A stretch of 36,286 nucleotides of DNA from Sulfurovaceae bacterium. GTDB lineage: Bacteria; Campylobacterota; Campylobacteria; Campylobacterales; Sulfurovaceae. Below the pieces are notes generated by a model that saw only the letters and a program-made list of their open reading frames with translations, had not been told where the DNA came from and ran no database searches. This document shows, one piece after another, positions 1 through 36,286 of this stretch. Where the stretch lies: NCBI GenBank assembly GCA_037383745.1, contig JARROQ010000026.1:1-36286 (forward strand), given 5' to 3'. Every line of letters starts with the position of its first letter. Position 1 is the stretch's first letter. The position numbers were made by a program, and so were the translations under genes.

Positions 1-966
1 GTTGCGTTTTTGCTTGATGGATTTTTTCATAGATTTGGTTTGCATGGAAAAAGTTTTATTCCTTTGGTCACCGGATTTGGATGTTCTGTGCCTGCATATA
101 TGGCGGCAAGAACACTTAAAAACGAACAAGAAAGACTTATAACACTTTTTATCATAGGTTTTATGAGTTGTGGAGCGAGATTACCTGTTTATGTCCTTTT
201 TGTAGGCGCGTTCTTCTCGCAAGAGAATGCCGGGAGTATCCTGTTTCTCATTTATATTACCGGTGCTCTTTTTGGGCTTGTTGCAGCAAAAGTGCTTAAA
301 ATATTTGTCTTTAAAGGCGAAAATGAGCCTTTTGTTATGGAGATGCCAAAGTACAGACTCCCTTCGCTGAAACTTATTTGGCATACGGTCTATTCGCAGG
401 CAAAAAGTTATCTCAAAAAAGCCGGTACATTTATATTGGCAGCTTCAATGCTTGTATGGTTTGCAAGTAATTATCCAAAAGATGAGGCACTGATAAGTCA
501 ATACCAAGCAAAGATAGAACATGCTGCTAATCCAGAGATAGAAGTAGAGCTTCAAAATGAGCTTAAAAAGATATCTTTAGAGAATAGTTATCTTGGGAAA
601 ACAGGGCATGTGCTTGAGCCTTTTTTCCGTCCGCTCGGTTTTGACTGGAAGATGAGTGTCGCTATAGGAACGGGACTTGCAGCAAAAGAGGTGGTTGTCT
701 CTACAATGGGTGTGCTCTACTCGTTAGGAGAAGATGTAACCGAGGAAGATCAGGGACTAATGGAAAAGATCAAAACAGAGATACCTTTTGCTTCGGCAAT
801 CTCGTTTATCGTCTTTGTCATGATCTATCTTCCTTGCCTTGCCGCTTCTATGGTGTTTGTTAGAGAGGCAGGAAGTTGGAAATATCTATGGTACCTATTT
901 CTATTTACTACTACGACAGCTTGGATAATGAGCTTCCTTGTCTATAGAGCTGTTTTGATATTGTAA
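1..966 (+). CDS. feoB: Ferrous iron transporter FeoB, C-terminal membrane part; gene continues upstream of the window
   Basis: Open frame from position 1 with no stop. Polytopic membrane sequence (GFGCSVPAYMAARTL..., repeated gate-like segments) typical of the FeoB C-terminal domain. feoA-like ORF lies immediately downstream. Confidence 0.8.
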   Translation, partial: VAFLLDGFFHRFGLHGKSFIPLVTGFGCSVPAYMAARTLKNEQERLITLFIIGFMSCGARLPVYVLFVGAFFSQENAGSILFLIYITGALFGLVAAKVLKIFVFKGENEPFVMEMPKYRLPSLKLIWHTVYSQAKSYLKKAGTFILAASMLVWFASNYPKDEALISQYQAKIEHAANPEIEVELQNELKKISLENSYLGKTGHVLEPFFRPLGFDWKMSVAIGTGLAAKEVVVSTMGVLYSLGEDVTEEDQGLMEKIKTEIPFASAISFIVFVMIYLPCLAASMVFVREAGSWKYLWYLFLFTTTTAWIMSFLVYRAVLIL

Positions 967-975
967 GGAGTATGT

Positions 976-1200
976 GTGTTATTGAGTGAATTGAAAAAAG
1001 GCGATGAGGCAATTATAAAAAAGATAAATGCTTCAGGAGCGTTTAAAAATAGACTGAGCTCTATGGGAATTGTGGAAAAAGAGAGCATAAAACTCGAAGA
1101 GTATTCATTGGCAAAAAGTACAATGGAAATCAAAGTAGCAGAGAGCTATGTAGCTTTGAGATTTCAAGAAGCAAAGCTTATTGAGGTAGAAAAACGTTAA
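976..1200 (+). CDS. feoA: FeoA-family small protein
   Basis: 74 aa, LSELKKGDEAIIKKI... SH3-like FeoA pattern, 10 nt after feoB. Confidence 0.65.
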   Translation: MLLSELKKGDEAIIKKINASGAFKNRLSSMGIVEKESIKLEEYSLAKSTMEIKVAESYVALRFQEAKLIEVEKR

Positions 1201-1300
1201 TAATTTTGTAATTTTTCATTTTACACAACAGACAGTAAAAAAAGGTTCTAGTGGGTATCTCAATAGATTTTACAAAAATATATATTATATTCCTGTTTGG

Positions 1301-2764
1301 GTGCATGAACATAAAATCTCATCATTCTCAACATCACTTTTAAAGAGCATTGAGGCAAATAAACATAATATTCCCGCCTCTCTTTACAATAAGAGTTTAC
1401 AGCTCAAAAAGAAAGCTTCAACGGTTTATTCAAGAGGAAGTATAAAAGACAAGCTTGCGCTTGAGCTTGCCATGAGCACACTTTATAGTCAGTATTTTAG
1501 TTATCTTGGTAGCGGAGGTACGGATTGGAGTCTTTTTCAATCAAAACTTGCAGCTAAAAATAGAGCTTACGATATTGACGCAAAATGGGTGAATTATGGC
1601 ACAAAAGGTTCACCCGCTAATATGCTTAAAGATGCTATTATCAATGGAAATCTTGAGACTTCTATGGCTGGAAATAGAGCATTTAGCTACAACTATGACA
1701 AATTATCAGAAAAATTAAAACTTTACAAAGAGGCCGCACAAAATAGTCATCTTCAAAAGATTATCATTGGTAAAAAATACCTCAAACCGGGAGAGAAATC
1801 AAGCGCTATTCCGCTTATAAAAGAGCGTCTTGCCGCGACGGACGAACTTGGTGAGTGTTCGTTAAATAGTAGTAAACTTTATGACAAGTGCCTCCTTGAA
1901 GCAGTAAAAAGATTTCAAAAAAATAATGGACTTGCAAGTTCCGGTGTGATAGGCTCTAAGACGTTGAGTGCCCTCAATGAGTCGCTTGCAAGCAGAGCTG
2001 TTAAGATAGAGATGAACTTAGATAGGATTAAGCAGTTCAACCAAAGAGATGAGAAATATCATGTTGTTATCAATATACCCGATTTTATGCTCTATTTCAT
2101 GGAAAATGACCAAGTAAAGAAAAAGATGCGAGTGATCGTGGGCAATAAAAGACATCCGACCCCTGTTTTTGGGAGTAGAGTTGCTTACATAGTGCTCAAT
2201 CCGTATTGGAATGTTCCTGATAGTATCATTCAAAAAGAGTTTATTCCGAAAATGCTCAAAGATCCTGACGCGATGAAAAAGCAAAATATAAACATCACGC
2301 AAAGTTGGGCAAAGGATGCACCTCTTGTTGATCCTTCAACAGTTGATTGGGAGGAGTATAGATATAGTAAAACCGTGCCTTTTAGATTTGCTCAGCCTCC
2401 AGGATATGGGAATGCTTTGGGCAAGATCAAGTTTATATTTCCTAATGACTTTTCTGTCTATATGCATGATACACCGACAAAAAGACTTTTTAAAAGAGAT
2501 ACGAGAGCATTTAGCCACGGCTGCATAAGATTATCTGAGCCAATGGAGATGCTTAGAGTATTTTCTGAGGTTGACAGCAATGTCAACCTTGGTAGTTCAA
2601 GAAGTATTCTCAAAGGCTCAAAAGAGACCAATGTCTATCTCGCAAAGAGTGTCCCCGTTGACGTTGTCTATCTCACTGCATGGGTCAATCCAAGCGGAGA
2701 GCTGCAATTTAGGAATGATATCTATGGATATGATAAATTACAGCTCGCATGTAGAGTACGCTAG
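1301..2764 (+). CDS. L,D-transpeptidase (YkuD domain) with peptidoglycan-binding domain, YcbB/LdtD-like
   Basis: PG_binding-like segment CLLEAVKRFQKNNGLASSGVIGSKT. YkuD catalytic motif HDTPTKRLF...SHGCIRL with Cys nucleophile. Confidence 0.8.
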   Translation: MHEHKISSFSTSLLKSIEANKHNIPASLYNKSLQLKKKASTVYSRGSIKDKLALELAMSTLYSQYFSYLGSGGTDWSLFQSKLAAKNRAYDIDAKWVNYGTKGSPANMLKDAIINGNLETSMAGNRAFSYNYDKLSEKLKLYKEAAQNSHLQKIIIGKKYLKPGEKSSAIPLIKERLAATDELGECSLNSSKLYDKCLLEAVKRFQKNNGLASSGVIGSKTLSALNESLASRAVKIEMNLDRIKQFNQRDEKYHVVINIPDFMLYFMENDQVKKKMRVIVGNKRHPTPVFGSRVAYIVLNPYWNVPDSIIQKEFIPKMLKDPDAMKKQNINITQSWAKDAPLVDPSTVDWEEYRYSKTVPFRFAQPPGYGNALGKIKFIFPNDFSVYMHDTPTKRLFKRDTRAFSHGCIRLSEPMEMLRVFSEVDSNVNLGSSRSILKGSKETNVYLAKSVPVDVVYLTAWVNPSGELQFRNDIYGYDKLQLACRVR

Positions 2765-2767
2765 TAT

Positions 2768-3385
2768 TTAGCGTATATACGTAACAAGCTCTTCTGCTTC
2801 CAGTCGAAATTTTTGACTTTGCTCTTTGGCTCTATAGCCAAACGGGAGTATGAGTGCGATACTCTCTTTTGTTGTATCTATTTCCAATATTTTTTCAACG
2901 CTATCATGTTCAAAACCCTCCATCGGGCAACTATCAACTCCAATGAGAGCCGCATAACTCATCATATTTGCCGCCGCTAAGTAGCACTGCTTTTCACACC
3001 AAGCTTTCGGTGATGCAAGATTTGAAAGAAAATTTGCATATTTTTCTAGATAGGCTGCAAGCATTTCGGCATCCAACCCTCTTCTTTGAAACATTTTTTT
3101 ATAATAAGTGGGATCTTGAACATCATGATGCTTGGCTATAAGAATAACAAGATGACTGCAGGTAGTAATCTGTGCTTGATCCCAACAAACAGGCTTAAGC
3201 ATCTGCTTGAGTTCGTCATTTTCAATCACTAAAAATCTCCAATGCTCCATACCAAATGAAGAGGGAGAGAGTCTTCCTACTTCTAGGATAAAATCTATAT
3301 CCTCTTGTGCTATCTTTTTACTTTTGTCAAACAGTTTACAGGCATGTCTAAAGTAAAGAGAGTCCAATAGTGCTTTTTTGTCCAT
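2768..3385 (-). CDS. NAD(P)H nitroreductase family protein
   Basis: 205 aa. N-terminal RHACKLF/FILE...SPSS and WRFLVI motifs typical of NfsB-like nitroreductases. Confidence 0.7.
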   Translation of the reverse strand: MDKKALLDSLYFRHACKLFDKSKKIAQEDIDFILEVGRLSPSSFGMEHWRFLVIENDELKQMLKPVCWDQAQITTCSHLVILIAKHHDVQDPTYYKKMFQRRGLDAEMLAAYLEKYANFLSNLASPKAWCEKQCYLAAANMMSYAALIGVDSCPMEGFEHDSVEKILEIDTTKESIALILPFGYRAKEQSQKFRLEAEELVTYIR

Positions 3386-3493
3386 TTTTGATGCTCCTTT
3401 TGAGAAAATAAATTGAGATAATTTTACTCTTTTTAAACTTTATTATCTTCTTTTTTGCTAAAATCGCTAAAGTGAATTGGTTAAGGAGTAACT

Positions 3494-4057
3494 ATGGATT
3501 TTATAAAAGATGAGATGTTGACACATATTCCTATGTGTGTCCATCCGGAACCAAAAAAAGTTCTCTTAATCGGGGAAAATGAGAGTATAGTGAGTGAGCT
3601 GAAAAAGCATCAAAACAGTGAGCTTCAAGTGCTTGATGCAAAAGATGCTCTCATGTCGTTACAAGAGTTTGACGAGGGGTCTATCGATATCGTCATCGTA
3701 TCAACAAATCTTTTTGAGAGCGATAGAGTATTTTGGGGGCTTGTAAAAAGAGTATTGAGCCTTAAAGGTGTTGTAAGTAGCGTGGTATCTTCTTTTGTGG
3801 ATGAAAAGGCAAAAGCAAAAACACAGATGGAGATAATGGGGGAGTATTTTAGGATAGTTATGCCGTATCTATTTATCCAACAACATTGTGGTTTTGCGCT
3901 CTTTGCTTCTAATATGCTTCATCCAACAGCGGATATCAATCTCCAAAGAGCAGATCTCACCGAGGGATTTAGATACTATAACTCAGATATCGCCATTGCT
4001 GCTTTTGCAATGCCAAATATGATACGAAAAGAGTTTAGAGGGCTCATCAAATCTTGA
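3494..4057 (+). CDS. Spermidine-synthase-like (degenerate methyltransferase-fold) protein
   Basis: KKVLLIGENESIV at the position of the GGGDGG SAM loop. Short (187 aa). Low-confidence family call from memory. Confidence 0.3.
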   Translation: MDFIKDEMLTHIPMCVHPEPKKVLLIGENESIVSELKKHQNSELQVLDAKDALMSLQEFDEGSIDIVIVSTNLFESDRVFWGLVKRVLSLKGVVSSVVSSFVDEKAKAKTQMEIMGEYFRIVMPYLFIQQHCGFALFASNMLHPTADINLQRADLTEGFRYYNSDIAIAAFAMPNMIRKEFRGLIKS

Positions 4058-4656
4058 TATTTGAACACGCTATCGCACTTACAGGAGGCATTGCTACAGG
4101 CAAAAGTTCTGCTACAGCACTTTTGAGTTTGTATGGCTTCAGATTTATCGATGCAGACAAGATAGCACACGCACATCTTGATGAGCAAAAAGAGGCGATT
4201 GCATCACTTTTTGGAGATGAGTATATCAAGGAAGCTAAGGTTGATCGAAAGATATTGGGTAAACTTATCTTTGCAAACAAAGAGAAGAAAAGAGAGCTTG
4301 AAGATTTACTCCATCCAATCATTTATGATACAATTGTTACACAATCAAAGAAAAATGAAGCGCTCGGCATACCCTATATGATCGACATACCTCTTTTCTT
4401 TGAGAGTAAACGCTATGATATTAAAAGATCATTGGTTGTTTATGCAACAAAAGAGCAACAGCTTGAGCGCCTTATGCGGCGCGAAGGGTTTGATGCCAAA
4501 GAGGCATTAAGACGGATAGAGTCACAGATGGATATAGAGCAAAAAAGAGCCCTTGCGGATTATGTGATAGATAATAGCGGTGATCTCAAGCAACTCCAAA
4601 GTGAGTGTGAGAGAGTAAAAGATCAGATACTTAGTGATTGTAAGGATAGAGAGTGA
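4054..4656 (+). CDS. coaE: Dephospho-CoA kinase
   Basis: P-loop ALTGGIATGKSS at N-terminus, ~200 aa, TTG start overlapping the upstream stop. Confidence 0.85.
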   Translation: MIFEHAIALTGGIATGKSSATALLSLYGFRFIDADKIAHAHLDEQKEAIASLFGDEYIKEAKVDRKILGKLIFANKEKKRELEDLLHPIIYDTIVTQSKKNEALGIPYMIDIPLFFESKRYDIKRSLVVYATKEQQLERLMRREGFDAKEALRRIESQMDIEQKRALADYVIDNSGDLKQLQSECERVKDQILSDCKDRE

Positions 4657-5402
4657 GAGCTACAAAATATAATGCAAGTGGAAATGATTTCATCATCTTT
4701 CATGACCAACAAAAAGAGCAGCGTTCGGCATTAGCAAAAAGATTATGTGCAAGACATACAGGCGTAGGGGCAGACGGACTGGTCGTTTTGATTCCACATG
4801 GAGAGTATGATTTTGAGTGGGAGTTTTATAATGCCGATGGTAGCAATGCTTCTATGTGTGGTAATGCTTCAAGAGCAGTAGCGCATTATGCTTGCGAAAA
4901 AGGGATATCCAAAGAGGGTAAAGCAGAGTTTTTAACCGGTGCCGGGATTATTGAAGCTGAGGTCAATGGCGAGTATGTGACTTCAAGTATGGTCACTCCA
5001 AAGATTATAGACAAAGAGATCATAGAAGACGGTGAATCGTGGTGGCTTATTGATAGTGGAGTACCGCATTTAGTTGTTTTCCGCAAAGATATAGAAGAGT
5101 TTGACCTAGCAAAAGCAAGAGCGCTGAGAGAAAAATACAATGCCAATGTCAACATTGTCAAGATCGTAGATAGAAAAAATATGCTCGTGCGAACTTATGA
5201 GCGAGGTGTTGAAGATGAAACACTCGCTTGTGGTACGGGAATAGTAGCTGCATTTGTGAGAGCTTTTGAAGAACAACAAGTAGAGAGTAAAGTTTGCATT
5301 TTAGCAAGAAGCGGTGAGGAGATAGATGTTTCTATCGAAGCAGGTGTTTACAAATTGGGTGGTAGAGTTTCAAAAGTTTTTGTAGCCGAGATATATATCT
5401 AA
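4653..5402 (+). CDS. dapF: Diaminopimelate epimerase
   Basis: NASGNDFIIF, catalytic Cys motifs SMCGNASR and LACGTG. 249 aa. GTG start overlapping the coaE stop. Confidence 0.85.
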   Translation: MRATKYNASGNDFIIFHDQQKEQRSALAKRLCARHTGVGADGLVVLIPHGEYDFEWEFYNADGSNASMCGNASRAVAHYACEKGISKEGKAEFLTGAGIIEAEVNGEYVTSSMVTPKIIDKEIIEDGESWWLIDSGVPHLVVFRKDIEEFDLAKARALREKYNANVNIVKIVDRKNMLVRTYERGVEDETLACGTGIVAAFVRAFEEQQVESKVCILARSGEEIDVSIEAGVYKLGGRVSKVFVAEIYI

Positions 5403-5415
5403 AGGAGTTTAGTTT

Positions 5416-6054
5416 ATGAGAGTTCTGATATTTTTACTTATTGCAAGCGGGTATCTTTTTGCAGAAACATTGGCTGAAGCAAAAGAGCTCTACGATCAAA
5501 AAGAGTACACGCAGGCGTATGAGATCTACTCCAAATTGGCAAGCGAGGGTGACACTCTAGCGCAGTTCAATGTGGCACTTATGCTTGATTTTGGTTTTGG
5601 TGTTAAAAAAGATGCGAAAGAGGCGATGAAGTGGTATTATAAAGCTGCAAACTCTCACCATGGATCTTCACAGTACAATCTTGCTAAACATTATGATATG
5701 GATGCAGCTACAGATGCAAGCGCTGAAACCAAGGCAAAAATATGGTATGAGAAAGCGTGTGAAAATGAGGTGGCAAAAGCGTGTACGAATCTAGCACTTT
5801 TATATTATAACGGTGGAAAAACATTTAAGAAAAACACCCCAAAGGCTTTAGAGTTTTTTGTTAAAGGTTCAGAGTTTGGTGATAGCAAGGCAAATCTAAA
5901 TTTGGGCATTATTTACGGTTGGGGTGACGGAAGCATTCAAGATAGACTGAAAGCATATAGCTATCTCAAAGAGGCACTCAAAACCGGCGAGCCAAAAGCA
6001 AATGAATACTTAGAGACTCTCTGCAAGGAGACAAAGTGGGTTTGCGAAGAGTAA
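5416..6054 (+). CDS. Secreted Sel1-repeat (Hcp-like, cysteine-rich) protein
   Basis: Signal peptide, then repeated A..W..KAA/G...A..NLG..Y..G.GV.KD Sel1 units with paired Cys. Confidence 0.75.
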   Translation: MRVLIFLLIASGYLFAETLAEAKELYDQKEYTQAYEIYSKLASEGDTLAQFNVALMLDFGFGVKKDAKEAMKWYYKAANSHHGSSQYNLAKHYDMDAATDASAETKAKIWYEKACENEVAKACTNLALLYYNGGKTFKKNTPKALEFFVKGSEFGDSKANLNLGIIYGWGDGSIQDRLKAYSYLKEALKTGEPKANEYLETLCKETKWVCEE

Positions 6055-6112
6055 AATTTTATGTAACTTTTTTGCCGTTAAGTTATAATAGTAGTATTTA
6101 AAAGGAGAAATT

Positions 6113-6364
6113 ATGGATGCGCAACTTGTTAGTATATTGGTATTTTTAGCCATAGGTGCTGTAGCAGGCTGGCTCGCGGGACAGATTATGAAAGGCGGCG
6201 GATTCGGGCTCTTGGGCAATATCATTATAGGTATTGTGGGCTCATTCGTCGGAGGTTTTCTATTTGGCAGATTTATAAGCGGCGGGCTTATAGGGACGAT
6301 AGTTACTGCGACACTCGGTGCAGTAGTACTTCTTGCGGTTGTAAAAATACTCAAGAAAATATAA
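6113..6364 (+). CDS. GlsB/YeaQ/YmgE-family small membrane protein
   Basis: 83 aa glycine-zipper membrane protein AGWLAGQIMKGGGFGLLGNIIIGIVGSFVGGFLFG. Confidence 0.7.
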   Translation: MDAQLVSILVFLAIGAVAGWLAGQIMKGGGFGLLGNIIIGIVGSFVGGFLFGRFISGGLIGTIVTATLGAVVLLAVVKILKKI

Positions 6365-6367
6365 ATC

Positions 6368-6382
6368 GGCCGCTTCGCGGCC
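6368..6382 (+). terminator. GC-rich hairpin GGCCGC-TTC-GCGGCC after the small membrane protein gene
   Basis: Perfect 6-bp GC stem in an AT-rich context directly after the stop codon. No clear U-tract. Confidence 0.35.
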
Positions 6383-6406
6383 ACCTAATAAAATTCAAGA
6401 AAGATT

Positions 6407-6415
6407 TGATATAAT
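6407..6415 (+). promoter_or_regulatory. Extended -10 (TGaTATAAT) upstream of tRNA-Val
   Basis: TGnTATAAT ends ~16 nt before the tRNA 5' end. Confidence 0.35.
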
Positions 6416-6430
6416 TCTACTCTTAATTTT

Positions 6431-6506
6431 GATCGCGTAGCTCAGTTGGTAGAGCACTACCTTGACATGGTAGGGGTCGTTGGTTCGAGTCCAATCGTGA
6501 TCACCA
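6431..6506 (+). tRNA. tRNA-Val (anticodon GAC)
   Basis: Cloverleaf folds by hand. Acceptor GATCGCG/CGTGATC, D-arm AGCTCAGTTGGTAGAGC, anticodon loop TTGACAT, T-arm GGTTCGAGTCC, encoded CCA. Confidence 0.85.
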
Positions 6507-6576
6507 CTTCTTTTTATATATCTTCTTAAAACTTTTTGTTATAATATCACGACTTTAAACAGACGAAAGAGAATAA

Positions 6577-8391
6577 ATGGATAAAACTATTATAGGTTAT
6601 CTAGATAACGATAACGATATCATTGACACACAGAGTGTAGTGGATGGTAGTAATCTTCAAGAGATATATTATGATAACTCGCCCGAAGCTCTCGAGATTA
6701 TAAGACACTCAAGCGCACACCTTATGGCGCATGCTATCACCGAGCTTTATGGGGATGCACAATTTTTTGTAGGACCTACTGTTGATGAAGGATTCTATTA
6801 TGACTTTAGGGTGCCGCAAAAGATAGGCGAAGAGGATCTTAAATCGATAGAAAAAAAGATGAAAGAGCTTATCAAGCAAAAATTCCCTATAGAGAAATAC
6901 ACGATTACAAAAAAAGAGGCATTAGAAAAATTTGCTAAAGATGATCTCAAGCTTGCTGTTTTGAGTAGGATTACCGATGAGGTTGTCTCTATTTACAAGC
7001 AAGGTTCTTTTGAGGATTTGTGTCGTGGTCCCCATGTTCCAACTGTTGGACTATTACACAACTTTAAACTCACGCGTGTTGCCGGAGCTTATCTCGGCGG
7101 AGATGAGAGTGCCGAGATGTTAACGCGTATTTACGGGATAGCATTTGCAGACAAAGAATCACTCAAAGCATATGTTGCGATGATTGAAGAGGCGAAAAAA
7201 AGAGACCACAGAAAGCTTGGAACTGAGCTTGAGCTTTTTATGTTCAACGAAGAAGCGGGTGCCGGACTTCCTTTTTGGTTGCCAAAAGGGGCAAGGCTAA
7301 GAAATAAGCTTGAGGCAATCTTGCATGATGCACATAGACAAAGAGGCTATGAGCCCGTTCGCGGTCCGGAGATACTCAAATCAGATATGTGGAGAACTTC
7401 AGGACACTACGCCTGTTACGGGGAGAATATGTATCTCACCGAGATTGATGAGCAGGAGTATGGCATCAAGCCTATGAATTGCATCGGACATATTCAGATA
7501 TTTAAAAACAGCACCAAAAGCTACAGAGAGTTACCGCTCAAATATTATGAATACGGTGTTGTTCATCGTCATGAAAAATCAGGTGTGCTTCACGGGCTTT
7601 TAAGAGTGCGCGAGTTTACACAAGATGACGCGCATATATTTTGTACGCCCGAACAGATAAAAGGTGTTGTCTTAGAGGTTGTCGAATTTGTTGATAGTGT
7701 GATGAAGCAATTCAACTTTGACTACACCATGGAGGTATCAACAAAGCCGGAAAAAGCTATCGGCGAGGATGCGGTATGGGAGGTTGCGACTACGGCACTC
7801 AAAGAGGCACTTGATGAAAATTCGCTCCCTTACGGTATCGATGAAGGGGGCGGCGCATTTTATGGACCGAAGATTGACATCAAGATTACAGATGCTCTAG
7901 GGCGGAAATGGCAGTGTGGAACGATACAAGTAGATTTTAATTTGCCGCAAAGGTTTGATGTCGAATATGTTGCTGAAGATAATACAAGAAAGCAACCCGT
8001 TATGATTCACAGAGCTATTCTTGGATCTTTTGAGCGATTCATCGCGATTCTGACCGAACATTTCGGTGGCGAATTTCCATTCTTCATCGCCCCGACGCAA
8101 GTGATATTTGTGCCGATTGCTCAGACACACAATGAATATGCCTATGCACTAAAAAATACCTTAAGAATCAGAGGTATCGATAGTGAGGTGTATGATAAAA
8201 ATGAGAGTCTCAACAAAAGGATAAGAACAGCCGAGAAACAGAGAGTGCCGTATGTTGTCATCATCGGCGACGAAGAGGTGGAAGGTAAAGCGGTAGCGAT
8301 AAGAGATAGAAGAGCCAAAGAGCAGTATAATCTAACACAAGATGAATTTATGGTAAAATTAACCCAACAACTAGAAGAAGGAAAAATTTGA
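6577..8391 (+). CDS. thrS: Threonyl-tRNA synthetase
   Basis: 604 aa. TGS/second-additional-domain motif [10 protein letters not shown]. Class II motifs [14 protein letters not shown] and [10 protein letters not shown]. Anticodon-binding C-terminus. Confidence 0.95.
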
Positions 8392-8930
8392 GCAGACAAA
8401 ATGTAGGCAGAAAAGAGAAGAAAGACGATACACAGATAAACGATGAGATATATGCAAAAGAGTTAAGAGTAGTAAGCGAAGGCGCCGGTGAACCTTCAAT
8501 TATGAGCAAAGATGATGCTCTAAAATTAGCGGAATCACAAGGGCTTGATCTTGTGGTCATCTCGCCGGATGCGCAACCGCCGGTTGCAAAGATCATGGAT
8601 TATGGCAAGTATCGTTATGAGATGGAGAAACGCAAGAAAGAGGCAAGAAAAAATCAAAAGATTATCGACATCAAAGAGATCAAATTTTCTTGCAAGATCG
8701 CTGACAATGATATAGCTTACAAGGTGAAGCATGCAAGAGAGTTTTTAGAGAAAGAAAAGCATGTTAAGCTTCGAGTCTTTTTGAAGGGTCGCGAGATGGC
8801 AAGCCCTGAGCTTGGCGCTAATGTGCTCAAAAAAGTATGGCCGATGCTAGAAGATATAGCCGTGCTTGAAAAAGATGCGCATCAAGAGGGGAGATATGTC
8901 ACGATGTATCTGACCCCGAAGAAAAAATAG
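8388..8930 (+). CDS. infC: Translation initiation factor IF-3
   Basis: [13 protein letters not shown]...[27 protein letters not shown] pattern. Overlaps the thrS stop. Atypical start (TTG here; IF3 genes classically use rare starts). Confidence 0.85.
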
Positions 8931-9035
8931 AAAGATTTTTATACTAAATTTATCTTAGTATCTGGTATTGTAGGCTCTGCATTTTATGTGGGACAATGAG
9001 CATTTGTGCTTTTAAATGAAACTTTAATTATCTTT

Positions 9036-9044
9036 TGCTATAAT
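9036..9044 (+). promoter_or_regulatory. Extended -10 (TGcTATAAT) upstream of rpmI-rplT
   Basis: TGnTATAAT ~35 nt upstream of the rpmI ATG, followed by the AAAGGAG RBS. Confidence 0.35.
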
Positions 9045-9079
9045 TGCGTCCCATTTTCTATTTTACGAAAGGAGAAAAT

Positions 9080-9271
9080 ATGCCTAAAATGAAAAGTGTA
9101 AAAGGTGCTGTAAAGCGCTTCAAGATCAAAAAGAGCGGTAAGATAAAACGCGGAACAGCGTTTAGAAGCCACATCTTGACAAAAGTAGACGGGAAACACC
9201 ACAGACATATGAATTCACCAAAATATGTCAACAGTGCGGATGAGAGTAAAATCAAAGAGATGATTAACTAA
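9080..9271 (+). CDS. rpmI: 50S ribosomal protein L35
   Basis: MPKMKSVKGAVKRFKIKKSGKIKRG... Strong AAAGGAG RBS. The ORF-track start at 9044 is an upstream artefact. Confidence 0.9.
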   Translation: MPKMKSVKGAVKRFKIKKSGKIKRGTAFRSHILTKVDGKHHRHMNSPKYVNSADESKIKEMIN

Positions 9272-9337
9272 AAAAACCCTCAATATTGAGGCAAGTTCAA
9301 GCAAGCAGGCTTGACACCGAAAAGGTAAAGGAAAAAC

Positions 9338-9694
9338 ATGAGAGTAAAAACAGGAACAGTTAGAAGAGCGAGACATAAAAAGCTACTCAAGCAAGCAAGA
9401 GGATTCTACAGCGGTAGAAGAAAACACTTTAGAAAAGCAAAAGAGCAACTTGAGAGATCGCTTGTTTATGCGTACAGAGATAGAAGAAACAAGAAAAGAG
9501 ACTTTAGAAAGCTTTGGATTGTTCGTATCAACGCAGCTGCAAGATTGAATGACCTTAGTTATTCAAGATTTATGCACGGACTTAAACTAGCAAACATAGA
9601 GCTAGATAGAAAGATACTTGCAGATATGGCAATGAATGAGCCGGAAAACTTTAAAAAATTGGCCGAAGCTTCAACAAAAGCTCTTAATAAATAG
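9338..9694 (+). CDS. rplT: 50S ribosomal protein L20
   Basis: [36 protein letters not shown]... 118 aa. Confidence 0.95.
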
Positions 9695-9706
9695 GCATAT
9701 TTTCTT

Positions 9707-9731
9707 ATACCAAAGAGTCACTCTTTGGTAT
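9707..9731. terminator. Palindromic hairpin between the convergent rplT and lipoprotein genes
   Basis: ATACCAAAGAGT-c-ACTCTTTGGTAT near-perfect palindrome. No obvious U-tract. Position suits a bidirectional terminator. Confidence 0.35.
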
Positions 9732-9761
9732 ATCTCCCCAAATTCTCCTCACCCATTTTTA

Positions 9762-10136
9762 CTATTTTGTGAGTGATTCCATAAGATCAATAATATTTTG
9801 TAAAAAATTCTTTGTTTGATTAAGATCAATACTGACCTTCTCTTTAGTAATCTCGATACCCATTTTCTCAGATGTGAAGTTCCCCTCTTCAATCTCTTTT
9901 TGTGTTGCGTTGATCTCTTGGTCGATCCGCTCTCCAAGCTCCTCTAAAAAGACTTTAGTTTTATTGCTATCAATAGTGATTTTATCGCCTTTGATATCTA
10001 TGCCCATATTGGAAAGAACAGTCTCTCTATCAAAGCTATCTTCACCATTTTTCTCTACAGTCGCTTCCTTTTTCTCCTCTTTTTTGTCACACCCGGTAAA
10101 AAAATGTATCAAAAATGCTATAAATATTATCCTCAT
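9762..10136 (-). CDS. Small lipoprotein with internal tandem repeat
   Basis: Lipobox-like FFTGC after a hydrophobic leader. Two ~40-aa repeats (MGIDIKGDKITIDSNKTKVFLEELGERIDQE / MGIEITKEKVSIDLNQTKNFLQNIIDLME). Confidence 0.5.
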   Translation of the reverse strand: MRIIFIAFLIHFFTGCDKKEEKKEATVEKNGEDSFDRETVLSNMGIDIKGDKITIDSNKTKVFLEELGERIDQEINATQKEIEEGNFTSEKMGIEITKEKVSIDLNQTKNFLQNIIDLMESLTK

Positions 10137-10292
10137 AAGTACTCCTCAAGTTTAAAGTTATTTTACAATAAAAAAGTGATGAATAGTGTAAGTTTATTTT
10201 TTGTTAATCTTTTTTCGTTACAATCGTTGTGTATTGATAAAAAATAAAAAGATATAAAATACAAAAAAAGAAATTTAACGAGGAAATTTAAT

Positions 10293-11108
10293 ATGGATAA
10301 AAAAGCATTAAAAGCATTTTCGCTTTTGGTTGCTTTTACTCTCGGGGGCTCTTTGCTTATAGGCGAAGAGGTAGAGTATAAAGTAAAAAGCGGGGATACA
10401 CTTTCAGAGATTGCAAAACTACATGATATAAAGGTTGATCAACTTTGTGCGGCTAATAGCATAAAAAAAGAAGATTCAAAATCTATTAAGATAGGGCAAA
10501 AGCTTATTATTCCAACGCAAGAGAGTCCGAAGGTTGTGGTAAACAAACCTATAGAAGGCCATTCAAGCGGAACGATAAAGCTTGCTAGCGCAATTACTCC
10601 AAAAGAAGTCGCCAAAACAAACAAAAAATCAAAACTTAAAAGTGTTCTCATAGCACATGCGAGCACCTTTGAGGAGTCAGACGATATAGAGATCGTCACG
10701 GGGAGTACACAAAGTGTATTTATAAACAATTCAAAATTAGCAGCAATTCCTACGCTAGCAAAACAGAAGCTTGGTAAAAGATATGTTTGGGGAGCGACAG
10801 GGCCTAATACTTTTGATTGTTCCGGATTTACAATGTTTACTTGTAAACAAGAGGGCATCAGTATCCCGCGTACATCAATTGAGCAATCGAAAGCAGGTGT
10901 GCCTGTGCCAAGATATGCGCTTAAACCGGGTGATCTTGTCTTCTTCGATACCTCTAAAAATAAAAGAGGATATGTCAATCATGTCGGTATTTACATCGGT
11001 GGTGATAAATTCATCCATGCAAGTTCTGCCAAGAAAAAAGTGACGATTACAAGCTTGGAATCGCCATTTTATAAAATGAGATACAAGGGTGCTAGAAGAT
11101 ATCTTTAA
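10293..11108 (+). CDS. LysM-domain NlpC/P60 peptidoglycan endopeptidase
   Basis: Signal peptide. LysM: KVKSGDTLSEIAKLHDIKVDQLCAANSI...GQKLIIP. NlpC/P60: YVWGATGPNTFDCSGF...GDLVFF...HVGIYIG. Confidence 0.8.
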   Translation: MDKKALKAFSLLVAFTLGGSLLIGEEVEYKVKSGDTLSEIAKLHDIKVDQLCAANSIKKEDSKSIKIGQKLIIPTQESPKVVVNKPIEGHSSGTIKLASAITPKEVAKTNKKSKLKSVLIAHASTFEESDDIEIVTGSTQSVFINNSKLAAIPTLAKQKLGKRYVWGATGPNTFDCSGFTMFTCKQEGISIPRTSIEQSKAGVPVPRYALKPGDLVFFDTSKNKRGYVNHVGIYIGGDKFIHASSAKKKVTITSLESPFYKMRYKGARRYL

Positions 11109-11112
11109 TCTT

Positions 11113-12603
11113 CTACTCCCCTCTTAAGATTCCGCCATTACTTGCATTTGTTACAAGTGCTCTGTATTGTTTAAGCCATACACTAGTAAGCTCTTTTACT
11201 TTTGGCTTAAAGTTCGCTCTTCTATTTGCTATCTCTTCATCACTTAGGCGGACATTGATCGCATAGGTATCTACATCTACATCGACAACATCACCGTCTT
11301 GAAGCAACCCGATCATACCACCTTCAGCTGCCTCCGGACTACAATGCCCGATACTAAAACCTCGTGTTGCACCACTAAAGCGACCATCGGTTAAGAGCGC
11401 TACTTTACCGCCAAGTCCCATACCCATGATAAGCGATGTTGGCGAGAGCATCTCTTGCATGCCCGGACCACCTTTTGGACCCTCATATCGGATAACAACC
11501 ATATTTCCCTCTTTTACCTTGCCCCCTATGATGCCTTTAATCGCTTCATCTTGTGAATCAAAACAGACCACAGTGCCACTAAAAGTACGTTCGCCTATGA
11601 TGCCGGCTGTTTTGATGACGGCTCCCTCACTTGCTAGGTTGCCGTAAAGGATTGCAAGCCCACCCACTTTTGAGTAGGGATTATCTATCGTGTGGATGAT
11701 CTGCGTATCTTTTATCTCAGCATTTGCTACCCGTTCTCCTAGGTTTTCACCTGTGATTGTTAAAGCATCAAGGCTCAAAAATCCGCCATCACGCTTGCTA
11801 ATCTCTTTGATAACGGCATTGAGTCCGCCGGCTCTATTGATATCTTCCATATGCACGGTACTAAGACTTGGAGATATCTTTGCGATGTGGCTTACTTTTT
11901 TACCTATCTCGTTAATGTCTTTGAGCTTAAAATCAACACCGGCCTCATTGGCGATTGCTAACATGTGTAGCACTGTATTTGAGCTTCCGCCCATCGCCAT
12001 ATCGACAACAAAAGCATTTTTGATAGCCGCCTTATTGAGTATATTTTTAAATCTAAATTTCTCACTGAGCGCCTCATCTTTTGCGATCTCGCAGATTCTT
12101 CTTGCTGCTTGTCTGTAGAGCTCTTCTCGCTCCTTTGTGAGTGCCAAGATCGTACCATTACCGGGAAGCGCTATCCCCATCGCTTCACTGAGTGTATTCA
12201 TAGAGTTTGCAGTGAACATGCCACTACAACTCCCTCCGCTTGGACACGCATTACACTCTATATCTTTGAGCTCATCTGCGCTAATCTCACCCGATTCAAA
12301 TTTACCGACTGCTTCAAAGGCTGAGTTGAGATCGATAGGCACACCATCTTTTGTGTAGCCTTTTGCCATAGGCCCCCCGCTTACAAATACGGTCGGCACA
12401 TTGACGCGAAGTGCACCCATAATCATGCCCGGAACGATCTTATCGCAGTTTGGAATGGCTATCATCGCATCAAGCTTGTGTGCGTTCATCATCGTCTCAA
12501 CGGAGTTGGCTATGATCTCACGACTCGGCAGGCTATAGAGCATCCCATCATGTCCCATGGCAATCCCATCATCTACACCTATAGTGTTAAATTCAAAAGG
12601 CAC
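11113..12603 (-). CDS. ilvD: Dihydroxy-acid dehydratase; the 5' region upstream of 12603 appears disrupted (see finding)
   Basis: [33 protein letters not shown]...CDKIVPGM...[15 protein letters not shown] are classic IlvD/EDD motifs. The N-terminal ~70 aa expected from homologs is not contiguous. Confidence 0.85.
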
Positions 12604-12771
12604 ACAACCACATTTTTTGATTTCATCTTTGATGTTAGCACTTACTTTATCTAAAAAATTCTATGGGGTGCTCTGATTGCACCTCTTTTTATCTCGTCAC
12701 TTCTCAAAATCGATCCTTTTTATTTTGATTATATCACTTCTTGGCTCAAAAATCGATTGGCTTCAAAGTGA

Positions 12772-12800
12772 TTGACAATATTTATTTATCACTTTACAAT
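12772..12800 (+). promoter_or_regulatory. Sigma70-like promoter (TTGACA-17 nt-TACAAT) for the tRNA cluster
   Basis: TTGACA at 12772-12777 and TACAAT at 12795-12800 with a 17-nt spacer, ~41 nt upstream of the tRNA-Gly 5' end. Confidence 0.4.
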
Positions 12801-12841
12801 TAAAGCATTTTTGAGTATAATTGCACTCCATTTTTAGGATT

Positions 12842-12916
12842 GCGGGCGTAGCTCAGGGGTAGAGCATAACCTTGCCAAGGTTAGGGTCGAGGGTTCGAAT
12901 CCCTTCGCCCGCTCCA
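12842..12916 (+). tRNA. tRNA-Gly (anticodon GCC)
   Basis: GCGGGCG acceptor, anticodon loop TTGCCAA, T-arm GGTTCGAATCC, CCA encoded. Confidence 0.85.
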
Positions 12917-12958
12917 TAAAATATTTTCTATAAACACAAACAATTTGGTTTTATTTAT

Positions 12959-13045
12959 GCCCGGGTGGTGGAATGGTAGACACAGGGGACTTAAAATCCC
13001 CCGGACATTGCGTCCGTGCCGGTTCAAGTCCGGCTCCGGGCACCA
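12959..13045 (+). tRNA. tRNA-Leu (anticodon TAA)
   Basis: GCCCGGG acceptor, anticodon loop CTTAAAA, long variable arm, T-arm GGTTCAAGTCC, CCA. Confidence 0.85.
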
Positions 13046-13060
13046 CCGTTGTTTGGATAT

Positions 13061-13134
13061 GGTGCCATCGCCAAGCGGTAAGGCCGCAGCCTGCAAAGCT
13101 GCTATCCCCGGTTCAAATCCGGGTGGCACCTCCA
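13061..13134 (+). tRNA. tRNA-Cys (anticodon GCA)
   Basis: GGTGCCA/TGGCACC acceptor, anticodon loop CTGCAAA, T-arm GGTTCAAATCC, CCA. Confidence 0.85.
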
Positions 13135-13189
13135 TTATCAATGTTTTTTAATCTTATTTTGATAAGATTCTACTTCTATCGGGAGATGT

Positions 13190-13277
13190 CAGAGTGGTCG
13201 AATGTGCCGGTCTTGAAAACCGGTGAGGGTAACACCTCCGGGGGTTCGAATCCCCCTCTCCCGGCCAGCATTTTCGC
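13190..13277 (+). tRNA. tRNA-Ser (anticodon TGA)
   Basis: Anticodon loop CTTGAAA, long variable arm, T-arm GGTTCGAATCC, CCA. Confidence 0.8.
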
Positions 13278-13291
13278 TATATAAAATCAAT

Positions 13292-14629
13292 TTAAAATCT
13301 CATCTTACTATTATCCTTAATATTGATAAGAACTTTGATATGCTCTACAACATCAACAAGTTCATCTTGAAGTTTCATAACCTCAAAAATATCTTTGTAT
13401 GCAAACGGTGATTCATCTAAAGTATTTTCATCAACTGTACCTGTAATCCCTTTCATTGATTCTTCAAACGCTTTCATAGAAACATTTGTTTTTGCTTTTT
13501 TACGGCTCATTACTCTCCCTGCACCATGAGAAGAAGATGATAAAGAATCTTCATGCCCTTTACCTTTTACTACAAATGATCCATCTCGCATATTACCTGG
13601 AATAACACCACTCATCCCCTCTTTGGCATGTGTCGCACCTTTGCGGTGAATCCACTCTTTACGTTCTTCATCATACTCAGCATGGTTATGATTACGGTTA
13701 ATAAACTTCTCTTCATTATAGTGTTCAAACTCAAATTTACCGCCAATAGTTTCATTCATTATATTATGAATAACCTCTATCATTTTTTTACGATTTTCAA
13801 GTGCAAAAGCGAGTGCAAAATTTTGATCTTTTATATACTCTTGCCCCAACTTGCTCTTAACATCAAGTCCCCAGATTCCAGGAAGGTTATCTAGCTTTAC
13901 TTTTTTGTTATGCTCCGCTGTTTGCTTTATTATAAACTTTTTAAGACTCTTCTCGTAACCTTCAGGGTTATGCTCTTTAAACTTTTTATTGCGCTCTTTA
14001 AAATCCTCTATAACTTTTTCTAGTTTTTCCTCTTGAGGATTTTTTTCTAAATAGGCTTGCAACATATAGTGTGATGCAATCTTATGCCCAAAACCACGAC
14101 TCCCAGAGTGAATCACGATCCACGCCTTATCATCACTACCATAACCTACTTCTATAAAGTGGTTTCCACCGCCTAGTGTACCAAGTTGCATACGTCCAGA
14201 GGTATTTAGGATATGCTCTGCAAAAGGTGTCATCTCAAGATCAATCTTCATAGGTTGGTGATTTTTATGTCTACTAAATCCCAATGGAATACGCTCAATT
14301 ATTTGATTGTAAATAGTTTGCGCATTAGCTTCCACTTCACTTTTGTTATACTCAGTTTTATACGCACACATACCACACCCAATATCAAATCCCACAAATT
14401 GTGGAACGATAACATCCTTAGTTGAGCAAACACCACCAATTGGCATTGTATAACCTGCATGTGCATCTGGCATTAGGGCTGCATATGTAACATAAGGCTC
14501 TGAAAGTACATCATAAAATTGTTCTTGTGCTGTATCATCCAATAGTTCAGCATATATTTTGTATGGTGTATTAGCTGTTTTGAATTTATCATGGTTTATA
14601 TCTAAAAACCCTAATTCTCTTAAGTTCAT
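13292..14629 (-). CDS. rtcB: RtcB-family RNA ligase (full-length paralog)
   Basis: 445 aa. MPDAHAGYTMPIGGV, GFDIGCGM, GGGNHFIEV, HNHAEY...HRKGAT, HGAGR are RtcB active-site signatures. Confidence 0.85.
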   Translation of the reverse strand: MNLRELGFLDINHDKFKTANTPYKIYAELLDDTAQEQFYDVLSEPYVTYAALMPDAHAGYTMPIGGVCSTKDVIVPQFVGFDIGCGMCAYKTEYNKSEVEANAQTIYNQIIERIPLGFSRHKNHQPMKIDLEMTPFAEHILNTSGRMQLGTLGGGNHFIEVGYGSDDKAWIVIHSGSRGFGHKIASHYMLQAYLEKNPQEEKLEKVIEDFKERNKKFKEHNPEGYEKSLKKFIIKQTAEHNKKVKLDNLPGIWGLDVKSKLGQEYIKDQNFALAFALENRKKMIEVIHNIMNETIGGKFEFEHYNEEKFINRNHNHAEYDEERKEWIHRKGATHAKEGMSGVIPGNMRDGSFVVKGKGHEDSLSSSSHGAGRVMSRKKAKTNVSMKAFEESMKGITGTVDENTLDESPFAYKDIFEVMKLQDELVDVVEHIKVLINIKDNSKMRF

Positions 14630-14698
14630 TTTTTCTCCTTATTTTATTTTGATAGGGGTATTATACAAACTATTTTGGACGTATTATGTCCAAAATAA

Positions 14699-15451
14699 TT
14701 AACATTTTTTGATTCTATTTTTTGAAGGTAGATTTTTAAATGAGTAACAGTCAAATCCTTTTGCTTGAGCTAAATACTTGTCTTCGATACACACAGTTTG
14801 CTCTTCAACCAAATCTAATGCTCCAAGGTACATTGATATCTCTTGAAAAGCTTGCATTGGTGGTACTACGTTTACAAATTTGTACTGTTTGAGTTGTGGT
14901 AAAAGTATAGTATTTATAGATATACAATCTATACCTTTTTCATTAATCCAATATTTAGATTCTATGTAAAAGTATGGCTTTTTATATAGTTCAAACAGTG
15001 CTAAAGTTTTTTCAAATGTTTGTGTAAAATGATTTTTTACATACGTTTTAAAATCTTTAGCTTGCCAATAGCTATATCCCATTGTTTCATAATCATCTTT
15101 TAGCTCGCTTAATGGCATATGATGGTTACTTATATATTTATCTACCTCTTCTACGCTATAACAATAGTTCTCATCTACGCTTTTATAGATAAACTTTTTA
15201 TTTTCTTTAGTAATACTTTCTGTTTTTATATACACCAAAGGATATGCTTTACCACAAAACAGCATCACATTAAAGTGGCATAGTATTCTATAATATTGAG
15301 ATTGTTTCTTATAAACCATCTTCGTCACACTTCGCAATTCATCTATAGTAGTTGATGCATCCATCGTAATTCGTTCAAATCTTAGTTTTTCATCTACACC
15401 ATAGGCAATACCAATGTCATAATAATCATGAAATTTTGAGATTATTTTCAT
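14699..15451 (-). CDS. Uncharacterised 250-aa protein, translationally coupled to prfH
   Basis: Start overlaps the prfH stop (ATGA). No motif recognised. Operonic between prfH and rtcB. Confidence 0.5.
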   Translation of the reverse strand: MKIISKFHDYYDIGIAYGVDEKLRFERITMDASTTIDELRSVTKMVYKKQSQYYRILCHFNVMLFCGKAYPLVYIKTESITKENKKFIYKSVDENYCYSVEEVDKYISNHHMPLSELKDDYETMGYSYWQAKDFKTYVKNHFTQTFEKTLALFELYKKPYFYIESKYWINEKGIDCISINTILLPQLKQYKFVNVVPPMQAFQEISMYLGALDLVEEQTVCIEDKYLAQAKGFDCYSFKNLPSKNRIKKC

Positions 15452-16044
15452 TTTTTCACCTCCAAAAATTTCGCTCCCTCAAAAACCTTTACAGGGTTTC
15501 CTCTTGTTATCTCTTTGCCCTCTTTCCATCTTATCAGAGCTTCTTTATCTATTTGTTCAAGACTGATTAATGCTATTTTTTTCAAAAGTCTATCTTGTGC
15601 TATCTTTTTGTTTTGATGCTGGCTTCGCTCATCATAACTGATTGCCTCAATATTAAGGGATGGATATAAAGCTCTTACTCCGCTTGATGTTGTATTAACA
15701 TGCTGTCCACCTTTTTTCGGACTTTTCATGGTCTGATAGATGATTTTTGTTTTGTCTATGCTCTCAATTTGACTCTCTTCATAACATTGCAAAGAAAAGT
15801 ACCAGTTCTTTCTTTTATGTTTTGGTCTAAAAGGGCTTGTAGATCTCCAAAGATGTGTACCTTCTAAGTCCTTAAACCCTTGGTCACTGCTTTTTAATAA
15901 GATAGATTTATAGCACTCTTTGCACAAATTTTTTTCTATGGAGATTATCTCAAAACTATAGTTTTTTTCTAACCACTTGCTAAAATGCCATAATGCTCTA
16001 CACACTTCATCTACACCGTTACCGCTACTAATATATATAAGCAT
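15448..16044 (-). CDS. prfH: Peptide chain release factor homolog PrfH
   Basis: 198 aa. GGQ motif (SPKKGGQHVNTTSSGVRALY) and SPFRPKHKRKNWYF and ERSQHQNK patterns match PrfH. Lacks a codon-recognition domain. Directly downstream of an rtcB paralog, as in known rtcB2-prfH pairs. Confidence 0.8.
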   Translation of the reverse strand: MLIYISSGNGVDEVCRALWHFSKWLEKNYSFEIISIEKNLCKECYKSILLKSSDQGFKDLEGTHLWRSTSPFRPKHKRKNWYFSLQCYEESQIESIDKTKIIYQTMKSPKKGGQHVNTTSSGVRALYPSLNIEAISYDERSQHQNKKIAQDRLLKKIALISLEQIDKEALIRWKEGKEITRGNPVKVFEGAKFLEVKK

Positions 16045-16045
16045 C

Positions 16046-16978
16046 AGCTACTCCTTATATGTAAGGATTGGTTTAAATGTAGCTATAACAGTTGCAAGTC
16101 CAGCATCTACCAAATCATCTATTACGATATCAATATTTTTATACGCCTGTGGTGCCTCTTCATAGAGTAGTTTTTTATCTTTTTGGAATAACAAGGTAAC
16201 TAAGAGTCCCTCTACTTCCAGCTATCACCACGGCACCTTTATCTGTAGGTGTCGCACCTTTTCTATGCAGTAAACCATCTTTTGTTCTTTCAATGCTATT
16301 GTGTGCTGTATCACTCACACACTTTAAATGAGATTCTATTTTTATAGCTTTGAGTAATCTTTTTGCTATTTGTTGACGACTTTGTTTTGCATATGTAACT
16401 GCTCTGTCATGCTCTTGTAAATATATATTTGCTTGAGTAACTGATAATCCCTCGCTTGGATTGTATTGTCCTGCCACTTTGTCAAATACAACCTGCCCAA
16501 ATGCACGAGAACCGCTATGAACTAAAGCATAAAGTGAATTTTCATCTAAACCCAATTGTTTAAAAAAAGTGTAATCTTTAACTTCATTTATAAGATGCAG
16601 TTCAGCAAAATGATTCCCTGTGCCTATCGTTCCAAGGTTGTATCCTGGATGTGTATCATCCTCCAGCTCTACATCCTCAAGGCTATCAATTTTGCCTAGT
16701 CTTTTTTCAAACTTATCTACTTTTAGCTTCTTTGTCTTTGAGGGACTTAGAGCTATTTCATAAAGGTTCATTCCGCATCCGATATCTCCACCGATCAGAT
16801 GTGGATAGATGCGATCTTTTGTAAGTACTGCCATACCGTTAGGAACATTTCCTACACTGAGGTCCGGCAGACCCACTATTTTTTGCACACTCTCGTAGCG
16901 TGCGATCTGTTTAAGTGTTTCTACGCTTCGAATATCGATCCAATTCGTCTCCGAAGCGATAATGGTTAGATTGTCCAT
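16046..16978 (-). pseudogene. PrfH-associated RtcB-family ligase (RtcB2-like), interrupted by a single-nucleotide frameshift in an A/T homopolymer near 16171-16184
   Basis: Frame 1 (16175-16978): GDIGCGMNL, GTGNHFAEL, HNSIERTKDGLLHRKGAT. It stops at IPKR*, then the RtcB C-terminus continues in another frame (LLYEEAPQAYKNIDIVIDDLVDAGLATVIATFKPILTYKE*) ending 2 nt before the prfH ATG. Could equally be a sequencing error. Confidence 0.6.
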
Positions 16979-17138
16979 TGTTTTCCTTGTTTATATTTGT
17001 TTTATTGTTTATAGGTTGCATGTTTTGTCTACGGTTCTGTGTAAAATGTTTCATTTTTTACTCCTTGTTTTTTGTTTGAAAAATGGTACAATATTTCAAT
17101 GACGTATTTTGTCCGATAGAAAAAAGGGGATATTTCTG

Positions 17139-17786
17139 ATGAAAAAACTTTTAATATATTTATTATTCTTTACTTTAAATTTGCATGCAAATATATTTGA
17201 TACTTATGCGGGTGAGTATCTTAATGATTTAGGTGCTAAATATCAAAAGTCCAAGGATTATACTAAGGCGGAAACTTTTTTTAAATTAGCTTGTGAAAAG
17301 AACTTTTATAGAGCATGTTCTAATCTTGGATATCTGTATCAGAATGGTTTTGGTGTTAAAAAAGATAAATTAAAAGCATTTACATTATATGAAAAAGCAT
17401 GTAATGGGGAGAATGCAATTGGATGTTTTAATCTTGGTACACTGTATCAATATGGAGAGGGAATATCGTTAGATTACAATAAGTCTAAAGAGTTTTATAA
17501 TTTTGCATGTAAAAAAGGTATAGATAGAGCATGTACACATTTGGCTATACAATATGATTTTGGACAAGGTGTGAGTAAAGACACAAATAGAGCACTTAAA
17601 CTCTATAAAGCTTCTTGTGATCATAATGATGAATATGCTTGTTACATATTAGGATATCTTTATCTAAAGGGAGAAGGTGTAATAAAAGATAAAAATCATG
17701 CGAAGTTATTGTACCAAAAAGCCTGTCGTTTGAAATCTGAAGGTGCTTGTAAGGAGTTAAATGAAATTTGGAGTCAAGATAAATGA
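17139..17786 (+). CDS. Secreted Sel1-repeat (Hcp-like) protein
   Basis: Signal peptide MKKLLIYLLFFTLNLHA, then four or more Sel1 units (ACSNLGYLYQNGFGVKKD...). RBS AAAAGGGGA. The ORF-track start at 17109 is probably too early. Confidence 0.75.
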   Translation: MKKLLIYLLFFTLNLHANIFDTYAGEYLNDLGAKYQKSKDYTKAETFFKLACEKNFYRACSNLGYLYQNGFGVKKDKLKAFTLYEKACNGENAIGCFNLGTLYQYGEGISLDYNKSKEFYNFACKKGIDRACTHLAIQYDFGQGVSKDTNRALKLYKASCDHNDEYACYILGYLYLKGEGVIKDKNHAKLLYQKACRLKSEGACKELNEIWSQDK

Positions 17787-18511
17787 GCCAAAAATCCAGC
17801 CTATACCGAACTATCGAAATCCTAAAAGAGCTAAATGCCGGTAAAAAACTTTGTGTTACCAACCTAGCTACAGCCTATGAAGTAAGCGATCGAACGATTC
17901 GCCGTGATTTTGAGCTAATCAAAGAACTCTTTGGGGACTTTATGAGTAAAGAAGGTGAGTGTTATCAGGCATATAAAAAAGTGCTACTCGAAGAGGTTTT
18001 AAATGCTACAGATTTGATGACACTAGCAAACATTGTCAACCTTTTTGGAATCATTCAAAAAGAGTCACTTATCTCTGAAAAAACTCAAGCACTTATTGAA
18101 CAATCAATGAGCGTCTATGATTTCAAATCTCGCCCGTTTGAAAACGTAAAAGATAGAGAAATACTTAAAAAGCTTGAGCATAGCATTAAATTTAAAAAAG
18201 AAATTAAAATACGCTATCGTACAGAAAGAGCCATTACTCAAGATCGCTTCCAACCCTATAAAATTCTTTTTCTCAATGAAAACTTCTACCTCGTTGGTAT
18301 TAATTCCTCAAAAAACACAGTAGAGTATCGTCGTGTCACGATGATAGAAGAGGTAGAATATACCAAAAAAAGTTTTTTCATAGATAAGGAGGTTGAAAAG
18401 TTCTTTGCGAACTTACAGACTCCTTGGGCTAGTTATGGGAGAAGAGAGATGCTTGTGCGGTTGCGCGCAGAGGTAAGCATACGCCGTTACTTTATGAAAA
18501 ACAGAAGATGA
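17783..18511 (+). CDS. WYL-domain transcriptional regulator (HTH + WYL; BrxR/CapW-like architecture)
   Basis: N-terminal HTH LYRTIEILKELNAGKKLCVTNLATAYEVSDRTIRRDFELI. WYL core YRTERAITQDRFQPYKILFLNENFYLVG...VEYRRVTMIEEV. 4-nt overlap with the Sel1 gene. Confidence 0.7.
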   Translation: MSQKSSLYRTIEILKELNAGKKLCVTNLATAYEVSDRTIRRDFELIKELFGDFMSKEGECYQAYKKVLLEEVLNATDLMTLANIVNLFGIIQKESLISEKTQALIEQSMSVYDFKSRPFENVKDREILKKLEHSIKFKKEIKIRYRTERAITQDRFQPYKILFLNENFYLVGINSSKNTVEYRRVTMIEEVEYTKKSFFIDKEVEKFFANLQTPWASYGRREMLVRLRAEVSIRRYFMKNRR

Positions 18512-18754
18512 TTAAGCGAAGTTTAGAGAAAAAAATGAGTACACTTAAAAATATCGATCGATCAAGCCTGAAACTATAAAATAATTTTCGGACATGATAC
18601 GTCCAAAAACTGCCTTATAATAACACTGTGCAAAAGCAGTTGAAGTTGCTTGCTTGCATACTTACACTGTAAGTGATGTATAAGAACGCACCCCAAGATG
18701 TAGGGCACGGATTAGTCCGTTATAAGCAATTTTGCTTGAATGACATCGCCAATT

Positions 18755-18862
18755 GTTCGTCGCGGGTTCGACTCCTGCCGTATCAGATGATGCGTAACTC
18801 AGTGGGTAGAGTGACAATAAACAAAATCGTGGGTTCGAATCCCACCAAGTCTGTTAAACTTG
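18755..18862 (+). other. Two degenerate tRNA-like fragments (T-arm motifs without a pairing acceptor stem)
   Basis: CGCGGGTTCGACTCCTGCC and a D-arm plus T-arm-like AACTCAGTGGGTAGAGT...GTGGGTTCGAATCCCAC. The acceptor stem cannot be paired and the anticodon stem is imperfect. Confidence 0.35.
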
Positions 18863-19079
18863 TAGCTAAGTGGTCGAAAGCAAATCCTTAAGAGGATTAT
18901 TTCTATAGCCTGAGAGAGCTTATCTCTCATCAAATACAAAGAAGACTGTAATCGCTAGGGCATAGGTCTTGTAATAATGCGAAAAGGTTAAAGTATGCAC
19001 TCACTTAAGATGAGTGATACATTAACTAGACCCCATTGTTCCACCTCGTTCCGCATTATGGTCATACAAAGGAAATGAT

Positions 19080-20198
19080 ATGTTTACAATTGATGTAAAA
19101 GAAAATGAAAAGGTATTGCTTTACAAAGATGAAAAATTTGTAAAAGTATTAGATGTAGGTGTGCACAGAATTTTTAGATGGTTGAGACACTATAGCATAG
19201 AGCGTATTTTTCGCAATGAATATAGTCTTTCTACTAAAAAGAGTGAAACAATGCTAAAAATGTATCCGGATAAAGTAGAAATGTACTTTCAAAAGGTACA
19301 ACTCTCTGAAGATGAGAGGGCGTATGTTTGGGTGGACGGTAACTTTGTAGAGCTTTTAGAAGCAGGTACGGTGAAACTTTACTTTAAAGAGCTTGATATC
19401 AAAGTAGAGAAAATCAATATAAAAGAGCAGATGAAAGTAGATGATAGACATATCAAATATGTTGACAGGCTCTCCAAAGTTGATGGAATCAAAAAAACTA
19501 TTGTAGATAAAAATGCGATAGGATACCTCTTTGTAAATGAAAAATTTACTTATACTCTTGAGGCAGGTAGACACTACTTCTATACAGATTTTTATGATGT
19601 AGATGTTAGAGGAATTGATACTCGTATTAAAGAGCTTGAAATTACAGGGCAAGAGCTACTTTCAAAAGACAAAGTAACTCTAAGATGTAATGTCACATTG
19701 CATTATAAGGTTAAAGATGGGATGAAATATCTCACCAAGGCAGAGGATCCAAAAGAGTATCTTTACAAGCAACTCCAATTTGCCATTAGAGAACATATGG
19801 GAGCGCTAGAGGTTGATGAGATTGTTGCCAAGCAACACAGACTCAATGATGAAGCCTATGAGAGATTCTATATACTTTGTGAACTTATTGGAGTAAAAGT
19901 TGCAGCGGTATATATCAAAGATATTATTTTACCTGGTGAAATGCGCGAAATATTTAATCAAGTAATTGAAGCAACCAAGCGCGCAGAAGCCAATAACATC
20001 CAAAGAAGAGAAGAGACAGCTGCAACAAGATCTCTTTTGAACACAGCGAAGTTGATGAAAGACAACCCTGCGTTAGCAAGGCTTAAAGAGCTTGAATCAC
20101 TCGAGAAGATTACTCAGACTGTAGGTACGCTCAATGTCTATGGTGGGCTTGAAAATGTAATGAACGGGTTGGTGGATCTAAGAGGCACAAGTAAATAA
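19080..20198 (+). CDS. SPFH/Band-7-like protein with three N-terminal ~45-aa repeats
   Basis: C-terminal half resembles the SPFH domain (…IILPGEMREIFNQVIEATKRAEANNIQRREETAATRSLLNTAKLM…ARLKELESLEKI). N-terminal triple repeat E.a.l...G.FV.LLEAG.h.f. Confidence 0.45.
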   Translation: MFTIDVKENEKVLLYKDEKFVKVLDVGVHRIFRWLRHYSIERIFRNEYSLSTKKSETMLKMYPDKVEMYFQKVQLSEDERAYVWVDGNFVELLEAGTVKLYFKELDIKVEKINIKEQMKVDDRHIKYVDRLSKVDGIKKTIVDKNAIGYLFVNEKFTYTLEAGRHYFYTDFYDVDVRGIDTRIKELEITGQELLSKDKVTLRCNVTLHYKVKDGMKYLTKAEDPKEYLYKQLQFAIREHMGALEVDEIVAKQHRLNDEAYERFYILCELIGVKVAAVYIKDIILPGEMREIFNQVIEATKRAEANNIQRREETAATRSLLNTAKLMKDNPALARLKELESLEKITQTVGTLNVYGGLENVMNGLVDLRGTSK

Positions 20199-20246
20199 AA
20201 TAGTTATTGTGCAGGCTAAGCCTCTTCCTGGCCCGTGTAACATCTT

Positions 20247-20263
20247 GCCTGAAAAGTTCAGGC
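20247..20263. terminator. Perfect 7-bp hairpin GCCTGAA-aag-TTCAGGC in a GC-rich spacer between convergent genes
   Basis: Located between the SPFH gene (+) and the patB-like gene (-). Unusually GC-rich for this genome. Confidence 0.3.
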
Positions 20264-20309
20264 AATCCCTCCCTAGCCAGCTTCAATAAAAAATCAATCA
20301 CAATATTTT

Positions 20310-21404
20310 TTATTTTTTTGCAGCATCTATCTTCGTATCAAAAGTGTAGTTTGCAACCTGCTTTTTAAACATCTTAATATTTTCATTGATATTTTCATCA
20401 GAAACTATATATCTGCCTTGGCCCATTTCCTCAAGCATCCAACTACTTATCTTTTGATGATAATGCGCAGTATCTTTGTAGTTATGTAGATTTGAGGTGA
20501 TATGGTCTGCTATCTGAAAATCATAAAGCGTTACATTTGGAAGTACTGAGAGTTGCTTAAGAAGATATTTTTTAAAATCAGTTACATCATCAAGGATTTT
20601 ATTTTCTTCGAGTACTTTAAAATGCAGTAGAGAGTAGGGAGGAAAAAATATCTTAAAATGTATATGTGGATTGTTTCTTATGGTATCTAAAAAATTCTCA
20701 TCAAAACTTTTCTTCAAACATGCAAATGAATATTGTTTTTTATCTCTGTTGGAGTATTCCTCCTCTTCCATCTTGTAAATTCTTAAAACACGGTTAATTA
20801 TAAATTGTTTTTTACGCTTGTGTTGCCATTGGTACATATAGTTGCGCTTAAACCATGGATCATCTTTTGGTTTTATAATAGGGTAAAAGAGTGCCTCAAG
20901 AGAGTGCATGAAGGTGTCTGCGGAGTAGAGGTATTTATAGTCATTAAATATTTCTTTGTCGTAGAGATACATAGGGAATGACCCTTTTCCTCTTTTTTCT
21001 CTTTCGGGTGATCCCGAAAAAGAGAGGATATCAACCCCCCACAATACACGCTCTAGATTTTTATTATTTTCGATAGCTGTTTGCAGGATAATACTTTGTT
21101 CTTTCGCACTCCCTCCATTTATGCAGAGTTTGATAGTTTGATTGAAATCCAAATTGCTCTCTACCTCGGAAATGATAAAGTTTGCTGTATGAGAAGTGCC
21201 AAGTACTATCGAGTTGTAGTTATAATTTTTAGCTAAACCTGCATTGAGGTATCTCGCCATTATTGGTTCAAAATATATCGGATAAAAACTACTAATCCTA
21301 TATTGCTGCATTGGATCCACGCAGTAGTTAAATCCTATCAATGATGCTGAAGCGATAAAAAAAGAGATAAATACTGCCTTGATCCAATCTTGGTATGTCA
21401 TCAT
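20310..21404 (-). CDS. MBOAT-partner periplasmic O-acyltransferase (DltD/AlgJ/PatB-like)
   Basis: N-terminal TM anchor, 364 aa, immediately downstream of and co-oriented with the MBOAT gene. Family assignment by context plus weak similarity. Confidence 0.45.
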   Translation of the reverse strand: MMTYQDWIKAVFISFFIASASLIGFNYCVDPMQQYRISSFYPIYFEPIMARYLNAGLAKNYNYNSIVLGTSHTANFIISEVESNLDFNQTIKLCINGGSAKEQSIILQTAIENNKNLERVLWGVDILSFSGSPEREKRGKGSFPMYLYDKEIFNDYKYLYSADTFMHSLEALFYPIIKPKDDPWFKRNYMYQWQHKRKKQFIINRVLRIYKMEEEEYSNRDKKQYSFACLKKSFDENFLDTIRNNPHIHFKIFFPPYSLLHFKVLEENKILDDVTDFKKYLLKQLSVLPNVTLYDFQIADHITSNLHNYKDTAHYHQKISSWMLEEMGQGRYIVSDENINENIKMFKKQVANYTFDTKIDAAKK

Positions 21405-21413
21405 CTTTGCTCC

Positions 21414-22646
21414 TTAAAAGATAAAGTAGTAAAATTTTATTTCTCTATGCAGATACGCCATTGAGATTAATAGTAGCAATGCTGTAAAAAAGATGTTGTT
21501 TTTGTTTGGAGTCATATTTGTCTGCTCTAAAAAAACTCTTGTGATATTTAAGAAGTTAAAGGTAATCAGCCATGCTAGTATGATGTTTATCTTGAAGCCA
21601 ATTTTTTTCCATACATCTACTATCACGAGTGCCATACCATGCAGCAATCCCCAGATAACAAATGTCCACCCTGCACCATGCCAGATGCCACTGATAAGAA
21701 ATGTCAACAGGATGTTTACATGCAATGTAATTTTTCTTTTTTTCAAAGGTATGGAGATATAGTCTCTCAAGAAATGCGAAAGCGTGATATGCCAGCGTTG
21801 CCAAAACTCTTGTATGTTTAAGGCCCTATAGGGTGATCTGAAATTAACGGGAAGTTTGATATTAAAAAGTAATGCTATGCCGATTGCCATGTCGGTATAG
21901 CCGCTAAAGTCAAAATAGAGCTGAAATCCAAATGAGAGGCTCGCTACCCAAGCCTCTATAAGATTAAGATCATAAGGACTACCAAAGCCATAATTGGACC
22001 ACTGTGCAAAAGTGTCTGCAACGACTACTTTTTTAAAGAGACCTATAGCAAAGATGAAGATACCTTTGGCGATATTTTCATAATTTAAGCTTTTACTATC
22101 GCGTGAAGCAAATTGTGGCATCATCTGTTTATGGTGGACGATTGGTCCCGCGATAAGTTGCGGGAAAAATGTCACAAAAAGCGCATAGTTTATAAAGTTG
22201 TTTTCTTTAACACGACCCGAATAACTATCGCTCAGATAGGCGATTTGTTGAAATGTGAAAAAAGAGATAGCAAGTGGCAATGCGATATGCATCAATGAGA
22301 AGTTTGTATCAAGCAAGAGATTAGTATTTGTGATAAAAAAATCATAATATTTAAAGTATCCTAACAGTGACACATTGACAACGAGCCCAAAAATCAAAAG
22401 CGGTTTTTTCTTTATAAACGTTTCTGTTGCATTTTTTGCTATCTTAAGACCGACAGTATAATTGAAAAGCATAGAAAAGAGTATGAGTGGCAGATAAATG
22501 ATGTTCCACCAACTATAAAAGAAGAGAGATGAAAAAAGTAAAAATAGCTTACTGAGTGACGAAAACCCTTTATGGTTTAGATAAAAATAAAAGAGAAAAG
22601 CTATGGGTAAAAAGAGAAAAATAAATATATAGGAGTTAAAGAGCAA
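21414..22646 (-). CDS. MBOAT-family membrane O-acyltransferase (AlgI/DltB/PatA-like)
   Basis: Multi-TM protein with the MBOAT hallmark WQRWHITLSHFLRDYISIPL and conserved His in ISGIWHGAGWTF. Confidence 0.85.
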   Translation of the reverse strand: MLFNSYIFIFLFLPIAFLFYFYLNHKGFSSLSKLFLLFSSLFFYSWWNIIYLPLILFSMLFNYTVGLKIAKNATETFIKKKPLLIFGLVVNVSLLGYFKYYDFFITNTNLLLDTNFSLMHIALPLAISFFTFQQIAYLSDSYSGRVKENNFINYALFVTFFPQLIAGPIVHHKQMMPQFASRDSKSLNYENIAKGIFIFAIGLFKKVVVADTFAQWSNYGFGSPYDLNLIEAWVASLSFGFQLYFDFSGYTDMAIGIALLFNIKLPVNFRSPYRALNIQEFWQRWHITLSHFLRDYISIPLKKRKITLHVNILLTFLISGIWHGAGWTFVIWGLLHGMALVIVDVWKKIGFKINIILAWLITFNFLNITRVFLEQTNMTPNKNNIFFTALLLLISMAYLHREIKFYYFIF

Positions 22647-22660
22647 AGCTAACTTCTTTG

Positions 22661-23362
22661 TTAATCTTTTTCATGAAGTAAGACAATTTCAAACTCCAGA
22701 TAATTAAGAGGATAATCACGCATCAACTCTCGCATCTGTCCTACACTCAAGAGATTTCTTCCTCCGCCCACACCGCTTTTTTTCATATATCGAAACATAT
22801 CGCGCACGCTTGCAAATTCAAGCGAGTACCTCAATATCTCATGTTCGGCATTAAAATATCTTTTTGAAAGCGCGATTATCTCATCTATTGAGCGCAGCAA
22901 AGGAGGGATCGATGCCGTTTTGAGCAGAGTTTCAAATGTGCCTGATGTAAAGATAGCCAAAGAGACAGGAGCACCCAAGAGGCTAATTTGCCCAAATATA
23001 TCATCGAGATCATCCCCCCATTGGAGTGCAGAGGATGAGATAACTCTCTCAAATCGATGATTCTCAAATTTTTCTAAAAATCCTTTTTGATTGAAATCCG
23101 CAATATGGAGTTCCATATTTTCATCTTTTGGGTGCATCTTAAGCATCCCTTCGGCAAAATCAACGGCGACAAATCTTTTCGGATGCCAAGCCATAGACTT
23201 ATAAACAGTTCCGCTTCCACATCCGATATCAAGGATGCACTGCGGGTTATCGGTTATCTTCTCTAGCAGCTTTTTAACAACCTTTTTTTGGATGACACTG
23301 TAGCTCTCATATGCATCGGCATTTTTACAAAATTGACTCTGTACATTCATCATCGTAATCAC
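22661..23362 (-). CDS. Class I SAM-dependent methyltransferase, BioC-like
   Basis: ILDIGCGSG SAM motif and SSSALQW near motif III, as in malonyl-ACP O-methyltransferase BioC. The assignment is tentative. Confidence 0.5.
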   Translation of the reverse strand: MITMMNVQSQFCKNADAYESYSVIQKKVVKKLLEKITDNPQCILDIGCGSGTVYKSMAWHPKRFVAVDFAEGMLKMHPKDENMELHIADFNQKGFLEKFENHRFERVISSSALQWGDDLDDIFGQISLLGAPVSLAIFTSGTFETLLKTASIPPLLRSIDEIIALSKRYFNAEHEILRYSLEFASVRDMFRYMKKSGVGGGRNLLSVGQMRELMRDYPLNYLEFEIVLLHEKD

Positions 23363-23472
23363 TTAAGAGAAGTTTATTGAGCGTTATGATAGCATATATT
23401 GATTGTATGTAAATTATTTATATTTTATAATGATGATTTTGTTATTATGAGTTATAATACTATTATTATAAA

Positions 23473-24144
23473 ATGAAGGACAAGACAATGCGTTATTTCT
23501 CTCTCTTTATACTATTGACAAGTATAACGCTTTGCTTATCAGCAGAAGAGTATACGATTCAACTTATCGTTGCCAAAGACCAAAAGTCTATAGATACTGT
23601 AAGGAAGATGGTGGCACCGTGTAATGTCGTTTGGCACTCTTATGTTGACTCCAAAGGTCGCAATGTGCTTACTTGTGGCAGATACGACTCTATGGCGGCT
23701 GCTAAAAAAGACATTGCGTTGACACGCAAAGCAGTACCTGATGCATTTGTATCTACGCTTCGTGTGTCTAAAAAGCCGATTGTAAAAAAAGAGCAAAAGA
23801 ATCTAAAGGTGCAAACTATCAAAAAGACACAAGTTGCACAAAAGATAGAAAAAGTATCTCCTGCGCCAAAGCCAAAGGTTAAAGAAGTAAAAAAAGTGCA
23901 AGAAACTCCTAGCAAAAAAGAAGCACCTGTCGTTGTGGAGAAATCTAAAGTCCAAAAGAGTGAAGAGGTAAAAATTGTACCAAAAGCTCAAGAGATAAAA
24001 ACGGCTGCACCAAAAACCGAAGAGGCAGAAGATGCTTCAACCATGCAGCCTGAGATGGAAGAAGCGCCATTGCGTCTTATTAACATTACATCTGAAGCAC
24101 CTATTGCAGGGCAATCTCAAGAAGAGGTGGTTGAGACAAAATAA
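23473..24144 (+). CDS. Secreted SPOR-domain protein with K/P/E/V-rich low-complexity tail
   Basis: Signal peptide. EYTIQLIVAKDQKSIDTVRKM...CGRYDSMAAAKKDIALTRKAVPDAFV resembles a SPOR domain. Tail of KVxxxK/PAPKPK repeats. Confidence 0.5.
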   Translation: MKDKTMRYFSLFILLTSITLCLSAEEYTIQLIVAKDQKSIDTVRKMVAPCNVVWHSYVDSKGRNVLTCGRYDSMAAAKKDIALTRKAVPDAFVSTLRVSKKPIVKKEQKNLKVQTIKKTQVAQKIEKVSPAPKPKVKEVKKVQETPSKKEAPVVVEKSKVQKSEEVKIVPKAQEIKTAAPKTEEAEDASTMQPEMEEAPLRLINITSEAPIAGQSQEEVVETK

Positions 24145-24209
24145 AAGTGTATAACTTTTATTTTTCTAACATAAGCTATCAATAGATATATTAAAAAAGA
24201 AGGAACCCG

Positions 24210-24794
24210 ATGCGCTTTTTTACTGTTTTTGTCATATGCTGTATAAGTATTATGAAGGTGTTTGCAGGTGAGTATACTATCCAACTTCTTGCAGCTACAC
24301 AACAAGAAACCATAGATGATATGTACAAAAGCGCAAGCGCCTATGATATCACTCTAAAGTCACATATATCATCTAAAGGTTATAAGATACTGACCTATGG
24401 TGATTATGTTTCGCCTGCCAATGCGGCGCGTGATTTGCGCATGATCCGAAAGATTGCATCCGATGCCTTTATATCTACAATTGAAAACTCACAAGATGAA
24501 GCGTCTCTATCGTCTGTTTTGCCAAAGAGTGAGCAACCCAAAGAGCAAACCCAAGATGAGGTAAATGAAACTTCAACTCGTTTTGTCAATATCACAGATG
24601 ATGTTGTGAGATTACTCAAGACAGATACTACATCACAAGAGAAGACAAGTATACCGCCAATCTTTCTACTTACCTCTAAGTTATGCACACTAGATTATGA
24701 TTGTAATGTTACGATTGACACGAAAAAGCCTGTAGAAGCACCTCATATTGCCGGTTGTGCCAAAGTAATCATCAATTATGATTGCAAACAATGA
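24210..24794 (+). CDS. Secreted SPOR-domain protein (paralog of upstream gene) with Cys-rich C-terminus
   Basis: EYTIQLLAATQQETIDDMYK...YGDYVSPANAARDLRMIRKIASDAFI parallels the upstream gene. C-terminal CTLDYDCN...GCAKVIINYDCKQ. Confidence 0.45.
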   Translation: MRFFTVFVICCISIMKVFAGEYTIQLLAATQQETIDDMYKSASAYDITLKSHISSKGYKILTYGDYVSPANAARDLRMIRKIASDAFISTIENSQDEASLSSVLPKSEQPKEQTQDEVNETSTRFVNITDDVVRLLKTDTTSQEKTSIPPIFLLTSKLCTLDYDCNVTIDTKKPVEAPHIAGCAKVIINYDCKQ

Positions 24795-24816
24795 GATAAG
24801 TTTACAAAGGTTGACA

Positions 24817-25419
24817 ATGAAGATCATACGATCACTGGTACTTGCTACGAGCTTATTGGTGGCTCTAAGCAGTACTACATCTTGCGAACCAAATGTGCAA
24901 AAAGATGAGGTTGAGAGTGTGATAGCAGATATCCTTCACCTTGCATCTCAACATGACATCAAGGCAATCAATGCGAAATATATCAATAAAGAGTTTGGCA
25001 TCTTTGATATCTATAGGATAGGGGTGCCCGATGAGTTTGAGATACTCGATGCTTTACCGCTTAAGGGTGAAGATTGGCCACATATGCCGTATGGGGCTAT
25101 CGTTAATGTTGAGGATAACCGGAAAAAGATGCGTAAGGAATATGTCGAATTTGATTGCGGAGAGTTCGTCTATGACAAAGAAGGTATATTTTATTCAAGA
25201 GAACTTCGCTACCCGCTTCCTTCATCTATCGTGGCATTTCATGCCAAGTATGATGCGCAAACTTACGATGATGCACTTTTAAAAAAGATCGAATTTCTAG
25301 AGAGCAACAGTATCCGCGTTGTCGATACAAGTTCGGATTTTATCTTTTATATCGCTAAAATCGAAGGCAAATGGTATATCACGCTTATCGATCGAGTGAC
25401 AACCGATTGCAGCGCGTAG
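24817..25419 (+). CDS. Hypothetical secreted protein/lipoprotein
   Basis: MKIIRSLVLATSLLVALSSTTSC leader, RBS AAAGG, no recognised domain. Confidence 0.4.
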   Translation: MKIIRSLVLATSLLVALSSTTSCEPNVQKDEVESVIADILHLASQHDIKAINAKYINKEFGIFDIYRIGVPDEFEILDALPLKGEDWPHMPYGAIVNVEDNRKKMRKEYVEFDCGEFVYDKEGIFYSRELRYPLPSSIVAFHAKYDAQTYDDALLKKIEFLESNSIRVVDTSSDFIFYIAKIEGKWYITLIDRVTTDCSA

Positions 25420-25420
25420 A

Positions 25421-27469
25421 TTATTTCTTTATTCCTAGATCACCGTTGAGCATCTCATCATGCTCATCCATATCCCATGGTAGGGTTCCCGGAGTTGTGT
25501 GCATAAAGCGGAGGTATCTTTGAAATTGACTGATGATGTCATGGATAACCGTATGTTCTTCAAAACCGTAGAGATCATAATGGAGTCCGCCTCTTCGTAA
25601 AAAAACTTCGGCATTATAGTAGTGTTCTTGTGCTTTATCGGCATCAAGGAGTGCAAATTCGGGCATAGTATACTCTTTGAGACGTACCTCATAGATAAAC
25701 TTGGTGCTTTCATCTTTGTAGATAGTGATGATCGAGCGAATAGATGTTTCATCATACACAACATCACAGTGCCAGCTTGAGTTACTAAGTTCTTTTTTGA
25801 TTTTTTGCATACCATTATAGACATTGTGTTTTATGTAAGCACTTACCTCTTCCTTTTGAGGAAAAGTGATAAGCTCTGCTAGCCTGTTCTTCCATTGCCT
25901 CGCATCATCAATAGTAGGAGCAATGTCTATGTTGATATCTTGCTCTAAGCTTGTATTTCTATGGTTTTCTATCACGAGCGCGCGCCACATTCCAAGTGCG
26001 GCCAAGAGCATGATGAGCGCAAAAGGAAGAGCGCTTGCTATAGATGCACTCTGTAGAGCCTTGAGTCCACCGGCAACCAAAAGGACGGAGGCGACAACCC
26101 CTTCGATGCTCACCCAAAAGACTTTTTGCCAAAGCGGTGTTTTTGCTACACCGCCCGAGGCTAAGGAGTCGATCACAAGAGAAGCCGAATCCGACGAGGT
26201 GACAAAGAAGGTAATGATCAAGATAACCGTCATAAAAGAGATAAAAGAGCTTAGAGGCAGGTGCTCAAAAAGTTTGAAAAGCGCTATGGCTTTATCGGAT
26301 TGTACCTCAGTGATCAAAGAGTTGTATCCATCCATCATCACCATATGCAACGCCGTATCACCAAAGACAGAGAACCATAAAAAGGTAAATAGGGTCGGAA
26401 CAAACATAACGCCAAAGACAAACTCTCTGATGCTTCTGCCTCGACTGATCTTGGCGATGAAAAGTCCCACAAATGGTGCCCATGCGATGGTCCAACCAAA
26501 TATAAAGAGTGTCCAGTGCCCCATCCAATCACTTGCGCTATAGGCTTGCAAGCTAAATGTTCGCTCAACGATATTGCTGAGATAACTCCCGATATTTTCT
26601 AAAAAAGTATTTAAGATAAAGATAGTCGGCCCTACTAAAAAAACAAATGTCATCAAAGCAATAGCGAGGAGCATATTAACAATAGAGAGCCGTTTGATAC
26701 CCTTATCCATCCCCGCTACTACGGAAAAGAGTGCAAGAGCCGTAGTGGATGCGATCAGGAGTATCTGCACAGTCGTGCTTACCGGGATATCTACCCAAAG
26801 ATAGTGAAGTCCTGCATTGATCTGCGCAACAGAGAGCCCCAAAGTCGTAGCAACCCCGAAAAGGGTACCCAAGATAGCAAAGATATCAACGATATGTCCC
26901 GGCCAGCCGTATATCCTATCGCCAATGAAAGGATAGAGTGTAGAGCGCATAGAAAGCGGTAATCCATGTCTAAATGCAAAGTAAGCAAGACTTAATCCCG
27001 CTAATCCATATATCCCCCAGATGTGAAAACCCCAATGAAAGAAAGATATCTGCATCGCTTGTTTGGCTGCCTCTATAGTTTGTGGATCACCAACGGGTGG
27101 AGCGGCATAGTGCATGATAGGCTCGGCAACTCCAAAGAAAAGAAGTGCGATGCCGTATCCTGCGGAGAAGAGCATAGCAAACCACGAACTAAAACTATAC
27201 TCAGGCTCAGAATGATCGGGCCCGAGTTTGGTCTTACCCCAAGGTGAGATAGCAATAGCTATGATAAAGATGAGAAAAAGCGCAACAGAAAGCATATAGA
27301 ACCAGCCGAAATCTTCGGTGATGTACTCGAGCATCGAGGCAAATATTTCACCTGCTAGATTTGGATTGGCTATGGTTCCTATCACCAAAAGCCCTATGAC
27401 GATAACGGCAGGGATAAATACCGGCATAAGGACACTTGAGCCTGATTTTCTAAAGTCCTGTAAAGACAT
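25421..27469 (-). CDS. BCCT-family transporter (betaine/choline/carnitine type) with long cytoplasmic C-terminal domain
   Basis: 12-TM core with the BCCT signature WTLFIFGWTIAWAPFVGLFIAKISRGRSIREF. 682 aa. Confidence 0.85.
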   Translation of the reverse strand: MSLQDFRKSGSSVLMPVFIPAVIVIGLLVIGTIANPNLAGEIFASMLEYITEDFGWFYMLSVALFLIFIIAIAISPWGKTKLGPDHSEPEYSFSSWFAMLFSAGYGIALLFFGVAEPIMHYAAPPVGDPQTIEAAKQAMQISFFHWGFHIWGIYGLAGLSLAYFAFRHGLPLSMRSTLYPFIGDRIYGWPGHIVDIFAILGTLFGVATTLGLSVAQINAGLHYLWVDIPVSTTVQILLIASTTALALFSVVAGMDKGIKRLSIVNMLLAIALMTFVFLVGPTIFILNTFLENIGSYLSNIVERTFSLQAYSASDWMGHWTLFIFGWTIAWAPFVGLFIAKISRGRSIREFVFGVMFVPTLFTFLWFSVFGDTALHMVMMDGYNSLITEVQSDKAIALFKLFEHLPLSSFISFMTVILIITFFVTSSDSASLVIDSLASGGVAKTPLWQKVFWVSIEGVVASVLLVAGGLKALQSASIASALPFALIMLLAALGMWRALVIENHRNTSLEQDINIDIAPTIDDARQWKNRLAELITFPQKEEVSAYIKHNVYNGMQKIKKELSNSSWHCDVVYDETSIRSIITIYKDESTKFIYEVRLKEYTMPEFALLDADKAQEHYYNAEVFLRRGGLHYDLYGFEEHTVIHDIISQFQRYLRFMHTTPGTLPWDMDEHDEMLNGDLGIKK

Positions 27470-27582
27470 AAAAACTCCTTGCTTTGGTCATTCATTGTAA
27501 CAAAAGAGTCTTAATCGCGATAATTTAGAGAGTGATAAAGAGCAGTGCCATTGCGACACCTAACGCCTATTTCCCAAATTGA

Positions 27583-28308
27583 TTATGAGTGTTTCTCAAG
27601 TAATCCGATTTTATATCCGAAGCTATTTTTATTTAAGATTATATTTTGTGTTGTTGCTTCCCTGATGCGATGGACAAGGGAGCGTAGTGCTTGATTTGAC
27701 TTTGGGTTGTCCCATAGTTTTTCAATTATGGTATCAGCTTCTAAAGTTATATGCTTGTTTTGGCATAAAAGTTCGATAAGTTGCAGAGCTTTAGAACCTA
27801 ACGCCACCTCTTTATCGTGTAAAAAAAGTCTCTTTATCTGACTATCATAGATATAGCCATCTGCTAGATATATTTTGTTTTCTAGAAAGATTTTTTTATC
27901 GTTTATCGGTTTTTTGTCGATAGCCAATCTTGCATTCGCCAACTTTAATGTTGCCAAAATCTCTTGATCTCTGTAGGGCTTTAGCAGATAAGCAAAAGCT
28001 TCAGATTCTACAGCATAATTTATCATCTCTTTATCTGAATATGCCGTAAGAAATACGATGAGTATTTCAGGATAAGCATAATGAATTCTTGTTGCAGCCT
28101 CTGCCCCGCTCATATGATCTTTTAACATTACATCCATGAAAATAAGATCCGGTTTTTCTCGTTTTGTAACCTCAATAGCCTCAACACCCGAAGCAATCAT
28201 AGCAATCACTTCATGCCCTTCTAGCTCAAGTATCTTTTTCAGATAATTTGCAGGTATTACATCATCTTCAACTATGACTATTCTCATTATTCTCCCTAGT
28301 AAATTCAA
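27583..28308 (-). CDS. Two-component response regulator, OmpR-type winged-helix output
   Basis: REC domain (IVEDD...DLIFMDVML...) plus a C-terminal trans_reg_C-like segment. Alternative start MRIVIV 21 nt downstream. Overlaps the HK gene 3' end. Confidence 0.75.
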   Translation of the reverse strand: MNLLGRIMRIVIVEDDVIPANYLKKILELEGHEVIAMIASGVEAIEVTKREKPDLIFMDVMLKDHMSGAEAATRIHYAYPEILIVFLTAYSDKEMINYAVESEAFAYLLKPYRDQEILATLKLANARLAIDKKPINDKKIFLENKIYLADGYIYDSQIKRLFLHDKEVALGSKALQLIELLCQNKHITLEADTIIEKLWDNPKSNQALRSLVHRIREATTQNIILNKNSFGYKIGLLEKHS

Positions 28309-29161
28309 TCTTATATGTTGTCCCCTTATGAGTATCCATAGTCATCTTGGCATCTAACTGTGAGACGGTCATCTCTACTAGATTGGCTCCAAACCCTTTG
28401 GGTGTATTTGTGATATCAAAACCTTTTCCATCGTCCTTGTAAGAAAAGATCAATTTGTTATTGAGCGTTTCAAGCCCTAGAGCTATAGTCCCGCCTTTGC
28501 CGTTAAATGCATATTTGATAGAGTTAATCATCAATTCATTGATCATAATACCAAATTGAATCATACTTTCAATGGGAAGTTTCAAAGGAATCATCTCAAT
28601 CTCAACTTTTATGTTTTCTGTACCTTTATTAGTCTGCAAAATATAATCTGTCAGTTTCAAAACATAGGCGCTAAAGTCAATATCCGCCAAGTTATCTTGC
28701 ACATATAGCATCTCATGTGCCATTGCTATAGACTCTAGGCGTAACTTGTTTTGATCTATTAGCCTATGCACTTCAGGAGAGTGACTCTCTAATTTTTGAA
28801 GTCCGAGGATTGATGCTACAAGGTTGAGGTTGTTTTTTACGCGATGATGTATCTCTTTGAGTAAAAATGTTTTTTGCCTATTTGCATCTTCGAGCTCTAC
28901 ATAAGTGCGCTCGATGGCTACATGGTAAAAGGTGCCAAATGCGAGGACAAATAAGAGTGCGATGATATAGGCACTCATATTTTGAGCACTATAGAGCAAA
29001 GCATGCGTCTCATGAGTGCTGTATCCGTAGCCAAATATGATAGCCAAAATGAAAAAATAGATCCCCATATGAATCATCATCTTTCGAGTTGAGAGCAAGA
29101 TGAAACCTACCATGGGCAAGAGAAGTGTAAAGATGATACTGATATTAAAATGGTTATGCAC
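28268..29161 (-). CDS. Sensor histidine kinase (HisKA_2-type H-box)
   Basis: Two N-terminal TM segments. H-box EIHHRVKNNLNLVASIL. ATPase region with NELMINSIKYAF and DDGKGF. Confidence 0.8.
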   Translation of the reverse strand: MHNHFNISIIFTLLLPMVGFILLSTRKMMIHMGIYFFILAIIFGYGYSTHETHALLYSAQNMSAYIIALLFVLAFGTFYHVAIERTYVELEDANRQKTFLLKEIHHRVKNNLNLVASILGLQKLESHSPEVHRLIDQNKLRLESIAMAHEMLYVQDNLADIDFSAYVLKLTDYILQTNKGTENIKVEIEMIPLKLPIESMIQFGIMINELMINSIKYAFNGKGGTIALGLETLNNKLIFSYKDDGKGFDITNTPKGFGANLVEMTVSQLDAKMTMDTHKGTTYKIEFTRENNENSHS

Positions 29162-29327
29162 AATGAAGTAATAGCAATATAACTTCCATAGAATCCATAG
29201 AGAAAAATGTCTTTATAGTGTATGTGTTTGATTTTATTAAGCATAAAATATTATAGCATAGTAACGGAACAGATATGCGATATCTGTGTGCTATGCTTTG
29301 ATGCATTGAACTTAAAAAGGATAAAAA

Positions 29328-29969
29328 ATGAAAAAAATTATTCGCATCACAGCTCTACTGGTGAGCATCGGCACATCTATGGTATTTGCTAGAGAAATGG
29401 AGGATAATACTGACAGACTAGGCGGGGACTATAGTGTAATTACCGAGATATCAACTGCTCAAGAGTGCAAGGCAATGTGTGATAGTGAAGAGCCATGTAA
29501 AGCTTGGACATTTGTTAAACCGGGTACGATTCAAGGTCCAGAGGCGCATTGCTATTTAAAAAGTATAATTCCAGAAAGAAGTATAAACACTTCTTGTATA
29601 TCAGGTATATCCGCACTTAGCATAGATGAAGTTCGAGAGATAGTTAGAGAGAATGTACAGATGAAACTATTTAAGTCTTCAGGTAAAGATTTTAGAGCAG
29701 GAGTAACATCGCATTTGATAAGGATAGCAGAAGCGCTTAAAGATAGTGAAGACAGTAAGCTTACAATAATTGTTCATGGTAAAGCAGGCGGTTTAGCAAA
29801 GAGGAGAGTTGATACACTAAAGGATTTTTTTAGAGCATATGATGTACCAGCATCAAAATACGATATCCATAGACAACCAGGTGGAGGATATTTTTATGTT
29901 TCATCTGAGGCCGGCCCACTCAATTATGACACTAAGCAAGTCAGTATCTTTGTTTATCATCTTCGATGA
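29328..29969 (+). CDS. Secreted PAN/Apple-domain protein with OmpA-like C-terminal region
   Basis: Signal peptide. ECKAMCDSEEPCKAWTF...EAHCYLK matches a PAN/apple Cys pattern. C-terminal TIIVHGKAGGLAKRRVDTLKDFF resembles the OmpA_C peptidoglycan-binding motif. Confidence 0.45.
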   Translation: MKKIIRITALLVSIGTSMVFAREMEDNTDRLGGDYSVITEISTAQECKAMCDSEEPCKAWTFVKPGTIQGPEAHCYLKSIIPERSINTSCISGISALSIDEVREIVRENVQMKLFKSSGKDFRAGVTSHLIRIAEALKDSEDSKLTIIVHGKAGGLAKRRVDTLKDFFRAYDVPASKYDIHRQPGGGYFYVSSEAGPLNYDTKQVSIFVYHLR

Positions 29970-30027
29970 GGAATAGAGAGCAATCATAATTGCTCAACCC
30001 TCCTTGATGCTTATGCTATAATATTTT

Positions 30028-30789
30028 ATGTTAAACGAATTAAAATGTCTTCTTATCAAACCGTCTATGTATCATCATAGCTATTCTCGTATAGATTGCG
30101 ATGATACTGTTTCGGATGAATTTAGCATCCTGTGCTGGAATGTACACAAAAACAATGATACTTTCTCATTTAGTAACTATATCACTGAGTTTTCCAATCG
30201 AAAGCCCGTTGATTTTTATATATTTCAAGAGGCTGATTTTAAACACGATACGGAGCTAAATCTTCCGGATTTACCGTTCAGTGCCGCTGCAAATCTAGAA
30301 AAAAGCTCTACATTTTACGGCGTTTTGACGGCAACAAGATGCAAAACAATGTATAGCGAATCTTTCCTTTCGCATGGCAAAGAGTTGATATTTGGTCCTC
30401 GCAAGAGTCTGCTTTTGACAAGACACTCTTTTAAGGACGGCTCCCCTTTGTTGATCTTAAATCTTCATGCTATCAATCTAAGAGAAAATAGACACTACTA
30501 TAAAGAGATAGATAGGATCATTAAGATCATCGATGATTATGATGGGGCGATGATCATCGCAGGGGATTTTAACTCGTGGAATAAAAATAGGATGAAGTTT
30601 CTGCACACAAAGATGAAAGAGCTCCATTTTACGCATGTCCCGTTTTCAAAAAGCGATAAGGTCAAGTCTTTTATGAAAAATCATTTGGATTTTATCTTCT
30701 ATAGAGGAGTTGAACTTCTCGAGTACAGTATAGAGAGAAATCACAAACTCTCTGATCATCATCCTCTATTTGCTAAGTTCAAGCGTTGA
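30028..30789 (+). CDS. Endonuclease/exonuclease/phosphatase (EEP) family protein
   Basis: LCWNVHKNN near the N-terminus. IAGDFNSW and SDHHPL near the C-terminus are EEP catalytic signatures. Confidence 0.7.
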   Translation: MLNELKCLLIKPSMYHHSYSRIDCDDTVSDEFSILCWNVHKNNDTFSFSNYITEFSNRKPVDFYIFQEADFKHDTELNLPDLPFSAAANLEKSSTFYGVLTATRCKTMYSESFLSHGKELIFGPRKSLLLTRHSFKDGSPLLILNLHAINLRENRHYYKEIDRIIKIIDDYDGAMIIAGDFNSWNKNRMKFLHTKMKELHFTHVPFSKSDKVKSFMKNHLDFIFYRGVELLEYSIERNHKLSDHHPLFAKFKR

Positions 30790-30981
30790 ATCGTAGTTAA
30801 TGTCTTTTTAAATTAAATCTTGTAGATGGTAACGGATTATCATAGGTAAAGGGTTAAGTAAAAAATTGGATATAATTATCAGTATTATTGTTGAAAATAT
30901 AGATAATGGGGATAACTAGGACATTTTAGATTTGCGAGATATTCTCGGAAAGCTTTTAAGCGGGAAAGCGGGGGCAAGTGT

Positions 30982-31845
30982 ATGAATCAAACAGAAGTGA
31001 CTTTTTGGGATGTGGAACATGGCAATGCTGCACATATTAAGACACCCAATGGTAGACATATAGTAATTGATCTTGGTATTGGTTCTTATGAGTCCGGGCG
31101 AGAGTTTAGTCCTCTATTGCATCTAAAAAATAACGGCATAGATCAATTGGATTGTGTAGTTATAACACATCCTCATTTGGATCACATTGATGATATATTA
31201 AATTTTGATGTTTTAAGCCCAAAAGTTTTATTGAGATCAACACATTTAAGCAAAGAAGAAATACTTGGTGAAGTTAGGGCCCAAGATAGAGAAAAATTCG
31301 ATAAATATTTTGAAATTGACAGTCGATACAATAGCCCAATAAGTAATACGGTCAACGATCTAAGTTTATCTGAGTATTGGGGTGAATTAAAGATTAAAAC
31401 TTTTGTATCAGATGCCTGTGCTCACTCTAATATCAATAATCATAGCATTATTGTTGTAATTGAATATGTAGGTATAAAGGTTGTATTTACTGGGGATAAT
31501 GAAACTTGCTCATATAATGAACTTTTAGCACTTCCAGAGTTTAAAGATACTGTGAAAAAAGCAGATATTCTGTTGGCAGCTCATCATGGAAGAGAGTCTG
31601 GATATCATAATGACTTTGTTTCTTTAGTAAATCCTAGAGTGACAGTTGTATCAGACGGTAGATTTGGTGATACAAGTGCTACCTCGAGATATTGGTTTAA
31701 AAGTAGAGGTTGGGATGTATATAAAAGCGATGGGAGTAGTAGTAAAAGGTATGTTTTAACTACTCGGCAAGATGGTGAGGTGGTAGCACGTTTTGGTTAT
31801 CAAAATAATACTACCGAAACATTTTTAAATATAAAAATTAACTAG
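30982..31845 (+). CDS. Metallo-beta-lactamase-fold protein, ComEC-type MBL domain (predicted nuclease/hydrolase), MBL-1
   Basis: VITHPHLDHID (HxHxDH). C-terminal LLAAHHGRESGYHNDFVSLVNPRVTVVSDGRFG...GWDVYKSDGSS mirrors the ComEC C-terminal MBL segment (HHGS...v.P..aviS.G...). Confidence 0.65.
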   Translation: MNQTEVTFWDVEHGNAAHIKTPNGRHIVIDLGIGSYESGREFSPLLHLKNNGIDQLDCVVITHPHLDHIDDILNFDVLSPKVLLRSTHLSKEEILGEVRAQDREKFDKYFEIDSRYNSPISNTVNDLSLSEYWGELKIKTFVSDACAHSNINNHSIIVVIEYVGIKVVFTGDNETCSYNELLALPEFKDTVKKADILLAAHHGRESGYHNDFVSLVNPRVTVVSDGRFGDTSATSRYWFKSRGWDVYKSDGSSSKRYVLTTRQDGEVVARFGYQNNTTETFLNIKIN

Positions 31846-31854
31846 GAGGACATC

Positions 31855-32349
31855 ATGAGCGAATTAATAAATAAAATATCGTCATATAATTTTTTTAACT
31901 ATTTGTTGCCAGGGGTTATATATGTAGTATTGATAGAAAATACGACAACATATAAAATATTACAAGAAAATATGATTGTAAATGCGTTTTTAGTGTATTT
32001 TATAGGCTTAGTGATAAGCCGTGTTGGTTCGCTTTTGATAGAACATTTATTGCAAAAGATTGCTCCGCATGAAGAGTATAAAGACTTTATTAGCGCCTGT
32101 CAGCAGGATTCTAAAATAGAAATGCTTTCTGAAGTAAATAATATGTATAGAACTTTTATATCATTATTTATAGTTTTATTTTGTTCTGAAATATATATAG
32201 TAATTACATCTTGTTTTTCTCTAAGTGTAAAAACCAATATCAATATAGTGGCATGCATATTAATACTTTTATTTATTCTTTCATATAGAAAGCAAACCAT
32301 ATACATAACAAAAAGAATTAAGTTGGTAAACAAAAAGGACTCAAAATGA
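31855..32349 (+). CDS. Small 4-TM membrane protein, uncharacterised
   Basis: 164 aa, four hydrophobic helices, extremely AT-rich. Start 10 nt after MBL-1. Its stop overlaps the MBL-2 ATG (ATGA). Confidence 0.5.
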   Translation: MSELINKISSYNFFNYLLPGVIYVVLIENTTTYKILQENMIVNAFLVYFIGLVISRVGSLLIEHLLQKIAPHEEYKDFISACQQDSKIEMLSEVNNMYRTFISLFIVLFCSEIYIVITSCFSLSVKTNINIVACILILLFILSYRKQTIYITKRIKLVNKKDSK

Positions 32350-33497
32350 GTAAAAATGCAAAAATAATATTTTACCCTGTAGATAATGGCAATATGATTC
32401 TTCTTAAATTGGAAGATAAAACAACTATATTAGTAGATATTTATGTTCGAAAAAAAGCATCAGATGAGAATGAAAAAGATTTTTATGATGTCATGTCACA
32501 TCTCAAGGAGAATTTGGAAAAAGATAATCAAGATAGATATTGTATTGATGTATTTCTATTAACTCATTTAGATGAAGATCATATACTAGGTTTGCAAGAT
32601 AATTTTTATTTGGGCGATATAAATCAATATAATGATGAGAATAAAGAAAAAATTATTATTAAAGAGACATGGAGTTCTGAAAGGTTCTGGAAAAGAGAAA
32701 CAGAATCAATAACATTATCAGATGATGCAAAAGCTTACAATAGGGAAATGAGACGAAGAGCCAATCTTCATAAAGATAATGGGGAGCAAATTCAAGAAGA
32801 GGGCAATAGAGCTATTATTATAGGGGATGATGAAGATGACGAAGGATATAACAATATTATTCACAAAGTTGGTCAAAGCACATCAAAAGTCAACAATCAG
32901 ACAAAGAGTAATTTTAGAATAAATATTTTGGGACCATTGGAGCAACAAGAGGGTGAAGAAAAAGAAAGTTTTGATGAAAAGAACAGAGGTAGTGTGATTC
33001 TTCAAATTGAAATAACAGTTGGAAGTTATACAAATAAAATTTTATTGACTGGTGATGCAGAAGTTAATGTATGGGAATACATGAGGAAAAAATACAATAA
33101 TACTCTATTGGAGTATGATATTTTATGTGTGCCTCATCACTGTTCAATGGGAAGTCTTGGAAGAAAAAACGATGAAGATAAATATGATATATCAGATGAT
33201 GCTTTAGATGCTTTATCACAAGCGAAAGATGGTGCCGTCATTATTTCTAGTAGTAAGGAAATTTTAGATGATGACAATAATCCTCCCCATTATGATGCAA
33301 AACAAGAGTACTTGAAAATTGTAAGTAGTGATGATGATTTTATTTGTACAGAAGAATATCCCGATAGCGAAAATGTTGAACCTATTGTAATTGAATTTAC
33401 ATCAGGTGGTCCACAATTAAAATCAGGAACATCTGTAAGTAAAATTGGCACTGCTTCGGGAGCTTCATCCCAAGCTATATATCCACATGGAAGATAA
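32346..33497 (+). CDS. Metallo-beta-lactamase-fold protein, ComEC-type, with acidic insert and Gly/Ser/Ala-rich C-terminal tail, MBL-2
   Basis: FLLTHLDEDHILG, LLTGDAEVN, CVPHHCSMGSLGR...GAVIISSS. Tail ...SGGPQLKSGTSVSKIGTASGASSQAIYPHGR is encoded in the left arm of a 63-bp inverted repeat. Confidence 0.55.
   Translation: MSKNAKIIFYPVDNGNMILLKLEDKTTILVDIYVRKKASDENEKDFYDVMSHLKENLEKDNQDRYCIDVFLLTHLDEDHILGLQDNFYLGDINQYNDENKEKIIIKETWSSERFWKRETESITLSDDAKAYNREMRRRANLHKDNGEQIQEEGNRAIIIGDDEDDEGYNNIIHKVGQSTSKVNNQTKSNFRINILGPLEQQEGEEKESFDEKNRGSVILQIEITVGSYTNKILLTGDAEVNVWEYMRKKYNNTLLEYDILCVPHHCSMGSLGRKNDEDKYDISDDALDALSQAKDGAVIISSSKEILDDDNNPPHYDAKQEYLKIVSSDDDFICTEEYPDSENVEPIVIEFTSGGPQLKSGTSVSKIGTASGASSQAIYPHGR
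33425..33487. repeat. Left arm of a perfect 63-bp inverted repeat (codes the MBL-2 C-terminal tail)
   Basis: The exact reverse complement occurs at 33599-33661. 111-bp spacer between the arms. Confidence 0.9.
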
Positions 33498-33598
33498 AGA
33501 ATACCTTATTTCATTAGCAAGGAAATTTGCCAATGAACATAAAGCTGTAAATAGAATATATGACAACTACACAAATGATAAAGGTTTACTTTGTTTTG

Positions 33599-33661
33599 AT
33601 GTGGATATATAGCTTGGGATGAAGCTCCCGAAGCAGTGCCAATTTTACTTACAGATGTTCC
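33599..33661. repeat. Right arm of the perfect 63-bp inverted repeat (contains the E2-like start codon)
   Basis: Reverse complement of 33425-33487 verified base by base. Identity breaks on both flanks. Confidence 0.9.
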
Positions 33662-34169
33662 AGAAAAAGTTGTTCTTGAATTTCCAAATGAGTTCCCTTT
33701 TAAATCACCCCAAGTATATTTAAGAGATGACTTTAATAGAAACTTTGCGCATATAAACCCTATAGCTGACAAATTTAATCCATGTATTTTTGAGGGTTCT
33801 TTAAATGAACTGATACAACAACCTTTGTGGATGGATGGCATACTAGACCAATTGGTTGATTGGCTTGAAACTTCTGCGTCTGATTCTATGATCAATCCTA
33901 ATCAGGGCTGGGAGCCTATGCGTGTGGATGACAACAATGGAATTATCATATATGACAGAGCGTATATAATTCAAGAGCATCTTACAAATAATAAATTTGC
34001 CTTTAAAATAATGTATAAAAAGAAAACGGATTTCTTCATCAGTAGAATTTTTACAAATGAAGAAGTTGTAATAGATACTTTTGATAGGAGTTATATATTT
34101 TGTTTTTCTTCAGCAAATGTATCAAATGAGTATTTGCCTAATAATGTAAAAAACTTTACAGATTTTTAA
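33636..34169 (+). CDS. Minimal E2-like (UBC-fold) ubiquitin-conjugating-enzyme homolog
   Basis: PFKSPQVYLRDDFNRNFAHINPIADKFNPCIFEG parallels the UBC PF.PP.v.F...HPN...G.IC core with a candidate catalytic Cys. GTG start lies inside the IR right arm. Confidence 0.5.
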   Translation: MPILLTDVPEKVVLEFPNEFPFKSPQVYLRDDFNRNFAHINPIADKFNPCIFEGSLNELIQQPLWMDGILDQLVDWLETSASDSMINPNQGWEPMRVDDNNGIIIYDRAYIIQEHLTNNKFAFKIMYKKKTDFFISRIFTNEEVVIDTFDRSYIFCFSSANVSNEYLPNNVKNFTDF

Positions 34170-34344
34170 CACTAGTTCAGATATTGAAATATTACATTTT
34201 ACTATTGAGTTAAAACGACATAAAAAGAAAGAACATGAAGCTCATCAAGACTCAGAGGTAAAGATCTTATCGGGTTTAAATTTTGCAAATACAGAAATAT
34301 TACAACAATTTTCAGGAGCCAAAAACACTATTAAGGAAACCCAA

Positions 34345-34881
34345 ATGATTACACAAATAGGATGTGGATCATTGGGTTCAAAAATAGCTATGCATTTAGC
34401 TAGAAATGGAAACGATAATTTTATTCTAGTAGATAATAAATATTTTGTACCAAACAACAATGCTAGACATGCTTTATTTTCATCATCATCTATTTTTAGA
34501 AAAGTAGAAATTTTACAAAAAGCAATGTTTGAGCTAGGCTTAAAAAATATTCAAATAGAAAATAAAAGCATTTTTGATGTTACTAATATAGGCACATCAA
34601 GTGAAGATATCATCATGGATTCGACTGCAAGTATGTCAGTTAATAATTTTTTAACAAAACAAGCGTTTAGTGGAAGATTAATTCATACTTCTTTGTACCA
34701 TAATGGAACAATTGCGTTTATAGGGATTGAAGGGAAAGATAGAAAAGTTAAAATAATTGATATGATTGCTTACATGTACCACTTATGTACAGAGGATAAA
34801 AAAATAGCAAAAAGATTGAACATTTTGAGCCATTGGAAACTAGAACCATCAAAGGAGTTCAGGATGAAAACTGGGAAATAA
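34345..34881 (+). CDS. E1-like (ThiF/MoeB-family) adenylyltransferase, minimal 178 aa
   Basis: IGCGSLGSKIAMHLARNG Rossmann GxGxxG, LVDNKYFVPNNNARH (D...N.R), IIMDSTAS (Mg-binding Asp). RBS AAGGA. Confidence 0.6.
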   Translation: MITQIGCGSLGSKIAMHLARNGNDNFILVDNKYFVPNNNARHALFSSSSIFRKVEILQKAMFELGLKNIQIENKSIFDVTNIGTSSEDIIMDSTASMSVNNFLTKQAFSGRLIHTSLYHNGTIAFIGIEGKDRKVKIIDMIAYMYHLCTEDKKIAKRLNILSHWKLEPSKEFRMKTGK

Positions 34882-35264
34882 GAATATTTCAGCATGTATT
34901 AGAATCTATTAAAGAAGAGTCTTTAAAGTGGAATGATTTAGAAACAGGTGGGATTTTAATTGGCCACATTTCCATACCAACTCAAACAATTATCATCACT
35001 GGACAACTAGAAGCACCAGAAGATAGTGAAAGAGGAAAAACAAAATTTTCTTCAGGTATTAAAGGATTAAGTCAAAAAATTCAAGAGATTGAACATTCCT
35101 CAGCTATGATGATTACTCAATTAGGAACTTGGCATAGTCATCCAAATAGCTCACCTAGTCCATCATATATAGATTTAAATAGTAAAAAAGAAATGTATAA
35201 AGACAGAAATGAAATGCCTACAGTTTGTTTAATTTGGTCTCATAGTGGATTTACTGTTTATTAA
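34833..35264 (+). CDS. JAB/MPN (JAMM) metalloprotease-type deubiquitinase-like protein
   Basis: ETGGILIG (Glu) and WHSHPNSSPSPSYID, an exact HxHx7Sx2D JAMM motif. TTG start. 49-nt overlap with the E1 gene in another frame. Confidence 0.75.
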   Translation: METRTIKGVQDENWEIRIFQHVLESIKEESLKWNDLETGGILIGHISIPTQTIIITGQLEAPEDSERGKTKFSSGIKGLSQKIQEIEHSSAMMITQLGTWHSHPNSSPSPSYIDLNSKKEMYKDRNEMPTVCLIWSHSGFTVY

Positions 35265-35399
35265 ATGCATGAAGCAGGTATTGAGTTTCCATCTTTAAAC
35301 CTTTAGCAATAAAAAAAGAAGTAAGTGATAGACCAAATCACCTCTAAGTTTGAAACTCTTTTTGCGTTATAATAATTAAAAGATTTTGGGATACTACGA

Positions 35400-36191
35400 A
35401 TGAATAAACCAAAAAAAGCAAGAGAGTATAATCTACCAACGCAAACAAAAAGAGATACGCTTTTTATCAAGCCTTTAAGGCTCATAAAAGAGTACCTGCC
35501 TTTGATAGTTTTAGTGCCTGTTGTTATAGGCGGCTTATGGCAGATCATCGCACTTGCGAGCATGTCGATAGCCTACATAAGGTTTTTCTCTGTTACGCAA
35601 TTGATCGCAGATGGGCTTTTAGCAATCTTAGTCATTTTGCCTTGGCTTGTTTGCATCTATATATACAATATTTTTAGTGAAATTTTTTATATGACACTTA
35701 AGGAGTTAAGGGAATCATTTCCAAAAAAGAAATATTATTTAACAAAAGGATTTGTGGCACTAAGCTATACATTGATTATAGCCGTTAGTGTTTATTTCTT
35801 ATTGTCCTTTGTTTTTAAAGTCAATAATGAATTTATCAAATACTATGGCACTATCATCTTCACATTTATAATCATTTTTTTGTTAGATATTATTCTATTT
35901 AATGGTGGGTATGTTCAAGCTGTAGATAAGGTATATGAAAATAAATTTTTTAAGGGGATATTGACTGCTATCTTATCGATACTTTTTTTAGTGATTCTTC
36001 CAATGTTCTTTGACTTCAAATTTTACATACCTCGCAATTTGGAAAATCTAGATAATTTAGCGAAGTATGATCCGGATAAAAATGCGAAGTTACGATACTT
36101 TAACGACAAATACATCTTTTTAGAGCATAAAATAGAGGATAATAGCACCACCATTCAAGTCGTGCCGTTTGAGGAGCTGTTCGATAAGTAA
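35400..36191 (+). CDS. Hypothetical polytopic membrane protein
   Basis: 263 aa, several hydrophobic helices, no recognised motif. Confidence 0.4.
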   Translation: MNKPKKAREYNLPTQTKRDTLFIKPLRLIKEYLPLIVLVPVVIGGLWQIIALASMSIAYIRFFSVTQLIADGLLAILVILPWLVCIYIYNIFSEIFYMTLKELRESFPKKKYYLTKGFVALSYTLIIAVSVYFLLSFVFKVNNEFIKYYGTIIFTFIIIFLLDIILFNGGYVQAVDKVYENKFFKGILTAILSILFLVILPMFFDFKFYIPRNLENLDNLAKYDPDKNAKLRYFNDKYIFLEHKIEDNSTTIQVVPFEELFDK

Positions 36192-36286
36192 ATAGCAACA
36201 ATCACAACTCTTATGGATTGACAAATGTTAAAGACCCTCTTCATTTTGGCTTTTAGAAATTATGATAAAATATTTTCCCGATATCC

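Follow-up and report, generated by a model that had tools for sequence, protein, structure and literature searches.

We found that the RNA- and ribosome-repair genes rtcB2, prfH, X and rtcB in a Sulfurovaceae contig (the window, 36,286 nt) make up one half, not the whole, of a mobile island of 7,012 nt (13270-20281) that has integrated at the tRNA-Ser(UGA) 3′ end. The island's remaining half comprises genes for a Sel1 protein, an HTH-WYL regulator and an SPFH/slipin protein, and an RNA of ~450 nt with two YrlA-type modules. We read this 7-kb integrase-less island as a predicted inducible RNA-damage response of which the four repair genes are one arm, and put the probability of this sequence-based reading at roughly 0.6. 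The first-pass annotation had proposed an elaborated repair/anti-toxin module; its RtcB2-PrfH core and its mobility are borne out, and all four co-oriented minus-strand ORFs lie where they had been placed, but neither the four-gene operon nor the limits 13292-16978 hold, the unit reaching on to the WYL regulator, the tRNA-like RNA and the SPFH gene. The features are as follows.

13180..13269, plus strand: tRNA-Ser(UGA), the integration target (ARAGORN; empty-site comparison with L217 and L218)
13249-13269, plus strand: left direct repeat (attL), the tRNA-Ser 3′ end, AATCCCCCTCTCCCGGCCAGC (empty-site comparison with L217 and L218)
13292..14629, minus strand: rtcB, 445 aa (Pfam RtcB, phrog_1075)
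14660..14695, minus strand: rtcB promoter, operator TTTTGGACATAATACGTCCAAAA (14695..14673), 7 nt, TATAAT
14699..15451, minus strand: X, 250 aa (phrog_4243), its start overlapping the prfH stop as ATGA
15448..16044, minus strand: prfH, 198 aa, short EcPrfH-type with GGQ and no C-terminal tail (TIGR03072)
16047..16978, minus strand: rtcB2 of the PrfH-associated clade, interrupted by a 143-nt deletion (TIGR03073)
16911..17054, minus strand: short leader ORF with a strong RBS, overlapping the rtcB2 start (38-aa gene calls in L212, L214 and L215)
17083..17118, no strand assigned: divergent promoter region, degenerate operator CGGACAAAATACGTCA (17115..17100), back-to-back -10 boxes TACCAT / TGGTACAAT
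17139..17786, plus strand: Sel1-repeat protein with a signal-peptide-like N-terminal segment
17783..18579, plus strand: HTH-WYL(-WCX) regulator, ORF stop at 18511 (HTH_DeoR, WYL)
18586..18621, plus strand: RNA-SPFH promoter, operator TTTCGGACATGATACGTCCAAAA, 7 nt, TATAAT
18628..19079, plus strand: structured RNA or long SPFH leader (partial Rfam YrlA match, tRNA match, conservation, covariation)
19080..20198, plus strand: SPFH/Band-7 (slipin), 372 aa (Pfam Band_7, 74 bits)
20264..20281, plus strand: right direct repeat (attR), AATCCCTCCCTAGCCAGC, with the island end at 20281

Horizontal acquisition follows from an empty site in two related genomes together with the direct repeats that flank the island at the tRNA-Ser 3′ end. 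Both genomes (L217 and L218) keep both flanks in the order methyltransferase-MBOAT-352aa, tRNA Ser-Cys-Leu-Gly, ilvD-NlpC/P60-L20-IF3-ThrRS, with nothing between. attL and attR are visible in the junction sequences as an imperfect repeat of 18-21 nt with about 16 identical positions, and the flank TTCAATAA past attR matches the continuation of the L217 empty site. In the close relative L215 the same module, at 89-95% identity, is located between lgt and rsfS/nadD. The island's ORFs, all of them accounted for, include no integrase or recombinase. The AT-rich location that had been cited for acquisition is not significant: GC is 34.6% in the island and 37.2% in the rest, inside the 32.2 to 40.5% range of 7-kb windows across the contig, and the only AT-rich island genes are X (28.8% GC) and sel1 (29.0% GC). 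sel1 occupies a variable cargo slot, filled in L215 by an LMW-PTP-like gene and one for a 195-aa protein.

The rtcB2-prfH association is the firmest part of the module, with TIGR03073-clade rtcB2 directly upstream of prfH in 16/16 assessable loci. [quoted passage not shown] It aligns to TIGR03072 over full length (1-193 to 1-200/200) with 149.5 bits, below the NCBIfam equivalog cut-off of 166.65, as are its orthologs at 127-145 bits; judged by these scores it is a divergent clade, best termed PrfH-like. The next best family is prfB with 60 bits. As sequenced, rtcB2 is a fragment: 16978..16175 encodes 267 aa aligning to TIGR03073 positions 2-272 of 356 with 251 bits (cut-off 271.8), and the C-terminal ~40 aa continue in a different frame to 16047, while intact orthologs score 343-374 bits. 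The leader ORF ahead of it has 47 codons here vs 38 in relatives.

The 445-aa RtcB scores 282.5 bits with Pfam RtcB (PF01139) and 376 bits with phrog_1075, and retains the metal- and GTP-binding Cys, His and HGAGR motifs (MPDAHAGY, GFDIGCGM, GGGNHFIE, HSGSRGFGH, NHNHA, SSSHGAGR). It belongs to a separate clade of RtcB with an insertion of ~60 aa rich in Lys and Glu, and falls below equivalog level, with 132 bits for TIGR03073 (orthologs, 120-140 bits) and 163 bits for PRK09588. Its gene ends 24 nt from the tRNA-Ser 3′ end (here put at 13267), not the 14 nt first reported, and has its own operator-bearing promoter, an arrangement found upstream in every related locus with this rtcB; it is therefore not part of a single operon with the other three genes. 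A synteny search for prfH-X-rtcB gave a divided answer. The full order rtcB2-prfH-X-rtcB was found again in contigs of Sulfurovum, Campylobacterales and Arcobacter as well as in L215, and prfH and X are linked in 16/19 assessable loci, but this rtcB lies downstream of X in only 13/25, and X, dispensable in some loci, is absent from L212 and L214.

In the RNA upstream of the SPFH gene, 18754-18817 and about 18824-18885 each make up a permuted tRNA-like module of T arm, closed acceptor hairpin and D arm. The RNA matches a tRNA model with 31 bits and Rfam YrlA (RF02553) with 38.8 bits (E 5e-7) over positions 23-86 of 114 only; this is about half of the gathering score of 69, so that it falls short of the whole model with its Ro60-binding helix, while model alignment and covariation identify the YrlA tRNA-like domain with its loop-closed acceptor stem. 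A similar partial YrlA match (42.6 bits) was found for L002, and all SPFH orthologs retrieved have the conserved RNA upstream. Among 17 modules from 10 loci the T arm is 98.8% paired and the acceptor hairpin 96.4%, against at most 48.5% in slid controls; double changes occur in 8 of 10 pairs, and 0/500 shuffles reached the observed covariation score. In predicted folding energy the RNA does not surpass shuffled sequence (z = -0.73). With no terminator between it and SPFH, the RNA may be no more than a structured leader at the 5′ end of the SPFH mRNA. A scan of 31 window ORFs, all those of at least 400 aa among them, gave no match to Ro60/TROVE. SPFH homologues number >6,000; an RtcB or Rnl-type ligase lies near the SPFH-RNA pair in the window and in L002, L046, L208, L212 and L215, and in L208 the pair adjoins the RNA-repair enzymes Tpt1 and an Rnl-type ligase.

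A 15-bp palindrome, GGAC-N7-GTCC, stands 11-12 nt upstream of the -10 box in front of rtcB, of the RNA-SPFH unit and, in degenerate form, of the rtcB2-prfH-X operon. The window has exactly two copies vs 0 expected, plus the degenerate third in the divergent promoter region, which is itself conserved in L001-L007. Related loci, 369 kb in total, contain 34 sites (about 5 expected), of which 31 are 11-12 nt upstream of a -10-like box, before this same rtcB, the RNA-SPFH unit, X and further accessory genes. Because the palindrome is conserved across Campylobacterota loci, the three units look like one regulon. In every locus long enough to tell, the WYL gene either adjoins the module or is transcribed divergently from it. 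The WYL gene scores 29.9 bits for HTH_DeoR and 28.8 bits for WYL; a 144-145-nt deletion at about 18501 leaves the C-terminal rest out of frame, so that the ORF ends at 18511 without WCX, whereas intact orthologs have 304-314 aa with WCX. The WYL protein is predicted to bind the palindrome, as repressor or as activator. PafBC, DriD, BrxR and CapW are known WYL-domain transcription factors; shared with them are the HTH-WYL-WCX architecture (in the orthologs), the regulation of a stress or defence module, and a palindromic site overlapping the promoter, with autoregulation likely. Here, in contrast, the regulon is one of RNA repair, and the site is directly upstream of the -10 in promoters without a -35 box.

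In the reading that we prefer, the HTH-WYL regulator would bind GGAC-N7-GTCC where a -35 box would be, and would control three units: the leader ORF-rtcB2-prfH-X operon, the 445-aa rtcB, and the YrlA-like RNA with SPFH/slipin. Its WYL domain might sense a product of RNA damage. By analogy with the E. coli pair, PrfH would release peptide from ribosomes cut in 16S rRNA, and RtcB2 would reseal the cut. The second RtcB may reseal other broken RNAs, most likely tRNAs, aided by SPFH and the tRNA-like RNA as a scaffold along the lines that Burroughs and Aravind are quoted as predicting, and X, a basic protein, would be an accessory factor directed at RNA or tRNA. The island would then be a variant of known RNA-repair systems with X as a new component.

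An unlikely alternative is that independent conflict modules (RtcB2-PrfH, a separate RtcB, WYL-SPFH-RNA and a phage-derived X) have gathered as a patchwork at a shared integration hot spot and do not cooperate. The island is indeed highly modular: besides the absences of X noted above, this rtcB is missing after X in 12/25 loci and always has its own promoter, WYL-RNA-SPFH occurs without RtcB nearby in L205-L207, and the slot upstream of WYL varies among Sel1, LMW-PTP, HEAT, Fic and HipA. Yet the same operator precedes all units, including a lone X (L061) and rtcB directly after prfH (L212), conservation extends to the divergent promoter that separates WYL from rtcB2/X, and the module travels between genomic contexts as one 7-kb block. 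Less probable still is that this copy is a decaying, non-functional remnant in which only fragments work, as the missing integrase and the lesions in rtcB2 and the regulator might suggest. The rtcB2 reading frame is broken, as had been seen, not by a simple frameshift but by a 143-nt internal deletion at 16182/16183 that takes out the SLAHGAGR block, and with it the HGAGR His that forms the RtcB-GMP intermediate, so that the active site is not intact here; the L215 gene is intact. This is, however, one of five frame-breaking deletions of 94-215 nt peculiar to the contig (in rtcB2, the WYL gene, ilvD, MBOAT and a kinase), and the frameshifted paralog is therefore probably an assembly artefact. 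Three of the five, that in ilvD among them, fall outside the island; all five genes are intact in relatives, and no lesions of other kinds were found in the contig regions compared. Collapsed scaffold gaps fit this pattern better than decay, and the ~144-nt deletions in rtcB2 and the regulator are most probably such gaps, so the organism probably carries an intact version as in L215, to whose prfH, X, rtcB, RNA and SPFH those here, all intact, are 89-95% identical. If the deletions are real, this copy is without an active RtcB2 and a complete regulator.

The family of X is large and unannotated, with about 8,000 clusters at 50% identity. The proteins are basic (median pI 9.0; median net charge of the last 20 residues, +6), with strongly conserved Asp-rich motifs (N-terminal SKFxDYYD, D20, D224), and no known fold was detected. 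Among viral X loci, tRNA genes lie within 8 kb in 47/79 and within 1 kb in 27/79, and 379 of 380 of these tRNAs share the strand of X; in large phages X lies within tRNA arrays, in phage DLP_6 one of ~30 tRNAs. RtcB is near X in only 2/79 viral loci. A very improbable view is that X attacks RNA as an effector or toxin, perhaps by degrading tRNA as enzymes do that some phages deploy alongside tRNA sets of their own, with the RtcB ligases as antidote or limiter. The Asp-rich motifs would suit it, as would the adjoining ligases that reverse RNA cuts and the phage settings: tRNA arrays, and early auxiliary regions shared with genes for HNH, NAD-salvage and macro-domain proteins and Rnl-type ligases. 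However, no nuclease-like fold or motif was detected, X stands beside housekeeping genes without any ligase in many Acidobacteriota, which is unexpected for an unguarded toxin, and the ATGA overlap, confirmed here, couples X translationally to prfH, not to a ligase. More tentatively than our main reading, and with odds well below even, the X family, kept by large phages within their tRNA arrays and coupled to PrfH/RtcB in bacteria, may have a new fold and act directly on tRNA or damaged translation RNA. The island would then be the first RNA-damage regulon to be defined under WYL control, with SPFH rather than Ro60 as partner of a Y-RNA-like tRNA mimic, and X could be a factor of a new kind in tRNA repair, in quality control or against anticodon nucleases.

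Among the closest known systems is RtcB2-PrfH of E. coli ATCC 25922, in which PrfH frees peptide from ribosomes after a colicin-E3-type ribotoxin has cut their 16S rRNA, which RtcB2 then reseals (PMC9304027, PMC9223846, PMC13166195). Common to both are a TIGR03073-clade rtcB immediately upstream of a short GGQ PrfH without the GTPase-interacting domain, tight gene packing, and a sporadic, horizontally transferred distribution. The Sulfurovaceae island differs in its divergent PrfH clade (below the TIGR03072 cut-off), the rtcB2 interrupted in the contig, X translationally coupled behind prfH, an additional RtcB from a different clade, the leader ORF, the predicted WYL control, and the linked SPFH gene and tRNA-like RNA. 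These last recall the predicted Band-7/b7a-tRNA or YrlA/RtcB systems of Burroughs and Aravind (2016; NAR 44:8525), as quoted in bioRxiv 10.1101/312249 and PMC6514570: SPFH, an adjacent tRNA-like non-coding RNA and a nearby RtcB are all present here, in a likewise mobile, conflict-associated setting. Against those systems as quoted, which leaves overlap with their catalogue uncertain, the present loci have one to three tandem permuted YrlA-type modules seemingly co-transcribed with SPFH, add PrfH-RtcB2 and X, and have a definable operator and regulon.

Salmonella rsr-yrlBA-rtcBA, with Ro60, Y RNAs, RtcB and RtcA under sigma54/RtcR (PMC7790460; 10.1101/312249), is likewise an inducible RNA-repair system with RtcB, an RNA mimicking tRNA through T arm, closed acceptor stem and D arm, and a regulator with a ligand-sensing domain. 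In contrast, the island is without Ro60, RtcA, RtcR and a sigma54 promoter, matches the YrlA model only in part (positions 23-86 of 114), and has SPFH in the place of Ro60 and HTH-WYL in that of CARF-RtcR. Accessory genes of PrfH-RtcB have been described for TPR, Pol-beta NTase, Zn-ribbon and charged-helix proteins (PMC6514570). Extra genes accrete similarly round the two-gene core here, Sel1 being TPR-like, and Zn-ribbon plus charged-helix proteins are found under the same operator in the related loci L045 and L051; X, in contrast, matches none of the four described types. With its signal-peptide-like N-terminus the Sel1 protein appears to be exported, which makes a role as cytoplasmic scaffold unlikely. 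An SPFH gene also lies inside the rtc locus of P. aeruginosa (PMC13086221).

We found four co-oriented minus-strand ORFs (n = 4) at 13292-16978 by ORF calling in the window, which takes in an entire Sulfurovaceae MAG contig of 36,286 nt, bearing out the first-pass annotation with small corrections only. These four genes are half of a mobile island of 7,012 nt (13270-20281):

13292-14629, minus strand: rtcB445, the second rtcB gene
14699-15451, minus strand: the gene for protein X, directly after prfH
between the X and rtcB2 genes, minus strand: prfH
16175-16978, minus strand: rtcB2, the PrfH-associated rtcB gene
plus strand: gene for a Sel1 protein whose N-terminus resembles a signal peptide
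plus strand: gene for an HTH-WYL regulator, whose orthologs have 304-314 aa and a WCX domain
plus strand, after the WYL gene: a non-coding stretch of about 450 nt, then an SPFH/slipin gene

The rtcB2 ORF (267 aa) matches TIGR03073, the model for PrfH-associated RtcB, at positions 2-272 of 356; its final ~40 residues (KLLYEEAPQAYKNID...TYKE) are in a different frame and end at a TAG that lies 5 nt from the prfH ATG. PrfH (198 aa) has an RF-1 domain and the intact GGQ that had been claimed for it, and the start of the 250-aa X ORF does overlap the prfH stop, as ATGA. The RtcB of 445 aa was rightly called full-length, with all catalytic motifs retained (Pfam, 282 bits), though its gene ends 24 nt from tRNA-Ser and not 14 nt. 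Among defence-system models (PADLOC), none matched any of the four genes, and those matching the regulator were generic WYL models.

Two syntenic relatives without the island, L217 and L218, have the same flank order as the window (methyltransferase-MBOAT-352aa, tRNA Ser-Cys-Leu-Gly, ilvD-NlpC/P60-L20-IF3-ThrRS), with an empty interval from tRNA-Ser to the 352-aa gene. The empty site reads ...AATCCCCCTCTCCCGGCCAGC|TTCAATAAC; the window has the identical tRNA 3′ end at 13249-13269, then 7,012 nt up to AATCCCTCCCTAGCCAGC (20264-20281), then TTCAATAA. Comparison of these junctions with the empty site shows that the island has integrated into the 3′ end of tRNA-Ser and is bounded by an imperfect direct repeat. 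Judged by statistics, the repeat is marginal, 1.6% of random windows scoring as high, and it is the empty-site comparison that settles it. The same comparison upholds the proposed horizontal acquisition. The AT-rich composition given as a reason for transfer was rejected, since the island (34.6% GC, vs. 37.2% for the rest of the contig) is not an outlier. Domain scans of the ORFs found no recombinase genes encoded in the island. In L215, a close relative, the module is located between lgt and rsfS/nadD. The island, which L215 has in intact form, brings together PrfH, two RtcB clades, SPFH and a Y-RNA-like tRNA mimic under one shared operator, in a compact and portable unit of 7 kb. The island-free L218 has an att-like sequence twice near tRNA-Ser (11177-11216 and 11318-11356, ~140 nt apart), which may be the trace of a past insertion or excision.

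When aligned with intact orthologs, rtcB2 is missing ~47 codons, including SLAHGAGR, the motif that holds the histidine forming RtcB-GMP. Comparison with L215, which is 89-95% identical to the window over 13269-20234, defines this lesion as a clean loss of 143 nt at 16182/16183 and shows a 144-145-nt deletion at about 18501 in the WYL regulator gene. Flank comparison with L217 and L218 revealed further deletions of 94 nt in ilvD (12658/9), 214-215 nt in the MBOAT gene (21518) and 166 nt in a HisKA_2 histidine kinase gene (~29166). All five (94-215 nt) are gene-internal and frame-breaking, and all five genes are intact elsewhere. Five deletions of this sort, with no other lesion type, point to collapsed scaffold gaps more than to gene decay, so the "frameshift" noted in rtcB2 is probably an assembly artefact. 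Because of this pattern the apparent pseudogenes of this MAG contig are suspect and not to be trusted.

Synteny was counted in Campylobacterota-type loci. rtcB2 is upstream of prfH in 16/16 assessable loci, X follows prfH in 16 of 19 (missing in L212 and L214, placed elsewhere in L061), and rtcB445 lies within 1.6 kb after X in 13 of 25. The prfH-X-rtcB order was found again in several related loci, and the four-gene order is complete in the window, L005, L006, L007 and L215/L216. From the counts for the successive pairs, the "expanded operon" of the first-pass annotation is therefore a recurrent yet modular architecture, no fixed four-gene operon. PrfH matches TIGR03072 over its full length (149.5 bits, vs. 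60 for prfB). The two RtcBs fall in different clades: intact rtcB2 orthologs pass TIGR03073 (343-374 bits), whereas the rtcB445 clade fails it (120-140 bits) and resembles phage RtcB (phrog_1075, 376 bits). In seven other loci (L001, L044, L046, L050, L057, L061 and L066) a recurrent 250-286-aa protein with no Pfam match (MKKENKAIDARLFVLIPTESH...), which the window lacks, is encoded between X and rtcB445.

The NCBI entry with locus tag P8Y46_05565 has the same protein sequence as X (100% identity); Pfam, NCBIfam, PADLOC and an exact-match look-up gave no match. It does match phrog_4243 (function not assigned) over its full length, and a profile search yielded 7,965 cluster representatives at E <= 1e-3, a family of ~8,000 clusters with no Pfam model. 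Members are nearly all single-domain proteins of 220-270 aa, with conserved motifs (N-terminal MKIISKFxDYYD; GFCGKxYP; AFQEISMYLG; KGFDxxSF) and a basic C-terminal tail (median net charge of the last 20 residues +6; median pI 9.0). Structure prediction, which had been suggested for X, gave an AlphaFold model with pLDDT 83.8, for which no convincing structural neighbour was found. Identification of X as the Pol-beta NTase or Zn-ribbon PrfH accessory (PMC6514570) was rejected, since X agrees with these in neither motifs nor fold.

Genomic context says most about the role of X. In Stenotrophomonas phage DLP_6 an X homologue (AAY80_169; L124, 106759-107520) lies within a ~30-tRNA array, and in Ralstonia phage RsoM2USA the homologue comes before a YqeY-like gene. 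Among 79 IMG/VR loci (L126-L204), tRNAs are found within 8 kb of X in 47, five or more of them in 31, and within 1 kb in 27, counts that refer to these loci and not to whole genomes; 379 of the 380 tRNAs near viral X are on its strand. Phage X homologues (L124, L126-L204) are often less than 100 nt from a same-strand tRNA. Further viral neighbors are HNH, Rnl-type ligase, NAMPT/NadR and macro-domain genes, while in Acidobacteriota X adjoins housekeeping genes. A fixed phage pair of X and RtcB was rejected, RtcB being near X in only 2/79 viral loci. We infer, with low confidence, that X is an RNA- or tRNA-directed accessory factor. This big uncharacterised family links bacterial RNA repair to phage tRNA arrays, and bears on the arms race over tRNA-cleaving defence.

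At 18754-18817 the non-coding stretch matches part of YrlA, a Y-RNA-like model (38.8 bits, E 5e-7; the gathering score of 69 was not reached), and at 18788-18853 it has a weak tRNA match. The reading of the latter as an att remnant was rejected; rather, the D arm and T arm of two YrlA-like modules overlap there. The stretch is conserved ahead of each SPFH ortholog fetched, including at loci without RtcB, and contains 1-3 permuted tRNA-like modules, each with a T arm, a loop-closed acceptor hairpin and a D arm. In a set of 17 modules taken from 10 loci, pairing is 98.8% in the T arm and 96.4% in the acceptor hairpin, where together 8/10 pairs have changes on both sides; slid controls were at most 48.5% paired, and 0/500 shuffles reached the observed covariation score. 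Conservation of the RNA structure is thus evident from sequence comparison, the folding energy (z = -0.73) being uninformative. We found no terminator between the RNA and SPFH, so the RNA may be processed out of the SPFH leader. The island's SPFH, RNA and RtcB agree with the systems of Band-7, tRNA-like RNA and RtcB that Burroughs and Aravind (2016) predicted, as quoted in 10.1101/312249. The predicted RNA beside Band-7 genes had, by the account of a 2018 paper, never been validated by experiment, and our covariation is comparative support for it. The association with SPFH also agrees with the P. aeruginosa rtc locus, which has an SPFH gene inside (PMC13086221). At L208, a related locus, an SPFH ortholog (508 aa) with the same upstream RNA adjoins PTS_2-RNA/Tpt1 and Rnl-type RNA ligase genes (9788-11528); this RNA 2′-phosphotransferase and ligase stand where RtcB would.

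A palindromic operator, shared by the island units as sequence comparison shows, ties them together. rtcB445 is preceded by TTTTGGACATAATACGTCCAAAA-N7-TATAAT (site at 14673-14695) and the RNA by TTTCGGACATGATACGTCCAAAA-N7-TATAAT (site at 18586-18608), the exact pattern being observed twice in the window vs. 0 expected. A degenerate copy, CGGACAAAATACGTCA, at 17115..17100 (third site, 17096-17118), is inside the conserved divergent promoter that separates the leader-rtcB2-prfH-X operon from sel1-WYL. Related loci totalling 369 kb hold 34 sites of the form GG[AT]C-N7-G[AT]CC (about 5 expected), 31 with a -10-like box 11-12 nt downstream. Sites precede rtcB445 (also in L212, where it directly follows prfH), the RNA-SPFH unit, X standing alone (L061), and further accessory genes, whose products are Zn-ribbon plus charged-helix proteins, one protein resembling DUF4145 and an uncharacterised one of 747 aa. 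The adjacent WYL protein would bind this operator, repressing or activating the units, and the exact sequence is a handle on the regulator as a candidate RNA-damage sensor. Operator-driven accessory genes at L045 (4563-5100; 865, minus strand), L051 (3952-4500) and L208 (6868, minus strand) encode a Zn-ribbon protein of 166 aa whose tail is helical and charged, resembling a described accessory type (PMC6514570), a 207-aa Zn-ribbon/DUF4145-like protein and the 747-aa unknown. The slot upstream of WYL shows a cassette swap (window 17119-17782 vs. L215 4051-4918): an exported-looking Sel1-repeat protein in the window, an LMW-PTP-like phosphatase and proteins of no assigned function in L215, L212 and L214, and HEAT-repeat, Fic or HipA genes in further loci. 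A leader ORF at 16911-17054 (minus strand; MKHFTQNRRQNMQPINNKTNINKE...) has a strong AAGGAG RBS and overlaps the rtcB2 start; L212, L214 and L215 each have a 38-aa equivalent, and in L002 there is one ahead of X. Asn, Lys, Gln and Thr codons abound in it, so that it may be either a leader that senses translation or no more than an ORF arising by chance in AT-rich DNA.

To our knowledge RtcB2-PrfH is the sole pathway that rescues and reseals ribotoxin-cut ribosomes, and we know of little on bacterial RtcB partners and regulation beyond E. coli and Salmonella. Where the 16S rRNA of a ribosome has been cut, PrfH frees the peptide and RtcB2 reseals the rRNA (PMC9304027, PMC9223846, PMC13166195). 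In the proposed scheme the WYL regulator would sense an RNA-damage product and induce every unit, RtcB445 might reseal tRNAs or other RNAs together with SPFH and the tRNA mimic, and X might help at the level of tRNA or ribosome. The literature already describes the core pair, an association of SPFH with tRNA-like RNA, and the accretion of genes around PrfH-RtcB (PMC6514570). Within the limited literature covered, four things appear to be new: that all these parts are combined in a single mobile unit, that an operator can be defined, that a tandem YrlA-type RNA goes with SPFH in place of Ro60, and the X family with its phage tRNA-array link.

Elsewhere in the window, Rfam matches 6468-6596 (minus strand) to HPnc0260, an antisense RNA of Helicobacter, with 67.7 bits (gathering score 59). 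Such a match is surprising for a Sulfurovaceae genome; it lies partly antisense to tRNA-Val, and the complement of the tRNA may be what produces it. At 25441-27482 the window, like L218, has a gene for a BCCT transporter (682 aa), which is missing at that place in L217, a length difference of 2,040 nt between window and L217.

Follow-up and report, generated by a model that had tools for sequence, protein, structure and literature searches.

Positions 31855-35264 of a 36,286-nt contig from a Sulfurovaceae bacterium MAG (GCA_037383745.1, JARROQ010000026.1; the whole contig is called the window below) probably hold, with a probability that we put at about 0.8 from sequence comparison, a copy of the anti-phage cassette of 6A-MBL type, a mobile unit of three genes of which the fusion gene is broken here. 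The combination of an MBL protein with an E2-E1-JAB triple module was described as operon type 6a, usually made up of two genes, by Iyer, Burroughs and Aravind in 2006 (PMC1779556). In later papers it goes under the name 6A-MBL and is described as a relative of type II CBASS whose activity against phages has been validated in Pseudomonas. Its confirmation as an anti-phage system of P. aeruginosa is reportedly due to van den Berg et al. in 2024, as those papers cite that work.

The locus shares with 6A-MBL an E2 (Prok-E2_A)-E1 (ThiF-like)-JAB polypeptide directly 3′ of a specialised MBL, as well as a sparse, mobile distribution in defence islands. It differs in that the fusion ORF is disrupted and perhaps also in that a membrane protein gene, TM164, and a second MBL gene, MBL-1, stand beside the pair. 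The assignment is based on this common architecture and on descriptions in the literature. An earlier note on this DNA had taken the block for something other than a named system, which no longer holds, as its pairing of MBL with E2-E1-JAB is that of type 6a, later 6A-MBL. The broader proposal of the note, a conflict system linked to ubiquitin-like conjugation with an MBL protein in place of the CD-NTase, is supported.

Layout of the locus

Six co-oriented, closely spaced ORFs were mapped on the + strand between 30982 and 35264 (Table 1), in the lowest-GC stretch of the window (GC 0.28-0.33, compared with about 0.37 in the remainder). The ORF map thus agrees with the earlier description of six packed genes in the most AT-rich part, including their coordinates, and the motifs then named were all found in the ORF translations. 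The MBL, E2, E1 and JAB calls are likewise backed by Pfam and PADLOC profile matches (Lactamase_B; Prok-E2_A, 3e-19; ThiF, 2e-7; Prok-JAB, 5e-10). The absences listed in the note also agree with the profile searches. No CD-NTase/SMODS was found among the ORFs of 17109-36191 with Pfam, nor among those run against PADLOC, and neither set of profiles revealed a cyclic-nucleotide-activated effector domain. For a Ubl (beta-grasp) domain, Pfam gave no match in the ORFs, and the ORF map leaves no unassigned ORF space in the block.

Table 1. Features of the 6A-MBL-like locus, in window coordinates.
Feature	Position	Strand	Description and basis
MBL-1	30982..31845	+	287 aa; Pfam Lactamase_B 1.6e-9; PADLOC PDC-M48B
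TM164	31855..32349	+	164 aa; PADLOC PDC-M48A; hydropathy scan
MBL-2	32346..33497	+	383 aa; AF2 model, Foldseek, homologue alignment
Disrupted E2-E1-JAB fusion gene	33487..35264	+	intact form 706 aa on sister contig L002
Lesion 1, inverted copy	33599..33661	+	repeat search; three-way alignment
Lesion 2, junction of 131-nt deletion	34165..34166	+	alignments to L002 and L001
Lesion 3, junction of 200-nt deletion	34812..34813	+	alignments; family alignment

One fusion gene and its three lesions

The ORFs described as “minimal” E2, E1 and JAB are pieces of one fusion gene of about 706 aa, and they look like three small genes because this gene is broken by three lesions. It starts with an ATG at 33487, within the end of MBL-2 (11 nt of overlap), so that the specialised MBL directly adjoins the fusion, and three-frame translation reads the fragments in frames 1/0/1/0. 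They comprise an E2 N-terminal helix that runs into a stop (33487-33612), an E2 core ORF (33636-34169; E2 motifs PFKSPQVYL...FAHINP...C), an E1 ORF (34345-34881; GCGSLGS, NNARH, IIMDST) and a JAB ORF (34833-35264; ETGG, HSHPNSSPSPSYID). Profile coverage of the fragments is partial (Pfam, Prok-E2_A 55-153 of 163 and ThiF 26-86 of 238). The intact ORF lies on the sister contig L002 (L002:2606-4726), which comes from the same strain and matches the window at 100% in the flanks; in this ORF, Prok-E2_A, ThiF and Prok-JAB follow one another in a single polypeptide; the three window ORFs align to it in 100% identical blocks. The alternating frames, the partial profiles and this collinearity overturn the earlier reading of three separate minimal genes. 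Isolates of Aliarcobacter butzleri and Arcobacter cryaerophilus have intact copies with at least 90% protein identity. In a 12-sequence family alignment, the catalytic residues of all three domains are invariant, namely E2 Cys103, the GCGSLGSK loop, R374, the E1 Asp and E1 Cys505, and the JAMM residues E600, H664, H666, S674 and D677; the E1 Cys segment is deleted in the window. The relatives found in the PDB are Cap2 (2e-8), with 7tsq, 7tsx and 7to3 closest to the E1 part, and a JAB peptidase (2e-12).

In lesion 1, about 73 nt of the native E2 sequence (IKVNLPSSFKKNAQTNKGVKNVE) have given way to 63 nt that repeat the MBL-2 tail codons 33426-33488 perfectly in reverse complement; the reading frame is shifted as a result, and a stop arises at 33610. 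Lesion 2 removes part of the E2-E1 linker, including the invariant R269-P270; its junction has a microhomology of 0 nt, and the lost segment is kept in 5/5 relatives. Lesion 3, with 2 nt of junction microhomology, takes out the E1-JAB linker and the invariant GQGCGS of E1, in which the presumed E1 Cys lies.

These lesions are probably artefacts of assembly or amplification, since L002, from the same strain, has the gene undamaged and since the deletions in sister assemblies differ and fall outside the system as well. Sister MAGs that are otherwise 100% identical have differing deletions of 50-215 nt, some of them in unrelated genes, and sister contigs terminate within MBL-2 or the fusion. It is rather unlikely that the patch and the deletions are real, the fusion gene being truly dead and TM164, MBL-2 and MBL-1 remaining as a remnant. 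True inactivation would fit the occurrence of the inverted patch in two MAG assemblies (the window and sister MAG L001), the 9/10-nt match at the left junction of lesion 1, which is typical of a polymerase template switch, and the loss of catalytic segments (the E2 Cys region in L001 and the E1 Cys region in both assemblies). It could have been caused, for example, by selection, if the conjugation enzyme is costly or toxic to the cell itself. It is opposed, however, by the 0 SNPs and at least six indel differences over 9 kb among the sister MAGs, with indels also hitting the histidine kinase, EEP and MBOAT-region genes outside the system. The deletion end points, moreover, are nested and differ at the same two sites among the sister assemblies, and one deletion of L001 begins exactly where the inverted patch ends. 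The microhomology of only 0-3 nt at deletion junctions and the presence of an intact path in SRR13768064 also speak for artefacts.

MBL proteins, TM164 and the extent of the cassette

Judged from its AF2 model (pLDDT 84.7, pTM 0.87), MBL-2 is a ComEC-like MBL-fold protein and a predicted DNase. The best Foldseek match of the model is the ComEC MBL domain 9ic4 (E 2e-12; TM-score 0.72 normalised to the target), in keeping with the ComEC likeness that had been noticed within the block. Alignment of homologues yielded H74, D78, H79, D237, H264 and H265 as invariant putative metal ligands; the family motif is H-x-[D/H]-x-D-H, and the metal site may be atypical because the second His of the canonical HxHxDH is not conserved. 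MBL-2 has the motif pattern H..DH, TGD, HH(C/G)S in common with the MBL nuclease domain of ComEC/Rec2, but it is a soluble, stand-alone protein outside any DNA-uptake channel, about 95 residues longer and with a 22-residue tail. Its best PADLOC models are LmuA (3e-15), RTasMBL (2e-11) and Avs1a (2e-8), the MBLs of Lamassu, DRT and Avs1, respectively. The MBL proteins of these three systems are DNase proenzymes, and the activity predicted for MBL-2 is deduced from its fold and from these related defence MBLs (PMC12799240). Like MBL-2, the MBL nucleases of Hachiman, Avs1, Lamassu and DRT (HamM and relatives) have ComEC-like folds with additional insertions. Their proenzymes are activated post-translationally by a trypsin-like/caspase protease partner that cuts inhibitory loops, whereas the partner in the present locus is an E2-E1-JAB ligase/isopeptidase, predicted to act on the C-terminal Gly tail.

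This tail, previously described as G/S/A-rich, is indeed rich in S/A/G in the translation, which ends ...SGTSVSKIGTASGASSQAIYPHGR, with H381-G382-R383 as the last residues (Gly codon 33489-33491). Every one of the MBL-2 homologues that adjoin a fusion (77/77) has a C-terminal His-Gly followed by 0-2 further residues. Given these uniform ends and the disorder of residues 362-383 in the model (pLDDT about 30), the C-terminus of MBL-2 is very probably the conjugated end, in line with the earlier note, which had pointed to conjugates of this C-terminus.

The protein reported earlier as having four TM segments, TM164, is a membrane protein with 3-4 hydrophobic helices in a hydropathy scan. The reported coupling of its gene to MBL-2 by an ATGA overlap is present at 32346-32349. 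TM164 lies directly 5′ of MBL-2 in L008, L009, L011, L018, L091, L093 and L095, and this adjacency occurs without MBL-1 in five of these loci (L008, L009, L091, L093 and L095) as well as in Spirochaetia and Ignavibacteriales loci. DNA similarity to relatives begins at 31862, within TM164 and not at MBL-2, and excludes MBL-1. On this comparative basis, TM164 is the opening gene of a conserved cassette of three genes, TM164, MBL-2 and the fusion, and MBL-1 is an accessory add-on beyond the part common to relatives. MBL-1, the gene of which is separated from that of TM164 by 9 nt, is a predicted ComEC-type metallo-beta-lactamase-fold hydrolase with the motifs HPHLDH, TGD and HHG; its C-terminus, ...FLNIKIN, lacks a His-Gly tail.

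Fusion homologues of about 700 aa number at least 260, and 144 species-representative genomes have a relative. The neighbourhood was surveyed in 80 genome loci, with the presence of a TM protein scored within 6 kb. An MBL-2 homologue was found immediately 5′ of the fusion in 77 of them, and the arrangement is maintained elsewhere. A TM protein was present in 43 loci, with none within 6 kb in the other 37, and extra MBLs of PDC-M48B type accompany 22 of the 80. In about 35 other loci, the place of TM164 is taken by TM235, which belongs to an unrelated family. In CP146528.1, which has an intact homologue at 1381351-1385117, the surroundings include an integrase, an MmeI-like restriction-modification enzyme, AIPR and RelB/YafQ, and other loci are found with SLFN-like helicases and a McrA-like HNH nuclease, or with TraF/TraH. 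On Acinetobacter pOXA58-type plasmids, the system is part of a mobile cassette of five genes, with a WYL regulator. These defence islands, plasmids and ICE-like settings fit the predicted anti-phage role of the cassette.

MBL-1 and TM164, placed by the note in an unnamed set, are already catalogued as a pair in the PADLOC candidate PDC-M48. Its two genes are adjacent in the window, TM164 fitting PDC-M48A (1.4e-58) and MBL-1 fitting PDC-M48B (4.2e-123). The candidate is a predicted two-gene system without E2-E1-JAB, whereas the TM gene of the present locus and of its close relatives is linked with MBL-2 and the fusion. An arrangement of two adjacent systems, with a PDC-M48 pair next to a two-gene 6A-MBL and a TM protein devoid of any role in conjugation, would agree with the strong matches to both PDC-M48 models, with the usual two-gene make-up of type 6a (Iyer et al., PMC1779556) and with the 37/80 loci that have no TM protein within 6 kb. 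It is nevertheless improbable, in view of the ATGA overlap, the presence of TM164 without MBL-1 in the closest relatives, the start of the shared DNA at TM164, and the unrelated TM235 in the same position. Beyond the three-gene cassette favoured here, the TM protein (TM164/TM235) and the second, PDC-M48B-type MBL might conceivably be working parts of an extended 6A-MBL, a doubtful idea prompted by their recurrent co-location in the survey and by the Acinetobacter plasmid cassette. For example, the membrane protein or the second MBL would receive the His-Gly tail of MBL-2 through ligation by E2-E1, and the membrane-anchored ComEC-like nuclease thus assembled would destroy incoming phage DNA. 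If so, 6A-MBL would have been built from PDC-M48 as its core effector pair, which would account for that candidate.

An unnamed system of separate minimal E2, E1 and JAB proteins with two MBLs and a membrane protein, as first proposed, could appeal to three distinct ORFs that bear the expected motifs and to the lack of a model for the combination in PADLOC 2.0. It is highly improbable and is refuted by the undamaged gene of L002 and by published work, given that the ORFs are collinear with one ORF that is intact in L002 and all relatives, that the E1 fragment lacks its invariant Cys segment, and that the combination was published in 2006. The repeat search reported the lesion 1 pair as an 87-nt inverted repeat (87% complementary) at the MBL-2/fusion boundary, a feature missing from the earlier note. 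This long, almost perfect repeat is hardly credible as an invertible switch or as an RNA hairpin coupling MBL-2 and E2 translation, despite its exact position, and is contradicted in such a role by its absence from L002, in which the gene is intact, as well as from relatives at 69-88% identity (including L008 and L009; it is present in L001) and by its right arm, which overwrites conserved E2 codons and adds a stop.

Relation to other conjugation systems and proposed mechanism

The system probably has its logic in common with type II CBASS, in that it would conjugate its own enzyme, with JAB as antagonist or processor. Type II CBASS is composed of a CD-NTase, the E2-E1 protein Cap2 and the JAB protein Cap3. 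Among solved structures, the E1 part of the fusion is closest to Cap2, and its JAB part fits the CBASS-associated JAB models of PADLOC; the E1-E2 and JAB models of PADLOC match the fusion, and the Cap2 models do so weakly (1e-23 at best). In both cases, the flexible C-terminal tail of the substrate enzyme replaces a separate Ubl. Unlike type II CBASS, however, the present locus has neither a CD-NTase nor a cyclic-nucleotide-sensing effector, a nuclease-like MBL enzyme occupies the CD-NTase position, and JAB is fused to E2-E1. The Bil and Bub systems resemble it by their E1, E2 and JAB-type chemistry and their defence setting, but they encode a separate Ubl, the gene of which is absent here, and separate E1 and E2 proteins.

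Starting from the architecture, conservation, fold, invariant catalytic residues and His-Gly tail established here, the likely course of events can be outlined by analogy with type II CBASS. The JAB domain would trim the residue beyond Gly382, and the E1 domain would adenylate the Gly carboxylate. The tail would be bound as a thioester first to the E1 Cys (GQGC) and next to the E2 Cys (NPC), and would then be joined to a lysine of some target. Ligation would prime or localise the MBL nuclease, which would degrade DNA in infection, and JAB would also undo conjugation, limiting self-damage.

The gain in discovery is small, as MBL with E2-E1-JAB has been part of the comparative-genomics literature since 2006, and a caution attaches to this MAG, in the annotation of which, as to any reader of the raw sequence, the pieces of one gene appear as three small, “minimal” genes of the ubiquitin pathway. 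Handles on how 6A-MBL works are provided by the ComEC-like fold of the MBL and its invariant His-Gly end, to which the recurrent TM protein, the second MBL and the WYL regulator of the plasmid copies can be added.

The gene block and its broken fusion gene

The locus is a 6A-MBL-type system seen through a damaged assembly, that is, an operon of type 6a (Iyer, Burroughs and Aravind, 2006), in which a protein of metallo-beta-lactamase (MBL) fold accompanies an E2-E1-JAB protein. The ORF map places six plus-strand ORFs at the coordinates of the earlier note, in what is, as it had also said, the part of the window richest in AT (GC 0.28-0.33). The three that it described as separate 'minimal' E2, E1 and JAB genes are pieces of one broken gene of 706 codons, as revealed by alignment with L002, an intact sister contig. 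By exact look-up, MBL-2 also occurs on L002 (Logan assembly of SRR13768064) and on L001, a sister MAG contig (GCA_037383805.1). In L002, MBL-2 is followed by one ORF of 706 aa, which combines Prok-E2_A, ThiF and Prok-JAB domains and whose start ATG overlaps the MBL-2 stop, and blastn and alignments show the window to be 100% identical to this contig except at three lesions. Both segments deleted from the window are kept in five of five relatives, with 77-91% DNA identity. In a three-frame translation of the fragments the reading frame switches between two frames, and the product of a short frame-1 ORF from the ATG at 33487 resembles the missing N-terminal helix of E2. The NCBI annotation of the fragments comprises P8Y46_05670, P8Y46_05675 and MEJ2498794.1; the last is the 143-aa JAB ORF, which had no record by exact-sequence look-up and was reached via its protein cluster.

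Genes of the block and lesions of the fusion gene
Feature	Position	Strand	Assignment or nature
MBL-1	30982-31845	+	Lactamase_B (Pfam); PADLOC PDC-M48B, 4e-123
TM164, 4-TM protein	31855-32349	+	PADLOC PDC-M48A, 1e-58
MBL-2	32346-33497	+	weak Lactamase_B; closest in PADLOC to the Lamassu, DRT and Avs1 MBL models
'E2' ORF	33636-34169	+	Prok-E2_A, 3e-19, profile positions 55-153 of 163 only
'E1' ORF	34345-34881	+	ThiF, positions 26-86 of 238 only; CBASS E1-E2 (Cap2) models
JAB ORF	34833-35264	+	Prok-JAB; CBASS JAB models, 6e-25
Lesion 1	33599-33661		63-nt perfect inverted copy of 33426-33488, replacing ~73 nt of native E2 sequence
Lesion 2	between 34165 and 34166		131-nt deletion
Lesion 3	between 34812 and 34813		200-nt deletion; loses the invariant GQGCGS segment of E1

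Two flanking genes were considered as parts of the system and set aside because they are absent from every related locus, namely the EEP gene at 30028-30789 and a downstream membrane-protein gene at 35400-36191 (+). The latter, directly 3' of the fusion, encodes 263 residues with about five hydrophobic helices, occurs only in contigs of this strain and has no match in Pfam or PADLOC. The region just upstream of MBL-1 (29328-30789, +) encodes a PAN-domain protein of 213 aa and, in the EEP gene, an endonuclease/exonuclease/phosphatase-family protein of 253 aa, neither of which is conserved beside related systems. Farther upstream, at a distance of about 13 kb from the system, lie genes for a Sel1-repeat protein and then an HTH-WYL regulator (17109-18511, +); many defence operons are under the control of WYL regulators. 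Within the window no tRNA or integrase adjoins the system. The nearest tRNA genes, at 6431-13267, form a cluster of four (Gly-GCC, Leu-TAA, Cys-GCA and Ser-TGA; 12842-13267) and a separate tRNA-Val (6431-6506), with no integrase beside them.

Origin of the lesions

The lesions are best explained as assembly or amplification artefacts, a reading to which we assign a probability of about three in four. The sister MAGs are base-for-base identical, yet each carries its own deletions. Thus, L001 has in-frame deletions of 54 and 108 nt nested within the two deletion sites of the window, a 136-nt deletion that begins exactly where the inverted patch ends, and a run of Ns instead of window positions 30508-30577, while another sister contig, L089, is devoid of 28854-29036. 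The window itself is missing 213 nt at 21518 and another 166 nt at 29165, each within an unrelated gene, the second loss truncating the N-terminus of a histidine kinase. Such indels, 50-215 nt long and located in genes unrelated to the system, set otherwise 100% identical sister contigs apart from the window and suggest that assembly quality is a problem throughout this MAG series. The termination of sister contigs within MBL-2 or the fusion gene also counts towards an artefact, as does the microhomology of 0-3 nt at the lesion junctions; the latter led us to reject deletion by slippage between direct repeats. Genuine inactivation of the fusion gene would account for the occurrence of the inverted patch in two assemblies and for its left junction, a 9-of-10 nt match typical of polymerase template switching, but we consider it improbable. 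A repeat search reported an inverted repeat of 87 nt, 87% complementary, which covers the tail of MBL-2 together with the first part of the 'E2' ORF. Its reading as an element for regulation or inversion was rejected, as the repeat is missing from L002 and from the relatives L008 and L009.

Known systems and related loci

The locus has the architecture that defines 6A-MBL, a likeness that rests on published descriptions. In a 2026 review (PMC13276650), '6A-MBL' is named as an experimentally confirmed defence of P. aeruginosa, and a 2025 preprint lists it among jumbo-phage defences; the Ledvina et al. preprint makes no mention of MBL operons. The block therefore fits a named and reported defence, which the earlier note had thought it did not: its logic of a conflict system is partly borne out, and its claims of novelty and of 'minimal' genes are wrong. 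Its observation that CD-NTase, cyclic-nucleotide effector and Ubl are missing was borne out at the locus, which for want of the first two falls outside CBASS and for want of the third outside Bil/Bub. MBL-1 and TM164 make up the candidate pair defined in PADLOC as PDC-M48 (A, TM protein; B, MBL), a name that had no match in a literature search.

At least 260 proteins of ~700 aa are homologous to the intact fusion. Isolates of Aliarcobacter butzleri and Arcobacter cryaerophilus carry copies at least 90% identical, and when one genome was scanned for each species, relatives turned up in 144 species of more than a dozen phyla. Neighbourhoods were surveyed by ORF calling and jackhmmer on the best 80 loci. 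The proposed pairing of MBL and E2/E1/JAB recurs, with the fusion gene directly preceded by an MBL-2 homologue in 77 of the 80; for the remaining three, the match to the fusion begins less than 600 nt from a contig end. These homologues terminate in His-Gly (62/77) or in His-Gly plus one or two residues (15/77), a tail that MBL-1 does not have. A membrane protein is encoded nearby in 43/80 loci and an extra MBL of PDC-M48B type in 22/80. The membrane proteins belong to two families, TM164 and TM235, treated as unrelated because their hhalign probability is 2%; TM235 has no PADLOC model. DNA similarity between the window and its relatives extends only from 31862 to 35270, covering TM164, MBL-2 and the fusion and leaving MBL-1 outside, and the closest relatives likewise have TM, MBL and fusion genes without MBL-1. 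A Desulfobacteraceae MAG locus (L017, 1594-8082) carries a PDC-M48-type pair (259-aa MBL and TM164-type protein, minus strand) as well as an operon of TM235, MBL ending in HG and fusion, so that both families occur around one 6A-MBL system.

The related loci lie in surroundings typical of defence systems or mobile elements. The neighbourhood in CP146528.1 of Arcobacter cryaerophilus, where TM, MBL and fusion genes occupy 1381351-1385117, includes an integrase, an MmeI-like restriction-modification enzyme, a transposase, AIPR and RelB/YafQ; another contains SLFN-like helicases, a McrA-like HNH nuclease, NUDIX and MazG, and a third adjoins TraF/TraH. Acinetobacter plasmids of the pOXA58 type carry five genes (TM235, WYL regulator, MBL, fusion and second MBL), with 86% DNA identity to Halomonas and Haliea MAG loci, which indicates that this version is a mobile cassette. 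On one such clinical Acinetobacter plasmid, pOXA58_005078 of A. baumannii (NZ_CP027245.2, 2024-8372), the genes for the TM protein and WYL-domain regulator are divergent from that for the MBL, which ends in HG plus two residues; the fusion has 751 aa and the second MBL, of PDC-M48B type, 356 aa. Two MAG contigs from one project, labelled 'Alphaproteobacteria' and 'Haliea' (L063 and L064), share 14,136 nt at 100% identity, reflecting either very recent transfer or one contig binned twice.

Protein features and a proposed mechanism

Invariant in the family alignment of the fusion are the E2 Cys (NPC), the E1 GCGSLGSK loop, NNARH, D-S-T, GQGC and a complete JAMM motif; its closest solved relatives are Cap2 (7tsq, 7tsx, 7to3) for E1 and the JAB peptidase 9ild. 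A sequence-profile search of the PDB with MBL-2 gave nothing at E <= 1. Its AF2 model is confident (pLDDT 84.7, pTM 0.87), with residues 362-383 disordered, and a fold search with it placed MBL-2 closest in the PDB to 9ic4, the MBL nuclease domain of ComEC (E 2e-12), relative to which the MBL-2 core is ~95 residues longer. The invariant H74, D78, H79, D237, H264 and H265 are consistent with a putative metal site; within HxHxDH, conservation does not extend to the second His. HamM and the MBLs of Avs1, Lamassu and DRT are ComEC-like DNase proenzymes activated post-translationally (PMC12799240; 10.1101/2025.09.03.673762).

Type II CBASS (PMC10097602; Ledvina et al., 2023, as cited in PMC11601596) provides the analogy for a likely conjugation sequence, in which JAB would trim the residue following Gly382, the Gly carboxylate would be adenylated by E1, and the tail would move via thioesters, first on the Cys of E1 and next on that of E2, before its ligation to a lysine. 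Ligation might prime or localise MBL-2, a predicted nuclease, and JAB may reverse conjugation too. We speculate that TM164 and MBL-1 provide membrane anchoring or a conjugation target.

Follow-up and report, generated by a model that had tools for sequence, protein, structure and literature searches.

On sequence evidence, the locus at 30.9-35.4 kb of the window (the whole stretch of 36,286 nucleotides analysed here) is a copy of the known anti-phage system 6A-MBL, operon type 6a, which is a sister of type II CBASS. Such systems consist, as judged from their genes, of a ComEC-like MBL-fold enzyme, a Cap2+Cap3 fusion (E2-E1-JAB, cap2_3) and usually a small membrane protein. We consider it probable, taking the elements together, that the system is correctly identified, that its enzyme MBL-2 carries a disordered tail with a conserved end and has a partner of Cap2/Cap3 fold, that with no ubiquitin-like protein (Ubl) encoded MBL-2 acts as its own "ubiquitin", and that the cap2_3 gene is disrupted as assembled. 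Sequence comparisons and structural models strongly support the proposal that the MBL-2 tail, and no Ubl, would be what E1/E2 adenylates and ligates, with JAB trimming it or reversing the linkage.

The name 6A-MBL reportedly comes from van den Berg et al. 2024 (Cell Host Microbe). The architecture of the locus is that of operon type 6a of Iyer, Burroughs and Aravind 2006, anti-phage activity of the system is cited at second hand in PMC13276650 and 10.1101/2025.09.30.679545, and a model in which MBL pathways conjugate their own enzyme is stated in PMC11601596. Jumbo phages have been reported as its targets. With the name, curated NCBI models, reported anti-phage activity and the idea of MBL conjugation all in existence already, the system is not new and has little value as a discovery.

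Components of the locus

The + strand ORFs at 30.9-35.4 kb comprise only MBL-1, a transmembrane (TM) protein, MBL-2 and pieces of E2, E1 and JAB:

30982..31845, + strand: MBL-1, second ComEC-like MBL-fold protein, 287 aa (PADLOC PDC-M48B, E=4e-123)
31855..32349, + strand: small multi-pass membrane protein, 164 aa (PADLOC PDC-M48A, E=1e-58)
32346..33497, + strand: MBL-2, MBL-fold enzyme of the 6A-MBL system, 383 aa (NF058524.1, homologues, AF2)
33487..35264, + strand: cap2_3 remnants, E2-E1-JAB, 706 aa when intact (Pfam, intact relatives, DNA alignment)
33487-33612, + strand: cap2_3 piece, N-terminal 41 aa, then stop
33636-34169, + strand: cap2_3 piece, E2
34170-34881, + strand: cap2_3 piece, linker and E1
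34833-35264, + strand: cap2_3 piece, JAB

MBL-2 matches the NCBIfam equivalog model NF058524.1 (6A-MBL_enzyme) at 349.1 bits (cut-off 220, E=2.6e-104), and P0121, a close homologue of its partner that is 92% identical to the cap2_3 protein of the related locus L005, matches NF058523.1 (6A-MBL_cap2_3) at 465.7 bits (cut-off 320). The metal-binding and catalytic residues of MBL-2 (H74, D78, H79, D237, H264 and H265) are intact, and 585 homologues were found. The nearest solved fold to its AlphaFold2 (AF2) model (mean pLDDT 86) is, by Foldseek, the ComEC MBL nuclease domain 9ic4 (E=1.5e-12), which confirmed the marginal ComEC match that was all the MBL-2 profile returned from PDB sequences. Among 80 genome loci spread over many phyla, all but two to four (76-78) have cap2_3 and the MBL gene side by side, and the neighbourhoods of these relatives are of defence-island type, with type I R-M genes and WYL regulators and, in L002, SLFN-type helicases, MazG, NUDIX and SRA-HNH. 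The window shares with 6A-MBL an above-cut-off MBL enzyme followed directly by coding sequence for all three cap2_3 domains, the stop and start codons overlapping, but differs in having cap2_3 spread over four ORFs (an inverted duplication and two gaps) and in having an extra MBL paralogue (MBL-1, PDC-M48B) 5' of the membrane-protein gene.

The TM protein gene lies directly 5' of MBL-2 with a 4-nt overlap. The same gene precedes MBL-2 in L001, L002, L005 and others, and at least 55 of the 80 loci have an adjacent TM protein, drawn from four families; it is probably a third component or effector of the system. MBL-1 matches NCBIfam ComEC_Rec2 (E=2e-14) and has no Gly tail; MBL-1-like paralogues occur in seven loci, in none of them with a Gly terminus. 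Together the TM protein and MBL-1 match both models of PDC-M48, a PADLOC candidate composed of a membrane protein (A) and an MBL protein (B). However, because members of the TM family lie ahead of 6A-MBL enzymes even where MBL-1 is missing (L001, L002, L007, L008, L011 and L014), PDC-M48A may be a shared membrane partner and not part of a separate system.

The pieces downstream of MBL-2 match Pfam Prok-E2_A, ThiF and Prok-JAB, and the initial annotation had read them as separate E2, E1 and JAB genes. They are all fragments of a single Cap2-Cap3 fusion, most likely broken in assembly: in all relatives E2, E1 and JAB form one fusion of ~700 aa, cap2_3 is a single intact gene in L001, L002, L005 and L007 onwards, and it encodes 706 aa in L005, a locus with flanks nearly identical to those of the window. 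The best solved matches of the cap2_3 family profile are the Cap2 structures 7tsq, 7tsx and 7to3 (E~1e-14). Its AF2 model (pLDDT 88) aligns with Cap2 7to3_A over 615 columns in Foldseek (E=8.8e-24), and the JAB domain of the model matches Cap3 9ild_A (TM 0.73). A single-sequence PDB search with cap2_3 gave only Cap3-like peptidase and MccB, Cap2 being reached only by profile and fold search. Invariant residues of cap2_3 include H92 and C103 in E2, the GxGSxGSK motif and C505 in E1, the C505 loop presumably carrying the E1 catalytic cysteine, and the JAMM residues E600, H664, H666, S674 and D677.

The conserved end of MBL-2

33435..33494, + strand: predicted disordered MBL-2 tail, residues 364-383 (pLDDT <50, conservation)

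The C-terminal tail quoted in the initial annotation was correct to the residue, in that positions 33402-33494 translate exactly to SGGPQLKSGTSVSKIGTASGASSQAIYPHGR, followed by a stop codon at 33495-33497. Residues S, T, A and G make up 58% of this segment, and among 80 homologues they average 47% of the last 30 residues versus 24% of the protein body. AlphaFold2 assigns a pLDDT <50 across residues 364-383, which are thus predicted to be disordered. What had been missed is the end itself: after an invariant His-Gly pair, H381-G382 (33486-33491), the protein has a single further residue, R383 (33492-33494).

Neither H381 nor G382 changes in any of 28 diverse homologues, while the remainder of the tail varies. 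The MBL protein ends in HG with 0-2 extra residues in 65 of the 80 genome loci, 58 of them in HG itself and seven in HG plus 1-2 residues; one locus ends in HKAG, four in YA, and ten in PPRAG, nine of these ten with 2-5 extra residues. In a more distant set of 107 full-length representatives at 50% identity, [HYFW][GA] occurs within the last 10 residues of 95 (89%), compared with 12.7% of control ORFs, and is exactly terminal in 59, compared with 1.9% of the 677 control ORFs. As read from these alignments, the rule for the family C-terminus is [H/Y/F/W]-[G/A] plus 0-8 labile residues on a disordered, S/T/A/G-rich tail, a rule that gives the exact residues to mutate and predicts that JAB primes the tail. 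The MBL fold does not oblige such a tail, because ~11% of the distant representatives lack the [HYFW][GA] motif and one homologue, P0113, has an AGS_C sensor domain in its place. Tail type tracks the cap2_3 clade, and this link may be simple co-inheritance of two genes.

In the window the ATG of cap2_3, at 33487, overlaps the His-Gly codons of MBL-2, and it could be argued that His-Gly is kept only for the embedded downstream start codon (cATGg), a constraint at the nucleotide level arising from translational coupling. Roughly half of the loci, and the window too, do have the cap2_3 ATG inside CAT-GGN codons, with overlaps of 8-11 nt. Against this, HG is kept in at least 29 loci where cap2_3, by heuristic start prediction, begins 2-37 nt past the MBL stop, and distant clades end in YG, FG, WG or YA, with no ATG. 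The overlapping start codon was rejected as the cause of His-Gly on these non-overlapping loci and on the YG, FG and YA clades, and we give it next to no chance of being right.

The statement in the initial annotation that no small Ubl ORF is present was borne out for both the locus and the window. Pfam matched no Ubl-type domain at E<=1 in any of ten antisense ORFs at the locus (45-129 aa), searches of the whole-window ORFs with ThiS, MoaD and ubiquitin gave only noise (best E=0.34), and GG does not occur close to the C-terminus of any whole-window ORF of 45-160 aa. Five small ORFs of the window end in G; all are more than 4 kb from the locus and have no Ubl domain. When ORFs were clustered around 80 related loci, no conserved small ORF was found beside the system, the small clusters that recur being shadows of cap2_3, the MBL gene or the WYL regulator. 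A hidden Ubl was ruled out by the antisense Pfam scan, the window-wide queries and this clustering. The TM proteins, cap2_3 and MBL-1-like paralogues of the operons likewise show no conservation at the C-terminus, and another operon protein was rejected as substrate on that ground.

An inverted repeat and two gaps in cap2_3

33426..33488, + strand: left arm of inverted repeat, native, coding for the MBL-2 tail (tail protein conserved in all relatives)
33599..33661, + strand: right arm, non-native inverted copy (alignment with L005, L001 and L002)
34165..34166, + strand: gap of 131 bp compared with the intact L005 gene, residues ~230-273 (DNA alignment)
34811..34812, + strand: gap of 200 bp compared with L005, residues ~490-556 (DNA alignment)

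The two arms form a perfect 63-bp inverted repeat separated by a 110-bp spacer, which contains the stop codon of MBL-2 and the start codon of cap2_3. The coding of the tail had been described as duplicated and invertible, and this doubling had been taken as a further reason to suspect the tail. The duplication is real, but the invertibility is not sustained, as no relative has the repeat, and the added suspicion falls away: the right arm stands in place of ~73 nt that code for part of E2 (residues ~41-65 in the intact protein), and it causes a frameshift. At its junctions there is microhomology, ATGTnGATAT on one side and ATGT on the other.

A functional repeat would imply either recombinase-driven inversion that recodes the MBL-2 tail or the E2 N-terminus, or an mRNA hairpin controlling translation of cap2_3. 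The perfection of the arms, the position of the stop and start codons in the spacer, and the occurrence of the inverted copy in two MAG contigs (the window and L004) speak for such a function, which we nevertheless regard as very improbable. The repeat is absent from L005, near-identical and intact, and from L001, L002/L003 and L006; the E2 coding that it displaces is conserved; inversion would yield a nonsense MBL-2 tail (...YPHQNKVNLYHLC...); and indels of 50-170 bp elsewhere separate the two MAG contigs at 100% identity, a sign of poor assembly. A switch or regulatory hairpin was ruled out, with the repeat in no intact relative and the E2 frame destroyed, and from these sequences we reject the repeat as an invertible switch.

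Further downstream, the 200-bp missing stretch includes the invariant C505 loop. L004 has a nested gap of 54 bp at the 34165/34166 site and a gap of 108 bp, with the same left edge, at the site corresponding to 34811/34812. All of these lesions are most likely an artefact of assembly or template switching. We think it doubtful, while giving it real weight, that they are instead true mutations in a correctly assembled contig, leaving a decaying 6A-MBL system with an orphan MBL-2; if the lesions were real, MBL-2 could not be conjugated in this strain. For true mutation it can be said that the inverted copy is common to two deposited contigs, that the junction microhomology fits an in vivo quasi-palindrome template switch as well as an in vitro one, and that inactivation is common among toxic defence genes. 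Independent deletions would nonetheless not be expected to look like the gaps of the window and L004, whose sites coincide, whose sizes differ and of which one pair has a common left edge. Comparable indels separate the window and L004 outside the system, an independent assembly with near-identical flanks (L005, from run SRR13768064) is intact, with only ~20 scattered mismatches to the window outside the lesions, and the remaining coding sequence has no point substitutions relative to the intact copy. The apparent "invertible repeats" and split genes of this MAG contig stand as a warning that such features can be defects at the level of assembly.

Proposed conjugation of MBL-2 and comparison with known systems

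The initial annotation had proposed, by analogy with Cap2, that the tail is the substrate of E1/E2. This proposal has gained comparative and structural support from the conserved [H/Y/F/W]-[G/A] end, the predicted disorder and the Cap2+Cap3-fold partner, with no rival operon protein carrying a conserved C-terminus. MBL-2 would then be its own "ubiquitin", a disordered tail of ~20 residues presenting the conserved His-Gly. By homology with Cap2 and its CD-NTase, the E1 domain would adenylate the terminal Gly, which would then be carried in thioester linkage, first on C505 of the E1 loop and next on C103 of E2, before ligation to a target. The JAB domain would presumably first remove the residue or residues after the Gly (R383 here) and later reverse the conjugation.

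The conserved end could instead serve a role independent of conjugation, for example if the terminal His auto-inhibits the MBL metal site or the tail docks the membrane partner, with cap2_3 acting on a host ThiS/MoaD-type protein or, as MccB does, on a peptide or small molecule. For operons lacking a Ubl, Iyer 2006 suggested that "the available ThiS/MoaD" could be the modifier, MccB (E1-like, adenylating a peptide) is among the sequence and fold matches, and the penultimate residue of the tail is often His, a metal ligand. We judge this alternative unlikely. Tyr or Phe stands in the penultimate position just as often as His, the final residue is without exception a small one (Gly or Ala), in line with the needs of E1 adenylation sites, and the labile extensions of 1-8 residues past the Gly are sensible only if they are removed. 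The partner's closest solved relative by far, Cap2, takes the enzyme of its own operon as substrate, and dependence on a host Ubl is improbable because the system moves by horizontal transfer between phyla as a unit of two or three genes.

The proposed conjugation of MBL-2 through its tail can be set beside three groups of known systems. With Bil and Bub the locus shares E1, E2 and JAB chemistry in defence-associated operons, and in those systems the JAB peptidase both pre-processes and deconjugates (PMC11601596, PMC10557695). Structures of BubCD are distant fold matches of cap2_3, but the Bil, Bub and 6d/6e operons encode a discrete β-grasp Ubl ending in Gly, of which none was found here.

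The substrates of the Atg conjugation systems end in an aromatic residue and Gly, often followed by removable residues, as in Atg8 (...FG-R), LC3 (...FG-MKLSV), GABARAP (...YG-L) and Atg12 (...WG/FG). The MBL tails ...HG-R, ...YG-RK and ...FG-RR resemble these ends, and the comparison extends to the Atg7/Atg3-Atg10/Atg8-Atg12/Atg4 set, with Atg7 structures among the cap2_3 fold matches. The relation between Cap2 and Atg7 is itself stated in PMC11601596. The differences are that the substrate here is an enzyme of 380 aa and not a β-grasp protein, and that a JAMM metalloprotease fused to the ligase takes the role that a cysteine protease has in the Atg systems. By analogy, and with little expectation that it will prove right, the MBL tail could be pictured as an Atg8/Atg12-like module of aromatic-Gly plus removable extension, primed in cis by the fused JAB as by Atg4, with an Atg7/Atg3-like ligase attaching the enzyme to a non-protein acceptor (a membrane lipid, as in Atg8-PE) or to the co-encoded membrane protein. 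Either acceptor would anchor the enzyme, as a ComEC-like nuclease or a signal-generating hydrolase, to the inner membrane, the site of phage DNA entry. That a membrane protein accompanies most loci is an observation with a bearing on this picture.

The proposed conjugation of MBL-2 can also be compared with type II CBASS, which consists of a CD-NTase, the E2-E1 ligase Cap2 and the JAB peptidase Cap3. Pfam and PADLOC detected no nucleotidyltransferase (CD-NTase) domain among the ORFs of the locus, where a ComEC-like MBL hydrolase stands in for the CD-NTase; Cap2 and Cap3 form a single fused polypeptide; and there is no evident cyclic-nucleotide signal or receptor domain. In common with type II CBASS the locus has a ligase of Cap2 fold over ~600 residues and a Cap3-like peptidase, and no Ubl, with an enzyme of the operon's own that bears a disordered tail and a conserved small-residue terminus. 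Membrane-protein partners and WYL-type regulators are common in both, and the membrane protein of most 6A-MBL loci suggests a three-part system parallel to CBASS and Pycsar.

The locus and its surroundings

MBL-2 scores 349 bits against NCBIfam NF058524.1 ("anti-phage 6A-MBL system MBL-fold protein", cut-off 220), and P0121, which shares 92% identity with the E2-E1-JAB fusion protein (cap2_3) of the independent assembly L005, scores 466 bits against NF058523.1 ("6A-MBL system cap2_3 protein", cut-off 320). The locus is a 6A-MBL system, operon type 6a of Iyer, Burroughs and Aravind 2006. This system is already known; it is named among confirmed defence systems, with jumbo phages among the phages it acts against (PMC13276650; 10.1101/2025.09.30.679545), and in the relevant part of PMC11601596 van den Berg et al. 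2024 is the source cited for the MBL pathway. The ligase gene of the window's copy is broken as assembled.

Genes of the locus and, in the first four lines, upstream of the defence genes
27583-28308, minus strand: response regulator
28268-29161, minus strand: histidine kinase, HWE/HisKA_2-type
29328-29969: secreted PAN-domain protein
30028-30789: endonuclease/exonuclease/phosphatase-family protein (split by one indel in the second MAG contig, L004)
30982-32349: MBL-1 (287 aa) and a 164-aa membrane protein, PADLOC candidate PDC-M48 (E=4e-123 and 1e-58)
32346-33497, plus strand: MBL-2 ORF, 383 aa

The membrane-protein family of PDC-M48A also lies directly upstream of 6A-MBL enzymes at loci without MBL-1 (L001, L002, L007, L008, L011, L014), so it may be a membrane partner common to two MBL-based systems.

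Among 185,579 species genomes scanned, 80 loci were recovered; they belong to Campylobacterota, Desulfobacterota, Cyanobacteria, Proteobacteria, Bacillota, Bacteroidota, Planctomycetota, Acidobacteriota and other phyla; cap2_3 adjoins the MBL gene in 76-78 of them, and one exception ends at a contig edge. By a crude test, four families of multi-pass membrane proteins recur at 55 or more of the 80 loci; WYL-domain regulators occur at 19 and MBL-1-like paralogues at 7, and restriction-modification genes also recur. The commonest accessory genes encode two multi-pass membrane families, neither with a significant match in Pfam: one of ~217 aa, as a rule downstream of cap2_3 (L016 at 9499-10161 and 38 further loci), and one of ~244 aa, as a rule upstream of the MBL gene (L010 at 5282-5995 and 22 further loci). 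The WYL-domain protein (~300 aa, PF13280, E=1e-15; L029, L078 and 17 others) is encoded just upstream of the MBL gene and transcribed divergently, from the other strand; it is similar to regulators of the CapW/BrxR type known from CBASS and BREX. Eight cyanobacterial loci carry a different ~288-aa family at that position. On the related metagenome contig L002 (474-6055) the neighbours of the system are two genes for SLFN-like helicases, MazG, NUDIX and a ScoMcrA-like SRA-HNH nuclease, a setting that looks like a typical defence island.

A single ligase gene and its lesions

The initial annotation treated E2, E1 and JAB as distinct genes. Close relatives (MBL-2 identity 89% in L001, 81% in L002/L003 and an identical protein in L005, with L006 also close) share a layout of membrane protein, MBL-2 and then one 704-708-aa protein with Prok-E2_A, ThiF and Prok-JAB domains, whose start codon lies inside the MBL-2 His-Gly codons (cATGGaagaTAA). 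By comparison with these relatives, the three "genes" of the window are one gene, broken as assembled. Invariant in the fusion protein are His92 and Cys103 in the E2 part, the GxGSxGSK motif of E1, Cys505, which sits in a low-confidence loop, and the JAMM residues E600, H664, H666, S674 and D677. Its family profile finds Cap2 structures as the best solved relatives (E~1e-14), and the AlphaFold2 model of P0121 (pLDDT 88) aligns with Cap2 of E. cloacae (7to3_A) over 615 columns (E=8.8e-24), with its JAB domain at TM 0.73 to Cap3 (9ild) and more distant fold matches to Bub, Atg7, NEDD8-E1 and MccB structures.

Aligned with L005, the window is near-identical except at three sites.

Lesions of the window relative to L005
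Lesion 1: ~73 nt of E2 coding swapped for 63 nt, the exact reverse complement of 33426-33488; frameshift
Lesion 2, at 34165/34166: 131 bp absent
Lesion 3, at 34811/34812: 200 bp absent, including the invariant Cys505 loop

Lesion 1 leaves a perfect inverted repeat of 63 bp around a 110-bp spacer, and it is this that had been described as duplicated, invertible coding of the MBL-2 tail. The duplicate is present in the contig as assembled; it is not an invertible element. The repeat is absent from L001, L002, L005 and L006, and inversion would leave MBL-2 with a nonsense tail, so a switch or invertible element was rejected. L004 (GCA_037383805.1, JARROO010000113.1) also carries the inverted copy and has gaps in the same places with other sizes: 136 bp after the repeat, 54 rather than 131 bp, and 108 rather than 200 bp, the last sharing its left edge with the window's gap. 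The two contigs are 100% identical barring 50-200-bp indels at five sites (~29166, 30508-30577, 33662-33797, 34165/34166 and 34811/34812), some with one common edge; those several kb upstream are of 166 nt and ~56 nt. Short microhomology at both junctions of the inverted copy is a template-switch signature, compatible with an in-vivo and an in-vitro event alike. We read the repeat as a lesion; an artefact of assembly or amplification is its most probable origin, and a genuine inactivating mutation a less probable one. In L005, assembled independently (Logan, SRR13768064), the 6A-MBL genes are intact throughout, which together with the indels of the window and L004 suggests that these MAGs contain systematic errors of assembly or consensus. 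Further split genes in the window may also be artefacts.

The search for a ubiquitin-like gene and the MBL C-terminus

The absence of a discrete ubiquitin-like (Ubl) gene, as first proposed, was borne out. The plus-strand ORFs at 30.9-35.4 kb are MBL-1, the 164-aa membrane protein, MBL-2 and fragments that match Prok-E2_A, ThiF and Prok-JAB in Pfam; ten antisense ORFs of the locus have no Ubl-type Pfam match. Across the whole window GG near the C-terminus was seen in no ORF of 45-160 aa, queries with ThiS, MoaD and ubiquitin returned only noise, and the five small ORFs with a terminal Gly are distant from the locus and lack a Ubl domain. No conserved small ORF adjoining the system was found in the neighbourhoods of the 80 loci.

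The MBL-2 tail quoted in the initial annotation matches the last 31 residues of the ORF translation exactly, and 58% of it is Ser/Thr/Ala/Gly; across the 80 homologues these residues average 47% of the last 30 positions vs 24% of the protein body. In the AlphaFold2 model of MBL-2 (from 28 homologues; mean pLDDT 86, pTM 0.87) residues 364-383 fall below pLDDT 50, so this tail is predicted to be disordered. Among solved folds the nearest is that of the MBL nuclease domain of ComEC (9ic4, E=1.5e-12), and by PADLOC MBL-2 is weakly related to the MBL modules in Lamassu, DRT and Avs1. In the homologue P0113 (503 aa, a Logan metagenome protein) an AGS_C sensor domain (PF18134, E=8.5e-26) replaces the HG tail. 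Such domains occur at the C-terminus of SMODS/CD-NTases and cyclases, and P0113 hints that the MBL enzyme occupies a sensor/signalling enzyme slot rather than an effector slot.

A tail acting as ubiquitin should end in a terminus conserved like that of a Ubl, and no other operon protein should do so. Nearly all of the 120 closest homologues end in HG or HG plus a few residues, and H381 and G382 are invariant across 28 diverse sequences (identity down to 42%) while the remaining tail varies.

C-terminal endings of the MBL protein at 80 loci
HG exactly: 58
HG plus 1-2 residues: 7
PPRAG: 10 (nine with 2-5 extra residues)
HKAG: 1
YA: 4

Searching 1.84 billion representatives exhaustively by HMM gave 1,827 relatives, 227 of them below 1e-30. 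Among the 107 full-length representatives in the best 150, [H/Y/F/W]-[G/A] occurs in the last ten residues of 95 (89%), exactly terminal in 59 and followed by 1-8 residues in the other 36; of 677 neighbouring ORFs taken as controls, 12.7% have it in the last ten and 1.9% exactly at the end. The HG codons often hold the downstream ATG, yet at 29 or more HG loci cap2_3 starts 2-37 nt past the MBL stop (starts being our own nearest-Met predictions), and the YG, FG and YA clades have no ATG at the terminal codons. Retention of HG through the overlapping start was therefore rejected, and conservation acts on the protein. No conserved C-terminus was found in the membrane proteins, cap2_3 or the MBL-1-like paralogues.

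Each of the tail types PPRAG and YA goes with one cap2_3 clade, a match that fits enzyme-substrate co-evolution and is equally predicted by co-inheritance of the two genes. The PPRAG clade (L037, L043, L047, L060-L062, L064, L072, L076, L080) has a divergent E2 region in cap2_3; nine of its ten tails carry extra residues such as SWK, AWK, SNDKK, RP or RWR, and almost all members would have to be processed at the C-terminus before they could be adenylated.

A candidate conjugation pathway

We consider it quite likely that what is conjugated is the C-terminus of the MBL enzyme. The main inference of the initial annotation, that the MBL-2 tail takes this part, is well supported, as its end is conserved in a Ubl-like manner and that of no other operon protein is, and it coincides with the current model. 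Cap2 with its CD-NTase substrate offers a direct precedent: by homology to it, the E1 domain would bind the disordered tail and adenylate its final Gly, which would then pass via Cys505 and Cys103 thioesters to a target, with the JAB domain reversing the conjugation. What this analysis adds is a precise C-terminal rule and the prediction of Atg8-like priming. Residues past the Gly are evolutionarily labile (R in MBL-2; SWK, SNDKK, RK, GKHE and others elsewhere), which implies that priming of the substrate also falls to the JAB domain, as Atg4 primes Atg8 (...FG-R) and BilC primes BilA in Bil. The aromatic/His-Gly rule of the MBL tails resembles the termini of Atg8, LC3, GABARAP and Atg12. Such Atg8-like ends fit with the published view of Cap2 as Atg7/Atg3-like (PMC11601596).
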